NCBI GenBank assembly: GCA_951406725.2
Contig: OX597834.1
Coordinates: 13,082,001-13,146,000, forward strand
Source of the DNA: Octopus vulgaris
Lineage: Eukaryota
Length of the DNA: 64,000 nt
Direction of reading: 5' to 3'
Shown here: in pieces, positions 1-64,000 of the stretch
Numbering within the stretch: the stretch's first letter is position 1
Layout of the letters: each line of letters begins with the position of its first letter
Notes under the pieces: generated by a model
Told to the model about the DNA's origin: nothing
Seen by the model: the letters and a program-made list of their open reading frames with translations, nothing else
The model's database searches: none
Translations under genes and position numbers: made by a program

Positions 1-139
1 CTACACGGTGCTGACTTGTTATTTTTATTGTGCTAGCCGATTTCTTATTTCTATTGTGCTGACTGACACACGAGCGAGTGCTAAACATTTTCTGACTTTA
101 GGAAAAATATCACGGAAGGTCAGCTTTGAGGCCCAACAT

Positions 140-294
140 TCCATGTGCTTCTATACGATTTTAAAAAATCTAAAAGATCTCTGCATCAAATGTATGACCC
201 TGAGAGGGGAATTTGTTGAATGAAATCATACTTAAATGATCCTACTGCATTTTCATTTATAGAAAGCTAGGACATTTTCCGCATCCCTCGTGTA
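140..294 (+). mobile_element. Mariner-like transposon right end (decayed transposase C-terminus plus terminal inverted repeat)
   Basis: The ORF 8..223 ends FYTILKNLKDLCIKCMTLRGEFVE*, resembling the mariner C-terminal FY..GI.KL..RW.KCI...GDYVE*. It is followed by ttttccgcatccctcgtgta, whose reverse complement resembles a mariner TACGAGGG-type TIR. Confidence 0.55.
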
Positions 295-467
295 TATATT
301 GAAGGAATATATACATCGGCCTTTGAATTTGTTCTCTCCTCTCTTTAATTTTATATTCCTGAAGCTCTATCAGAACGCCACTCGGTTGAGCTGTATATAG
401 TGGTAACTTTTATCACTTAATTCTTCATTATATACACGTGTGTGTATATATATTTCATATATATAGT

Positions 468-625
468 CTTCTATTCTTTTGTTTCAGTCATTTGACTGCG
501 GCCATGTTGATTCTATCGGTCGCTATTGCAGGCCTTGTGCCTATAGTTATGGGGACGTAAACACACCAGCATCGGTTGTGAAGCACACAGGAACACAAAC
601 ATGCATACACACACACGCGCACGCA

Positions 626-665
<40 letters not shown>

Positions 666-820
666 CATTTATACGACGGGCTCCTTTCCCTCTACAAAAT
701 CCACTCACAAGGCTTTGGTCGGCCCGAGGCTATAGTACAAGACACTTGCCCCAGGTGCCACTTAGTGGGTCTGAACCCGGAACCATGTGGTTCGTAAGCA
801 AGCTATTTACCACACGCCTT
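468..820 (-). mobile_element. SINE family A copy (internally deleted)
   Basis: Matches the multi-copy family A (gtttcagtcatttgactgcggccatg ... aaatccactcacaagg ... ttaccacac) and has the internal CA/TA tract. Confidence 0.85.
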
Positions 821-833
821 CGCAAATAATATC

Positions 834-1243
834 TCTCTTTTATTCTTTTTACTTGTTTCAGTCATTTGACTGCGGCCATGCTGGAGCACCGCCTTTAGTC
901 GAGCAAATCGACCCCGGGACTTATTCTTTGTAAGGCCGGTACTTATTCTATCGGTCTCTTTTGCCGAACCGCTAAGTGACGGGGACGTAAACACACCAGC
1001 ATCGGTTGTCAAGCAATGCTAGGGGGGCAAACACAGACACACAAACACACACATACATATACATAAATATATACATATACGATAGGCTTCTTTCAGTTTC
1101 CGTCTATCAAATCCACTCACAAGGCATTGGTCGGCCCGAGGCTATAGTACAAGACACTTGCCCCAGGTGCCACGCAGGGGGACTGAACCCGGAACCATGT
1201 GGTTCGTAAGCAAGCTATTTACCACACAGCCACTCCTACGCCT
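834..1243 (-). mobile_element. SINE family A, full length (tRNA-like head, internal microsatellite, short-repeat tail)
   Basis: On the minus strand it has an A-box-like tggctgtgtgg, a B-box-like ggttcagtcc, then gtggcacctggggcaagtgtc, an internal (TA)/(TG) tract and a gaaacaagtaaaaagaataaaag tail. There are more than 10 copies in the window. Confidence 0.9.
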
Positions 1244-2703
1244 TCGCAAATAATATACGTAGGTATGTATATGAATATGTATATATTTATGCATATAACA
1301 TCAGAGGCAATCCCTATCGATTTGATACAAAGATATCAACATATTTTAAAACATCTAAGTTTTATTTTCATAGTTTTCGACTCCTTCAACCGCTCACTCC
1401 ATTTCATTGCGCGAAACATTGAAGTTGAAATTCAATTTGTCATAAAGGTATTTCGACAATAAAGTACATGAGTACACACATACATAGAATTGCACATACT
1501 CACACGCATACACTCAAACACACTCACTCAATCACACACACACACACACAAACACATATACAAATACATACACACACAAATACTCAGAAACTCACAAACA
1601 CACACATATATAATTCAAATGGAGGTACTTGGATACAATTATGAGCAATGAAGCAATGAAGCTAAATGCCTAGATAGAGATATAAATAAATTTAGGATCT
1701 AAAAATAACGCTAAGTCTTATAAGGTTTTAAAACATGTAAATATATAATATACCCTACTGCTGAAAAGTTTTTGGAAAATGTCCTTTTAATCGAAAATGC
1801 TCTCTCTGTAATATCTAATAAATGATTAAAGAATTTATATTTTATGAAAATATTAAATAAATATATATAATGAAACATGATTAGCTAAAAGTGGTGTAAA
1901 TATTTACTGAAAAGAAAGTTTTAATTCCAATTTTTGCTCGGTTAATGAGGTAAGGATCAGCCTTATGTATTAGCCTTACGTAAAAGGTTATATTTTGATT
2001 TATAATTTCATGTTATCTTTGATTTGGAAGGATCTAGTTTATTGTGGAAATTGAAAGATAATTAGTTATGAGGAAAACAATTTTTACATTGGAAAGAATA
2101 TATTACCATACAGAATATCTCTTCGAAAACAACTTCAATACGCGGTTGCTTAGGTAACATAAATGAAATGGAATTGAGAACAAATATTAGCCCTCTGAAA
2201 TCGAACATCGAGTGTAGATTTAGCAGAACATAGCACATTTTATGCCTATACATCTCTCCGATTACAAGAGAAGTTGTTTACTATGCTATGCAAAAATCCT
2301 ATTCGTCGCCCGCTTCTATCAAATTAAGAATAAAAAGAAAAAGAAATCGGTGGTCCCAAAGCGTGCTCAGCTGTTCATAGTATTTGTGAAATAAGATAAT
2401 AATACAATTTTTGAAGTTGTTAATGCATCTCATCTGTTTCAGTTTTCTGTAGGACGATTATTGCATATTTTGGTGAATTTGAGTATAATACAACAAGCGG
2501 TATTCTAGTGCAACATTTTAATACTGAATTACTGAAATGGAAAAAGAAACTCTTACGTAGACAATCAATAAATAACGAGATAAAATTATGTTATAGTTAC
2601 AAAGATTTCTGTTTTCTAAAATCCGCAGAGTATATTCGATATTTAAAGCAGCATCGTCAGTGAATTTAGCCGAGTCGTTTGCGACAATACTGCATTTGAA
2701 TAA

Positions 2704-3108
2704 GGTGGCGAGCTGGCAGAAACCTTAGCACGCCGGGTGAAATGAATTTTGTCTGCCGTTACGTTCTGTCGTGAAATTCCGCCGAGGTAGACTTTGTCTT
2801 TCATCCTTTCGATGTCGATAAATTAAGTACCAGTTGCGCACTGGCGTCGATGTAATCGACTTAATCCCCTTTTCTGTCCTTGTTTGTCCTCTCTCTGATT
2901 AGTCCCTTCTGGGTAGTAAAGAAATATGTATTTTATCTGCCGTTACGTTCTGAGGTCAAATTCCGCCGAGGTAGACTTTATCTTTCATCCTTTCGGTGTC
3001 GATAAATTAAGTACCAGTTACGCACTGGCGTCGATGTAATCGACTTAATCCCTTTGTCTGTCCTTGTTTGTCCTCTCTATGTTTAGCCCCTTGTGGGCAA
3101 TAAAGAAG
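2704..3108 (+). mobile_element. SINE family B, head-to-tail dimer
   Basis: Head ggtggcgagctggcagaaaccttagc, then the body (aattccgccgaggtagactttg..tttcatcctttcg..gtcgataaattaagtaccag) twice, each copy ending in aaagaa. Confidence 0.88.
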
Positions 3109-3177
3109 CAAAATACTGCATCTGGACACAAATGCAACTGACATATAGGTGAAGTCATAATGATATTCCAATAAATA

Positions 3178-3672
3178 TTTAACGAGGAAATGTTCGTGGA
3201 ATGTTGTGGTTAAGTGAAATCTTAATGATGTCGTGCAGTTATGACGGAAAGGTTATCACTACATAGGTTTCGAAGGACTGCAAAATATTATTTCCATGTG
3301 GTATAGAATATTTATATAGGTGAAGCTTAATATTCGAAAGAGTCAAATAAGATATAAAATATACATTACTAAATATACTTGCATTAGAAACAATACTTAG
3401 GTGACGTATATGTGCGTTTGAACCCATCTAAGTGAATGGTTTATAATGATATTTAAATGTGGTTTTAACATGCAGATGTTAATGGAATATTGTGGTTAAG
3501 TAAAATTTTAATGGAGAGTTCAGTATTTACGGAAAAGTAATTACTATATAAGATTCGTAGAATTGCACAATATTCTTCCCATACGGAATTAAATATTTAT
3601 AGAAGTGAAACTTAATATTTCAAAGAGTCAAGTATGATTTAAATTGTACATTACCAAATATAATTGCATTAA
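3178..3672. repeat. Diverged local tandem duplication, period about 286 bp
   Basis: tgtggttaagt occurs at 3205 and 3491, aaagagtcaa occurs in both units, and ttgcatta occurs at 3379 and 3664. Confidence 0.75.
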
Positions 3673-4046
3673 AAATTAATTATCGATCTGGTCAAAATTT
3701 CTTGCATAAAATCCTTTTTGTGTCCTACATATGAAATACCCATAAACGTATACATTCAGAAAATAGTCGGCCAAGGAATATATATATATATATATACATA
3801 TATACACAGACACGTATGTACGCTTGTGTTTATATATATATATATATATATATAAGTGTGTATGGAGATGTATATACGTTTACATTTAATCGCACAACTA
3901 AATATGTACGTATATACATATCTGTGTGTTTAACTTTATATAATTGCTTTTAATCACGCACTTAAGAATGTATACATACACACACACACATGCACTCATA
4001 CACACACATATATATTTATATATATATATATATATGTGTGTGTGTG

Positions 4047-4090
<44 letters not shown>

Positions 4091-4753
4091 TGTATGTATA
4101 TATAATACGTAGTCATCACACGCATTGAATATAAACACCCCTGAATGAAATAAATGCAAGTGTTGCATTTCGTGCGAAGAAGTAATAAAATGTAGTGTGA
4201 GTATAAAGTACTGGATCTAATTTAATTTCCCTCTTAAAATAGCGTTAGCAATAACAAGTTTGCCTCAATTTAATAATATGTATGTATACAAAGTTTAAAT
4301 TATTAGGGAAGAAAAATATATATAAGGGACAAAGCCATTAACATGAAATTTAGGTTTCAACGATACGGTATGTAAATGATGAGAATCAAATTAAAATATT
4401 CACGTGAGAAACTGTATTAAAATATGATATGAAATTTTGAAAACTCATAAAATATTATACTTGGTTAACTATGAAAAGAATGACTATTCACAAAGTCAAC
4501 AAATTTAGAGTATATCTTGCGTATGAGCTATGATATTGTGGTAGATAATGTTATCTTACAAAATTTAATTGCATTAATTTCTGAAACTCCTAACGGGGAA
4601 TTTGATGACTAAGGCTATATTGCCTAAATTATTTTATCGATATTAAAATTCTTTCACTTCGCCTGTTGTGTCAGATGATGTAGCGTACGCCAACCAGACC
4701 TAAAAGTTAGGGCGTTTAGTGGTGTTTTTCATTGACTTTTATGTATAAACTTA

Positions 4754-5152
4754 GTGACTGTGTGGTAAGTAGTTTGCTTACCAACCACTTGGTTCTGGGT
4801 TCAGTTCCACTGTGTGGCACCTTGGGCAAGTGACTTCTAATATAGCCTCGGGCCTACCAAAGCCTTGTGAGTGGATTTGGTAGATAGAAACAGAAAGAAG
4901 CTCGTCGTATATATGTATGTATATATTATGTGTGTGTATATGTTTGAGTATCTGTGTTTGTCCCCTCAACGTCGCTTGACAACCGATGCTGGTGTGTTTA
5001 AGTCCCCGTAACTTAGCGGTTCAGTAAAAGAAACTGATAGCATTAGTACTAGGCTTACAAAGAATACGTCCTGGGGTCGATCTGCTCGACTAAAGGCGGT
5101 GCTCCAGCATGGTCACAATCAAATAACTGAAACAAGTAAAAGAATAAAAGAG
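4754..5152 (+). mobile_element. SINE family A
   Basis: gtgactgtgtggtaagtag...gggttcagttccac...gcaccttgggcaagt...ggggtcgatctgctcgactaaaggcgg...gaaacaagtaaaagaataaaagag. Confidence 0.9.
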
Positions 5153-6219
5153 CTCAAGCCGTCGGTAAAGAAACAAGATTTCGGGGATTTAGTGAGTTCC
5201 CGTTGTTTGTAGATATGAGTTTGATTTGAGCTCTTCATACTCAAATCCACGTACGTCCATGTATTTATCAATAGAATCTTAGAGGGAGAATCTTTAGAAT
5301 GTCTTTCAAACTATTACTGGCCCGCTAAGAGATTAGATTTGGCGAAACCGCGGCGTCAGTTTCATTTCCTATTTGGAAAGCCTACCAATTTCCGGCCCTT
5401 GTGTAAATTCCTGGATACATAGACCAACGCAGGTATTGTGTCAGGTGGAAATGAAAATTTATATTCAAAGTATATATATATATATATATGTGCGTGTGTG
5501 TGTGTATGCGTGTGTGTGTATCAAGAGTGAGAGAGAGAGGGGTGACAGACAGACACAGAGGATTTGTATAAACACTCGCGCTTACACATGGGTGAGTACG
5601 AACAAGGTTTGGTATTTTACATTCTTCCTCTTTTATTAGTTAATCCATATTGTAATTGTTGAATTTATTACATTTAATGTCGTTAATTATTCTTATTTTC
5701 CTTATAATTGTTTTACCATCGGTATCAAAAGTATTATAGGTGCATCACCTAGAGTTTTAGTGTTAGTAGTGCATTTATAAATTAAATATTACGACAGTAA
5801 TATCAGTATTAGACTATGTTATATTCTAAAAGTATACATGACGACATTTCAAAAATATTAGGTATTTTTTTTTAGCCAACCCTTCTTCTATTTATTTGCA
5901 TAATAGCCGAGATATTTGATGTGTATATTGACAATAAAATAATCGTTACGTTATTTTCAAAATCAAAATTAGGTCATGCTTGTTTGTTTGAAAACAATAC
6001 ACTCGAATGATTATGAAAAGCAATGAAGGAAATTCATACACTCCTGGCAAAAATCAAAGCCGAAATTATAGTAAACATAAATGGAAACAAATATACTGCA
6101 GCTTCTATTTCTGGAGAAAAACATTTTGAAACCCACAGAAAACATCGTAGACTTGGGAATGAGGTTAAATAGAACGAAAAGAGATTTTGGAAAGGCAAAT
6201 GCTATTATATAATGGAGAT

Positions 6220-6446
6220 ACTCTTTTACTCATTTACTCTTTTACTCTTTTACTTGTTTCAGTCATTTGACTGCGGCCATGCTGGAGCACCGCCTTTAGT
6301 CGAGCACATCGACCCCGGGACTTATTCTTTATAAGCCCAGTACTTATTCTATCGGTCTCTTTTGCCTAACCGCTAAGTGACGGGGACGTAAACACACCAG
6401 TATCGGTTGTCAAGCAACGCTAGGGAGACAAACACAGACACACAAG

Positions 6447-6497
<51 letters not shown>

Positions 6498-6653
6498 GAC
6501 AGGCTTCTTTCTGTTTCCGTCTACCAAATCCACTCACAAGGCATTGGTCGGCCCGGGGCTATATTTGAAGACACTTGCCCAAGATGCCACGCAGTGGGAC
6601 AGAACCAGGTGGTTGGTTAGCAAGCTACTTACCACACAGCCACTCCTGCGCCT
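6220..6653 (-). mobile_element. SINE family A
   Basis: Full-length match with a repeated tttactc tail and an internal (TA)n tract. Confidence 0.9.
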
Positions 6654-7023
6654 ATGATAGCGAACAAAACATGATAAATCTCCAAATAAAAGCGTAACAT
6701 CAGACACAAATATTTACAGACTTGTTTAAGAAGAGATAAGAAGAAATATGAGGCAAATTCTAGACGATAAACCGAGACACCAACACAAACTTTATCAATA
6801 TCAAAAGTCAGATTCTTCAGAAGAATGAAAGGAAATTTGAGCCACAGCTGAGCAATGGAAATGAAAATGAAATGAATGAGATACTGAATGCTGACGGGGC
6901 TACTACTTTTGATGATATAGTTTAGGACAACAGTGTTCAAAACAATAGTGGCGTATCCTCAGAGTTTTTCAAATATCGATTGGAATATTTTCAAAATACG
7001 GACAGAAATGTAGCTCCACACTG

Positions 7024-7056
<33 letters not shown>

Positions 7057-7058
<2 letters not shown>

Positions 7059-7332
7059 ACAATTGAGGGTAAAATTAATTAATTAATCAATTTCACCAAG
7101 TGTTCAGTATATAAAAGGACCATTTAAGGCGAATTCAAAATATTACATTATATAATTAGGGCTTAGTAAATTAAATTACTTTGCCACCTCCAAACCTTCG
7201 TGAGCTGTCTGGAGTAAGCATTATCTGAGAGAAATTTTCTTTAAGTAGTAGAAATGCTAAGAAAATTTTTTTGGCTACTATTTCTACTAAGTTCAGTATG
7301 TGGCAAAGTAATTTATTTTACTAAGCCCTAAT

Positions 7333-7340
<8 letters not shown>
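7057..7340. mobile_element. Fold-back repeat family K inserted in (TA)n (PLE-like architecture, no clear ribozyme)
   Basis: Inverted repeat 7147-7187 / 7300-7340, flanked on both sides by (TA)n. A second copy lies at 37576-37768. Confidence 0.7.
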
Positions 7341-7403
<63 letters not shown>

Positions 7404-7470
7404 TGTATGTATGTATGTATGTATGTATGTATGTATGTATATGTATATATATGTATATGTATATGCATAT
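7341..7470. repeat. (TA)n/(TATG)n microsatellite
   Basis: Direct reading. Confidence 0.95.
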
Positions 7471-8239
7471 ATATCTATATATAGGTATCATCGCGTTCGA
7501 AATAGTCTCCCTGTGCAACAATAGTCAGGTTCCAACCTTCCTGCTACTGTATATATATATATATATTCATATAATTATACATATATGAGTCTGCATGTGT
7601 TCGTGTTCATGTGTGTGTGTGCGTGTGAGTGTGTGTATGTGTGTTTGTTTACATATAAAAAATTCTGAAAAAAATCTATCGGAATTAATACAGGGTTGCT
7701 CGAGGCTTGGATTTGGATAAAAATAACTACTTCTTAGTCAATACCAAGCATAAATAAAAAAAAAAAAAACAGTAAATATTTATTAATCTTTTTTCTTTAA
7801 GATAAAGTAAATGGCCACCTTGAGGAAATCCTGACCGATTTTCAATGAGGATGAGAGATAGCTTGACAGAATAAAAAAATATGTTCGGAATTAGCATTCG
7901 GTGAAAGAAAGCCGATTTAAGCACATTTCGTACTTACATTCAATCTAGATAGAGAGGCGTATACGCAAAATATTTTTGAAAATTATGCGTCTAGTGTAAG
8001 TAGTGATTTGTTTGTGAGCGCAAGTGTATATATTTTTTCATAATATACACCTACATCCGAACGTATGTTTTATGTATGTCTGTTATTATGAACGTCTGAT
8101 GATGAAGACGATATATTTTATTTTTATATTAATGAATGTCATAAATATGAATATAACTCGCCGCATCTTTCGGAAATAAAATATGATTGAAGTTGACAAT
8201 CGACTGTTAAAATACGGGCAAAAAGTATTTGTTTAGAAT

Positions 8240-8435
8240 ATTTTCTAAATGTTGTATAAAGCCTGAAATTTTGCGGGAATCGTTGTCCATTGCATCTACG
8301 CCACCACATGAATGATACTTAATTTATCGACAGTGCTACATGGAAAGTAATTTAAACTACGGCGGAATCAGAACGCAGAACGTAAAATCAGAAGAAATGC
8401 CGCGCTTTTGCCAGATGTGCTAACGATTCTGCCAA
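8240..8435 (-). mobile_element. Degraded SINE family B-related copy
   Basis: tacttaatttatcgac...cggcggaatcagaacgcagaacgta...gctaacgattctgcca. Confidence 0.6.
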
Positions 8436-8499
8436 CACATTGCTTTCTCTTTCTCTAAATATAATACACGCAGAAAGTACTTGCAAATTCAGACAAATC

Positions 8500-8611
<112 letters not shown>

Positions 8612-8966
8612 TATATGGATGTATATATTGTTTTCCTCTTTTTTCCATTTCTGTGATATATAGGTTATTTGTGTCTAGGTTAAAGTAGGCATAATAAAAT
8701 ACTTCTGTTCGTTTCTCAGTGCTTTTATGATACCGAACAGCTGTTCCTGCACATAAAGTATTGTGAGAATTTTGGATAACCAATAATCATCCACAATTTT
8801 TTTTATTCATATTTATGTATCTACTATAATTTTTTCTCAAAGATATAGAAGTAAGAGTAGCTTTGTGGTAAGTAGATTGCTTACCAACAACACGGTTCCA
8901 GGGTCAGTCCCACTGCGTGGCACCTTGGTCAATTGTCTTCTGCTATGGCCCACGTCCAACCGAATC

Positions 8967-9003
<37 letters not shown>

Positions 9004-9105
9004 GGAGTAAACACATAAATGTGAAACAAGGTGGAAAAAAGAGTACTCAAATACCAGTGGTAGAGTAATATGCTTTATGTAAAGCAGCAGAAAATTCAAC
9101 AAAAC

Positions 9106-9143
9106 CTGTTACTCTGAGTTTCCCGTTGCCGTTCATCGGACAG
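9106..9143 (-). ncRNA. Minimal hammerhead ribozyme motif (family E, CCGAUGA core)
   Basis: Minus strand: ctgt CCGATGA a-cg-GCAA-cg-g GAAA ctcagag TA acag. Confidence 0.7.
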
Positions 9144-9159
9144 TTTTTGCTAGCGAAAA

Positions 9160-9197
9160 CTGTCCGATGAACGGTAACGGGAAACTCAGAGTAACAG
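9160..9197 (+). ncRNA. Minimal hammerhead ribozyme motif (family E, CCGAUGA core)
   Basis: ctgt CCGATGA a-cg-GTAA-cg-g GAAA ctcagag TA acag. Stem I is ctgt/acag and loop II is GNRA. Confidence 0.7.
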
Positions 9198-9282
9198 GTT
9201 TTGTTGAATTTTCTGCTGCTTTAAATAAAGTATAGTATATATATATATATATATATATATATACTTTATATATATATATATA

Positions 9283-9347
<65 letters not shown>

Positions 9348-10752
9348 ATATGTTTGTTTGCATGTGTTTGTCCCAGAACCCACCATCATTTGACAGCCGA
9401 TGTCGGCGTGTTTACGTCTCCGTGACTTAGCACTTCGTAAAGAAAGAAGAGTGAATCAATTATGTAAAAGTAACCCCCGTAAAATTACGAACTAAGTAGA
9501 TGACTGGATTTCCCCTAAACACTTTAAGGTGGTGCATCAACATGACCGCAATCCAATTCCTGAAACAAGTAAAAAATTTAAACTTAGCGACTTGCTTATA
9601 CATCTATTCTATTCGTATCCACAGTAATTGATATGTACATGTTTATCCATTCCTCAACTTTCTCAGTAGACGGGTACAATTTATATAACTCTTAGAAATG
9701 TTGTTTCAATTTGACCTACGTCTTATCACGAGGAATATTTATCACATCCACTTAACCCTACACAATCAGAACACTTGAAAAATGTATTAAAACTATGTAT
9801 TCTTTTTTCTCTGTATGTTTATGAAATAAGATCATGCAATTATAGATATGCTATGTAATTTCATTTATGCATCAGATAATATTAGAATCTGAAACGTGTT
9901 TTGATATGAATGCGGCGTACGATGTGTAGAGCGTGGTAAAGATAGGAGAATGGTTTTTATGCAACAACTTTTTATTGCAATAACTGAAAATTTAGAGTGA
10001 CATTGCAAACGGAAATTGATTGACAGATGAGATTATTGTTTACATTACTTGTCAAATGAATGTAATGTACATTTGAAAGCGAAGCTGTAAAGTACAGTAT
10101 CAATGACCTGACGGATGTCAATATGATTGTATTTCTTTAATACTATACATGATCGTAATTCACATGAACCATACTTTCAAGTATCATTTTAGAGGCTGTT
10201 ACAAGTAGTTCGCATATCACGTTTCAAATTTCACTCTAAATGAATGTAGTAAAACTATGAATCCCCTTGAAATATAGCTTGTAAAATACAGTATATAAAT
10301 AACGTATTTTAGCTGTGATCCGCGTATATATTGAACTCATATAAAAGCTGTACTGCACAAGACAGCTAAGGTTGTGAATGAAGTGTTTCCTATAAGACTA
10401 ATGAATTATGTATGACAAGATTGACATCACATCAAATAGCAATCCTAAGAACAATACATTACCAAATAAACAATAACCAACACAATTTTTCTTAGCTCTT
10501 TCGCGTTTTCAAAACAAGAAATATCGAATTCAAATTTCGGCAGAAGGCCAGCATCTTCCTACAGAAAGGTAAGTCAATTACATTGAACCCAGTTACCTGC
10601 TGGTACTTAATTTATCGACCTGGATATGATCAAATGCAAAGTGAACGGCAACGGAATATTAATTTAAAACGTGAAGTCAGACGAAATAGGGTTATAAACA
10701 TGAGGTGTATTAAATCCTTCCTCTCGTTCATCACTGACTCTATTACATTTTT

Positions 10753-10833
<81 letters not shown>

Positions 10834-11729
10834 CTATATATATATAATTGTGGGCCGCAATTTTATGGAGTAATTTTATAGAGCAAAAGCATTCCAAATT
10901 TTCGTTACCATGTTATAGGCGATACAATATTTTGTTTCTTTCTTCGCCAACAACGATTATATAAATCCAAACATGTCAGTTAAATTGATAATGTTTAATA
11001 ATGAATTACTTTACAACACCAGTTCCGAAAACGTCTTCAAAGAAAAAAAAAGGATTTAAAATAAATATATTATAATTATCTGCAACGCCAAATTGTCTCT
11101 TACAAGTGGATAATGTGATTGCTCTTATTAGTTTATAAGATTATACATTCCCACTTCAATTACGAAGTAACGTTTAGATGAATCGTTTTTTATTTTTATT
11201 TATACGAGTTAAAGTATCTACATAAATAATAAAAAGCTATTTTACAAACATAGAACAAAAATCTATGAATATAATATTAAGTAGTCTGGTTTGTAATCTA
11301 ACTAGGAAAGGCGTTTAATTAACGCAATAGATGTTCAAAAATAATCCAATTGTAGACTATATATATAGTATTTTAATGAGCATATTTCAAATGCTATGAG
11401 ATATACCAAGTACAAACATACATATATGAGTCGTAGAATTTAGTGAGAATTACGATTATATAAAACTAGTCTTTTTGAAATGTTGCTTCTCTCATACAGA
11501 CTGATCTACTAAACACTACCGTGCGGAGGCAAATTTCTCTGGCTGTTCTTTCTTTGTCAATGCTTGCTGGATAAACATGACTTTCAGTTAACATAATGTA
11601 AAGAAGTAAAATTAAATTTTGAGATTTTTATTTATGCTGTTTATATTAATTTATATTAATAATTATTTTGATATTTTAATATATTAATAATTATTTATAT
11701 TAAATCCATACGTATATATTTTTATATAT

Positions 11730-11965
11730 GAACAATTGCAGCGTAGAAGGTGTTTATTATATTCACTTCAATATTTAAATTTAATTTGACACATTTTTCA
11801 CATTTAAATAAAATTTGACAAATTAAATTTAAATGTTGAAGTGAATCTAACGGTTTTTGTGTGCTTCTTAAATGGCTTATAAACACCTACCACGCTGCAA
11901 TTGTTTTCGTTGAAGCACTCGATCTCAGATCAAGTCACTCGCTATGCAATTACATCTCCGTAACA
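11730..11965 (+). mobile_element. Family J fold-back copy (PLE-type; ribozyme core lost at the fold-back point)
   Basis: Inverted segments 11731-11757/11879-11905 and 11761-11788/11819-11846. The sense part is homologous to 14381-14526. Confidence 0.75.
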
Positions 11966-12877
11966 TTTATATATGTATATACATAAATATTTACATACAT
12001 ATTTGTGTCAGTGTGTGTGTGTGCGTGTGCCCATTGCTGTCTCTGTGTATGTATATATATGTGTGTGTGTGTGTGTGTTTGTGTATACGTTACTAAATTT
12101 TGTAAAAGTATAATTGGAAAGTTAGTCGTCGTATCCATTAAGAACAAAATATTCATACCTGCTATTTGAGGTGAACGTTACAAGTGAATGAACACTGCCT
12201 CACTATAAGTAAAGATGACCCGGTATCATGTCCTGACTGCCTGTGTCTGAGAACTACACAAAATCAATTAGATAAAAGAAGAAAATCTATATGAACCCAT
12301 ATGAATCACTGCAATATTGAATTATAAGAACGTTATCCTATCATATTGGTGTCAGCATTACAATGAAACAATATACTTATAATGTGGTTTAGAGAAAAGC
12401 AAATATACGAGAATAGTTAGATAACCATTATAACCGTGGCAATCACTTCTAAAATACAATAATGACTTAGATTTACACAAGGTATAATTATTGAAACCAT
12501 CGCAGATATTACATAAACTTGAGCTAACATTGTATTCGTGTTATATATTGGTCTCTAGATACGTCTGTAATTTAACATTACGACATTAGAACCACGTGAG
12601 AAATATTAGATGATGTAGCTGCGATGTATTAATAATCGATAGAAAGACGTTGTTTTTATGTCATAGCCACAAGAAAAAAATGAATAAATATTATATACAA
12701 TATTATATACTATAAATATTATATACTATAATTATAAGTGATCTGAAAGAAACGAAAATACAGTAAAATGTTATAAAATGATCAAATTGACTGATAAATA
12801 GTTGGGGAGGAGTATTCACCACGGAAATTTATAACAACAAAGAAATAATTGCATAACAATCCGAAAGGATTGCTGGT

Positions 12878-13191
12878 ATGCTGAGCGTCATCCAACCAAA
12901 GTACAAACATATGGGAATCTATCTACCACCTGTATCATCTCTTGTGAAAGCTAGAAGAGTCCAGTTTGCTGGACATTGTTGTAGAGTAGAAAACGAGGTA
13001 ATTTCTACTCTTCTCCTCTGGAAGCCATCTATTCGCGATACCAGAGGGTGTAATCTATACCCTGATGTAATCTCCAGAGATACAGGCATCCAGCAACAGG
13101 ACCTCCGGAATGTTATGTTGGGCCGTGAAGGCTGGCGTAGCATAGTAAATTCCATTGTCTCGACCATGGTCGAACAATGATGATGACGATG
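12878..13191 (+). mobile_element. 5'-truncated RTE-clade non-LTR retrotransposon 3' end
   Basis: The ORF reads LPPVSSLVKARRVQFAGHCCR...LLLWKP...RG...DVISRDTG...MLGREGWRSIV, a typical RTE post-RT C-terminus, and is followed by a tgatgatgacgat tail. Confidence 0.8.
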
Positions 13192-13729
13192 GAATTATCA
13201 GACTAATTGTAGCACATATTGGTAGAACCAATGGTTTCTTCAGAGAAATTTAAACATTGAAAAATGACGATATCTCCAAGGAATGACGATAGCTACAAAA
13301 CATAAAAGATTGTACAATATCAATGTAAGTTGAAAGTTTGGAAGTAAAGAGTGAAATATATGAATAGAAGGTGTGTATAAAATAAATGGAGTAGCACAAA
13401 TTAATAAAACAATATTTTTGAAAAGGGAGGCGAGGTCAAATTGGATTGAAAAAATATAACCTTCGGAAAGATATAATTGTTTGTAATTCGCGTAGTTTGA
13501 ATATTCCAAATATAATTAAATCTAATAAAACAACAGAACGCACGTTTTATTGAAGTGTGAATGATGAAGGAACCTAAGCAATTATACGAAATAGAAACGA
13601 AATGCGTAACAATTCAATGAGATTTGATCTGGTTAGAATATACATAAAAAACTGTTTCGCGTTTCTAAATAATTCTTTGTAAAATCTAGTAAGTAAACGC
13701 ATACAAATATTTTCAGTATATGTATATTT

Positions 13730-13884
13730 GCTCTTCTGTTTTCCTTTGTTTTTTCTGTGTCCCTTTCTGTAGAAGAGCGTAGGCTCGAAACGTAAAATAC
13801 ATTTTCTATTCCTGAGCGTTATACTAATACATCTGTTTGTTTTGTACACCACCAGTCTTCGTCTTTTGTTTTTTCATAAACTCT

Positions 13885-13887
<3 letters not shown>
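13730..13887 (+). mobile_element. PLE-type mini-element family D, abutting (TA)n
   Basis: Homologous to 33300-33488 and 44611-44830 (gagcgtaggctcgaaacg...cctgagcg...atactaatac...caccacc). Ends directly in (TA)n. Confidence 0.8.
13764..13797 (+). ncRNA. Minimal hammerhead motif, A6U variant (CUGUAGA)
   Basis: ttt CTGTAGA a gagc-gtag-gctc GAAA cg TA aaa. Confidence 0.6.
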
Positions 13888-13941
<54 letters not shown>

Positions 13942-14144
13942 TATAGATATGAGAGAGAGAGAGAGAGAATACAAGAATGGTAAGAGATATCTAAATATAA
14001 TGATATAATAAATTTAGATGTCAGAATAGTTACACACACATATATATAATTGTAAATGGATGACAGCATCAATTTAATAGCCATTATTAAGGAGTCACAT
14101 TAAATAATCATTTATATGGACATACATATAGAATATATATATAC

Positions 14145-14215
<71 letters not shown>

Positions 14216-14233
14216 AATATATATATATATATA

Positions 14234-14300
<67 letters not shown>

Positions 14301-14318
14301 ATATATATATATATATAT

Positions 14319-14523
14319 AACAACAATGCAGCACGGACTTTGTCAGTGAACAGGTCGCGGATTTTAGCGACGAAAATATTTTGACAAATTAAACTTAAAT
14401 GTTGGAGTGAATCGAACGGCTTTTGTGTGTTTCTTAAATGGCTTATAAACACCTCCCACGCTGCAATTGTTTTTCGTTTCAGCACACGATCTCAGATCAA
14501 ATTACTATGCGAGTACATCTCCG

Positions 14524-14526
<3 letters not shown>
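14319..14526 (+). mobile_element. PLE-type mini-element family J between two (TA)n tracts
   Basis: Homologous to 11815-11965, carries a hammerhead motif, and has TA repeats on both sides. Confidence 0.8.
14339..14388 (+). ncRNA. Minimal hammerhead motif with G3:C8 swapped core (GUGAACA)
   Basis: tttgtca GTGAACA g gtcgc-ggatttta-gcgac GAAA atat TT tgacaaa. Stem I is 7 bp, stem II is 5 bp, and stem III is the palindrome aatatt. Confidence 0.75.
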
Positions 14527-14561
<35 letters not shown>

Positions 14562-14812
14562 TTATATTCGTACATAAATTTACAAACGCACGTTCTTACA
14601 CAGAATCCAGTATATATAGAGAGAAATGGGGAGAGATAGGGCGAGAGAAAGATATTAAAAACGATCGTGGATTAATCTGATGCGTAATTATGCTTTCGTA
14701 TAGTACAAATTTATTATTGCTTAAGGAGAAAGCTGCTGACAGTGAGTTCGAATCTCCCCAGAGTTAAGACGTCAGTCGACATTTATATGCATGCACATAC
14801 ATGGGTATATAA

Positions 14813-14818
<6 letters not shown>

Positions 14819-14910
<92 letters not shown>
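14819..14910. repeat. (CA)n then (TA)n microsatellite
   Basis: Direct reading. Confidence 0.95.
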
Positions 14911-15520
<610 letters not shown>

Positions 15521-15567
15521 TAGTAATATATGTGTGTGTAAGTGTGTATGTCCGTCTATCTTTGCAC

Positions 15568-15625
<58 letters not shown>

Positions 15626-16092
15626 GCATGTGTTTTTATGTGAGTGCGCCTATGTGTTTGCGTTTGTTGTATATACGTATGGAATACTCAATTGGGTAAA
15701 ATAATTTTTATCAGGCGAATTAAACAGCAAAAGCTGTTGCTAACCTATTTTCAAGACCTTTATGCGGTAACATACTAAGTGGTTTAATGCTTGCGGACGC
15801 GATATATTCAATCAAGATGACATAAACGGTTATTAATGACTTGCTCTGCCGAAAGATTTGCAATGATATATTTGTCATTCTCCTTAAATTATACGATCTT
15901 AAATCCATCTATTGCATTTGAAGTAACATTCCATATCATACTTAGCTGATCGATATCTACTAATATAGGTTTTACACTATTAGCGACACATACGAATATT
16001 CAACTATCCGTACATATAATTAGAAGCGCAAAGATTATATTCCTGACACTGCAACTTGTAAACATATCTATCGATCTATGGATCTCTCAAAC

Positions 16093-16103
16093 TATCTATC
16101 TAC

Positions 16104-16190
<87 letters not shown>

Positions 16191-16211
16191 GTTATCTATA
16201 TATCTATCTAT
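16093..16211. repeat. (TATC)n microsatellite
   Basis: Direct reading. Confidence 0.95.
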
Positions 16212-16315
16212 CCCCCTACCTAGCTGGCTATGTGTCTGTCAATATGGCTATCTGTCCGCCCGTCCGAACCATCTGCCTGTCTAACTATCAATATATATAT
16301 ATATGTATATATGGG

Positions 16316-16359
<44 letters not shown>

Positions 16360-16434
16360 CTTGTATATCTAGAATATGAATGTGAGTATACATAATTGCG
16401 TGTTTGTGTGCCCATATGCATAAGTATGCACATG

Positions 16435-16496
<62 letters not shown>

Positions 16497-16561
16497 TATA
16501 CACACACATCTTTACATCCCCATAGGATCATATACAAACGGATCAACATGGAAGGCATTTG

Positions 16562-16640
<79 letters not shown>

Positions 16641-17667
16641 ACAATACGCTATCTATTATTCCTTTATTTAATATGCAGTACAAGTTGATGCATTGTTGCT
16701 CCCCTGGATTAATAAAGTTTAATATAGCTGCCACGTATTTAATCATTGTACATTATTTCCTAATTATTCAGAAAACACGATTTACATCGTACAAGAAATG
16801 AAAGGATATATTGCATTATAATTTTACATATTAAAATTCTTTCAATGAAAAATGTATGATTTAGTGACTTTCTGACCTATTGTCTGTATGATAGATATAT
16901 ATGATAGATATATTTATGGAAATTTCACAATGCTCTACGTAGGATGGCTTTACATAAATCCGGAAATAACCATTAGAATGGTATGTTAATTATTCTCTGA
17001 ATACAAGCTCGTTATACAAAGTTGATTCTCTTCTGGCGAATATTTGTGGATTTTCTTTTTCTTTCGATTTGAATTATAATTAGACAATGAGAAGATTAAA
17101 ATATTTCATTACGTTATGGATTTCACATGTGCCAAGAGCTGTATTATAAAGATAAGCTTTGTACGAGCAGAAATCGTGACTCGTCTACAAATCCCGTGTG
17201 AATTTAGTTTTATTTCACTGAAAATGCAGATACCGCATCTCGCTTTTCTAAACATGTACCATTTTGGCAAGCTCAAAACAAATCAGTATTATTGATTTTC
17301 CGGCCATATTCATTGAAACATTCTTTCTTAATATTTTGCAATAAGTTCCCATGGAGAGTTATCATTCCGCTGGCTCTAATGGAGACGACACCTAATAGAA
17401 AGCCGTAGAATTTGTTTCGATTCAGTGGGCAATTACCTTGTTTTTGGCCAATGAATTTTCTACACTACAAGGTTAAAGCATGGGATTAAGATCGTGTACT
17501 TAATTACATTTGGCCCTGTTTTACATTAGTGAATTAGGATTTAGGGATGTTGATGCATCTTTCTAGGGACAAGAGGTGTATATGTTAATACAGCTAGATT
17601 GGGAAAATAATTCAAACAAGATTGAGATGTTTCTGCAGACTAAAACGCGTAAAATGCTGTTGTAGTA

Positions 17668-17780
<113 letters not shown>

Positions 17781-17829
17781 AATATATATACATTTATATT
17801 AATTTATATATATATATATATATACATAG

Positions 17830-17877
<48 letters not shown>

Positions 17878-17886
17878 TTGTATATA

Positions 17887-17937
<51 letters not shown>

Positions 17938-17989
17938 AACCGATGAGAACGAGAGAATATCAATATAGTCTATACATTCTAAGTATATT

Positions 17990-18200
17990 TATTTTTACAT
18001 GTTTCACTCACGTGACTGTGGCCATGCTGGTGTACCGCCTTAAACAGTTTTAGTCGGAGAAATCTATCCCAGGACCTATTCTTTGCAAGCCTAGTATTTA
18101 TTCTATCGGTATCTTTTGAGGAACCGCTGAGTTATGGGGACATAAATACACCACCATCGGCTGTCAAGCGATGGTAATGGGATACACATACACAAAGACA
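17990..18200 (-). mobile_element. SINE family A 3' half, diverged
   Basis: gactgtggccatgctggtgtaccgcc...ttattctatcggtatcttttgaggaaccgct...catcggctgtcaagcgatg. Confidence 0.75.
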
Positions 18201-19026
18201 CACATACATAAAAATATATACTTAACCGCATACACACATTCGCACGCAAACACACACACATATTAATCATTAGTCAATCTTCCCTTTTTACATATATGCA
18301 TGTATGTATTTTCTGTACGTTAAAATTCGAGGTTTATTTGAATCAACCTCTCTGTCTTTTCCTGTGCCAGTTCAGAAAATATACATTCTCTTCGATATTC
18401 CTGAACTTCCAAATCATCGAAGACAAATATTCTATACGTAATATATATTTTGCTAATTTTTGTCATACCTACTTAAATCCTTGACGTTGTATTACAAATC
18501 CATCTTAACGATACAAGCATATATTCATTAAAAAATATCCATCAATTAATCTATTTTCTATTGTTTCTGTTTACCATAGGAAAAGGTTTCTCGCTACACG
18601 CGAGGTTGATACACACTCGTTCATGTCATTTATTCCAAATTCGATAACATTATTATGTATTATGCATGCACTATTACCTGTGACGGTGTAGTAATATGCC
18701 AACAATGAGAGTTATTATAAATATCGGTCAGATACAGAAGCTGTGACAATAGCATAATAAAATATGCATTTGATTTGACACGAAACACGAAGACGCTATG
18801 TACATGAAGACATACATATGTACATATATGTTTATGTATGTATATGCCAGTCTGTCTGTATATCGATCTATCTACTTATCTATATTCTTTCTATCTGTCT
18901 GTCTCTGTCTGTTTGCTTCTCTCTCTCTCTCTCTCTCTCTCTCTTATATATATATATATATATAGTACACGAAACTCCGATTACTTCAATTACAACTTGC
19001 TGATTTTATGCATATATATATATATG

Positions 19027-19135
<109 letters not shown>

Positions 19136-19344
19136 GCGTGTGTGTGTATTTATGTAAGTACATTTACACGTTTCTATTCATGAAAACGTATATGAATGTA
19201 TACTCATATCTACTGTTTCCATTTAACGTGTATAAAAGATTTCTCTCTACAGGTGAGGAAGCATTTATAACCATGTTTAAACTCGTACTGAAAATCTCAG
19301 CAGAAGAAACTGAAATATTGATTTGAAATTTTGGAATAAGACAA

Positions 19345-19540
19345 GTGCGGAATAAGACCAAGGGAGGGAATGAGTCGATAACATTGACCCGAGTACTATA
19401 CTGGTACTTATTTCATCGACCTAGAAAGGATGGGAAGGAATTCGGCCTCGTCCGAATATCAACTCACGATTTAAAGACGGACGAGAGAAGACTAGGCACT
19501 TTATCCTCGTGCTAGCGACCCTGAAAATTCGCGGTCTTAG
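19345..19540 (-). mobile_element. Degraded SINE family B-related copy
   Basis: gagtcgataacattgaccc...ctggtacttatttcatcgacctagaaaggatg. Confidence 0.6.
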
Positions 19541-20301
19541 GCAAACTAAATATTATTGACATTTTTACGTGTATACTTAGGGGAATGATTCCGGATACAA
19601 TCCAACGAAAATATTAAATAGTTATTAATTAATAATAGCGCTAAAAAAAACATTTATACTTTTTGAATTTAAGTTTCATAGTTGACATTACAAGAGTGGC
19701 GAATCTTCTAGTCGATATAACAAATCTTAATAAACTAATGCAGTCGTTTTTTTTTTTTTTAATTTTCTATTTACCGCAATAGCTTGTTAGCTTGACGAAT
19801 AATTATGATCATTTTATAATAATGATTTTCATCGTGGTTATTTAATTGCATTTGTTATTAAGAGTTTGTATTATTGAATATAAAAATTAGCAATACTATG
19901 GCTTGTATTATGTTCGTGAAACAAAGGGGCTTTCACTAATCGAAGTCAGTTTCCAATGTTCCAATTTCCGCTTAAAACAATGCGCAGTAGTTTTGTTGGT
20001 ATAAATAGAGGTCTAGGAAACAATAAGTGATATTGGAATAGATAATGCAAAATCTAGCAATTAGGTTTTTTCTTTCAATAATTTCGCGTTATTCTGCAGC
20101 CCAATTCATTATAAAGTAGATGCCGATTCATTATAAAATTGAATCTATACGAAGTAGCTGTCATCCAAAGAAATGTTTGTAGAAATCCGTTTATATATGG
20201 CGATAATTTAAATATATCGACATGTATCTTGAAACATATATATGTTGAGGGGGGGGCGAGAATGTGTGAGGAGAGAAAGAAGTACAGGAAGACTGGAGAA
20301 A

Positions 20302-20412
20302 AGGAAAGAGAGACAGGGTGGAGGTAGAGGGATATAACTTTTATATCAAATGAAGAGGAAAGAGAGACAGGGTGGGGGTAGAGGGATATAACTTTTATAT
20401 CAAATGAAGAGG
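20302..20412. repeat. 54-bp near-perfect tandem duplication
   Basis: aggaaagagagacagggtgg(a/g)ggtagagggatataacttttatatcaaatgaag occurs at 20302 and 20356. Confidence 0.9.
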
Positions 20413-21004
20413 TCTGTCCGGGTTCAATTATTTTGTTATCGTTACACTTCAGTCAACACATTAGAGAAGATAAGGACATAAGTACAGATGCTCTAAACAG
20501 ATAGGCAAGTTGGTAATTAACATTGCCTCTTTCGCTAATTAGCATTGCCATTTATTAATTTGAATAACAAGCAAAACCTTAAATGACAAATATGGCTACT
20601 TCGAAAGTTACGGATAAAAACCTTTGTGGATTGGTTCACTGATAAGTATTGCTCGTTTCTAGATTAAAAATGTGGACACCGTACTATGCCCATTACACTA
20701 GGCAGTGATTTTAACAAAAGCTATCATGATGTTCCGAGACTTCACGACGCTCAGAATGTATCATGACAAGCTGGGAGATATTAAACAGCATTCCATAGAT
20801 GTTGAGGTTGATACACATTAGCTCATATCTTTTATACCGAATTTGATTAACATTATGTATAGTGAATGCACTATTAACTGAGACGGTGTAGTAATATGCC
20901 AAAATTTAAGAATTATTTTAAATATGAGCCAGATACAGATGTCATCATAATATCATAATAAAATATGCCTTTCATACGACACAAAACACGAAGACACAAT
21001 ACAT

Positions 21005-21055
<51 letters not shown>

Positions 21056-21121
21056 TGTGTGTTTATGTGTGTACATATATGCGTGGAAGTATACACACAC
21101 TCCCATATATATAAATATATG

Positions 21122-21161
<40 letters not shown>

Positions 21162-21188
21162 TATAAGACAAAGGATACGTACGCCGCT

Positions 21189-21244
<56 letters not shown>

Positions 21245-21310
21245 AAAAGATACAAACTGGGACAAGAACGCAAGACATTTAGAAGACGATACAAAAATCA
21301 CGGATGCCAA

Positions 21311-21830
21311 ATGGGATGCCAAATGTCCCTTGAAATGCACTTCTTGCATTCTCATCCCGATGCTTTTCCAAAAATGTTGATGCCTTTTTTGATGAACATA
21401 GGCAGAGGTTCAATTAAGACGTATCTGAGATGGAAACGAGGTATCAAGGCTGGTTCACACCACACATGATAAGGGACTACTGTTGGTTCCTAGAACGATA
21501 AATCAGCACAATGCATAAGAGCAAAAACAAGTGACTCAAACATTTCTGAGCTGAGCATATAAAGATGACTATTCCTTTAACATAAATATACTATATTTAA
21601 AATAAATACACTATGTACAATAATATCATAATACTATTTGCTTTGAACATAAATTTACTATATACAGTACTAATATACTATTATAATAATTATTTCTCGT
21701 GAGCTTAACTATTCCAGATCTGATATACTTTTAATATAGAATTATGCGCAAAACTCATAATCTCGATCCACTACAGCAATTCTGAGTTGGGTCTGGGTAG
21801 CCGAGAATGATTTTTTTTTGTTGCCCAGTG
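21311..21830 (+). mobile_element. Chapaev3-like (CMC superfamily) DNA transposon remnant: transposase C-terminus and right terminus
   Basis: 21311-21534 translates, with one frameshift and in-frame stops, to [61 protein letters not shown]. This matches the HFLHSH..SDE.GERFHQD..E.RYQG..M..DYCW motif. The terminus ttgttgcccagtg at 21818-21830 ends in GTG, as CAC...GTG elements do. Confidence 0.7.
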
Positions 21831-24179
21831 TAATATGTTTGGGTGTATATAATCAAGAAGAGTATCTGTGCATTTGTGCATCAAACCAACGCTATATTAG
21901 GAAGTGTTTCACGTAAAAGACATATATAGAAATATATGTATTCATAATATTGTACCGAGGTTACTCAAAAAGTTAAATTTAGAAAATTCTTTTGTAATGT
22001 TCAACGTTATTTTCCTGTATTTAAGTTAAAAATCAATAACTCAGCTTCCATGGCAACGGAATATAGAGATTAATATTTGTTTTTGTTTTTTTTACCGTTG
22101 CGGATTAAAAGATTAGATAATTGTAACTCTTAGGTAGAATAAGGCACGAAAATGATAACTCGTAATAATTCTGAAATTTGATTTTTTTTTCCTTTCTCAA
22201 AATATATATGTGTATGACTGTGTTTTTGCATGTGTATGCATGCTTGTTTGTAAATATATATGTGCGTGAATGTATGCCTGGGTGTGTGTGTGTGTGTCTA
22301 TTTATGTAGGTTTGTACGTATATATTCCATTGATGCAGTGGTATTACAGTACCTCCTATATTACATATTCCTCAGGCAGTGCTACTTGAATCGCACCAAA
22401 GTCTTTGCGATTCTTATTTCTTTCTATGCAAAGGTATATAAAACTTAAACTTGCGATTTGGTTCCATTTAATGTGAAATTAAATATCTGAGTTTGCTATA
22501 CATTTTTGCACATTTGTCTTCGTGGCTTTAACGAATTCAGTTTTCTAAATGATGTTTTTGTCGTTAAAGGAATTTGGTACTCTTCTAGATGCTTACTTAT
22601 ACTTCCACAAAATTTTAAGTGAATACCTTCTTTCATTACCCATAAGAGATCCTGTGTTTGGACATCCTGCTTTATATTCGTCTCACCTTCGAACATTTCT
22701 TATATTCATCCTTCTATGCAACATTTATTGGGATTTAATGAACACTATATATTACAGATGCCACTTTATTCTGTAGTTGGCGATAGTAAAACACAAAATA
22801 TTCCTGGTTTCATTCGCTGTAAAACTCTTACCTAATCTAAGTGTTTATATTGTATTTGAGCTGTATTTGCGTACAATTTAGTCGAGCAAACTCATAGACG
22901 TCATCACATTTACTTTCTAAAATCTAGTCACTGAAAACGATATGTTTGTGATATAGCAGAAAATATATAATATGTAAGGCAGGTCTGAGGTGTTACTTCC
23001 AGTATTTCCATATTTATTTGGAAACAAAAATGATGTTTTTCCATGTTTTATTCTAAAAATAAGTATATTATATTCTCAGTACAGATGACATAAACACGAG
23101 TAAAAACTAGATTTGACTTGATATTATTTTCGTTAGAAATTATCTTTCATATTCGTATGTGTGCTGCTTCAATCCAATTTCCTACATTCGTTAACATCCT
23201 ACGTTTTATTATTTCCAGTGGTTACTCTAACCTTTGAAGTTGCCAATATTTACGTGAGTATTATCCTGATATCGGTTAGGTTCAACTCACGCATTGCAGA
23301 CAGTTGTCTCTATTAAGATTACTTGAAATCGGGTTTACTGTTTGAGGACAATTCCGTTTTCTGAGAACATTACTTCATGCCACATCTAATTAAATTTTAT
23401 CTCCTTATAAATTTTCATATTTTCTCGTGTCTCGTTGTCTCTCAAAAGCAGATCCGGTGAAGTATCCTCTGTCCATTCAATGCCAAAACATTTTAAAGCA
23501 TAGATGCTTCTTCTTTTGTTCAAATATAAAATAAACACTGAGCCGTTATTGTATTATAGTTTTAGGTCAATGCTTTTGTGTTACAAACGTTATCTGAGTG
23601 CACCGCGTGCTTTTCCTTACAATGTAAAGTATATTCAATAAACATACATAAAAATATAAATATATATAAAACGGGGCTTAAAAAGATTAATCATAAATTG
23701 TTTTACAGATTTATGCTTAATAAAAGGAAGTAAACAATAATTTTCTGTATTTTCTTCTTAATTTTAAATTTTAAATGAATAATCTTTTTGTTTAAACTTT
23801 TCCATGTGATTTGCGCTAATAATCTTTTGTGTACTCTCAAATGACCCATAAACGGAAATTCATTAAGATCCATTGTATGCAGGGAGGCCATGTATAGCAT
23901 CCGTTACTAGTTTATTGTGTATATAATATACGCAATAATAGAAGTGGCGATATAAAAGGCATTGTTGATGATAAAAAAAAACAGAGAAATAGATAAAAAG
24001 AAATGGGTTTAAAATTAAATGTGTTATATCTGTGTATCGATCAAAACGTCCAACCCGTCTTTCAGCGTAGTGTGTCTTCACAACCATGATCTCTATGGCG
24101 GTGGAGCACTCATTCCTGGTAGAGGCACACTGGTCAAAAGATATGGAGAAGACTAATATGAATGACCACTTTGTAGTGC

Positions 24180-24340
24180 TAAATGTTGGTTTGCATTGGG
24201 TCAACACAATTTCCTACAAAAAAGATTACAGAATTATCGATGACATTTCAAAACATGACTTGACAGAATGAGACAGATTAAAGTCAAGAATAGTGGAGGG
24301 AAGTCGCCGATGGCCTTCGCTCTGTGAGGGGCGAAGTTCT
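24180..24340 (+). mobile_element. Possible highly decayed RTE-type LINE 3' end
   Basis: tgg agg gaa gtc gcc gat ggc ctt cgc tct gtg agg ggc gaa = WREVADGLRSVRGE, which resembles RTE C-termini. Upstream frames are broken. Confidence 0.35.
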
Positions 24341-24461
24341 TGAACAAGTAATGTGCATATATGTGTTTTGAGTATCTGCGAGATTTATTGAACGTGAATA
24401 ACAAATACACGTTGAAATACTCAAGTACACATCGAAATTAGTCATAATACATATACTCGCT

Positions 24462-24870
24462 TTCTCTTTACTCTTTTACTTGTTTCATTCATTTGACTGC
24501 GGCCATGCTGGAGCACCGCCTTTAGTCGAGCAAATCGACCCCGGGACTTATTCTTTGTAAGCCCAGTACTTATTCTATCGGTCTCTTTTGCCGAACCGCT
24601 AATGAACGGGGACATAAACACACCAGCATCGGTTGTCAAGCAATGCTGGGGGGACAAACACAGACACACACGCTTATATATATATATATATATATATACA
24701 TATATACGACAGGCTTCTTTCAGTTTCCGTCTACGAAATCCACTCACAAGGCATTGGTCGGCCCGAGGCTATAGCAGAAGACACTTGCCCAAGATGCCAC
24801 GCAGTGGGACTGAACCCGGAATCATGTGGCTGGTTAGCAAGCTACTTACCACACAGCCACTCCTGCGCCT
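24462..24870 (-). mobile_element. SINE family A, full length
   Basis: Full match to the other family A copies. Confidence 0.9.
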
Positions 24871-25756
24871 ATGTGTACTTATATACTGGAACCATCTTTC
24901 AAGATTTCAATACGAAGCAGTGAAACACAATTTTGATTTTGGAGGCTGATATTGCAGAATGTGGTTGAGTATATGTAGAAAGAAATCGACTCCATTAGTT
25001 GACTGGTATTTTGATATCGATTTAGAAAGGATGAAAGGCAAATTTAACCTCGACGTATATAAACTGAAAGCATAAAATCCCTAACTAAACACAGTAAAGG
25101 CGTTTTGTTGGCGCTCTGATGTTTTCAATAATCCGTCTCTCTCATCGTTAAGCACGCGATTCAAGAATGATATGTGAGAGTAGCGAGAGGTTATTTTTGC
25201 AATAAGAAAGATTGTTAACGCGAAGATTATGCGTAGGTTTATACCCACGCAAATAAAATATAGAAGTAGAAATAACAGAACTAAACGAAAAGAAGGAAAC
25301 GACTTAAAAGAGGGTGGAAGAGATAGTTAGATATGATATTAGAAATATATAACTGAGAGAGCGAAAGAAAGAAAATAGTACACTGATAGAAAGAGAGGTA
25401 TATCGAGAGATTCTGCTGTGTAAAATAAAATGCAAGTATATAACAGAAAGAAATAAAGTTGTTACTTCAAATAACAGTGGTTTGCTTTACAAAGAAAATA
25501 GAAAAAAACGCATTCTTTGTAGTTTATCATTTATATTTCTGACTTTCATATTATTTTCATTTCTCTTTTTTATTTCGTGATCAAAGTCGATCTAGAAGTA
25601 AAGGGTAACTGATTGTAATGTATAAGATATTACCAGAGGTATAAATTGCTATTCTTTTCCTTTAACCCCCACACGTCGCTTTCAGTCTTTAGGTTTACAT
25701 TAAATTCTGTTTCTATCTCTCACATTTCCTTCTCTATAAGAAGGGACATATATTAT

Positions 25757-25757
25757 A

Positions 25758-25833
<76 letters not shown>

Positions 25834-25881
25834 AATCTATATATATATATATATATATCTATATCTATCTATCTATCTATA

Positions 25882-25913
<32 letters not shown>

Positions 25914-25931
25914 CATCTATCTATCTATCTA

Positions 25932-25985
<54 letters not shown>
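25757..25985. repeat. (TATC)n/(TA)n compound microsatellite
   Basis: Direct reading. Confidence 0.95.
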
Positions 25986-25986
<1 letters not shown>

Positions 25987-26100
25987 AAATATACATATTT
26001 TTATATAAATACATACAAAATATATGCATAAATATCTATGCACAAGTATAACAGCATACATGTATACACATTCCACACAAAGACACACACACATACACAT

Positions 26101-26153
<53 letters not shown>

Positions 26154-26541
26154 TATATGTATATGTATATGTGTATGTATATATATATGTATATCTATAT
26201 GTTTGTATGTATACTTGCATAAATATCTATTCATGTATCTATTTTATTCTCTCTATGTTTGCATGAATATATATATATATATATCGATGTAGAATGTGTG
26301 AAATGTATTAAAAAATATATTATCCGAAGTGCAAACACTGACGTACTACACATCCGCTTGACCATCCGTATAGTTCCTCTCCATAAGTTAAGCGACTTTA
26401 CACAGAAGACCGATAGCATCAGTATAAGTGTTTCAAAATCGTACTGCGGTCACTTCGTTCGTCGAAAGTTTTTCGGCGCGGTACTCCAACTCAGTCGCGG
26501 TCTACTGACTGAAACATCCACTCCAAACTATTAGCCTTGAT

Positions 26542-26924
26542 GGATGAAAGCACTCCGTCGGTTACGACGACGAGGGTTCCGGTTGATCCGACTCAACGGA
26601 ACAGCCTGCTCGTGAAATTAACGTGTAAGTGGCTGAGCACTCCACAGACACGTGTACCCTTAACGTAGTTCTCGGGGATATTCAGCGTGACACAGTGAGT
26701 GACAAGACCGGCCCTTTGAAATACAGGTACAACAGAAACAGGAAGTAAGAGAGAAAGTTGTGGTGAAAGAGTACAGCAGGGATCACCACCATCCCTGCAG
26801 GAGCCTCGTGGAGCTTTAGGTGATTTCGCTCAATAAACACTCACAACGCCCGGTCTGGAAATCGAAACCGCGATCCTACGACCGCGAGTCCACTGCCCTA
26901 ACCACTGGGCCATTGCTCCTCCAC
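26542..26924 (-). mobile_element. SINE family C (tRNA-like head), with target-site duplication
   Basis: The minus-strand head is gtggaggagcaatggcccagtggttagggcag...ggtttcgatttcc (A- and B-box-like). Flanking tagccttgat occurs at 26532-26541 and 26929-26938. Near-identical to the copies at 58622 and 59202. Confidence 0.9.
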
Positions 26925-27313
26925 TGACTAGCCTTGATATTGTCAGCATAAATCAGTAATATGGAAGTCGTCGATTCATTTATTTCACAGGGATAATTTC
27001 TCATTGAATTTTATCGGTCATATATAACACAATATTTTGGGAAATGTATGTATATTTATATATACATACACAAACAAAACATGTGTCCATGCATAGATAT
27101 AAACCCTCACGCACACACGTGTTTATGCACACATGCAAATGCATGTGTATGTGTGTGTACATATACATACATATATAGTCATACATACACACAGACTACT
27201 TGTGTTTATATATATATATATGTTTACATGAGTGCGTTATCAACAAATTAGAAAGGGTCCTAATCAATACCTTCTCTCCCTTGTGTGACCTCAATTAATT
27301 TTACCTTTAGGTA

Positions 27314-27362
<49 letters not shown>

Positions 27363-27366
<4 letters not shown>

Positions 27367-27526
27367 AGGAGTGGCTGCGTGGTAAGTAGCTTGCTAACCA
27401 ACCACATGGTTACGGGTTCAGTCTCACTGCGTGGCATCTTGGGCAAGCGTCTTCTACTATAGCCTCGGGCCAACCAATGCCTTGTGAGTAGATTTGGTAG
27501 TCGGGAACTGAAAGAAGCCTGTCGTA

Positions 27527-27583
<57 letters not shown>

Positions 27584-27777
27584 ATGTTTGTGTGTCTGTG
27601 TTTGTCCCCCTAGCATTGCTTGACAACCGATGCTGGTATGTTTACATCCCCATCACTTAGCGGTTCGGCAAAAAGAGACCGATAGTATAAGTCCCGGGGT
27701 CGATTTGCTCGACTAAAGGCGGTGCTCCAGCATGGCCGCAGTCAAATGACTGAAACAAGTAAAAGAAAAAAAAGAAA

Positions 27778-27779
<2 letters not shown>
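27363..27779 (+). mobile_element. SINE family A (small internal deletion)
   Basis: gcgcaggagtggctgcgtggtaag...gaaacaagtaaaagaaaaaaagaaaag, embedded in (TA)n. Confidence 0.9.
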
Positions 27780-27838
<59 letters not shown>

Positions 27839-28807
27839 CATATAAATATATTGAAGTAAATAGATAGATATGTTTCAAAACAGGCGACTGAAAGAATTTA
27901 GTAATCTTTATTTCCTATTTTATATATATTTTTTGAAATAGGTGTTTCTGTGATACATATGGCAAAATCACAAAAGATATCAACCACTTACCAGTGAATT
28001 AAAATAACAATTAAGCTTCAAAAAGTATTTTCCGATATTTTGCAACCTTTTCCGCTCTTTTTACTCTCATGTTTATACTATTTTCTATTTTACACGAAAA
28101 ATACTACAATTTAGTATATTATCTGCATATTCCACTACGCCATATATACTAAGAATATGTAGTCCATAAGGTATATTTTAGATTATAATTGTACGTACAT
28201 TCTATATGTCTACACACCTAAACACATACATTTGCACAGAGGCTTTCATCCACATAGAGATATATCAATGGTTTTGTGTGTGTTGTGTGTGTTTCCCATA
28301 AATGCAAAACCTAAATCTGAGAGAAATATGTAGGTAAATTTCTTTGTACTTACGTACATATATCTATGCTTAATCTGCATTATTTGAATTCCTACATACA
28401 AATCTTTACCTCTTTAGAGTTGACATATCGTGTGTGTTCCACACATAAGTATATAGAAATCTGAACCGAGACGAAACGTCAAAAGATGAACCAGTGATAG
28501 GAAGAGATTAATTCTATGGTAGAAATGCTAATATAGAGAAAAATACTAACAACCTTGCAGAATTTTCATATCTATACCATTTAATAACCAAGTAAATACA
28601 TTTCGGTTAAACATAAAAATATATTCATATCGAAAAAGGAAGGTTAGGTAAGATAGCACTGAATTTATTTCTAGATAAACGCCTAGTAATTATATTACCG
28701 ATATGTGAACAACTTCCATGCCAAAAGCTATATTAGATGAAAGTGTAGTCTAATCCTATCTCATAAAGGTCACTGCTTCTGTAGCAAATGTTGCAATAAT
28801 TCAACTC

Positions 28808-28873
<66 letters not shown>

Positions 28874-29217
28874 TTAATTTATTTTCTCACTATTAGGTTC
28901 TTCTCAGCCTCTTTGCATTTTCACATTCCCGAATTATATTTCCTTTCATTTTTTGTTATATCTTAACATCGGCATCTGTTGCTGTCGTTGTCGTCGTTGT
29001 TGTTGTTGTTGTTATTATTATTATTATTTATTTTATGGTTATCAGTTTTTAATCAGTACTACTGCTTATGTAATCGATACGAAGCCGAACAAAATTCTTA
29101 GCAACCTTTCTTCCGGATTTACGTTCTCCGTTCAACCACCGTCGGGGTAACCTTTGCATTCCATCCGTTTGAGATCGACTAGCCACTTGCCCCAGAATTT
29201 CATGAGCCTGCAGCACA

Positions 29218-29219
<2 letters not shown>

Positions 29220-29281
<62 letters not shown>

Positions 29282-29298
29282 GTTATTATTATTATTAT
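29220..29298. repeat. (TAT)n microsatellite
   Basis: Direct reading. Confidence 0.95.
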
Positions 29299-29685
29299 AG
29301 AGGGGACAAAAAAGGACAGACAAACGGATTAAGTCGATTATATCGACCCCAGTGCGTAACTGGTACTTAATTCATCAACCCCGGCGAAAGGATAGAAGGC
29401 AAATTGACCTCGGCGGAATTTAAACTTAGAACGTAACGGAAGACGAAATACCTATTTCTTTACTACCCACAAGGAGCTAAACACAGGGAGGACAAACAAG
29501 GACAGACAAACGGATGAAGTCGATTATATTGACCCCAGTGCGTAACTGGTACTTATTTAATCGACCCAGAAACGATGAAAGACAAAGTCGACCTCGCTGG
29601 AATTTGAACTCAGACCGTAGCCGCAGACGAAATACTGCTAGGCATTTCACCCGGCGTGTTAACCTTTCTGCCAGCTCCCCGACTT
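29299..29685 (-). mobile_element. SINE family B dimer
   Basis: Two bodies joined at gacgaaatacctatttcttt (about 29451) with a single head at about 29640-29685. Confidence 0.88.
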
Positions 29686-30856
29686 AAAAAGAATACCTAT
29701 TATTGATGAATTATATCTGATCAAATTTCATGTGAAACTGTTTGACTGCTATATTACCGAGGGTGATGCTTTTATACATGTAAATTATTTTTACTGTGAT
29801 TATTATCTCCGCATTTTCCATAAAATAATTTATGCTTATATATGTGTGTTTGCATGTGTGCACGTCAGATTTTCCCTATGAAAGAAAGAACACGAATAAA
29901 AACAAAAATTGTTAATCGAGAAGATTATTTAAGCCAAAAAGTACCATAAGCATATATTCCCTGCTAGTCGTACTTTTGCCTTGATAATCCAACGGGAAAT
30001 GATGTGCATGTAACTATTCCAATACACAATTAATACAATTAATACAACGTCAAATGATTCACCGTTCAACAATAGCATTAAATCATGTTTCATCATAGAG
30101 GCGCAAACCCTCAACTTATGCTAAACTGGTACCTGTTTTATTGAGGCCGAAATTTCGAAGACTATAGTTATAATTTGAAATCAGAATGTAAAACAGTAAA
30201 AAATGTCAGTAAGTATTTTACAAGTTCCCGGCCTTATCTGAGAGAATAAAATGAAAATATCCTTATTGGTTGAAGGCTGAAGAGTAAACCATGAAATTTG
30301 TATAAGTGAATAACAGTTAGATAAGTTTCGCAAAATTTATGCTCGTAATTTAACGATCAGTGTCCGTTTTAAACTACGCAATTTCTTGTTTAAATAATAG
30401 AAATACGATTAAACAGAGATGGTTAGATTGTTGAGATAACCAGAGAAATATTAAGATTTGACGTATTTGCCGTTTTGACCTTGGAGTGAGTGTGGGCAAG
30501 AAACGTGTTATTTAAGTTCAGTGGTTAGAATAATGATTTTCTGCTCAGACACAAGCGCACAATTACACAGATACTTTTAATCAAACGCATGCCGTCGCGT
30601 ATACATATGTGTAAGGCAAATACTTACACTTAGACAAACACAGGCATATGTATCTGTGGGTTTTCGTTTTTGTGTATGCGTGTGCGTGTTACAGAGAGAA
30701 GGAAAGAGAGAGAGAGAAGCACATTCTCAAATAGGTACGAAAATGAATATATATTTGAGTGAGCATGTGATTTTATATATATATAAATATATACATATAT
30801 GTATACACATATACATATGTATATATATTTATAAGTAGCTATACACATATACACAG

Positions 30857-30937
<81 letters not shown>

Positions 30938-31548
30938 CAATATATATGGGTGTGTCTTTGTGTGTGCATCTGTGTGTATTTTTATATGTATATGTATGCA
31001 TATATATATATCATTATACATGCTCCTATAATTTGTAAAAGATAATTGCTGAATTTGCAAATGGAAACAGATAAAACTCCATCATAGAATGATACAATTG
31101 TCTGCCATAATTTTTCTTTATTATTCCTTTATATTTTCACTCGTGCCGTTTTATTTGACCATCTTCTCACTTGCAATTTTTTTTCTCACTTACATCATGT
31201 CTACAATAGCAATCTATATCAATCATTGCAGTGTGAGCTGGCAAAGAAATATTTTTTGGTAATTGTGCATTGCGTTATAAATTCTCTTAACCCTTCGCAT
31301 TGTCTATTCGAAAAAGAAAAAAATATACTCATAGTAATTCTTCGTTTGCAAATATAAATGTATGTTTAATAGCAAATCGTTTTCGTGCTAGTAGATTCTA
31401 GTGTACATCAAGATAAAATGTTCATGCAGAATGCTCCTGTCGTGATTAAGATGGCGACGTATATACACAATGCGTACTTTTGCCGCTGACGCTTTGCTTC
31501 TCTAGTTATATAATACATGAAAGATTGTATGTGTGCATGTGTATTATG

Positions 31549-31597
<49 letters not shown>

Positions 31598-31607
31598 ATG
31601 TATACAA

Positions 31608-31691
<84 letters not shown>

Positions 31692-31918
31692 GTATGTATG
31701 TATAAAGAATTATAGACATAACTGGGTTGCGTGAGAACTGGAGATTTTATCCGTGCCACCGCGAAAATTAGCAGTCACGCAAGGAAAACGTTACAATAGG
31801 CAACAAGCATAAAAGATTATCTACCAAAATGGATTTGTCGGACCAGATGGTTCCGGGCGTTGCCCTAGCTTCGCTGTAGTCCAATGACTGAAACAAGTAA
31901 TGGAGGAAATATATATAA

Positions 31919-31998
<80 letters not shown>

Positions 31999-32589
31999 GC
32001 ATATATATGTATATACATATATATATATATATATATAAATACATTTTGTGTATCTATAATATAACGCGCACACACACAAACGCACACATACACAAGGACA
32101 CATATTTATTTATATTTATATGTATTTATATGTGTATATGTATACGCATGTATGTGTATGTGCATACGTTGTATGCAGATATGAATGTATGTATATTTAT
32201 ATATGCATATATACATATGTATGTGTATGTGTGTCTTGCATATAATAAGCTGCATATTTCAATAGGGAATACAAGTAGCAGGACCCTTTATGTTACGTAA
32301 AGAGGAATATATACACCATAATTACATATTACCGATGTATGTTTATCTTGTAGGAACACGTCTGTGTTTTTGTAGATCGCATCTATATTATTAGGTATTT
32401 CCATATTTTATTTAACCAGGAGTAAGCTCCTGTTTTGCATTAGTAGATTTTATGGAAGAAAATAAGGGGCTTTGCATATTGCATGTTTTTTTTGCCTTAT
32501 GCTTATACATACATACAAGTATCTATGCGTTTGCGTGTTTCTGTATTTAAATACAGACACGCAACAGACACACACACATACATATAAAT

Positions 32590-32800
32590 GTGACCTCGTG
32601 TGTACCGTTGTCGATTTTTTCCTCTCTCTTCCCTTATCTGGATCTTTCCTTCTCCTATGTTTCCGACGAAGAGCTCTGCTCGAAACGTTTAAAACCCTCC
32701 TTCCTTCCGTCTTTCCTGAGCGTCCAATAATACTATATTTTTTCCACGTCCTCGCGTTGTTGTGTTTTTTTGTGTTTTCGTGTTTGGATTAACTTTATAT
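32590..32800 (+). mobile_element. PLE-type mini-element related to family D (D')
   Basis: Has the same gagc..gctcgaaacgtt...cctgagcg layout as family D and ends in TA-rich repeat. Confidence 0.7.
32659..32695 (+). ncRNA. Minimal hammerhead motif (CCGACGA core)
   Basis: gttt CCGACGA a gagc-tct-gctc GAAA cg TT t aaaac. Confidence 0.6.
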
Positions 32801-32824
32801 CTATATATATCTATATATATATAT

Positions 32825-32875
<51 letters not shown>

Positions 32876-33299
32876 AGGGGAGGTAATAAACAGACGTTTC
32901 CGGATTATGAGTTTACCCGGGATTTCACATCGATAAAGCTCTTAGCTTTGCAGCGTTTTTGCAACCCCTAAACCCGTTGCGCTATGTACTCTCTGGAAAA
33001 TGGAAGAAGAAAAGTTTCCCTTCCGATTTGTCAACAAGCGATTTACTCACTTTGACCGCTATCTATAAGCGACACTATTGGTTTGTGGTTCCCACTTTGG
33101 CAGAAGATATTACTTCGCACTTCATCAACTTCCTGCTGGCGCTGGGACCCAAAAGACTCTTCCATTATCCAGAGTATCTCTAAACCGGCTAAACCGGCCA
33201 TATCTAACTGTAACTATTCAACTGCTCTATAACTTATAGTGTGCTTCTTTGGGGCTTTATGGTTTACTAACAATATATATTTGTGTGTGTCTGTGTGTA

Positions 33300-33483
33300 T
33301 TCGCCATGAGAGATCGCTAGCCCCTACCCTTTCTTTTATTTTCTCTCCTTGTTTCTTTCTGTGTTCCTTTCTGTGGAAGAGCGTAGGCTCGAAACGTTAA
33401 AGACTCTTTCAATTCCCGAGCGTTATACCAATACAGCTGTTTGTTGTCTACACCACCTAACTTCGTGTTTCTTTTGTGAATTC

Positions 33484-33488
<5 letters not shown>
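33300..33488 (+). mobile_element. PLE-type mini-element family D
   Basis: Homologous to the 13730 and 44611 copies and ends in (TA)n. Confidence 0.8.
33367..33402 (+). ncRNA. Minimal hammerhead motif, A6U variant (CUGUGGA)
   Basis: cttt CTGTGGA a gagc-gtag-gctc GAAA cg TT aaag. Confidence 0.62.
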
Positions 33489-33523
<35 letters not shown>

Positions 33524-33574
33524 AAAAAACAAGTCAAAATAGAAAATGCTAAAATAATTTTATAGAGAACATTT

Positions 33575-33612
33575 CAGTACCGGTTCCGGTCATTTTGAGA
33601 CCTTTTCAACTG
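33575..33612 (-). ncRNA. Hammerhead motif family G, antisense arm copy (GAAA mutated to GGAA)
   Basis: Minus strand: cag TTGAAAA ggtc-tcaaaat-gacc GGAA ccgg TA ctg. Confidence 0.5.
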
Positions 33613-34253
33613 TAACGATTAAATAATTAAATTTAGAAAAGTTTTTTTAAAGGAATATTTGTATAGTAGTGTTCAAATATAAGTGGCATTTTCCTTGTTT
33701 CTGCCTTTCTCTGACTCTCTTGTTTGCACTTGTGTGTTCGAGGTCGTCGTGAATTCACCACCATCATCATCATCATCTTCTTCTTCTCTTTCTTCTTCTT
33801 CTTCTTCTTCTTCTTCTTCTTCTTCTTCATCATCATCATCATCATCATCGTCATCTTCATCTTCTTCTTCTTCTTCTTCTTCTTCTTCTCCACCTTCTAT
33901 CTCTTAACTTTATCACTAATGCTTTTTAGTAAAACACCTACGCAAATTCCATAAACAAACCTCTCAATAGAAATATTCTCCTGAATTGAACTGCAACTGC
34001 TAGCCGTCACTGACCATTCAAAATACAACAAGCAAGGCACTCCCAAATTTTTCCACCCCCTCTCCTCTTCAGCCTTCTTCTTCTCCTACCCTACCAAGAA
34101 TTCACAACGACCTCGAACACACAAGTGCAAACAAGAGAGTCAGAGAAAGGCAGAAACAAGGAAAATGCCACTTATATTTGAACACTACTATACAAATATT
34201 CCTTTAAAAAAACTTTTCTTCTAATTTTTCTAAATTTAATTATTTAATCGTTA

Positions 34254-34291
34254 CAGTTGAAAAGGTCTCAAAATGACCGAAACCGGTACTG
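34254..34291 (+). ncRNA. Minimal hammerhead motif with U3:A8 core (UUGAAAA)
   Basis: cag TTGAAAA ggtc-tcaaaat-gacc GAAA ccgg TA ctg. Stem III is the palindrome accggt. Confidence 0.72.
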
Positions 34292-34377
34292 AAATGTTCT
34301 TTATAAAATTATTTTAGGATTTTCTATTTTGACTTGTTTTTTCATATATATCAACTCGTGTGTTGCTTCTCACCCTT

Positions 34378-34537
<160 letters not shown>

Positions 34538-34942
34538 GTACATGCATATATATATATAGAATGAGAGTGATGGTATCTTCCAAGTTTCGGCAGGCTGAGT
34601 TACTATTAGTACGATGTTGCTCTAGCTGCCCGAAGCTTCGAGGTCACTGTCGATACTGTATTTGTTATAGAATAGAATGAAAAATAATTTTGTTAAATAA
34701 CAAATCTAGTAAGTATTCCTTTAATTTAAAGTAAAATTTTTCTCCATATAGCACAAAAATTGAGATGCCACCCAGTGCGATTGAACCGGGAATCATGGGG
34801 GAGGGAAGCAAGCTTGTTACCAACACTTCACCTATATATACATACACAGATATATACACACGTACATACGTATATATTTATATATACATATGTATGTATA
34901 TATGTATATATATATACACATATACATATATATATGTATATA

Positions 34943-35062
34943 TCACCACCACCACCATGACCGACCAGGCTATCAGATGTTGTTACACATCGCTGGTCAC
35001 AATGCGCTTTGCATTGTTTTAGCCTTCAAATGACGCCACCCCGCTGGCTAAGCGAGTAAGCC
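34943..35062 (-). mobile_element. Probable retroposon 3' fragment with a (TGG)n tail
   Basis: A GC-richer block between microsatellites that begins with caccaccaccacca, i.e. a short-repeat tail on the minus strand. Single copy in this window. Confidence 0.4.
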
Positions 35063-35067
35063 ATATG

Positions 35068-35160
<93 letters not shown>

Positions 35161-35896
35161 TTATGTATGTCTCCCTGTCTTGTGAGCAAATCTATTAGAC
35201 GAACATTGTACGGAAGACCATTGCTTTCAATGCACGCACCTATAACAATAAGGCTCTGATATGTCACATTGCAACGCTTGCGCCCGCGTCAATTATGGAC
35301 AACATTCACCCAAATGCCGCAAAGTGGCACCGAACGTGAACACCCTTTTAAGTTGGGAGTCTTAAACATTTACCCTCGCTTTCACCTTACCGATATCAAC
35401 AGTATAATACATATAACGCAGACGAGGAATATTTATGTATTTCTAAATACTAGTTTCATTGTTAAATTACATTACATCAAGTACATTGTGTAGTTAGTAT
35501 AGATTCGAATGCCATGACTGTATCCCATTTACACTGTTTCTACCCGTTTGACACATGAAGCATTGTTTGTCGTATTTACAAGTGTAGCATATAATGGCGA
35601 TATCACGTTTAAAATATTGTTAGTAATAGAAAAAAAAAAAAAGAAAGATATTTAGCATGTTAGTCAGTTGTTTCGATCTCTCTCACTGTATGGTGCTTGA
35701 ATAGAGGTGAAAAATATAAAAGAGATACATGTTTCTTCAAAAATGTAAAAAATAAAATACGAAAAAAATGTGAAACCCTCCATTATCTTTACTAAAATGT
35801 TGGAATACAAGCATAAAAAATGTATACATAGACAAACAATCCGTACATGCGTGCACCCCATATGTGTTTGTGTATGTGTATGTGTTTATGTGTGTG

Positions 35897-35945
<49 letters not shown>

Positions 35946-36029
35946 CCATAAACATATATATATATGCATATATATACACACACATATATATATATGTGTG
36001 TGCGTATATATATACATATGTATATACAT

Positions 36030-36128
<99 letters not shown>

Positions 36129-36717
36129 AATGGCAAAATATTATTCGTACATTCATCTATAAAAATACTTTGTAAAGAAAACTGTGATAAGAAATATTTT
36201 CAGGTTTTTTATAAACATAATAACACCAGATGTGTTCTATTGTATAATATCTCGAAAATAGTGAAAAACCTTTCAAATGTAACTATCACAATAATTGCAA
36301 TATATGTCCTCTTTCCTTCGTTTTGAATGGTTCTCAAAAAATTCATGCCATTAAATAGTATCGCTGTCTGCCTATACCACTGGTTGACAGTATTTCTCGA
36401 ACCATTATTTCTAAAGAGTACTTGGTTTCCTATTTTTCTATTATATTTATTCATTTTTTAGTCACATTTCAGGTCGCATTACCAGTACAGTGCATTTGTA
36501 TATGTTTACCATGTACTATAAATGTCTTGAAAATAATCTTGTTTCCAGATTTCAAAAGAAAGCATGAGAGGTGTCATCGAATGCTTACGTATGTTTCCTT
36601 TACCAACAGATATCTGCATAATGACATGTGAAGCACATTATGTCACATCTGTGAGAGAAAAGTGGAAAGAAAAGCGAGATTGCGTACGTTCGTGTTTACT
36701 ACCGAAACATTTGTTTA

Positions 36718-36800
36718 TACCGTAAATCCCCGAGTATAATCCGCATGTTTTCCCAAAAATTTAAAGGTCAAAATCCCTAGTGCGAACTATATTCGAAGTT
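36718..36800 (+). mobile_element. Tc2/pogo-like DNA transposon left terminus
   Basis: taccgtaaatccccgagtataatccgca followed by the inverted sub-terminal motif gtgcgaactatattcg resembles TA|CCGTA..CGAGTATAA..CGCA termini. No matching right end was found. Confidence 0.45.
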
Positions 36801-37048
36801 AAAAATGAAAATTATTTTCTAAGTAATATCCGAGTCTCTATTTGCTGTCCGGCAATGTTTATTCAGTCACATTCTGGGATGTCGGGTGCGAAAATACCTT
36901 AAGCTAAGCCTGAAAACAATGAAGTCATAAAAGGATCATCCATAACTTGCAGTAAGCAACATTTATTAAACGGCATTACTGCTATGAAAGCAAACATACA
37001 CGCACGCACATACACATTCATATACGAACATATATATAAATACATAAA

Positions 37049-37279
37049 GGCGGCGAGCTGGTAGAAACGTTAGCACGCCGGGCGAAATTCGTAGCCGTAT
37101 TTCGTCTGTCGTTACGTTCCGAGTTCAAATTCCGCCGAGGTTGACTTTGCCTTTCATCCTTTCGGGATCGATAAATTAAGTACCAGTTACGCACTGGGGT
37201 CGATGTAGTCGACTTAATCCCTTTGTCTGTCCTTGTTTGTCCCCTCTGTGTTTAGCCCCTTGTGGGTAGTAAAGAAATA
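37049..37279 (+). mobile_element. SINE family B monomer (reference-like copy)
   Basis: ggcggcgagctggtagaaacgttagc...gagttcaaattcc (B-box-like)...gactttgcctttcatcctttcgggatcgataaattaagtacc...gtgggtagtaaagaaata. Confidence 0.9.
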
Positions 37280-37447
37280 TATATATAAATACATATATAA
37301 ACGTATGTATACGCACACGATACATGATGTAATATATATATATATATATATATGTATGATTGATTGATTGATTGATTCTAGTTTCAGCTCACGAGCTGTG
37401 GCCATGCTTGGGCACCGCCATTTGGTGTTGCTATTGTTTTACTTCAC

Positions 37448-37486
<39 letters not shown>

Positions 37487-37530
37487 TATACGTCTAACTG
37501 TTTATCTATCTACCTCTCTCTCTCTCTTCG

Positions 37531-37574
<44 letters not shown>

Positions 37575-37575
37575 C

Positions 37576-37768
37576 AACAATTGAGGGTAAAATTAATTAA
37601 TTATTAATCAATTTCACCAAGTGTTCAGTATGCAAAGGGACCATTTAAGGCGAATTTAAGTATTAGAAATAGTTTTAAAAAAGTTTTTTTAGCTGCTATT
37701 TCTAATGAGTTTAGTATGCGGCAAAGTAATTTATTTTACTAAGCCCTTTTATATAATGTAATAATTTT
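37576..37768. mobile_element. Family K second copy in (TA)n
   Basis: caacaattgagggtaaaattaattaatt...ggcaaagtaatttattttactaagccc, as at 7057-7340. Confidence 0.7.
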
Positions 37769-37831
37769 ATATATATATATATATATATGCACATACATAC
37801 GGACATGCAGATGCATGTCTGTAAATGTATG

Positions 37832-37874
<43 letters not shown>

Positions 37875-38515
37875 GTGTGTGTGTGTGTGTTTGTGTGTGT
37901 GCATGTGCATTTATACATAGGTACATAAGTAAAAATGTTAAGCAATTTATATTGATGTTCATATATTCGTTGTACTACAAATCAAAATTAGCATGTAAAT
38001 GTAATCAGTCATGCAACAGGTTAGAAACAATATTATAATTTATTCTGCCTGAGGAATATTACAATCGCTCAATCTACATTAGTCAAATAAACATCGTTCA
38101 TCTTGATCCCATTCCCTACATTATAATTATAATTCCATATACTACCGTCCTCTTTCACTTGAAGTATTGATGTAAGCATAAGGCGAACCTGTATCGCATG
38201 TTGTGCATGGTATTCTGCTTGGCAGTTCCGATTTCGTTATGTGAAGAATCATTAGTCTTCTTTATATAAACTATTACATTGTTAATATTTCATGCCGCTT
38301 CGAATATAGATAAATGTAGAACATGATTGGGAGAGCGAAACAAGAAGTAACTGTGGCGGTGAATGACCGTTTTAATGTTACAGAAGTCAGCAGCAGTAAG
38401 CATGCCAGCTGAGATTGTTTCATAGTATACAATACAAAACGGCAAAGCATAAACAATGGCTGGCTAATGTAGCGATCAGTCAGTCTAGAAAGAAAACGGA
38501 TTCAGAGCAAGGATG

Positions 38516-38810
38516 TGTTTCTTTATTAGCCACACAGGGCTGCACACAGACGGGACAAATTACAAGGTAGAGCTTTTCTTTTGGGGATAAAAAAGGGGGG
38601 TTGGTTTTCGATCAAAAGAGATCGTAAAAGGAAAGAAAGAGGAAAGCAAAAGCAAAAAAAGGGGGGGGGATAAAAGGAAAAAGAAAAAATCGATCAATAG
38701 GGATCGTTATCACAGAAATGTCAATATAAAGTGTAAAGGGGAAGACGGGTGAGGCTTAACCGTGGAAAGAAAAGCCTATGGAAAAGACCACAGTAACCTC
38801 GGTCAATGAA
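38516..38810 (-). mobile_element. Probable LINE 3' UTR fragment sharing its 3' terminus with SINE family B
   Basis: The minus strand ends tttgtcccgtctgtgtgcagccctgtgtggctaataaagaaaca, against SINE B tttgtcccctctgtgtttagccccttgtgggtagtaaagaaata. The upstream part is unrelated to SINE B. Confidence 0.55.
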
Positions 38811-40036
38811 AAGTATAGAAGAGAAGTTTTGAGAGACAATGTATTCATCGACTTAGTAATTAGTTACAGCATTTGTCTCTGAGCAAAACTTTTCGATGAA
38901 GATGTTCAGCGAATTAAGCATATGTAACTTTCACAGAAATGGTCTCGGTTCCAGCTACTGCAAACTTGATAATTCTGTACATTAATATGTTAAATGAATT
39001 TCATAATTGAATTGAATCAATGAACCAATACTAGATTTATTCGTAGCGTCAATACGTTTCGACATCACCCAAATTAGATATATATCAATGTCCTGTTGTA
39101 GATCCAGGTATGAATTGCATTCAACTGTGCAGGTGACGTTGACCAGAAATTAGTCGTCCCAACTCAACAGTCACTAAATTTTAAGAATGCAACTTCAATG
39201 ACAAGAGAACTACGAATGGTTCAGAGCGTAGATTGTCCTGTGGTTATGATAAGAAATTTGCAATATGAAGTAGAATCCAACCTCTATTAAAATTTTACTC
39301 AGCCGAATATGGATATCATTCATAACTTCAACGTCGATTCGGTGTGCTTGAAAACACAACTATTCATTTGAGCAAAGCAGGTTGTATGATAAATAATCAA
39401 ACAGATGAACTGTGTTTAAATAAAATTTTTATATAGATTCAAAAATGCATTACATTTCACTAAAATATACGTGAGATGTACCTTAATGCCTAACAAAAAA
39501 CAAACAATAATGAAAGCATCACTTTCTATCAGTATTGCTTTTTACATACCAGCCATTGTGAACCGAGCAGGGATACACATTTTCAAACCCAAAAAGCACA
39601 TATGTTGTAGCCTTAAACATCAGCTATTTACTTAAACTTTTTTTTAACTGATAAAACTATAAGAAATCATACAATTATTTTTCATTATATCATAGTATGG
39701 CTCACAGCTAAAACAATCATGCAACAGAAAGCTACAAACCTTCGCCTTGGTGTAGTCACCACAATAGTAACGTTTATGGTAATAAATACATCCACGATAT
39801 TTCTATTGCACATAGAATTCTCAATTGTCAAAAAACGATAAATGGAAATTAATGGCTTTCATACTCAATCCGCACGCAGTATATTAGTTGATCAAAAATA
39901 AAATGAGACTTCGTTCTCGCGATGCTCAACTGTAAACGTGAAAATGATAAAACAACGCTTTTGTGTCGGGACAAATTGTCATGTGACCGGGGAACACACA
40001 CGTTTCCTTGAAACACTAATTTATTGAAGACAACTA

Positions 40037-40058
40037 GCTGCTGCTGCTGCTGCTGCTG

Positions 40059-40121
<63 letters not shown>

Positions 40122-40135
40122 TTACTACTACTACA

Positions 40136-40203
<68 letters not shown>
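40037..40203. repeat. (CTG)n(CTA)n(AAT)n compound triplet repeat
   Basis: Direct reading. The (AAT)n part abuts a SINE B-related 3' end at 40204-40295. Confidence 0.95.
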
Positions 40204-41474
40204 CCATTCTACTAAAGGCACAAGGTCTGAAATTTTGGTGGAGGGTATTACTCATTTACATCGTCCCCAGTTTGCCACTGGTATGTAATTCGAAGACAGA
40301 ACGTAATTTATGGATACCTTTGTCTTGTTTTAGTCAGCAGAAATCAGCCATGCTGGGTTACCATTTAAAGGACTTGTATCAAACGTAGAAACCCCAGTAT
40401 TTATTTTTGAAGCTTGTCTGTTAACAATCTTTTGTGAAGGACACACAGACACAAACACATACACACGCACCCACACCCACACGCACACACACGCACTCAC
40501 ACACATACACATACACAGGCACATAAACTCGAAGAGTTCCTTTTATTATCTCTCTTAAAAAATACCGCTCGTAAGTCTTTGGTCATAGAGTAGTTATCTT
40601 AAAAAACAATTACGCAACTTGGCATGGAGTGGTGCTGAACATGGTTCGATATTATTGAGAAGGGGCTTTCTTACCACATGGCTGAGACTAGCCTCTCCAA
40701 CTTTTTTTTTTATTCATAGCTAAACAGTATATTGTCTCACCCTATGAAAATTCTTAATATTTTATCCAGATGCAAGAGAGCTTGGCGTAACCATTGGAAC
40801 AATATTACTTTTATCATACGTCTGTTTATAGCTTCGAAGCTAAACGATATCTTCTATAGTTAAACAATAACTACATTTGCTACGAAGACAACATGTTTTG
40901 AAATTATATCTTTAGTTATCTACAAATACACGGATTAAGCAATCGCTGAGACTTAACATGTTAAAATAGCTGTCACTTAAACGTGGAGTAAGTTTGTTTC
41001 TAAACGTATATTATTTTAATTTCGTTCCTCTTCTTGAAATGAAATTTCAAATTGATAATGTTATCTATCAGAGGGATTCTATGCAAATAATTGTCTTCAT
41101 ACGGAGCCAGTCAATACGTTCTGTTGGCGACAGTAATATGATATAAACATCAAGTTGTACTTGCGCACGATTACGTGAACAAAATATATTGATACTTACA
41201 CTTTTGCATACACACTCGAACACGCACACTCGCGTACAGGCAATCATAGGTAAACATTTATATACATATGTGTGTGTATGCCTACGTATGTGTGCCTCTT
41301 TGAGTATGTGCGTGCGTATATATGTATTTATATGTGTACCGTATCATATTGTAATTTCACACAAAATACAATGAGCGACATAAGACACCATCAATATTAT
41401 AACCCGAAACAAAATACTTCGTGTCAACTAATAGTGTGCCATTCTCTTACACTTATAGCACACTGTCAATAAGT

Positions 41475-41924
41475 GCTGTAATTTGCTTGTCAGTTGTTTG
41501 ACCTTAACCAGTTGAGCATGTCCCTTAGTGGCTGACGATATGTGCATCTCTGATCATGAGCAGAAGTAGTGGGGAAGCATCATAGCTATGTGTTGAGAGG
41601 GATTCTTTGGGGTTTGAATAATTCACCTCTGGAGACATGGGTGTTTCGTTCAACATCATTAAACAACCCTTATTTAAGGACCTTTTGAGCGGGATGGGCC
41701 ACTCGACCATAAAAATTTTTTTTAACTCGGCCCCACCTGCAAGGTCACGCGTTGTTTATCTTTATATGAGATCATCATGTGCACATATGGTTGTGATGCA
41801 TGTACCCTTATCAGACGGGTTGTCATGATGGGTATACTGGGCTTCGTATGTTTTACCCCATTGTCACTTTCATGGCATGCACTGCTCTCTTAATCAATAA
41901 TAATAATAATAATAATAATAATAA
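41475..41924 (+). mobile_element. Interspersed repeat with (AAT)n tail (retroposon-like)
   Basis: Ends in caataataataat. A diverged inverted homolog lies at 44057-44205 (gtgcatctctg..agag, cttagtg.ctgac, atgtgtt.agaggg.ttcttt). Confidence 0.6.
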
Positions 41925-42209
41925 ACAAAGTTAAGTTCTACCTTCAGACATTAGGTTCCTCAGGCTGTATCTTATTAAATTTGAAGGTCCTTGAGTATAG
42001 AGTAGAAAACTCCACTATGAACAAATTCACGATCAGATGCATTTTAAACTTTAACGCACAAGATGTAATCAGTTTTACATTGGTGTACGGAAATAACCTG
42101 GTAACGAAGTATCGTACTCAAAGACGCAGCGGATAATATGTTTACGAAGCTCACATCTAGCCCACGAGTATTTTCTGAACATTACATGAATATTTTGTAA
42201 ATATTAAAG

Positions 42210-42491
42210 AGGTGTAGGAGTGGCTGTGTGGTAAGTAGATTGCTAACGAACCAAATGATTTCGGGTTCAGTCCCACTGCGTGGCACCTTGGGCAAGCGTC
42301 TTCTACTATAGCCTCGGGCCGACCAAAGCCTGGTGAGTGAATTTGGAAACTGAAAGGAGCCCGTCGTATATATGTGTATATGTATATATATATATATGTG
42401 TGTGTGTGTGCGTGTGTGTGTGTGTGTATGTTTGTGTTTCTGTGTTTGTACCACCAACATGTTTTGACAACCGATGCTGGTGTGTTTACGT
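42210..42491 (+). mobile_element. SINE family A, 3'-truncated
   Basis: ggtgtaggagtggctgtgtggtaag...gacaaccgatgctggtgtgtttacg. Confidence 0.88.
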
Positions 42492-42589
42492 TTATATATA
42501 TAAACGTAATAGCGTTGTCTACGATTGTCATGTTGCCGTATAATGCAGTTACCACTTCGAACACCGTAGGGTATGAATGTGTGTATATG

Positions 42590-42806
42590 AAGGCGTTGTG
42601 CTGGCGGAAACGTTTGCCCGCCGGACAAAATGCTTTGAGGCATTTCGTCAGTCATTACATTCTGAGTTCAAATTCCGCCGAGGTTGACTTTGCCTTTGAT
42701 CATCCGCGGTCGATAAATTAACTACCAATTGCGTACTGGGGTGATTCTAATCGACTGGTACAATCCCCCAAAATTTCGGGCCTTGTGCCTAGAGTAGAAA
42801 AGAATG
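42590..42806 (+). mobile_element. SINE family B variant with alternative 3' tail
   Basis: Family B body followed by ccccaaaatttcgggccttgtgcctagagtagaaaagaat. Confidence 0.8.
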
Positions 42807-42979
42807 TTATCAAGATTGAATAATTGGTATTTAGATTGTTTTGGGATCAATCATTATTTGCAATTTCATTTTTATTATCGTGATGACCATCGAACTTCAC
42901 CACGATTGTTTTCGTTATAACAACCAATTATTTGATGTAGAAAAGATAAATGCATCCAAAAGTTGCCAAAATATACAGG

Positions 42980-43147
42980 TTAGTGTCTGTAACCGGCATG
43001 CTGCGGCAGTCTGGTGTGCCACCTAGATGATGCCTGGTGTGCCGCAGCGTAACCTGAATATAATTTTTGTCCATATACTTTTAGCTTTATTTTTTAGCTT
43101 TATTTTTTACGTGTACCGCAAGTGACAAAAAGGGTCGTGGAGCACTG
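42980..43147. mobile_element. Possible decayed hAT (Charlie-like) MITE
   Basis: Repeated ggtgtgcc/tgcggca sub-terminal motifs, and an end aaaaagggtcgtggagcactg followed by atctag. Confidence 0.4.
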
Positions 43148-43841
43148 ATCTAGGATTTATCCTGGTAGAATTCTCATGGGTTATATTTGATTACCGATTT
43201 TACATTTACAATTGGTCACAGAAATATTAGCACTTGTGCACCGACACAGAATATAACGAATACTGGAAATTTTCTTGGGAAAATATGTTTTGAATATTTG
43301 CAATTTTTGTAGCAAACTGCGATATGGGGGCATGCGTACTTATAAATATACAAATGCATATATTTAACTATAATCTAGAATGTAGTTTTTGTCCTTTCTA
43401 GTTATCACATTGGTTATAATCATAACTTTCTTAAGCCCATTATATTTTTCTCCCCGACTAATGTAATCGAATATAATTCCATGGAAAGTTTGTCTACTGT
43501 AGGAATGGTTCATTATTTCTTGACGAATTATTTAATAACGATATAGACGTATTTGTTGCTTTACTGCTTTTAGTCTTGTTTACATTTGAAGATCAGCCTT
43601 GATGATGCATAATAATGACGAGTCCTGAGGGTGCATCGTCAAGATCAAAAGATTTTCTTTGGTCCGTATCGATCAGTTTGGGATAGATATTAATCTGAAT
43701 GCATAATCTTCTTCTATATGTGTAACTGTATTATTTCAGTTTGAGGGGAAGGTGTGAACCATTTAGACATGTGCGATAATTAATCTTCAAATTGGTAACT
43801 GCAATATACGGCAACATGAAAATCGTACACAACTTCATAAC

Positions 43842-43902
<61 letters not shown>

Positions 43903-44056
43903 TGTAAAGAGATCTTATTGAAATATAACACTCTGTAACAAGAATTGTATTCTTGGGTAGAAAATGTTATTTTCTTTTTTCTAACCCTATATATATTAGA
44001 ATTGGCAAATATTTCGTTCGAATTTTATTTTTTCTTTGTGGTATTTTTTAGATCCA

Positions 44057-44205
44057 AAAGAAACCCTCTGAACACATGGTTATGAGGTTCCCCTATTACA
44101 CCAGCTCTTGGCCAGAGATGCACGTATTGTCAGTCACTAAGTGACACGTTCAAATAGTTATGGTCAAGCAACTAACAAGCAATTTCGTCATACACAGCAG
44201 AATAT
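44057..44205 (-). mobile_element. Diverged fragment of the 41475-41924 repeat
   Basis: The reverse complement aligns by eye to 41485-41610. Confidence 0.55.
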
Positions 44206-44534
44206 CCGAATCTATCTGAAATATAATGGAAAATAGGTCAGTTTCAAATCATTGATATCCAAGTCACAAAAGCAAAGTTTGAATGGAATAAAAGACATTG
44301 TCTTTGAATTCTAGATAGAAGCAAATAGGATGTAACACTTACTGACCAAAGGCAAAAAGGAAAAACATGTTACGATAGTATTTACATTATAGCTCATCAT
44401 ACGCGTGACACGGAACACATTACCGTCGAAATCAAGTAACCCCATCTGCATTCAAGAAAAGGAAATTCGAGGAGATTTCTTCAAAGAAAAATGAAAGAAA
44501 ATGTAATAATCTGAACCATAAACCGAGGTCGATA

Positions 44535-44610
<76 letters not shown>

Positions 44611-44612
<2 letters not shown>

Positions 44613-44830
44613 CGGGAAGCTTTATGAAAATAAACAAAAGACGAAGGCAGGTGGGATACAAAGAAACAATTGTATTAGTATGGCGCTCAGGAATATAAAT
44701 AAAACAAGTCTTTTACGTTTCGAGCCTACGCTCTTCAACAGAAAGATACAGAGAAAAGAAACACGGAGAGAAACAAGGAGAGAGAAAATGCGTGCAGAAG
44801 CTAGCGAATCAACATGGCAATCGCACACAG
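44611..44830 (-). mobile_element. PLE-type mini-element family D
   Basis: Reverse-complement homolog of the 13730 and 33300 copies. Its 3' end abuts (TA)n at 44541-44610. Confidence 0.8.
44710..44745 (-). ncRNA. Minimal hammerhead motif, A6U variant (CUGUUGA)
   Basis: Minus strand: cttt CTGTTGA a gagc-gtag-gctc GAAA cg TA aaag. Confidence 0.62.
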
Positions 44831-46049
44831 CGATATATCTATATATATCCCATTCATTTGCTCAATAGTTTTCTTTTTAAATACTAAAATACGAGCATGT
44901 TAAAGAACTTCTTAAACCGTTAAGTAGATAACAAAATGTGTAACCTCCGTATTTAAAGGAGAATAATATATTCAAGATATTACTTGCGAACAGAATTTCA
45001 AAGTTAAAATACAGTATTATCTGTACCGCTTACACACAGCTGTTTGAACTAATTTATTGCATGGCACGCATACAGCCGATGAACAAATCTAAAGATATGA
45101 GACAGATCCTGATAGATATGATGTGAAACACTTTGCATTAAATATTGGAACTCGACGGCAAGCTCCAAATATCGTACTGCTACTTAACATATAAGATTTT
45201 ACCGATAACGTTGCAATCAATATCTCTTGATATAGCCAAGAGGAAATAACAAAAAAAGATATCAAGAATAAAGGTGATATATTATGTAAATTCTCATTAT
45301 ATCTTGTGTGGATATTTTCAAAAGTGTTCGTATAGGAATTTAAAGGAATCGTGAAAGTTATCTGGAATAAAATAATGCCAGAAACCATATATAACCTGAT
45401 AACGATTACCACAGCTGCAAACTGCAAAGAGAGAAATTGTGAAATTATTTTTGTCGTTTTACCTCATACCTAGCAGCAACGCCATAAACTATGACGTTAT
45501 TCCATTATGCATGAGAAAACAGATTTTTATGTATATAAAACTTCTCAAGATGTCTGGAAATGTGATAATTTAGTTCTATATTTCCAAATGATTACGTGAA
45601 AGTGACATCAAAGATAAAAGTGAGTGTCGAAAATATATACGAAAGAAATAAACATTTCTCGTAAAGTGAAGTTGTTACACCCGTTCTTACGCCATTGAAA
45701 ACGGCTTACGGATCAGACGCAGTAAGGCAATGCTTCAAGGCTGTTACTGTCTCTGCTAAAAAGATGAGTGAAATATCCCTCTCATTAAACATAACATTTC
45801 TCATTTTTCTTTCACATTCAACTTACAAGCTATCGTGGATCGATCTGAAAGAGGCAAAGTGAATGTGGCACGTAAGCAAAGAAGAGTAGTGGTAAGTTAT
45901 TTACAATCGGACACGAACAGGAACTGTCCCACCCATAACAGTTGTTTGTCAAATATCCACGTTTTGTTATCTAATAGGTAAACTAAAGATGTGTGTGGAG
46001 GTGCATGGCAAATTGCTGCTTGCACGTCTTAGAATCTTGGCTGACAAAG

Positions 46050-46181
46050 CTTGCTTCTAAGCAACATGGTTATAGGTTCAGTCCCACTACGTGTCAAAAT
46101 GGGCAAATGTCTTTGAGTATAGCTTCTGGCCGACCAAAGCCTTGCGAGTGGATTTGGTAGAAGGAAACTAAAAGAAGCCCT

Positions 46182-46182
<1 letters not shown>
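46050..46182 (+). mobile_element. SINE family A 5' half, diverged
   Basis: catggttataggttcagtcccactacgtg...ccgaccaaagccttgcgagtggatttggtag. Confidence 0.75.
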
Positions 46183-46225
<43 letters not shown>

Positions 46226-46364
46226 GTGTGTGTGTGTGTGTATGTGTGTGTGTTTATATATATATATTATTTATAATATATATTCTATATATATTATACG
46301 AATATAAATAAAACATAAAAAACAGTGTTGGAATTTCTTTGAATAATATATATACATACATACT

Positions 46365-46438
<74 letters not shown>

Positions 46439-46561
46439 GAATTCCAACCTTGTCTGATTTTCACGTTTTATTTACAATCTTATAATGATATATTATAAGA
46501 TAATATATTATAATTGAGTAAAATAAAATGAAATAGTAGAATGTTAAATATTCATTCTGAT

Positions 46562-46606
46562 TGAACTAGTACTTTCATGCATTGAATTCTGCAATCTTCG
46601 GGTTCA
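46562..46606 (-). ncRNA. Minimal hammerhead motif (CCGAAGA core), left arm
   Basis: Minus strand: tgaac CCGAAGA t tgca-gaattcaa-tgca t GAAA gtac TA gttca. Stem III is the palindrome agtact. Confidence 0.72.
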
Positions 46607-47254
46607 TGTAGTAGTGTTGACAGTCATGCTTCACAATTTTTGACTGTAGCAAGATGAGTGATTCTGTGCTATAAATACAGCTGGGTAGGCTCCAGAGTGC
46701 TAGGTTTTGCAAACTGTATTCTGACCAATCAGTGTGTAGTATCACTCAATTACTTAAGCTGATTGGTTGGTTGAGCTGATTGGTTTAGGCATCACGCTTT
46801 GTTGGACAGGTCAAGAGTCCTGTATCTTGACCCTGGCCGAAGCAGCAATTGTTGGGTTATTTTTAGAAATGTTGTAAATATCCTTTGTCAGAGATTTTTA
46901 TATTTTTATATTTCAATTGTCATCATCATCATTGTCAGCACCTTAATTATTGTTGCTAGTGGTGATGGTGGTGGCAATAGAACTTTTAACCCTAAATAAG
47001 ATAATTTTCCTGCTATCTTCGTCTTGATCACCTTTAGTATTGTTGTTGTTGTTAGTGGTCATGGTCGTAGCAGTGGAAGTAATACCTCTAAGTATTATTA
47101 TTATTGCTTATTTAGCTTGGGTTCGAATTTATCAATAAAATTCTTTTCTCTGATTTTCTTCTCGATTTCACTTGGGCTGTGTAATTTGTAGAATGGAAAT
47201 ATATATATTTTCCGACCACATGTTGCTAGGTGGTTACTCATGTTGCTAGGTGGT

Positions 47255-47392
47255 AACCACCTAGCAACATGTGGTCGGAAAATATATATAATATTTCCAT
47301 TCTACAAATTACACAGCCCAAGTGAAATCGAGAGGAAAATCAGAGAAAAGAATTTTATTGATAAATTCGAACCCAAGCTAAATAAGCAATAA
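47255..47392 (+). pseudogene. C-terminal fragment of a PLE GIY-YIG endonuclease domain (mirror copy on the minus strand at about 47104-47241)
   Basis: Translates NHLATCGRKIYIIFPFYKLHSPSEIERKIREKNFIDKFEPKLNKQ*. It carries the conserved H, the R..RE..FI glutamate motif and the terminal P.LN typical of PLE GIY-YIG domains. Confidence 0.75.
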
Positions 47393-47707
47393 TAATAATA
47401 CTTAGAGGTATTACTTCCACTGCTACGACCATGACCACTAACAACAACAACAATACTAAAGGTGATCAAGACGAAGATAGCAGGAAAATTATCTTATTTA
47501 GGGTTAAAAGTTCTATTGCCACCACCATCACCACTAGCAACAATAATTAAGGTGCTGACAATGATGATGATGACAATTGAAATATAAAAATATAAAAATC
47601 TCTGACAAAGGATATTTACAACATTTCTAAAAATAACCCAACAATTGCTGCTTCGGCCAGGGTCAAGATACAGGACTCTTGACCTGTCCAACAAAGCGTG
47701 ATGCCTA

Positions 47708-47826
47708 AACCAATCAGCTCAACCAACCAATCAGCTTAAGTAATTGAGTGATACTACACACTGATTGGTCAGAATACAGTTTGCAAAACCTAGCACTCTG
47801 GAGCCTACCCAGCTGTATTTATAGCA
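47708..47826 (+). promoter_or_regulatory. Candidate pseudo-LTR promoter (CCAAT boxes plus TATA-like element) upstream of the ribozyme
   Basis: aaccaatcag twice, then ctgattgg, then tgtatttatagc about 70 nt before the hammerhead. Mirrored in the left arm. Confidence 0.35.
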
Positions 47827-47886
47827 CAGAATCACTCATCTTGCTACAGTCAAAAATTGTGAAGCATGACTGTCAACACTACTACA

Positions 47887-47931
47887 TGAACCCGAAGATT
47901 GCAGAATTCAATGCATGAAAGTATTAGTTCA
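47887..47931 (+). ncRNA. Minimal hammerhead motif (CCGAAGA core), right arm
   Basis: tgaac CCGAAGA t tgca-gaattcaa-tgca t GAAA gtat TA gttca. Confidence 0.68.
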
Positions 47932-48093
47932 ATCAGAATGAATATTTAACATTCTACTATTTCATTTTATTTTACTCAATTATAATATATTATCTTATAA
48001 TATATCATTATAAGATTGTAAATAAAACGTGAAAATCAGACAAGGTTGGAATTCTTTTTATTAATATATTCTTCTATACACAATCACACACAC

Positions 48094-48133
<40 letters not shown>

Positions 48134-48779
48134 ACGCACGATTTTTACAGATGTATATATGAAAAAAATTGTTAAAACGCACACACATATAGCACATAAA
48201 TGCACTTGTGCGTTTGTTTGTGTGTGTGGTTGTGTGTGTGTGTTTGTATGTGTGTGTGTGTGTGTGTGTAAGATATTTTGCGAGGCGATAGATATGCAAC
48301 CGGTATATAATTATCCTGTCTCCTCGATTATTTTAAACAAGATCATTTTAATTAGAATATTTTGATTAAGCTGAAATTTTCCCAATTCCCTTTCGGCATT
48401 TGATCTTCGCCTTGGAAGGTTTAGTAATCCAAATTGACCCCATTACATTTTGTATTGCTTGCGAAGAGATGGGGAGAAAAACATCAGCTCTCACACATAC
48501 ACATGTCTACACGCACAGGTCAAAACAGACAACAGACATTCCGAGTACCTTACTTACTCCCGAAGTATTATTCAGCCGAGCTCTAATTGAGATGTCCATG
48601 GCACCAAAATGGTTAATTAACTCCGAAACTCTATAACACAGAAACGATTTCTTTAACCCAGTATCTACGAAAATGTGTAGAATACTAGACAGCATGACAT
48701 TATAGAAACACTCACTATCATTAATTTATATATATATATATATATACTTTATTTTAAGCAGCAGAAAATTCAACAAAAT

Positions 48780-48817
48780 CTGTTACTCTGAGTTTCTCGT
48801 TGCCGTTCATCAGACAG
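48780..48817 (-). ncRNA. Minimal hammerhead ribozyme motif, canonical CUGAUGA core (family E)
   Basis: Minus strand: ctgt CTGATGA a-cg-GCAA-cg-a GAAA ctcagag TA acag. Confidence 0.78.
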
Positions 48818-48829
48818 TTTTTGCAAAAA

Positions 48830-48866
48830 CTGTCTGATGAACGGCAACGAAAACTCAGAATAACAG
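48830..48866 (+). ncRNA. Hammerhead motif family E, degenerate arm copy
   Basis: ctgt CTGATGA acggcaacgaaaactcagaa TA acag, with one deletion and one substitution relative to the opposite arm. Confidence 0.5.
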
Positions 48867-48968
48867 ATTTTTTTGAATTTTCTGCTGCTTAAAATAAAGC
48901 ATATTACTCTACCACTGGTATTTGAGTACTCTTTTTTCCACCTTGTTTCACATTTATGTGTTTACTCC

Positions 48969-49007
<39 letters not shown>

Positions 49008-49045
49008 AGAATGGAGTTGAACGACGAAATAACAAAATTCCTTTA

Positions 49046-49133
49046 TTTTCGACATATGTTTCGAAGGCTGCATATTCCTAATTGCGAAGGAATAAGGATT
49101 GGATTATATTATGCCGCTTTCTCATCAGGAAAA
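49046..49133 (-). ncRNA. Hammerhead motif family F (CUGAUGA, long stem II)
   Basis: Minus strand: ttttc CTGATGA gaaagcggcata...tatgcagccttc GAAA catatg TC gaaaa. Confidence 0.78.
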
Positions 49134-49248
49134 GCAAGGAACTTATGTCAACATCAAGATGCACCAAAAACGTTTAGATGACTGCTCACGCGGAGCCCAT
49201 AGTGATAAAAAATGTTTGTGCATCTTGATGTTGACATAAGTACCTTGC

Positions 49249-49331
49249 TTTTCCTGAGGAGAAAGCGGCATAATATACTCTTTATTCCTTCGCAAATAGG
49301 AATATGCAGCCTTCGAAACATATGTCGAAAA
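49249..49331 (+). ncRNA. Hammerhead motif family F (CUGAGGA, long stem II)
   Basis: ttttc CTGAGGA gaaagcggcata...tatgcagccttc GAAA catatg TC gaaaa. GUC cleavage triplet, and stem III is the palindrome acatatgt. Confidence 0.78.
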
Positions 49332-51493
49332 TAAAGGAATTTTGTTAATTCGTCGTTGAACTCTATTCTTTCATATATTTATATTTAAAAAATATATGCA
49401 AATTTCCACACGAAAGCACGTAACTTCAAACGTGTTTTCTCTGATGTGAATTTGCTACCCAGGTATCGGTTAACCGAATTATCCATAACAAGATAATTCA
49501 TTCAACTACTCAAATATATATATATATAAATAACAGTAAGATATTTATGAGAGTAATAATATTGTAATGTACTTGAGATTTAACATTAATAATTGCAGTT
49601 TATTATAAAATAATTAGTATCGTGGAATGTTTGTTCAATCATCAATCTTTATAAAACGACACGTAATATTTTGTAATGTAAGTAATTCGTCTTGATAAGC
49701 TTTTATAATAAAAGATATAGAAAATATTTAATGGAATACGGAACAATGTTGCATTTGTTTTATTAATGTTTTATAATTGTGTTTATATATTTGAGTGAAA
49801 ATTAATATTTGATGCTTAACAGTTGATTATAAGTGTATTTATGAGTAGATATTTTCTTAATGTGTTTTTCTTGATATTCCACATATGTGGCGAATTAGAG
49901 AATAATTATTATAGTAGGATACATAGACAATTTATCGATCGTGTTTAGATAAACAGATCCTGTGTGATTTCATAGAATAATGGAATGTTTCATTTCCATA
50001 TTCCCTAATGTTAGTTTGAGGAACATTTGATTTATATAATAAAGGGTTAAAGCGAGAAACGAGGTGTATATGTTAGAATAACGCCGGGAAAGAATGATTT
50101 TAATATAAACCTATAGAACGATGACTTGATAACTGTCAGCTTACGTTGGATGGAAGGATTTATTTACCTAAGGATTCTGCGAATACCTGAATATTATATT
50201 AGATAATACATAGGTATATCTCAAAGGTATAAAGGTTAACATAAATTTCAATTACATAGTAATTACATGAAATCTTACCATTTATTGAATAGTGTAAATG
50301 GACAGAAGACCTGATGATAAGAAAAGCTATAAATTGATGGCTCCGTATTGCATTAAATATTTTGGTTACTGTACGACCTAAGATTCATTCTCACTCTAAA
50401 CCCTACAACCTTTTGGTCCAACAGTAATTGTTGCTTTTCAACGCCTTGTCATACACAGATTTTCAGCCACTATGCTTCCTTAGGTCGTCCGTCAAATGAC
50501 CGTTCTACCCTTAAGATTGGATTAAATTGCTCTTTCATCAACTGATACGTTATTAGCTAATGCAGATCATCCTTTCAGGAAAATATTGTACATTCATAAA
50601 CTGCAAATAGAGGTTTCGAATTTTAGCAGTTTCGGAGAAGGGCATGAGTCAGTTACATATACATCATTGCTAAATTATTTCCTATTTTATTGACACCGAA
50701 AGATGAAAGACGAAGTCAAACTCAGCGAATTTGTAACACGCTATATATATTTTTCTTTTTTTTTTAAAACGGACGAAATGCCGTTAAACTTGTTGTCCGG
50801 TGTGCTAGCTTGCAACTTTTAAGAATGAGATGCTTACAATACCTACGGCAAAATGCAAACATAACTACACAGTCTTTAAAATATTATCACATCAAAAAGC
50901 ATCAATGGTCAGGGTATGTATTTGAAGTAAAATACACGAAAGAACTCTAAGTTATGTAAAAATTGCGGATATGAGAAAAGTTGTACTGTAGATCTGAGAC
51001 GTGAAGCACGATTCTTTTTCACTATAGGCATAGCTATCCTGTCATTGATACCAAAGTATATTTAGCCATACAAAAACAATGTATCTAAAGTTATATTTAC
51101 TTAAAACAAGAAATAATTTGCTGTAAGAATACGATACGTTTGCTCAGATATTGCTATATAATGCATTGATAAAATGTGGAAACAGTTTCCGAACCCACAT
51201 CTCGCATTATCTTATCCAACTTCATAAGTTTTGAGCATGTTTAGTGTTTATTTGAATTTGCTATATATGGCGGAATGCTGAATTTTTTTAAGTACTTTGC
51301 GAGGAAGCAACAAATGTAGGATTATAGGGGGACAAAAAGAGAAATAATTGAATGATATCATCCTAAAGTTATCGATCGTCAAACAATCGAAAACTTCAAT
51401 TCTTTCACTTTATTGAAAAAAAAAACATTCCAAGTTTTTCTCTATTAATGTAATAATCAAACAGCCTTGTACTCACTGTAGATAAACATACTT

Positions 51494-51616
<123 letters not shown>

Positions 51617-51668
51617 CAGATACATATATATCTGTGCATGTGAGTGTGTGTGTGCGTACATGTAAGTA

Positions 51669-51712
<44 letters not shown>

Positions 51713-52510
51713 ACTGGAAATATATAGATATGAATACACATCCATCCACACGCGCACTCACACACACGTATATATATTCCATATGTGAAACTAAGTAATT
51801 TTTGTCGAGTATTATATAGTCGTCCAGAGAGTAAAGTAATATCTACGCTTTACACCTTGTTTATTGGAAAGGTATCTATACGTTTTAATATATCTTCTTG
51901 CTTTGCTGTTTTACAATTTTTTTGAAACGATTTCTATTTTGGAATGAGTGTGCAGTGCTTAGATATACAAATACTCTTCCTTTCTTTTTTTCTTTCTTTT
52001 GATTTTATTTTCGTCCAATAATATTCACGTAGGTAATAATTCAGTATGAAAAATTCAAATCTTAGTCACATATATATTTGTTTTTCCAAGATCGCTGTTT
52101 AAAAAATAAGCATTACAATCGCTTTACATACCGTTATCACTCCATTCCGAAAATCAATGAACTGATGCATTTTTTTCTTTACAATCCCTCTTTGTGTTAC
52201 TGTCAGAGATTTAGGTGTCCGTCATATGTTTTTCAGTTAGGATATTTGTATATAACGGATTCATAACTCAAAAATAGAAAAAAAAATGTTAACAATGACA
52301 TTATACAAAAAAATTCTGAAGGTACAACAAACATATATTTATCTCAAACACAACAGAAGAATAAGTGAATTGAATTAACCCACGCGGTTGCATAACAAAA
52401 TCATCTAAAAGCGATATCGATAATGCCACAAACGAAAGTTACCAGGAAATCAAGTCTTCAAAGCCTTCGTCTTTCCTTGACCGTGCGTGTATGTATGTCT
52501 ATGTATTTTT

Positions 52511-52541
<31 letters not shown>

Positions 52542-52648
52542 TCGTGTGTAAAATAATGAAAAGTGACGCATGAGTTGATACATATAAGGAAAATAAGACA
52601 AGGTAGGAAATACTAACATAGTTTTATCAAGAATTATATATTGTAATG

Positions 52649-53279
52649 TATTTCTTTATTGCCCACACGGGGTTAAACATAGAGGAGACAAACAAGAACA
52701 GACAAACGGATTAAGTCGATTACATCCACCCCAGTGCGTAACGGGTACTTAATTTATCGACCCCGAAAGGATGAAAGGCAAAGTCGAACTCGGCAGAATT
52801 TGAACTCAGAACGTAACGGCAGACGAAAGACCTATTTCTTTACTACCCACAAGGGGCTAAACACAGAGAGGACAAACAAGGACAGACAAAGGGATTGAGT
52901 CGATGACATCGACACCAGTGCGTAACTGGTATTTAATTTATCGACCCTGAAAGGATGAAAGGCAAGGTCGACCTCGGCGGAATTTGAACTCAGAACACAA
53001 AGACAGACGAAATACCTATTTCTTTATTACCCACAAGGGGTTAAACATAGATGGGACAAACATAGGTATTAAGTCGATTACATCGACCCCAGTGCGTAAC
53101 TGGTACTTAATTTATCGGCCCCGAAAGGATGAAAGGCAAAGTCGACCTGGGCGGAATTAGAACTCACAACGTAACGGCAGCCGAAATACTGCGAAGCATT
53201 TCGCCCGACGTCCTAACGATTCTGCCAGCTCGCCGCCATACCGCTTAGCATTTCGCGCGGCGTGCCAACTCGCCGCCTT
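52649..53279 (-). mobile_element. SINE family B trimer (184-bp period) with a partly duplicated head
   Basis: The tail motif tatttcttt occurs at 52649, 52833 and 53017. There is one head at about 53190-53237 and a second head fragment running to 53279. Confidence 0.9.
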
Positions 53280-53582
53280 GATTATATTTTGTAATGATTA
53301 CTACCGGCATCTCTCTTTTCGACATTTTCAACAAAGAGACAAACAAAGGTGGATATTTATTAAGAAGAAAAACAATTAAACTGAAGAAACAATTAGCTGG
53401 GATATTTCTTTTTCTTTCTTTTTTTTTCCATTGTGTCCCTCTCTTTTCCTTTATGACTCTTCGTAAAGTTAGTTAGAAGCAGTTCTGAAAAATTGTCTTT
53501 TGAGGGTGAAAAGTTATATTTGCTTCTAAGCTGGATGGTTTAAGCAAGAGCAGCCGAAGAAAAAGGAGGCGACAGAGAGGTG

Positions 53583-53659
53583 GAAGAAGAAGAAGAAGAA
53601 GAAGAAGAAGAAGAAGAAGAAGAAGAAGAAGAATAAATAGTAGTAGTAGAAGAAGAAGA

Positions 53660-53697
<38 letters not shown>

Positions 53698-53853
53698 AAG
53701 AAGAGGAAGTAGTAGTAGTAGTAGTAGTAGTAGAGGTAGTAGTAGTAGATGAAGAAGAAGAAGAAAAGAAGAAGTAGTAGTAGTAGTAGTAGAAGAAGAA
53801 GAAGAAGAAGAAGAAGAAGAAGAAGAAGAAGAAGAAGAAGAAGAAGAAGAAGA
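53583..53853. repeat. (GAA)n/(TAG)n compound triplet repeat
   Basis: Direct reading. Confidence 0.95.
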
Positions 53854-54161
53854 AATAACAAAAGCTATAAAACAAGTGAAATCCAAACTAAATGATTGTA
53901 TGACGCTTTAGTGTCCTACATGTTAAATTTCCACCTATTTATTTGTGCAACTGAATATGGCACTGCAATTAAATTGATGAAATGATTGCATTGTCCAATT
54001 AAAAGAAGACGCTTGAAACGTTCGTACTGCATCACTATTTGATATCCTGTTGCTTATTTTTTTATTTTATTCACTCTACATCGTGCTGCGCGGTTAATAC
54101 CGGACAGACTTGATGCTTCAACTTAAGTGCCACTTCCACTGAATCTCAATTATTTCTATAT

Positions 54162-54535
54162 CTCTCTCTCTTTACTCTTTTACTTGTTTCAGTCATTTGA
54201 CTGCGGCCGCCTTTAGTCGGGCAAATCGACCCCGGGACTTATTCTATCGGTCTCTCTTTTGCCGAACCGCTAGATGACGGGGACGTAGATACACCAGCAT
54301 CGGTTGTCAAGCCATGCTAGGGAGACAAACACAGACACACACACATAATACATAAATATATATATACATATATACGACAGGCTTCTTTCAGTTTCCGTCA
54401 ACCAAATCCACTCACAAGGCATTGGTCGGCCCGAGGCTATAGTAGAAGACACTTGCCCAAGGTGCCACGCAGTGGGACTGAACCTGGAACCATGTGGTTG
54501 GTTAGCAAGGTACTTACCCCACAGCCCTCCTGCGC
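54162..54535 (-). mobile_element. SINE family A (two small deletions)
   Basis: Match to family A. Confidence 0.9.
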
Positions 54536-54976
54536 ATATATGCGTGTGTTTGTATTTTATTTTATATTCTTTTACTTGTTTCAGTCATTAGACTTTGGTT
54601 ATGCTGGAGCACACCCTTTATTCTTTGTGTCGAACCACAAGTGATAACAGAAAGCAGATTCTCGGAAGCACAAAGGAAGCTGGTTTTAATTGTGAACCTA
54701 TCTGAATAGGAATTCTGAGCCTTCAAGTAGGTTAGGGCATGTCCCCCAATTTGGGAATACATACTCTTTACCCGTTGGTTTCGCGGTTGTTATTCCTTGT
54801 GAAACCAGTTGATTTCACAAAGAGCTGTACTGAAAGGAACTGAAGGAAGATTACAGACTTTGACCGAGGTTAATTGTTGAATTGAGGAAATCGATTTAGA
54901 GAAAGACGTAAGAATTCGATATTCTGAATCATCCCTTTCGTTTATTTGTGTTATTGCTTCGTAGGAGAATTCCCCC

Positions 54977-55367
54977 TCTTACTTGTTTCAGTCATTTGAT
55001 TGCGGCCATGCTGGAGCACCGCCTTTAATCGAGCAACTCAGCCCCGGGACTTATTCTTTGTAAGCCTAGTACTTACTCTACCGGTATCTTTTGACGAACC
55101 GCTAAGTAACGGGGACATAAACACACCAGCATCGGTTGTCAAGCGATGTTAGATGGAACAAAGAGAGACACACAAACATATACACACACGCATATATGTA
55201 TATATACATACATATATACGACGGGCTTCTTTCAGTTTCCGTCTACCAAATCCACTCACAAGGCTTTGGTCGGCCTGAGGCTATAGTAGAAGACACTTGC
55301 CCAAGGTGCCACGCAGTGGGACTGAACCCGGAACCACGTGGTTGGTAAACAAGCTACTTACCACACA
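54977..55367 (-). mobile_element. SINE family A
   Basis: Match to family A. Confidence 0.9.
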
Positions 55368-55864
55368 AACATTTAATTCATCTCAGTTATCTCAGACACA
55401 GAAACGCCGCGTATGCAACCAAGTCTTAAACTCTATAAGTATCATAAACCAATGACGCAATTAACATTTCTAGACCTAGATTTAGTGAATGGGGTGAAGC
55501 CAGTTCAAACACAAGCTTATTCAGTAGCAGAGATAAAACAATAAATCGATCGTTTTCTTTGCATGTTTTCCTTAATTTGAACAATCTTATCTCACAAATG
55601 ACATACCAGAGACAAGAACTTGAATCTCATTTCAATTTCCCTACATGAAACCCTTTCTGCCGAGCGAGAATGATCAATTTCATAACCTATTAATTTTATA
55701 TAAAATCAATATCACATATTGATTCGCACTCAAAACCCGTAAAGGAACTATTCCAAGGCGGAAAGGAGGATAATTAGGAACTCAACGAACGCCTTCCTTT
55801 TTCTTTAAGTAACGTTATACGCGTACCTCTTTCTGTACATCTATATACACACACACACACACGT

Positions 55865-55907
<43 letters not shown>

Positions 55908-56001
55908 CAAACCTGACACATTCACAAAAGTACATATATGCATGAATATATGTCTATACTCTCTCACGCATACAGACATATATAAATAACTCGTTTACAT
56001 C

Positions 56002-56106
<105 letters not shown>

Positions 56107-56158
56107 ATACACACTCACGCAATGACACATATATAAATAACTTATTTACATCTCTGTA

Positions 56159-56202
<44 letters not shown>

Positions 56203-56264
56203 TATATGTATGTATATATGTATATATATCTAATTTTATATTATATATATATATATATATACAC

Positions 56265-56365
<101 letters not shown>

Positions 56366-56634
56366 GACTACATGTGCGTATGTACGCGTGCACGTGTGTG
56401 TATCTATGTGAAGTTTTCGTTACCTCTTTACAGTCTTCAACATGTGAAGCATTTCTATACACATCTGCAGTGCACAAGCAAACGGAATTAAAAGTCATCG
56501 GAAATTTCTCCGTACGTAAAATAATGAAGACCACAAATTACGTTGAAAATTGAGAAAAACGCAGTGAAACTATTTCCGTTCTGTACTCACAACTGCGACG
56601 CATACATTCGATCATGTGCAGACACATACATACA

Positions 56635-56707
<73 letters not shown>

Positions 56708-56790
56708 ATTTATATATGTGTCGGTGCGTGAGTGTGTATACATGTGTTTATATATATATAAATATATATACATACATATATATGTATATA

Positions 56791-56866
<76 letters not shown>

Positions 56867-56893
56867 GCATCTATCTATATATATATGTATATG

Positions 56894-56960
<67 letters not shown>

Positions 56961-56967
<7 letters not shown>

Positions 56968-57093
56968 GTAAAAAATAAATACAGACATGGACAAGAACAT
57001 GAAACACCAAAGAGACGACACAAGAACCACAGGACGGGACATTCGAAGCCCTCAGTCATCAGTCAAGAACCAGATCATCTTCGCAATTTCGGC
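56961..57093 (-). mobile_element. Short repeat inserted in (TA)n, related to 21241-21305
   Basis: agtaaaaa..atac..ggacaagaac..agacga.aca is shared with 21241-21305, and (TA)n lies on both flanks. Confidence 0.5.
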
Positions 57094-57124
<31 letters not shown>

Positions 57125-57747
57125 GTGTGTATATATAAATGCGTGTCTTTATATATATATATATAATCACATGTAGAATCATAAACTTTTTCTCTTCCTT
57201 GATGTGAATCATGGCTACAAAAATTGCCAAATAACTCGGTGTCGAACACGAGTCATCCTGACATTTATTCAAACCGAAAGGGTATTTCAGTTCATAGAAT
57301 ACATTTCCAATAAAATAATCCCGCATAAATACAAAGGTAGCATAATAACAGTAATGGATGGAATGTGTTATAAACAAAAGCACCTCGGAAAGTAGATGTT
57401 GTTCTTCAGCGTAAAAAGGAAAATAAAATGATATATAATTTATAGGTTCTTTTTTTTAATCTGCCGGTTTCTATGTAGACTGCATACGTAAGTCATTGCA
57501 TAACTATGCAGAATAGTCAGGAAGTTCATTTGGCAATGGTGAAGTTTAGACTGACATTGAGATTACAAATTCTGGCGTGTTGTGGTTTGGTAAGACATAG
57601 TGATTACCCACGGCAAGCACACGTGTGAACATACGCAAACGTACGAAAATAAGTCGACAAAATAAGTAGAATTTGGATACTGGTCGTTATAACAATTTTC
57701 CTTGCACTCTATAAATATTCGCCTTGTGCTGCCACTAATACAACGGA

Positions 57748-57910
57748 TACTACTACTACTATTACTGCTACTACTATTACTACTACTACTAATACTACTA
57801 CTACTGCTGCTGCTGCTGCTACTACTGATGCTACTACTGCTACCACCACCACCACCACCAACGCCGGCGCCACCACCACCACCACCACCACCACTACGAC
57901 CAATACCACC

Positions 57911-57979
<69 letters not shown>

Positions 57980-58003
57980 GCCGTTGCTGCTGCTGCTGCT
58001 GCT
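57748..58003. repeat. (CTA)n/(CTG)n/(CAC)n compound triplet repeat
   Basis: Direct reading. Confidence 0.95.
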
Positions 58004-58287
58004 GGAATACATTAAGAAATATACTTTCAATAAACATGTTTCTTTAAACATCGCTATAATAATTATAATAAAGAGGATTCCTATCAGGAGTATTAGAATA
58101 GAATTCAGTTCGTAAGATTACATATAATATAATGTGAAAACAGTTTAAATCAAGCTTCTTGACATTTCCAGTTACCAACTCCACCCACAATGATTTGCTC
58201 AGCCCCAGGTTGTAGTAGAAATCGTTTGCTCCAAGTGCCATGCAGTGGTTGAGAAACAAGCATCTTATCACACATCACAAGTCACGC

Positions 58288-58446
58288 CTATACATACAAA
58301 CATACATACATACATACATACATACATACATACATACATACATACATACATACATACATACGTACATACATACATACATACATACGTACATACATACATA
58401 CGTACATACGTACATATATACATACATACATACATACATATACATA
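58288..58446. repeat. (TACA)n microsatellite
   Basis: Direct reading. Confidence 0.95.
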
Positions 58447-58621
58447 AGGACAAAATAAACTAGCAATTGTCATTTTGTCTTTTCTGCTGGTGCTGTATGA
58501 ACATTCAAAGTGGTTTTAGATACACTAATTTATAATTTTAATAATAATTATTATCTTTGAAGGCATTTATTCCTATGCTGGCCACTTGATGAGATATTTA
58601 AATTAACGATCTTATTGATAT

Positions 58622-59004
58622 GGAAGCACTCCGTCGGTTCCGACGACGAGGGTTCCGGTTGATCCTATCAACGGAACAGCCTGCTCGTGAAATTAACGTG
58701 TAAGTGGCTGAGCACTCCACAGACACGTGTACCCTTAATGTAGTTCTCGGGGATATTCAGCGTGACACAGAGAGTGACAAGGCCGGCCCTTTGAAATACA
58801 GGTACAACAGAAACAGGAAGTAAGAGTGAGAGCAAGTTGTGGTGAAAGAGTACAGCAGGGATCACCACCATCCCCTGCCGGAGCCCCGTGGAGTTTTAGG
58901 TGTTTTCGCTCCATAAACACTCACAACGCCCGGTCTGGGAATCGAAACTGCGATCCTACGACCGCGAGTCCGCTGCCCTAACCACTGGGCCATTGCGCCT
59001 CCAC
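58622..59004 (-). mobile_element. SINE family C
   Basis: Near-identical to the 26542 and 59202 copies. Head gtggaggcgcaatggcccagtggttagggcagcggactcgcggtcg. Confidence 0.9.
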
Positions 59005-59185
59005 TTTATTTATATATATATATTTCGATGGGAGAATGAATTACCCTATGTTTACCGTTAACATGGAAAATTCAATGAACCGTTACCAGGGTAGCAAGTT
59101 AACGCCAGAAACTCGGTTGAAGTGACCTATCTAAAGGAAAAATCTCCGGTTTAATGTGCTGTAATTTGTGTGTTATAGATGAATA

Positions 59186-59586
59186 TTTTTTTTTTTTTTT
59201 TGGAAGCACTCCGTCGGTTACGACGATGAGGGTTCCTGTTGATCCGAATCAACGGAACAGCCTGCTCGTGAAATTAACGTGTAAATGGCTGAGCACTCCA
59301 CAGACACGTGCACCCTTAACGTATTTCTCGGGGATATTCAGCGTGACACAGAGAGTGACAAAGCCGGCCCCTTGAAATACAGGTACATCAGAAACAGGAA
59401 GTAAGAGTGAGAGAAAGTTGTGGTGAAAGAGTACAGCAGGGATCACCACCATCCCCTGCCGGAGCCTCGTGGAGCTTTTAGGTGTTTTCGCTCAATAAAC
59501 ACTCACAACGCCCGGTCTGGGAATCGAAACCGCGATCCTATGACCGCGAGTCCGCTGCCCTAACCACTGGGCCATTGCGCCTCCAC
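59186..59586 (-). mobile_element. SINE family C with poly(A) tail and 9-bp TSD
   Basis: T16 at 59186-59201, and agatgaata at 59177-59185 and 59587-59595. Confidence 0.92.
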
Positions 59587-59621
59587 AGATGAATAAATAA
59601 ATAGATAATAAAACCCTGTTG

Positions 59622-59677
59622 TCTTCGAAACATATGTCGAAGGTAAAAAATATTTATTAACATCTTCGTTAAACTCC

Positions 59678-59680
<3 letters not shown>
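59622..59680 (+). mobile_element. Family F-related 3' fragment (half hammerhead)
   Basis: cttcGAAAcatatgTCgaa...cgttaaactccattt followed by (TA)n. No CUGANGA half upstream. Confidence 0.55.
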
Positions 59681-59735
<55 letters not shown>

Positions 59736-61069
59736 TTTATATGTTTATTCAAGTATGTGTGTGTCTACCTCCACATATGTCTATAATTTTTTTTACTATG
59801 TTTCTATTTCAAATAAAACATTCCATCTACGTTGTCAATGGCAATAATACCTTCTCTCGACAAATCGAATGTAAACATATGAATTCTGTTAGAAGCGCCC
59901 GTTCCCAGTTTATCAGATCCATGCGTTTCGGAGGAGAATGTTCTTCTTCGGCATTAAATACCGCAAAGATATATGAATGCGTGTCTGTTCGTGTGTGTGT
60001 ATTTGTATATTATGTGTATGTTTAGAGGTATGTACATTTGATGCGGAGGCATATCTATGTAAGAAGAACGGTTTTAAATCATATACGTTATAATCTAATT
60101 TATAGAGTTATGTTCGTTATGTACTGCCTTATATCCTTTATATCATACCAGGACAACATATAATTATTAATGGCAAATGTGATATCCACAGTTTATTATC
60201 GCTCAGCTCAGAGCAGCAAGACGTATGCACCACTTGGGTGTAATTTAGAACAGTATAGAGACATACAACCATATCAAACACCTTACTAAATAGTTATTGT
60301 TGTATAAAAATTATGTCAGTATCACGAGGGTGTATCTTAATTATAGAATAGCATTTAAAATTAGTATCATATGAGTAGTTGCCTGATAAACAATCTTATA
60401 GATAGCTACAGACAGACAAATAATCAAGTTTATGGAATGACTACGAAGCATCTTATCTGTATGATTAATTCACTGGAAAAATTGAGTTGTTATGGTTTCG
60501 ATATAAATTTGTGTTTTATGAATAAACGGTTTTTGTATGTCATAGGACTTCACTATTCTGTTTTATATATATATATCTACAAATTGTCTGAAAAAGATGT
60601 GTTCTCAGTTGTATTGGTAGGAAGAAGTAGATGACAAATCAAAAGAAGTGAAGACGATCATGAGACTATGAGAGACAGAGGATGGAAAAGAAGAGAACAT
60701 AAAAACAGCAAATATAAGAAATGAAGGAGAAGAAGAAAGAAAGAAGGAAAGAAAGAATGAAAGAAAGAAGGAAAGTGATGTGGCAAATAAAGGGTTGGGC
60801 ATTTGATCGCAACATATATTCATTTCATTTCAAAGAATTTTTAAACATTTGTCTGGATTTCGTTATTCAAACGTCTGTGTAGGGGAGGTTGGTAACGAAT
60901 CCTTTTATCTGACGGAAAATTCCAACTGATGGATACCAAGAGCTGGAGTTTGTTGTAGATAGTTTTGTATCTTGTAGGTCAGCAGTCAACAAGTACGAGT
61001 TCAATAAGCGATCGGGGAATATGATTCTTGGAAGTGAATAGGCTGTTCTGTGTATGACGATGATGTACA

Positions 61070-61417
<348 letters not shown>

Positions 61418-62034
61418 TGTATTTAATATATAAAACAATATTGAATGCATAGGCATAAATAATGTTGTATACGGTTTCGCGGTATAAATACATAAACACT
61501 CACACAAGAGCAAACATGTATACACACACACATACATATATAATAAAACACAAACTTATTGTTTCAAAACTAGTTCAAATAATATATTTCTTTGAACTGT
61601 ATACTGCATTCTATTTTGCGTTTGATTCCATAAATATTGCTTCACATATATTTATGAATTTCGTGCAAAATACTCCTCCGAGTTTTGAATAATTGAATCA
61701 TACAGACGAGCGTGTATCAATTTTATATTTTAACTTTGTTGCAAGTTTCACATCAGTTTTTCCGTTTTTTTCTTCCTTTTTTTTCTGAATACTTTTTATA
61801 CTGAAGATGAACTCCTTTCTATGACACACATGGACGGAAATGAAAGTTTAATATTTCATAATGTACTCCATTTATATGATGATTAATGTAAAATTTCATT
61901 TGCTTTCTCTCTGACCCACATCTCTCCGTTTGTGAGTGAAGATGCCTACACTCCCTCTCGTTCTCTCACTCTCTCTTTTTCCTCCTTCTATGAATGCCTG
62001 TTCTTACGTGCGCGCATGTGTATATGTATAATTA

Positions 62035-62114
<80 letters not shown>

Positions 62115-62117
<3 letters not shown>

Positions 62118-62344
62118 TCGCCATGGGCTCTTAGGAGCCTAGTTCGATTTGTTTTTGCTCCGCCTCTGTTCTGTTTTTGTTTTTTTCCAACGGATTTCCT
62201 ATTTCTTCCTGAAGAGAAAGACACAATATGGTCCCATTATTCAATCGGATTTTGGTAAATTGTGCCTTTCGAAACACGTGTAGAATGAAATAAAACAATT
62301 TCTGTTCAATCTGCGTTCAGCTCCATTTCTTCAATTCACCAATA

Positions 62345-62350
<6 letters not shown>
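62115..62350 (+). mobile_element. PLE-type mini-element family I between (TA)n tracts
   Basis: A unique block of about 235 bp bounded by (TA)n on both sides and containing a hammerhead motif. Confidence 0.75.
62201..62291 (+). ncRNA. Hammerhead motif, canonical CUGAAGA core, long stem II
   Basis: atttcttc CTGAAGA gaaagacacaat...attgtgcctttc GAAA cacgtg TA gaa(t)gaaat. Stem II is 11/12 paired and stem III is the palindrome acacgtgt. Confidence 0.8.
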
Positions 62351-62431
<81 letters not shown>

Positions 62432-62519
62432 CTATGTATATATATATGTGAGTGTGTTTGTATTTATGTATATGTATGTATATATGTGTAGATATGCATA
62501 AATATCTTATGTATGTATA

Positions 62520-62732
62520 GGCGGTGAGCTGGCAGAAATGTTAGCACGCCGGATGATATTCTTGGCAGTATTTCCTGTCTTTATCTTCTGAGTTCAAATT
62601 CCACCGACGTCGACTTTGCCTTTTATGCTTTCGGGGTCCATAAATTAAGTACCAGTTGCTTACCTGCATCGATCTAATAGTAACACCCACTCCCCCCAAA
62701 TTTCTGGCCTTGTGCCTATAGTAGAAAAGAAT
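62520..62732 (+). mobile_element. SINE family B variant with alternative 3' tail
   Basis: ggcggtgagctggcagaaatgttagcacgcc...ccccaaatttctggccttgtgcctatagtagaaaagaat. Confidence 0.85.
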
Positions 62733-63134
62733 ATCAACACACCACCACCAACAACAACACCACATTTATCCGCCTCTTGCTCTCAATACAAGTACCTGTA
62801 AATCTTTCATTATCTACCTTCTGCTTCAGCAAACTTTTCTTCAGCCACATAATAAGCATTCTTTCCTCACCCGACCACCCGTCTTTAACACCTCTTTCTC
62901 TCTTTATTTTCCTCGTCGCTTTCTCTCGTTCTTCGCCTCTGCCTTTAGCTCACTTACGTGATACTTTCGCTTATTAGTAACTTTTCTCTACTGCTTCCTC
63001 TCTTCTTTATTCATTTCTACCTCTTTCTCTCTCACTCTTATACTATATCTCACTCACTCCACCTCCAACTCTCCAACTAACTAAGGTATAACGGGCAAAC
63101 GAACAAACAGATTATATTAGTGCGTGTGTCTGTG

Positions 63135-63264
63135 TGTTTGTTTGTTTGTTTGTTTGTATGTATGTATCTATGTATGTATGTATGTATGTATGTATGTATG
63201 TATGTATGTATGTATGTATGTATGTATGTATTTATGGATGGATGGATGGAGGGAGGGAGGGAGG
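63135..63264. repeat. (GTTT)n(TATG)n(GGAT)n(GGGA)n tetranucleotide series
   Basis: Direct reading. Confidence 0.9.
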
Positions 63265-64000
63265 GTGACGAGAATAACAATAATTACATTAGGCAAAATA
63301 GGCAGTTGATAAGAACGGGTCTTAATGACCGCTCGCGAATAAAAGAATATTTTAACGCCTTGAATGTGAGGCCTTTGTCAGGAGATACGATAAAAAGGGA
63401 CACATATTCAGAATTACTAGGATTGAGAGATGCAGGCGGGATGCAAACTTTTATAGTCCAAAGGAGGGCTTCTATTTCCATGAGTTACTGTGTGTATGTG
63501 TATATTTTTCTAATTGTATATACTGTATTTCCCCATTGTAATTTCTGCATATACCTTCATTCACTATTACTAAGAAGAGTTCACTTTGCTTATCAACAAA
63601 TAAGCTGTTTTACTTATGTATACAGTGTAATGTTATTACCATGGATGTTAATAATATCTCCATGGAGCACTGTACTCAATGCAAGAGGCACGTGAGAGGC
63701 GGGCGCCAGTCTACGATACCTGACAGCTCCTTCAAGCTGATATAGACAAGGACTGTATAAAACCAAAATATGTTTTTCATCAGCATGCAATGTGCAAGTT
63801 GAATTTCCTGTGGTCATATATTACAATACGATATATCTGAAAAAGAAGGGCAGTCTGACCTGTCTTAGAAAAACCTATAAGCATATGAACTTGAAACGTG
63901 GTATGATTTAAGAGTAGACACATTTCCAATACATCTACTGGGGAGACGATATTTTCTCCAGATTTCTGTTAACAGTCAATTACAGCTACATGGAAACTGT

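What the first reader, a model, noticed from the sequence alone, without database searches (positions are those of the whole stretch)
9001..9232. Family E: two independent copies share the same asymmetric zero-spacer palindrome with back-to-back ribozymes
Copies 9001-9232 and 48748-48971 lie in opposite orientations. Both fold back 6-8 nt upstream of hammerhead stem I, both end the short arm just after aaataaag, and both end the long arm at ctccggt before (TA)n. The centres differ (gctagc versus tgca), and within each copy both arms share the position-4 base (C in copy 1, T in copy 2). That fits each palindrome being regenerated from one template or homogenised. Loop II varies GCAA/GTAA, staying GNRA.
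Basis: partly seen in the sequence, partly recalled or inferred. Interest (0 to 1): 0.7.

Follow-up and report, generated by a model that had tools for sequence, protein, structure and literature searches.

The report
One-lap hammerhead retrozyme palindromes
These two mirror-image inserts are copies of a very common short repeat carrying a hammerhead ribozyme motif, likely pasted in head-to-head by Penelope-type jumping-gene enzymes (a known pattern), and they probably fold back at nearly the same spot because the copied RNA unit is likely only about 159 letters long and copying would stop after one pass.

Summary
In detail: two 92%-identical, oppositely oriented, zero-spacer palindromes in (TA)n, with back-to-back type I hammerheads and a one-sided 72-nt tail. 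The layout is published for Penelope-like elements (PLEs), and this scan met it repeatedly elsewhere in this genome. Public-run contigs show a high-copy family. All 4 differences shared by both arms of a copy are common family alleles, whereas 4 of 6 single-arm changes are shown to be rare. So each palindrome likely came from one template, not from later homogenisation. Copy 2's exact centre carries about 1% of the neighbouring depth and other junctions vary, so this is not a fixed MITE. Beyond the fold point, contigs continue with six letters and then the element's own first bases (4 nt in 2 of 3 DNA-like runs, 2 nt in the third). That suggests a ~159-nt retrozyme-like unit. The long arms (153 and 149 nt) fall just short of one unit, which would explain the shared fold-back. 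No tandem copy, circle, cleavage or parent PLE was shown. One probable RNA run shows ADAR-like A-to-G changes in the ribozyme core. Verdict: new member of a known kind.

The parts
8969..9001 (.). (TA)n target, left flank of copy 1
9001..9072 (-). 72-nt one-sided tail of copy 1, between the short-arm end and the long-arm end; identical in copy 2
9073..9153 (-). paired part of the long arm of copy 1 (element sense = minus strand); long arm with tail is 153 nt
9100..9149 (-). type I hammerhead motif with extended stem I, core CCGAUGA (C at position 4), 2-bp stem II with GNRA loop, self-complementary stem III; predicted cleavage between 9110 and 9109
   Evidence: cleavage not tested
9150..9153 (.). 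junction of copy 1: self-complementary CTAG, present in the family's upstream sequence and shared by both arms
   Evidence: (loose ends behind 9153)
9150..9230 (+). short (inverted) arm of copy 1 with the second hammerhead motif (9154-9203), ending at AAATAAAG
9231..9337 (.). interrupted (TA)n, right flank of copy 1
48727..48746 (.). (TA)n, left flank of copy 2
48747..48824 (-). short (inverted) arm of copy 2 with an intact hammerhead motif, core CUGAUGA
48823..48824 (.). junction of copy 2: 2-nt self-complementary GC
48823..48899 (+). paired part of the long arm of copy 2; hammerhead damaged by a 1-nt deletion and a stem III change; long arm with tail is 149 nt
48900..48971 (+). 72-nt tail of copy 2, ending CTCCGGT
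48971..49002 (.). (TA)n, right flank of copy 2; a different hammerhead palindrome starts at 49006

Best explanation
Family E is a high-copy hammerhead-motif repeat with two fixed outer ends, likely a ~159-nt non-coding retrozyme-type unit that a Penelope-like enzyme would paste into (TA)n, each palindrome probably being made anew from one RNA template. Shown: layout, fixed ends, shared family alleles within a copy, variable junctions. Inferred steps: (1) the endonuclease cuts (TA)n on both strands. (2) Reverse transcription starts at two fixed internal sites 72 nt apart, the long end and the short end. (3) Both cDNAs pass through the uncleaved or religated hammerhead and stop near the long start site, because the unit (a circle or a unit-length transcript) closes there. 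(4) The two cDNA ends are trimmed and joined at a nearby self-complementary word, CTAG in copy 1 and GC in copy 2, giving a zero-spacer head-to-head palindrome. The two ribozymes face outward as a by-product. A read-through transcript would fold into one long hairpin that sequesters them and attracts ADAR. Odds: PLE-type insertion from one template about 0.85; ~159-nt closed unit about 0.6; two primers rather than one self-copied cDNA about 0.6.
For: Layout matches published PLE features: inverted 5'-truncated copy, one-sided tail, (TA)n bias (PMC8557442 passages and section 11); head-to-head junction palindromes (PMC3846280 passages); opposite-strand hammerhead pairs 100-700 bp apart and palindromic helix III (PMC4209133 parts 1-2 of 4); two internal RT start sites bracketing the tail and cutting of both strands in vitro (PMC11167929 parts 1-2 of 4). 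Short end recurs in 33, 66, 37 and 6 contigs of runs X1, X2, X3, X10 and in 14 and 23 contigs. One template: copy-2 alleles are 27-50% at 9105, 33-68% at 9123 and 34-37% at 48891, and both position-4 types are deep. Private changes at 9079, 9155 and 48860 are opposed by 98-99.8% of depth. Variable junction: copy 2's centre has about 630 against 70,000 (X1) and 1,000-1,400 against 139,000 (X3) depth; other junctions spread over 9078-9153. Unit closure: loose-end consensus behind 9153 reads AATGGA then ACCG, the element's first four bases, in X1 (19 contigs) and X2 (15), and AATGGA-AC then TA repeat in X3 (25); chance about 1.5-4% over 10 offsets. The same upstream bases extend stem I by 4 Watson-Crick pairs. 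Depth falls towards the centre with the same profile as at the fixed tail end in 3 of 3 runs, so most arms reach the fold region. Two junctions stop at the same two bases past 9153. Three junctions have a short arm reaching beyond a tail-anchored long arm, which self-copying cannot give. Of 5 common hammerhead variants, 4 fall on 8 tolerant positions of 50 (p about 0.001, positions chosen after seeing the data).
Against: Closure rests on 4 consensus letters in 2 of 3 runs at agreement 0.58-0.66; after them the consensus does not continue into the tail. No full tandem junction appears in the 2 of 2 joints or in the 15 of 54 shown. No autonomous PLE with these ends was found. The tail is 72 nt, not the published 30-40. 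The hammerhead is weak: 2-bp stem II, no G10.1-C11.1 pair, C4 in copy 1 (U4C lowers activity in vitro, PMC3088659 passage). Single arms fold no better than shuffles (z +1.0 to -1.6), nor does the 153-nt stretch folded as a circle (z +0.3). Asymmetric junctions could be later deletions in unstable palindromes, and copy 2's centre could be a 4-nt slippage from copy 1's type. Contig depth is not copy number, alignment seeding hides some variants, and the share of copy 1's centre could not be separated from arm placement. Linkage in a few master copies would raise the chance of allele sharing well above the 0.002 computed under independence.
Confidence: 0.55

Rival explanations
1. The copies are ordinary 5'-truncated ends of a long autonomous PLE. 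The two centres coincide by chance or because CTAG/GC at the end of extended stem I is a junction hotspot.
For: Known layout. CTAG is one of only two self-complementary 4-mers in the 81-nt arm. The window's 46435-48058 palindrome shows this truncated type, ending an open frame.
Against: Upstream letters match the element's own long end. Little depth is lost between 9110 and 9153, so with a long parent two folds within 2 nt would be unlikely.
Confidence: 0.25
2. A few already palindromic master copies are transcribed as whole hairpins and retrotransposed whole; the centres differ through later deletions.
For: Same short and long ends, near-identical centre and identical tail. GC-TA-GC to GC is a simple slippage.
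Against: Copy 2's exact centre has about 1% of the adjoining depth. Many other junctions exist, and some arms run past the centre into upstream sequence.
Confidence: 0.1
3. One cDNA folds back and copies itself up to the short end (self-priming), instead of two primers acting on the RNA. This rivals step 2-4 only and is compatible with the 159-nt unit.
For: Explains arm identity directly. Self-priming is the published reading of PLE junction palindromes (PMC3846280 passage).
Against: Three junctions have a short arm longer than the tail-anchored long arm. Two RT start sites and two-strand cutting are shown in vitro for another PLE.
Confidence: 0.35
4. The arms started different or mutated after insertion and were homogenised by gene conversion or cruciform repair.
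For: Arms within a copy are closer (2 and 3 differences in 74 columns) than arms between copies (5-8).
Against: All 4 shared differences are common family alleles while 6 private changes persist in one arm.
Confidence: 0.05
5. Family E is a MITE of a TA-targeting DNA transposon.
For: Short, palindromic, high copy, flanked by TA.
Against: The termini are not inverted repeats (12 of 30 match). It has a one-sided tail, variable junctions, and variation concentrated at tolerant hammerhead positions.
Confidence: 0.03

Closest known systems
Inverted 5'-truncated insertions of endonuclease-positive Penelope-like elements (PMC8557442; PMC3846280; PMC11167929), with (TA)n-targeting Hydra/Neptune as the nearest hammerhead-bearing types
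   Same: Head-to-head inverted copy, junction palindrome, one-sided tail with two fixed ends, (TA)n target, hammerhead near the 3' end.
   Different: No ORF in the copies; tail of 72 nt against 30-40; the two copies fold at nearly the same point, likely because the template is only about 159 nt.
Animal non-LTR retrozymes (PMC7229834; bioRxiv 10.64898/2026.07.22.740005)
   Same: Short, non-coding, type I hammerhead with a stem III suited to dimer action, high copy, proposed PLE mobilisation from circles.
   Different: Seen here as sub-unit palindromes, not tandem arrays. The inferred 159 nt is below the ~170-400 nt RNAs of PMC7229834 but inside the 51-972 bp range of the preprint. Circle and cleavage are unshown.
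Minimal PLE hammerheads (PMC4209133)
   Same: Palindromic helix III, an unpaired base after A9, opposite-strand pairs 100-700 bp apart.
   Different: Helix II is 2 bp, not 7-8; no G10.1-C11.1 pair; C4 is a common variant.
L1 twin priming (seen only in a search listing; mechanism recalled)
   Same: Two target ends prime on one RNA and join at microhomology.
   Different: Twin priming inverts without duplicating; here the hammerhead segment is copied twice.

Membership tests
PLE-type inverted insertion | 5'-truncated inverted copy joined head to head | tested here: met
   PMC8557442
PLE-type inverted insertion | tail present at one end only, with fixed boundaries | tested here: met
   72 nt (published 30-40); short end recurs in 33, 66, 37 contigs
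PLE-type inverted insertion | type I hammerhead with palindromic helix III near the 3' end | tested here: met
   3 of 4 arms; stem III self-duplex -9.4 kcal/mol; no Rfam match at gathering score
PLE-type inverted insertion | insertion into (TA)n | tested here: met
   4 of 4 flanks
Autonomous Penelope-like element | RT plus GIY-YIG ORF in the element | tested here: not met
   no ORF in either copy; a parent elsewhere could not be sought, no genome held
Minimal PLE hammerhead (PMC4209133) | G10.1-C11.1 pair and long helix II | tested here: not met
   2-bp stem II flanked by A and a purine
Animal non-LTR retrozyme | short non-coding unit with a type I hammerhead | tested here: met
Animal non-LTR retrozyme | head-to-tail closure or tandem repeats of the unit | tested here: inconclusive
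   4-nt closure in the loose-end consensus of 2 of 3 runs; no full tandem junction among the joints shown
Animal non-LTR retrozyme | self-cleavage and expression as linear or circular monomer RNA | not testable with these tools
   only contigs available; run X10 is a guessed RNA run
MITE (TIR DNA transposon) | terminal inverted repeats at both ends | tested here: not met
   12 of 30 terminal bases match
MITE (TIR DNA transposon) | uniform internal structure across copies | tested here: not met
   variable junctions; copy 2's centre about 1% of depth
MITE (TIR DNA transposon) | TA target-site duplication | tested here: inconclusive
   cannot be read inside (TA)n

The most novel reading that the evidence does not exclude
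Family E is a ~159-nt hammerhead RNA circle so small that the Penelope reverse transcriptase cannot complete more than about one lap, because a closed RNA:DNA hybrid of that size is strained and the start site is occupied. Both cDNAs therefore stop at one point and give MITE-mimicking palindromes, whereas larger retrozyme circles give multi-unit arrays. Circle size would set insertion shape. ADAR editing of core A14, A15.1 and cleavage-site A17 would silence the ribozyme in host RNA.
Probability: 0.3. Interest if true: 0.62.

Novelty: new member of a known kind. Interest (0 to 1): 0.36.

Why it matters
The layout itself is known debris. The value lies in mechanism. How PLE enzymes make inverted ends, and whether retrozymes are copied from circles, are open questions in PMC8557442 and PMC7229834. 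A high-copy family with two fixed starts and a cap near one unit length would make both countable from an assembly alone: long-arm length distribution, allele sharing between arms, junction words. It also warns that some 'MITEs' in repeat libraries may be retroelement palindromes. If the X10 signal is editing, these hairpins are ADAR substrates whose edits hit catalytic bases.

Tried and rejected
Rfam at gathering score: 0 matches in the window. Metagenome scan: 32 loci, all chance matches, longest 32 nt. Viral and prokaryote scans: 0. Earlier findings by sequence and by nearby place: none. Family motifs were absent from the one supplementary file held for PMC8557442 and the one for PMC13282606; repeat libraries outside those files could hold the family. 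No RNA holder was listed. Idea rejected: a transcription initiator just upstream of the centre, suggested by a 10-nt match to the 46435 palindrome; that stretch lies in an open frame there. Idea not supported: junctions clustering at the cleavage site; endpoints pile up next to polymorphic sites and inside the self-complementary stem III, so clipping and microhomology explain them. 'Smallest retrozyme' rejected: 51-972 bp are reported. The 46435-family peptide had no Pfam hit, no homolog and no PDB hit under E 0.7; the representative-protein search had not finished, so its GIY-YIG label is recalled only. One search labelled hammerhead positions off by one; one search corrects it. One search's relaxed motif scan failed through a regex flaw; one search replaces it.

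Full report
Observation. Each is a zero-spacer palindrome with arms of 77-81 nt plus a 72-nt tail on one side, in (TA)n on all 4 flanks. Across 74 aligned arm columns, 4 differences are shared by both arms of a copy and 5 are private to one arm; a sixth private change lies at 9155. The tails are identical. A type I hammerhead descriptor hits 3 of the 4 arms, and 7 sites in the window, against 0.4 per shuffled window. Copy 2's long arm is damaged. Rfam gives no match. The host looks like an octopus; this comes from recall of its repeat landscape and from earlier scan notes, and was not tested.

Family data. No genome is held, and collection scans found no relatives. 20 of 24 listed public runs hold half or more of the sampled words, across 4 organism labels. 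I laid 4 runs on copy 1 and 2 of the same runs on copy 2; 374 to 11,699 contigs mapped per run. These are contigs, so depth is not copy number and tables are cut to the best-supported rows.

One template, not homogenisation. All 4 within-copy shared differences are common family alleles. The copy-2 base has 27-50% at 9105 and 33-68% at 9123 and 34-37% at 48891. Both position-4 types are deep, though each laying mostly sees its own type. By contrast the private changes at 9079, 9155 and 48860 are opposed by 98-99.8% of depth, the 48851 deletion shows as a depth gap with loose ends, and the other two private sites are not listed. If arms were drawn independently, both copies would match at all sites with probability about 0.002; linkage would raise this. 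Gene conversion would be expected to fix new mutations, which is not what is seen.

Not a fixed palindrome. Depth just left of copy 2's centre is about 1% of the depth just right of it in both runs; allowing for word-counting effects it could be a few percent. The share of copy 1's centre could not be isolated. Of the junction rows shown (15 of 54 in table 5, 12 of 29 in table 5c) I tabulated 21 distinct ones, leaving out two 'goes back' rows; one of the 21 is a plain deletion and the other 20 spread over 9078-9153. Later deletions could make some of these. The outer ends are fixed: the short end at AAATAAAG then TA recurs in 33, 66 and 37 contigs. The termini are not inverted repeats, so a MITE is rejected.

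Why the centres coincide. Depth falls towards 9153 with the same profile as at the fixed tail end in 3 of 3 DNA-like runs, so most arms reach the fold region. Loose ends behind 9153 read AATGGA and then ACCG in X1 and X2, and AATGGA-AC then TA repeat in X3. ACCG is the start of the element at 9001; the chance of this is about 1.5-4%. The upstream bases also extend stem I by 4 Watson-Crick pairs, so they belong to the element. This suggests a closed unit of 153 + 6 = 159 nt. The long arms, 153 and 149 nt, are just under one unit. Both junctions sit on self-complementary words of this upstream sequence, CTAG and GC, and two other junctions stop two bases beyond 9153. The closure is a lead: four letters in a low-agreement consensus, with no full tandem junction seen. 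I came to the circle reading after seeing earlier scan notes on larger retrozymes in this genome; they are not independent support.

Mechanism. Most likely a PLE protein cuts (TA)n and primes two cDNAs at fixed sites 72 nt apart on one RNA. Both pass the hammerhead cleavage site, so the template was uncleaved or religated. Both stop near the long start, and they are joined by microhomology. Two start sites and two-strand cutting are shown in vitro for a lizard PLE, whose ribozyme is not needed for insertion (PMC11167929, parts 1-2 of 4). Three junctions with a short arm longer than a tail-anchored long arm favour two primers over self-copying, though deletion could mimic them. Self-priming is the published alternative (PMC3846280, passages).

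Is the ribozyme selected? Of 5 common variants in the 50-nt motif, 4 fall on 8 tolerant positions (p about 0.001, defined after the fact). The fifth is U4C, which lowers activity in vitro but allows viroid infectivity (PMC3088659, passage). Stem III can only form well between two RNAs (-9.4 kcal/mol), as in dimer-acting animal hammerheads. The motif is otherwise weak, single arms fold no better than shuffles, and the whole palindrome would form one hairpin of -124 to -144 kcal/mol. Activity is untested. The one guessed RNA run shows A-to-G at four core or cleavage-site adenines at 4-13% against at most 0.11% elsewhere; without matched DNA this is suggestive only.

Comparison with known systems. 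Inverted truncated copies, tails and (TA)n bias are described in PMC8557442 (passages, section 11, one supplement searched). Opposite-strand hammerhead pairs are described in PMC4209133 (parts 1-2 of 4). Retrozymes and their proposed PLE-driven copying from circles are in PMC7229834 (abstract, passages, discussion) and bioRxiv 10.64898/2026.07.22.740005 (part 1 of 5, passages, section 12; supplements closed). The octopus repeat paper PMC13282606 has no occurrence of hammerhead, ribozyme or palindrome in its main text (passages). PMC8969392 (passages) describes inverted pLTRs for curators. Seven searches showed no paper on this family or on a one-unit cap on arm length; subscription papers and repeat databases were not searched. 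It works like a PLE-mobilised retrozyme. It is not an autonomous PLE, and retrozyme membership is unproven because tandem closure and RNA are not shown.

Verdict. A real feature and a new member of a known kind; interest 0.36. The unit-length explanation of the shared fold-back is the part worth testing.

Noticed in passing
window 9109, 9110, 9119, 9120 (run X10): Sense-strand A-to-G at 12.5, 13.1, 5.8 and 4.1% in 9-19 contigs of the one guessed RNA run laid, against 0.11% or less in 3 other runs. The sites are stem I 1.1, H17, A15.1 and A14; A13, with a 5' G, is not listed. This is ADAR-like, but the opposite-strand UA site 9111 is not listed and no matched DNA exists.
   Followed up: partly
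window 46435-48058: 1.6-kb palindrome in (TA)n with an outward-facing hammerhead in each arm, also with C at position 4. Near the centre each arm ends an open frame that resembles a GIY-YIG C-terminus by recall; database searches gave no hit.
   Followed up: partly
window 49006-49371: A third hammerhead palindrome family (long stem II, CATATG stem III, short asymmetric spacer) sits directly beside copy 2 in the same (TA)n tract.
   Followed up: partly
window 48892-48896 and 9076-9078 (loose ends): 24-65 contigs per site share the tail but diverge upstream, so related families appear to keep the same 3' signal with other bodies.
   Followed up: no
window 48966 back to 48889 (run X3): One contig shows a head-to-tail repeat of the last 78 nt, a partial tandem typical of PLEs.
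   Followed up: no
window 33523-34343; 11757-11850; 7093-7332 and 37614-37767: Further inverted-repeat inserts next to (TA)n without a motif hit; probably more PLE-type ends.
   Followed up: no
window 2701-3107, 29299-29686, 52649-53240: A dispersed repeat with a tandem unit of about 180 nt and no hammerhead hit; 26537-26927, 58615-59005 and 59202-59589 form another young ~390-nt family.
   Followed up: no

Follow-up and report, generated by a model that had tools for sequence, protein, structure and literature searches.

Introduction

Metazoan Penelope-like elements (PLEs) carry minimal hammerhead ribozymes in their pLTRs, and the text of Cervera and de la Pena (2014, PMC4209133) describes most copies as single and truncated. 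The hammerheads presented there have an additional nucleotide separating positions 9 and 10.1, a G10.1:C11.1 pair and a small palindromic helix III; U17 is common among them, a Crassostrea example carries a UUU cleavage triplet (Fig. S3 of that work), and they are slow even as dimers. Positions 3 and 8 of the core form a tertiary pair that the text of PMC3884650 places in the active conformation. Among the 56 representatives given in PMC4209133, this pair is C3:G8 in 53, U3:A8 in two and U3-G8 in one. The U3:A8 form, in which the same tertiary pair is altered in compensatory fashion, is likewise found in the natural hammerheads described in the text of Perreault 2011 (PMC3088659) and in S. mansoni Cercyon (PMC4209133).

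The reversed pair, G3:C8, is described for engineered hammerheads carrying C3G/G8C, including that of anole Poseidon (Frangieh 2024, PMC11167929; PMC8495972; PMC3884650). According to the text of PMC11167929, either single change (C3G or G8C) abolishes cleavage by the anole Penelope hammerhead and the double change partly restores it, with protein needed, and PMC8495972 gives a 10^5-fold loss of activity for G8C alone.

Here we analyse a 64,000-nucleotide stretch of the Octopus vulgaris genome (the window), in which a motif at 14339-14388 shares with the PLE hammerheads of PMC4209133 the pLTR position, the preponderance of single, truncated copies, the extra nucleotide, the G10.1:C11.1 pair, the small palindromic helix III, U17 and the UUU triplet. 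It differs from them, as far as the text of that source goes, in having a longer helix I (7 bp) and in having G3:C8. The descriptors reported there used C3-G8 and U3-A8 cores, so that a G3:C8 motif could not be returned. The two letters are those of the engineered hammerheads; unlike those laboratory mutants, the octopus pair occurs naturally and is fixed across thousands of copies. It also contrasts with U3:A8, which is reached by two transitions via a U-G wobble, whereas G3:C8 needs two transversions via a non-pairing state and places a pyrimidine at position 8. The element that carries the motif resembles Neptune/Nematis EN+ PLEs (Craig 2021, PMC8557442), for which the text describes a reverse transcriptase (RT) followed by a C-terminal GIY-YIG domain, a CX3CX2C linker, (TA)n targets, inverted truncated partners and an optional tail.

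Results

A minimal hammerhead with a G3:C8 core

A minimal type I hammerhead motif can be read directly from the window letters at 14339-14388, on the plus strand like all its parts. The 5' strand of helix I (14339-14345) pairs over 7 bp with the 3' strand (14382-14388), as seen in both sequence and fold. Between them lie the core strand G3 U4 G5 A6 A7 C8 A9 (14346-14352, with G3 at 14346 and C8 at 14351), an extra G at 14353, unpaired, that separates A9 from position 10.1, helix II with its 8-nt loop (14354-14371), G12 A13 A14 (14372-14374), the palindromic helix III AAUAUU (14375-14380, with A15.1 at 14375 and U16.1 at 14380) and U17 (14381). Helix II is formed by five pairs, 14354-14358 with 14367-14371, and includes G10.1:C11.1; sister families likewise have a G at the extra position. 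Cleavage is predicted after 14381, as deduced from the NUH rule. The arrangement is that of a hammerhead: helices I and II flank the core in a three-way junction whose ends lie in helix I, and G12 A13 A14, A15.1:U16.1, G10.1:C11.1 and an NUH triplet are all present. Relative to the literal consensus C3 U4 G5 A6 N7 G8 A9, the motif departs at positions 3 and 8 and matches at the other five, and positions 3 and 8 retain Watson-Crick complementarity as G:C.

Folding forms helices I and II (z -2.42, with 1 of 200 shuffles equally stable), and their pair probabilities are 0.70-1.0 in a 117-nt context. AATATTT is present in 73 of 75 young copies, and the self-duplex of the helix III palindrome is very weak at only -0.2 kcal/mol. 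With positions 3, 7, 8 and 9 left open, a descriptor finds two matches in the window, compared with a chance rate of 0.095 matches per window in 200 shuffled windows; a match with helix I of at least 7 bp and helix II of at least 5 bp occurs in 0 of those 200. Rfam hammerhead models give no match for the element at E up to 10, and on the window the Rfam matches listed (150 of 264) include only microsatellite-driven ones below the gathering score. A canonical C3:G8 sister (L265) has no Rfam hammerhead match either; therefore, the miss is not caused by the swap.

These results bear on several claims of the original prediction. Its core, GUGAACA in place of CUGANGA, is borne out by the letters at 14346-14352, and its topology (7-bp helix I, 5-bp helix II, palindromic helix III) agrees with sequence and fold, except that the unpaired G at 14353 was overlooked. 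The expectation that CUGANGA searches miss the element is right for the descriptor, which cannot match, and does not extend to the Rfam miss. A UUU triplet was called unusual, which does not hold given the Crassostrea PLE hammerhead with UUU and the frequency of U17 in the text of PMC4209133. The rescue of activity by compensatory double mutants, also assumed, is partial in the texts of PMC11167929 and PMC8495972, where some activity returns.

Three further places in the window (13764-13798 and 33371 on the plus strand, 44741 on the minus strand) belong to another abundant repeat, which is minimal-hammerhead-like with the core CUGUNGA (U6). Its fetched copies have C3:G8 in 16/16 and U6 in 14/16, with N7 variable, and it is possibly a second family-wide core variant. 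At 34254-34293 (plus strand), a hammerhead-like motif with U3:A8 and a 4-bp helix II has ACCGGU as its palindrome and lies some 85 nt ahead of a (TA)n run; the chance rate for such a match is 0.095 per window, and fetched loci elsewhere include comparable U3:A8 motifs. A common interspersed repeat is arranged in tandem, with a period of 184 bp, at 2742-3107 and 52649-53186 (2 and 3 copies).

The motif lies in an EN+ Penelope-like element

The window copy is a solo end-piece of 200 bp (14326-14525, plus strand), which corresponds to the 3' part of the pLTR and holds the leader, the hammerhead and the first ~30 codons of the ORF. It lies between (TA)n target sequences detected with Tandem Repeats Finder at 14122-14319 upstream and 14526-14558 downstream. 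Inspection of the genome reveals copies 97-98% identical to it throughout, with near-identical ones on many contigs of the 2.8-Gb assembly, in a family with thousands of copies. The retrozyme layout of short head-to-tail hammerhead units was not found here, the window copy being a single unit between (TA)n runs.

The full unit is seen at one locus (L410), where two direct repeats of 1,118 bp, 98.4% identical, flank an ORF in a pLTR-ORF-pLTR arrangement. The segment 14326-14525 matches both repeats, and each repeat carries the G3:C8 motif, the two motifs being 4,261 bp apart; the window copy has a single one. The start of the RT-endonuclease ORF lies at 14438-14525 (plus strand), is frameshifted in the window copy and includes an optional "tail" between two preferred 3' ends. 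The ATG corresponding to 14438 runs on into the ORF of L410 and aligns with the N-terminus of a sister family; as this start is 92 nt after G3, the end of the window copy represents the first 30 codons. Twelve of 30 loci extend upstream into more of the element, several reaching the end of the GIY-YIG endonuclease ORF. RT motifs and a CX3CX2C linker are seen in longer loci, and inverted truncated partners in five of seven. By eye, YVDD, YIGET and a CX3CX2C linker can be recognised in a 1,025-aa open frame (L408). Pfam gives no match for the protein of this family, and for the sister protein only RVT_1, below the cut-off. Homologous proteins number 136; one named as Octopus vulgaris (54% identical) matches this genome at 100%, which marks the host as an octopus. 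The layout of the element is that of an EN+ PLE of the Neptune/Nematis type; the protein tree covers relatives other than named proteins of either clade.

An older family copy, 88% identical, is found in the window at 11731-11962 with two inverted arms, both of which start near the 3' strand of helix I and are without the catalytic core. Family copies at two other loci, L247 and L019 (here in the far flank), have as neighbours pieces of other Penelope-like elements whose RT or GIY-YIG sequences are different.

G3:C8 is the state of the whole family

Genome-wide matches to an exact 22-mer pattern number 6,024, of which 5,534 have G3 with C8, 324 have G3 with another base at 8 and 166 have another base at 3, compared with 0 in the controls. 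C3:G8 was not found among the 100 listed of the 166 matches without G3. In a middle-aged subfamily, which differs in loop II, a pattern left free over the entire core strand has 2,865 matches, and 90 of the first 100 carry G3 and C8 (hand count). For an old subfamily, a pattern free at 3 and 8 returns G:C in 45 of 68 matches (hand count), the remainder being A-C (9), G-U (5), C-C (2), G-A (2), U:A (2) and three other singles, with C:G in 0 of 68. That is to say, no C3:G8 copy occurs among the listed matches of the young, middle-aged or old subfamily.

Over 215 columns, the majority sequence of the old subfamily and the young family are 68% identical. Changes between them affect N7, loop II and helix III, as well as an outer pair of helix I, which is U-A in the window copy and G-C in the old subfamily; positions 3 and 8 are unchanged, and loop II sequence varies among subfamilies in general. 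G5, A6, G12, A13, A14 and A15.1:U16.1 are common to all three subfamilies, as is the absence of G at 17. Four further runs, which bear the labels of four organisms, show no variant at 14346 or 14351 at a frequency of 5% or more; cover at these sites is lower than further 3'. Sameness among the young copies reflects recent amplification rather than selection.

Among copies with G3 and a base other than C at 8, hand counts give about 42 with G8 and 40 with U8 in the 100 listed of 324. G8 is commoner than expected for a transversion, an excess that is unexplained. The G3-G8 copies were considered as a hidden intermediate subfamily and this was rejected for now, as 11 of them have no clear diagnostic change relative to 52 others.

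The original prediction had proposed that G3:C8 is natural, to be confirmed by GTGANCA in the family consensus, and that the proposal would fall if copies did not keep G3 and C8 together. The genome-wide counts uphold it and show that the swap is no error of a single copy: G3 goes with C8 in the great majority of pattern matches, and both letters are kept in three subfamilies. Its attribution to a Penelope-like element is sound as well, given the RT and GIY-YIG ORF and the pLTR-ORF-pLTR unit. The literature on PLE hammerhead variants, to which it also pointed, yields G3:C8 only in engineered form within the full texts searched.

C3:G8 persists in sister families with a shared scaffold

The scaffold of the motif recurs in sister families, where the pair is C3:G8. 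A pattern with a pyrimidine at 3 and a purine at 8 on the same helix II ends has 3,244 matches versus 22 in the control, a figure that includes places counted more than once and of which most listed are C3:G8. One C3:G8 locus (L261) shares inner helix I pairs (GTCA/TGAC) and the helix II 5' strand with the old G3:C8 subfamily. In the sister family to which protein P0030 belongs, the motif carries C3:G8 together with C9, and the proteins of that family and those of the G3:C8 family are sisters with support 99/99 in a 15-row tree, for which 13 of 36 metagenome loci were used, those under 250 aligned residues being dropped. Every sister family seen in at least two copies has a Watson-Crick pair at 3:8.

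In the 36 metagenome PLE loci, five motifs are found with a descriptor blind at 3 and 8; each lies 3' of the ORF and has a Watson-Crick pair at 3:8 (three U:A, two C:G). By comparison, 30 shuffled sets yield three matches (0.1 per set), none paired. In shuffles of the window, 8 of 19 chance matches are paired at 3:8, so lone weak U:A matches need caution. Ten hand-picked rows are complementary at 3:8 in every case (G-C in five, C-G in four, U-A in one), and three of the five helix II pairs change on both sides; since the rows are interrelated, this covariation is descriptive. Helix II pair 10.4:11.4, for example, is G-C in the window copy and A-U or G-U in the sisters. With relatives that have C:G or U:A at 3:8, the pair covaries. 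Judged from sisters and outgroups, G3:C8 appears to be the derived state, and the swap is one event within this lineage.

U17 was considered as a co-adaptation to G3 that avoids G3:C17, which is plausible. C17 occurs in two C3:G8 sister groups; U17 occurs alongside C3:G8 in the young sister family and in L261, and the co-adaptation is thus not established.

The young sister family (L133:4646, L251) has C9 in 51 free-descriptor matches and A9 in its older copies, and its intact 1,311-aa ORFs stand in head-to-tail tandems of about 4.6 kb. Two other loci (L221:1501-1545 and L279:1501-1530) have the same helix II ends with U3:A8 or U3-G8. The 3' tail of L221 is closer to the sister families, and the two motifs possibly represent a further family between the two states.

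Copy ends point to uncut RNA templates

Copy ends were compared in a sample of 141, part of which was picked by best match and excludes ends inside the query. At the 5' side, 77 of the 141 have their end 12-16 nt before helix I, and 29 extend for more than 60 nt. Of the 35 copies starting at AGATG without upstream element, 21 have a non-templated G in front (p = 1e-5, against 13% G in the flanks of those copies). At the 3' side, 25 of 79 ends lie 31-35 nt and 51 of 79 lie 88-95 nt after the ATG. A splice acceptor behind the 5' hot spot was rejected: a pyrimidine tract and AG are present, yet the short copies share no upstream exon. A capped RNA start fits better and is unproven.

The element RNA would thus be capped and start about 13-15 nt before helix I, with reverse transcription proceeding from two internal sites within the ORF start to the RNA 5' end. 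From an uncut template this would yield solo copies of 145-200 bp such as 14326-14525. Solo copies contain the whole motif, which indicates that their templates were uncut. Reverse transcription from internal sites has been shown in vitro for the anole element in the text of PMC11167929.

The first 100 of 584 matches gave 99 distinct copies, in which ends at the predicted cleavage site were inspected. After 31 with internal indels or deletions were set aside, 68 copies truncated between 14379 and 14393 remained, and their 5' ends are not piled up at the predicted cut: eight start at 14382, compared with 10 at 14386 and nine at 14393. Five of the eight can be explained by homology to an inverted arm (by eye). 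In the folding model, a G3-U17 wobble on top of helix I has a probability of 0.67; it is comparable to the C3-G17 trap that the text of PMC3884650 describes.

Discussion

The motif is real: a known ribozyme, in an element of a known kind, has a natural variant that is long-lived and shared by the whole family. We take the motif to be a minimal type I PLE hammerhead fixed for G3:C8, which likely cuts slowly after U17, probably only as a dimer or assisted by the protein of the element. Its predicted self-cleavage is fairly probable, given that every other core position is standard and that the engineered double change partly restores cleavage in the anole Penelope hammerhead. A fuller reading, that of a naturally evolved, active G3:C8 hammerhead that arose by two transversions through an inactive intermediate and was kept through several amplification waves, seems to us evenly poised. 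G3:C8 would derive from C3:G8 via a non-pairing intermediate, which would be tolerated because cleavage is unnecessary in each transposition round, and selection on the active fold would then hold the new pair. Counting against a cutting motif are the 5' ends, which form no peak at the predicted cut, the G3-U17 wobble, the very weak helix III and the merely partial rescue in engineered mutants, as well as C9 in the young sister family and U6 in another repeat, which indicate that such cores tolerate damaging changes.

The alternative that survives best, a possible though doubtful one, is that a descendant of a hammerhead has lost useful cleavage and survives in the RNA leader as a structural signal whose shape includes the 3:8 pair; the signal may serve in protein binding or in the control of translation or reverse transcription. 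The flat profile of 5' ends around the predicted cut site, the origin of integrated copies from uncut RNA and the competing G3-U17 wobble are consistent with it, as are the anole observations in the text of PMC11167929 that catalytic mutants still insert in vitro and that no RNA-seq reads end at the cut site of that element. The anole motif nevertheless cuts in vitro despite the absent RNA-seq ends. Also arguing for a cutting hammerhead are the place of the 3:8 pair in the active conformation (PMC3884650) and the conservation of G5, A6, G12, A13, A14, A15.1:U16.1 and non-G17 across three subfamilies.

It is improbable that one successful source element acquired, by chance and without selection, two mutations that restored complementarity and that nothing has maintained since. 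A single origin and the free decay of copies after insertion would suit such a history, and a random second change re-pairs 3:8 in about one case of three. However, G3:C8 has been kept by subfamilies that differ by about 30% and in which N7, loop II and helix III have changed, and 3:8 is Watson-Crick in five of five metagenome motifs and in every sister family of at least two copies.

An accidental likeness to a hammerhead, with the conserved letters acting as DNA promoter elements of the pLTR, would suit the location just downstream of the inferred start site, the lack of an Rfam hammerhead match and the letters GGTCG at 14353-14357, which we take to resemble a downstream promoter element, but covariation, with compensatory changes in helix II and at 3:8, brings it close to refuted and leaves it very improbable, as do canonical CUGANGA sisters on the same scaffold, one of which Rfam misses too. 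The location is, moreover, where the text of PMC4209133 describes PLE hammerheads.

As a third natural state of the tertiary core pair of the hammerhead, G3:C8 joins C:G and U:A, and of the three it is the least accessible through single changes. Engineered swaps are already known to work in part; hence, the finding leaves the mechanism of the ribozyme unchanged. Matched C3:G8 sisters on nearly the same scaffold provide natural pairs that can be assayed side by side, and these could address whether selection acts on cutting in Penelope hammerheads. Any descriptor that requires CUGANGA gives too low a count of such motifs. If the G3:C8 motif is active, searches of the CUGANGA type would miss whole families, such that elements reported to be without a hammerhead may carry some, and Penelope hammerheads would be dispensable in any single round yet selected for catalysis in the long term.

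What the first reader, a model, noticed from the sequence alone, without database searches (positions are those of the whole stretch)
46435..48058. 1.6-kb near-perfect palindrome is a Penelope-like element end: endonuclease tail, UTR and ribozyme in each arm
Reading outward from the centre, each arm encodes NHLATCG..IFPFYK...REKNFIDKFEPKLN* (right arm; the left arm lacks one codon and has one substitution), then about 500 nt of UTR, a CCGAAGA hammerhead and an aataaa near the end. This physically links the minimal hammerheads to a GIY-YIG-encoding PLE and anchors the interpretation of the smaller elements. The few arm differences indicate a real and fairly recent structure. Such spacer-less palindromes are usually unstable.
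Basis: partly seen in the sequence, partly recalled or inferred. Interest (0 to 1): 0.75.

Follow-up and report, generated by a model that had tools for sequence, protein, structure and literature searches.

The report
Head-to-head Penelope retrotransposon tail insertion
This 1.6-kb mirror-image stretch is two cut-short tail ends of a young, high-copy Penelope-type jumping gene joined head to head inside a TA repeat, a known layout, but in 68 of 69 such structures exactly one arm carries a short extra tail, which likely means that both broken ends of the target DNA each started their own copy of the element's RNA.

Summary
The palindrome is real, and it is a known kind of structure. Both arms are the 5'-truncated 3' end of a young 4,271-bp Penelope-like element (Neptune-type linker; ORF1, then RT plus GIY-YIG ORF2 in the -1 frame). 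A 24-mer from that end occurs 1,683 times in this genome. Each arm holds the last 44-45 endonuclease residues, a promoter-like region and a minimal hammerhead motif (core U4C in young copies, canonical in older ones).

Inverted copies are ordinary here: at least 24 of 73 loci examined. It is not spacer-less: a 12-nt templated insert sits at the centre.

The informative point is family-wide. In 68 of 69 inverted pairs one arm has the tail and the other does not; either arm may be the longer; joints show 1-3 nt microhomology. This best fits two target-primed cDNAs started at two fixed RNA sites and joined end to end (inferred). Fold-back of one cDNA fits worse but is not excluded.

No read run held this locus, so reads could not confirm it. 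This scan noted the same end rule earlier in other families of this genome.

The parts
46435..47240 (-). Left arm: 5'-truncated 3' end of the element (unit positions 3426-4234), ending at the short site, no tail
   Evidence: blastn to one natural full copy (L031 unit), 99.5%; arm alignment
47241..47252 (.). 12-nt templated insert at the head-to-head joint; repeats adjacent left-arm sequence and makes a perfect inner hairpin around 47255
   Evidence: junction unique in the genome
47253..48095 (+). Right arm: 5'-truncated 3' end of the element (unit positions 3429-4271), with tail
   Evidence: blastn 99.9%
47255..47392 (+). Last 45 codons and stop of ORF2 (C-terminal part of the GIY-YIG endonuclease); no start codon, not a gene
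   Evidence: identical to ORF2 residues 731-775; GIY-YIG Pfam match on ORF2 687-773
47101..47235 (-). Mirror copy of the ORF2 end, 44 codons and stop (one Ile codon lost, R>K)
47710..47856 (+). Promoter-like region: three CCAAT-type boxes, TATA-like box 47816-47824, inferred transcription start at 47846 (mirror 46637-46783 on -)
   Evidence: motifs; 22 of 112 copy 5' ends lie at unit 4020-4028, 30 nt behind the TATA-like box; no RNA data
47887..47931 (+). Minimal type I hammerhead motif, core CCGAAGA (U4C); this copy has a C>T change that weakens the palindromic helix III
   Evidence: descriptor scan; helix III self-dimer -2.2 versus -6.8 kcal/mol; older subfamily has CTGAAGA
46562..46606 (-). 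Mirror hammerhead motif with intact palindromic helix III
48021..48026 (+). AATAAA (mirror 46467-46472 on -); not where copies end
48058..48069 (+). Short 3' end site (AT tract) of the family
   Evidence: 341 exact genomic matches end here; also the end of contigs in two public runs
48070..48095 (+). PLE 'tail' (26 unique nt, about 40 with the AT tract), present on the right arm only
   Evidence: 582 exact genomic matches read into it, tandem joints included
46368..46434 (.). (TA)n target, left flank
   Evidence: sequence
48096..48130 (.). (TA)n target, right flank; element end and any target duplication cannot be separated from it
   Evidence: sequence
46271..46391 (+). Decayed 3' end of an older relative; the young insertion landed in its terminal (TA)n
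   Evidence: 72-73% identity to unit 4156-4285, E 1e-10

Best explanation
The palindrome is a single recent insertion of a Penelope-like retrotransposon into a (TA)n repeat, made of two 5'-truncated copies of the element's 3' end joined head to head, and it likely arose when both cut ends of the target primed reverse transcription, one at the tail site and one at the short site of probably the same RNA, after which the two cDNA ends were likely joined by microhomology. SHOWN: the arms match a 4,271-bp unit encoding RT and GIY-YIG; target is (TA)n on both sides; one tail end and one short end in 68 of 69 pairs; 1-6 nt microhomology or templated inserts at the joints. FROM THE LITERATURE: a PLE protein cuts and extends both target strands and starts at two RNA sites that bound the tail (PMC11167929). 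INFERRED: the two start sites are used one each in the same event (later primer displacing the earlier cDNA, or an asymmetric dimer); here both cDNAs stopped within 3 nt of each other (unit 3426 and 3429); one end primed on the other, copied 14 nt, slipped and re-paired by 2 nt, giving the 12-nt insert. The structure encodes no protein; its two outward-facing promoter-like regions could at most yield short hammerhead-bearing RNAs (untested).
For: Parent element and tandem arrays at 4,271-bp spacing. 1,683 exact 3' 24-mers. Of the 73 loci behind the first 100 listed matches, 20 are head-to-head by the list alone and 24 after some singles were fetched (counted by hand). End rule: 37 of 37 readable pairs, 2 of 2, 29 of 30; 49% mixed pairs expected if ends were chosen independently, P about 2e-20; the 21 pairs picked without regard to end type give 21 of 21, P 3e-7. 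No short/short pair, although 44 of 106 non-inverted clusters end short. Short arm reaches further 5' in 23 of 38 pairs, tail arm in 14, equal in 1, so neither arm is a plain copy of the other. Microhomology of 2 nt or more in 17 of 30 insert-free joints against 16% by chance. At the recurrent joint at the inferred RNA 5' end, both cDNAs end in a self-complementary 5-mer with a central T-T mismatch; the centre base comes from the tail arm in 14 and from the short arm in 8 of 22 clean joints, as pairing between two molecules predicts. Truncation points within 10 nt away from that hotspot: 2 of 20 without this locus, 0.25 expected, P 0.02. Arms agree at a common polymorphism in 32 of 32 pairs.
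Against: One tail/tail pair (L126). Both arms often share rare substitutions (11 in 24.5 kb of overlap, against 14 arm-private); for three tested variants no young sibling with the same haplotype was found, which also fits one cDNA copied twice or gene conversion. Non-inverted short-ended copies keep no inverted tail remnant at their 5' joint (0 of 17), so nothing shows that every insertion starts with two primers. Most long pairs have widely different truncation points (Spearman 0.22, P 0.33, n=21), so 'same RNA' rests on few cases. In PMC11167929 start-site use did not differ by strand and coupling was not tested. No raw reads confirm this locus. All counts come from one assembly and mostly its first contigs.
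Confidence: 0.68

Rival explanations
1. One cDNA primed at the tail site folds back and is copied into the second arm, which is resolved at the short AT site; later central deletions make the arms unequal.
For: Shared rare variants in both arms without young siblings; near-coincident truncation here and in 2 of 20 other pairs; arm-private changes lean to the short arm, 9 versus 5, not significant (P 0.42). Central revision of long palindromes is known (recalled).
Against: Short-primed copies are 44 of 106 non-inverted clusters, yet 0 of 69 pairs are short/short. The short arm is the longer one in 23 of 38 pairs, by up to 3.3 kb or more than a unit. In 8 of 22 hotspot joints the short arm keeps the full 5' end, so it would be the first strand, but it lacks the tail that the other arm has.
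Confidence: 0.2
2. Self-priming on an antisense transcript produces the head-to-head palindrome (proposed in PMC3846280).
For: Palindromes at the inverted joint are seen here too; the paper proposes it for rotifer Penelope elements (passages).
Against: Joints lie all along the unit (positions 90 to 4164) with 1-3 nt microhomology; 5' ends pile up 30 nt behind a sense-strand TATA-like box; the model does not explain one tail end plus one short end.
Confidence: 0.05
3. Assembly or chimeric-read artefact.
For: None of 20 holder runs has more than 0.61 of the sampled words, about the share expected from family-wide words alone (hand estimate); the one read laying showed no strand-switch joint.
Against: A fold-back read mirrors flanks and ends; here flanks differ, the two ends are different fixed sites, the arms have private changes, the joint has a templated insert, and the same end rule holds in about 90%-identical older pairs.
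Confidence: 0.03
4. Two independent insertions into the same microsatellite, or a DNA-level inverted duplication of one inserted copy.
For: (TA)n tracts are re-used as targets (older relative beside the left arm).
Against: No TA between the arms; 5' ends abut; arms concordant in 32 of 32 pairs; a DNA duplication would copy the same 3' end and flank.
Confidence: 0.03

Closest known systems
Endonuclease-positive Penelope-like elements, inverted 5'-truncated insertions with tail (Craig et al. 2021, PMC8557442; Arkhipova et al. 2013, PMC3846280)
   Same: RT plus C-terminal GIY-YIG; partial tandems; inverted 5'-truncated copy at the 5' end; 30-40 bp tail at one end; hammerhead in the pLTR; microsatellite targets hiding target duplications.
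   Different: The papers call the tail optional and give no count in the passages read; here it is on exactly one arm in 68 of 69 pairs. This locus has no full ORF between the arms.
Neptune-type PLEs (CX2-5CxxC linker; two-ORF Neptune of killifish, PMC12602865)
   Same: Linker CNDSRCGTC before the nuclease; GxKF and DKG motifs; (TA)n targeting; separate ORF1 and ORF2.
   Different: ORF1 (430 aa) overlaps ORF2 by 94 nt in the -1 frame at a T-TTT-TTT heptamer; Neptune versus Nematis was not settled by a tree.
PAc Poseidon element of the green anole in vitro (Frangieh et al. 2024, PMC11167929)
   Same: Two reverse-transcription start sites that bound the tail; both target strands cut and extended; hammerhead cleavage not needed (0 of 112 5' ends at the cleavage site here).
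   Different: PAc starts at RNA sites not homologous to the target, inside the ORF start; here both ends coincide with AT tracts that match the (TA)n target, upstream of ORF1. Coupling of the two sites in one event was not examined there.
Minimal type I hammerheads of metazoan PLEs (Cervera and de la Pena 2014, PMC4209133)
   Same: Short helix I, unpaired base before helix II, palindromic short helix III suited to dimers; pairs on opposite strands 100-700 bp apart were reported there.
   Different: Young copies carry U4C in the core; helix II is 4 bp.
LINE-1 twin priming (recalled)
   Same: Two target 3' ends prime on one RNA and give an inverted 5' part.
   Different: In L1 the second primer is internal at variable sites and the two cDNAs cover different RNA parts; here both start at fixed sites about 40 nt apart and copy the same region.

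Membership tests
EN+ Penelope-like element | RT followed by C-terminal GIY-YIG endonuclease in the parent | tested here: met
   ORF2 775 aa: RVT_1 E 1.9e-6 (28.2 bits, just under the 29.6 cut-off), GIY-YIG 24.8 bits (cut-off 22.6) at 687-773; 617 homologues at E<=1e-50
EN+ Penelope-like element | Partial tandem copies forming pseudo-LTRs | tested here: met
   4,271-bp spacing; truncated copy precedes full copy in L031, L033, L079
EN+ Penelope-like element | Inverted 5'-truncated copy at the 5' end | tested here: met
   this locus and at least 24 of 73 loci
EN+ Penelope-like element | 30-40 nt tail at one end only | tested here: met
   68 of 69 pairs
EN+ Penelope-like element | Target-site duplication | tested here: inconclusive
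   both flanks are (TA)n
EN+ Penelope-like element | RT groups with PLE RTs in a tree | not tested
   no named PLE reference sequences came from the tools
Neptune/Nematis clades | CX2-5CxxC linker between RT and EN | tested here: met
   ORF2 650-658; also in 117 of the 120 listed homologues
Neptune/Nematis clades | [quoted passage not shown] | tested here: met
   CPNC inside the core and two downstream histidines, read by eye
Neptune clade | ORF1 set apart by a frameshift with a pseudoknot (optional per Fig. 1 legend of PMC8557442; that it applies to Neptune is recalled) | tested here: inconclusive
   -1 overlap identical in all 17 hits (some loci overlap; one later copy, L101, has an extra T); IHF(F/L) kept in 3 of 3 aligned ORF1 homologues; no strong downstream structure (-6.9 kcal/mol); no independent read check
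Neptune clade | Placement apart from Nematis in an RT tree | not tested
   no labelled references
Hydra clade | DKT and RWK motifs, CxCX5C linker, no CCHH, single short ORF | tested here: not met
   DKG, GLKF, CX4CxxC and CCHH present
Naiad/Chlamys clades | Endonuclease N-terminal to RT | tested here: not met
   EN is C-terminal
Minimal type I hammerhead | Helices I-III around the core, NUH site, palindromic helix III | tested here: met
   no compensatory changes seen among copies
Minimal type I hammerhead | Canonical CUGANGA core | tested here: not met
   CCGAAGA in 166 and CTGAAGA in 38 motif hits in the fetched loci (some loci overlap), the latter almost all on the older background; U4C is a known, weaker natural variant (PMC3088659 passage)
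Minimal type I hammerhead | Self-cleavage | not testable with these tools
   needs an assay
Non-LTR retrozyme | Non-coding tandem monomers without an ORF | tested here: not met
   arms include the ORF2 end and derive from an autonomous unit

The most novel reading that the evidence does not exclude
Penelope-like elements integrate by an obligatory double priming: a dimer holds one RNA and uses its two fixed start sites once each, one per target strand; inverted repeats arise when both cDNAs survive and pair by their 3' ends (a self-complementary 5-mer at the RNA start drives a recurrent joint), and plain copies arise when one is lost. The latest expansion wave spread with a weakened U4C hammerhead, so cleavage is dispensable for, or slows, amplification.
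Probability: 0.4. Interest if true: 0.7.

Novelty: new member of a known kind. Interest (0 to 1): 0.42.

Why it matters
The locus itself is ordinary transposon debris. The family matters because PMC8557442 names the formation of PLE tandem/inverted structures as unresolved, and PMC11167929 found two start sites and extension of both strands without linking them. A near-identical family with intact ORFs, hundreds of two-ended insertions, a 68-of-69 end rule and a recurrent joint gives sharp predictions (start-site coupling, same-RNA origin, joint sequence) that the existing in vitro assay can test. It also shows that this element seeds many long palindromes in the genome, which repeat annotation and assembly must expect.

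Tried and rejected
Rfam scan: only sub-threshold microRNA-like matches among the 150 rows shown of 264; no hammerhead row. MFE folding of the motif: not significant. Pfam on the 45-aa peptide and on ORF1: no hit. Read support: 20 holder runs reach at most 0.61 of the words; on the right arm one raw run gave 0 reads and another 6, and contigs of two runs confirmed the family and the short end but listed no inversion joint, which is no test. An independent read check of the ORF1/ORF2 overlap was not obtained, so that overlap rests on the assembly and on homologue conservation.

Tests whether the arms came from different source copies: the left-arm substitution is unique; the right-arm one occurs 9 times, the 7 other loci fetched all being older-subfamily copies, so both look private. 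Shared-variant test on L034 and L058: the other genomic hits were older copies or shared only one variant, which does not decide between models. Search for an inverted tail remnant beside short-ended single copies: 0 of 17. Hammerhead-cleaved RNA as template: 0 of 112 5' ends at 4098-4108.

The loose hotspot pattern has a high control count (109 versus 76), so only fetched loci were used: of 39 fetched, 2 were not family members and 7 had an unreadable arm; these 9 were dropped before the 29-of-30 count. In one search, 2 of 39 pairs were cut by the locus edge and dropped. The first permutation (3 of 21, P 0.003) included this locus, which was picked for its symmetry; it was redone without it. 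Rejected readings: MITE (arms are whole mirrored 3' ends of variable length), regulatory RNA switch (ribozymes on opposite strands, no sign of conservation tested), AATAAA as the terminus.

Full report
OBSERVATION. The window holds an inverted repeat of about 800-bp arms. Aligned arm to arm, the inside differences are a 3-nt deletion and a G>A change in the left arm and a C>T change in the right arm, plus a 4-nt deletion at the left outer end. Reading outward, each arm encodes NHLATCGRKIYI(I)FPFYK...FEPKLNKQ*. The centre is not a clean mirror: the left arm stops at 47240, the right starts at 47253, and the 12 nt between repeat adjacent left-arm sequence. This joint occurs once in the genome. 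The right arm continues as element sequence to 48095; the left arm lacks that piece. Both flanks are (TA)n; the left one is the end of an older, 72%-identical relative.

PARENT ELEMENT. The right arm matches many genomic places at about 100% (41 rows listed from 40 scored of 1,466 candidates), some at 4,271-bp spacing. One full unit (L031:5218-9488) has ORF1 (430 aa) and, overlapping it in the -1 frame, ORF2 (775 aa stop to stop). ORF2 matches RVT_1 (E 1.9e-6, just under the cut-off) and GIY-YIG (above the cut-off, residues 687-773); ORF1 and the 45-aa peptide alone match nothing. The peptide is the last 45 residues of ORF2. ORF2 has GLKF, DKG, a CX4CxxC linker and the CCHH residues, which fits Neptune/Nematis and not Hydra or Naiad. 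The eukaryote-named rows among its 120 listed homologues are bivalve proteins. Three ORF1 homologues keep IHF(L) where this element has its T-TTT-TTT heptamer; a programmed -1 frameshift is inferred, with no strong downstream structure found. A 24-mer near the 3' end occurs 1,683 times. G000 is a 2.8-Gb, microsatellite-rich genome; an earlier scan note calls it octopus, which I did not check.

ANATOMY OF THE ARM. After the stop come about 320 nt, three CCAAT-type boxes, a TATA-like box (47816), a hammerhead motif (47887-47931), AATAAA (48021), a short end site (48069) and the tail (48070-48095). Of 112 copy 5' ends, 22 lie at unit 4020-4028, 30 nt behind the TATA-like box, which I read as the RNA start (inferred); none lies at the hammerhead cleavage site. 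The motif has the anatomy of the minimal PLE hammerheads of PMC4209133, with a palindromic helix III. Its core is CCGAAGA in young copies and canonical CTGAAGA in the older subfamily. That supports the identification and suggests weakened activity, since U4C lowers activity in vitro (PMC3088659). Rfam and folding energy give no support of their own. The other hammerhead-bearing repeats of the window are not of this family.

THE PALINDROME IS A COMMON PRODUCT. The first 100 listed 24-mer matches fall into 73 loci; 20 are head-to-head by the list and at least 24 after fetching some singles (hand count). Copies end either at the short site (341 exact matches) or run into the tail (582, tandem joints included); non-inverted clusters are 62 tail and 44 short. 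Among inverted pairs with both ends readable, 37 of 37, 2 of 2 and 29 of 30 have one of each; the exception is tail/tail. Independent choice predicts 49% (P about 2e-20; 21 of 21 in the subset chosen blind to end type, P 3e-7). Eleven of the 69 pairs were picked from the two end-pattern lists, where same-type pairs would have shown equally and did not (0 of 23 clusters). Two pairs and 9 of 39 loci were dropped as cut, unreadable or unrelated.

MECHANISM. Either arm may reach further 5' (short 23, tail 14, equal 1 of 38). Joints are microhomology of 1-6 nt (27), blunt (3) or inserts (8); 2 nt or more occurs in 17 of 30 against 16% by chance. At the recurrent joint at the inferred RNA start, each cDNA ends in ACTGT, which pairs with a second copy of itself around a T-T mismatch; the surviving centre base comes from the tail arm in 14 and the short arm in 8 of 22 clean cases. 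These facts fit two cDNAs, each primed by one target end at one of two fixed sites and joined 3' to 3'. PMC11167929 shows in vitro that a PLE protein cuts and extends both strands and starts at two sites bounding the tail; that the sites are used one each per event is my inference. At this locus the two cDNAs ended 3 nt apart, and the insert is what iterative priming of one end on the other would leave. Near-coincident ends away from the hotspot (2 of 20 other pairs, P 0.02, one of them only modulo the unit length) and 32 of 32 concordant polymorphic sites lean to one RNA, weakly.

AGAINST. Arms share rare variants (11 in 24.5 kb) with no young sibling found for three tested; fold-back of one cDNA, gene conversion, polishing, or source copies absent from this assembly all explain that. 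Single short-ended copies keep no inverted remnant (0 of 17) and mostly join (TA)n directly (33 of 36 singles of both kinds). Reads could not test the locus: no holder run exceeds 0.61 of the words, and the one laying confirmed only the family and the short end in two runs' contigs. An artefact is still unlikely, because flanks, ends and private changes differ between the arms and the rule holds in older pairs.

WHAT IS KNOWN. Inverted 5'-truncated copies, a 30-40 bp tail at one end and (TA)n targets are described (PMC8557442, PMC3846280, PMC8969392); opposite-strand hammerhead pairs too (PMC4209133); a two-ORF Neptune is described (PMC12602865). PMC8557442 lists the formation of inverted structures as open; PMC3846280 proposes antisense self-priming. 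Seven literature searches showed no paper that counts the end rule or states the two-primer model for PLEs; the library lacks most subscription papers, including Arkhipova 2006 and Evgen'ev and Arkhipova 2005, and I opened no supplements or figures, where such counts may stand. What I saw: PMC8557442 passages and section 11; PMC11167929 parts 1-3 of 4; PMC4209133 parts 1-2 of 4; passages of PMC3846280, PMC12602865, PMC8969392, PMC3088659, PMC13282606; abstract and outline of 10.64898/2026.07.22.740005. L1 twin priming and palindrome revision are recalled. Earlier notes of this scan report the same short/long rule and a twin-priming reading for other families in this genome; I had seen the rule before that look-up, and those notes are not independent support.

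VERDICT. A real, young, head-to-head insertion of a Neptune-type Penelope-like element: a new member of a known kind. Identity as a PLE inverted insertion is near certain; the two-primer mechanism is about 0.68. Interest 0.42, carried by the testable family-wide rule rather than by this locus.

Noticed in passing
window 48760-48900: A second small palindrome between (TA)n tracts with a CTGATGA...GAAA hammerhead-like motif on each strand; no nucleotide similarity to the 4,271-bp unit.
   Followed up: partly
window 49000-49370: A third palindrome of about 360 bp with CTGAGGA/CTGATGA cores and a long helix II; a different family.
   Followed up: partly
window 32655-32700: Hammerhead-like motif with a CCGACGA core (also U4C) in an unrelated repeat.
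   Followed up: no
L031:5259-6551 and 6458-8785: ORF1 (430 aa, no Pfam hit, 4 homologues) overlaps ORF2 in the -1 frame at a T-TTT-TTT heptamer; three homologues keep IHF(L) and GxQxPE at the same place, suggesting a conserved programmed frameshift.
   Followed up: partly
family-wide, unit position 4069: The young subfamily carries the U4C hammerhead core, the older one the canonical core.
   Followed up: partly
L034:1465-8232: Both arms of a 6.8-kb inverted insertion share the same premature stop in ORF2; the only other exact match is an older, diverged copy.
   Followed up: partly
L121-L159: Many copies are promoter-to-tail stubs of 220-260 nt, often head to head: a SINE-like non-coding by-product of the element.
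   Followed up: partly
window 47837-47913, run X24: Six raw reads of one run lie only here and show 'goes back' joints of 54 and 77 nt; unexplained, possibly library artefact.
   Followed up: no
proteins P0010, P0013, P0072, P0084: Close ORF2 homologues are labelled as proteins of bacterial gill symbionts of bivalves; probably host transposon sequence in those assemblies (inference).
   Followed up: no
window 614-816, 1026-1228, 6443-6645, 24653-24855, 54321-54523, 55165-55367: A dispersed 200-bp repeat family, 72-88% alike.
   Followed up: no
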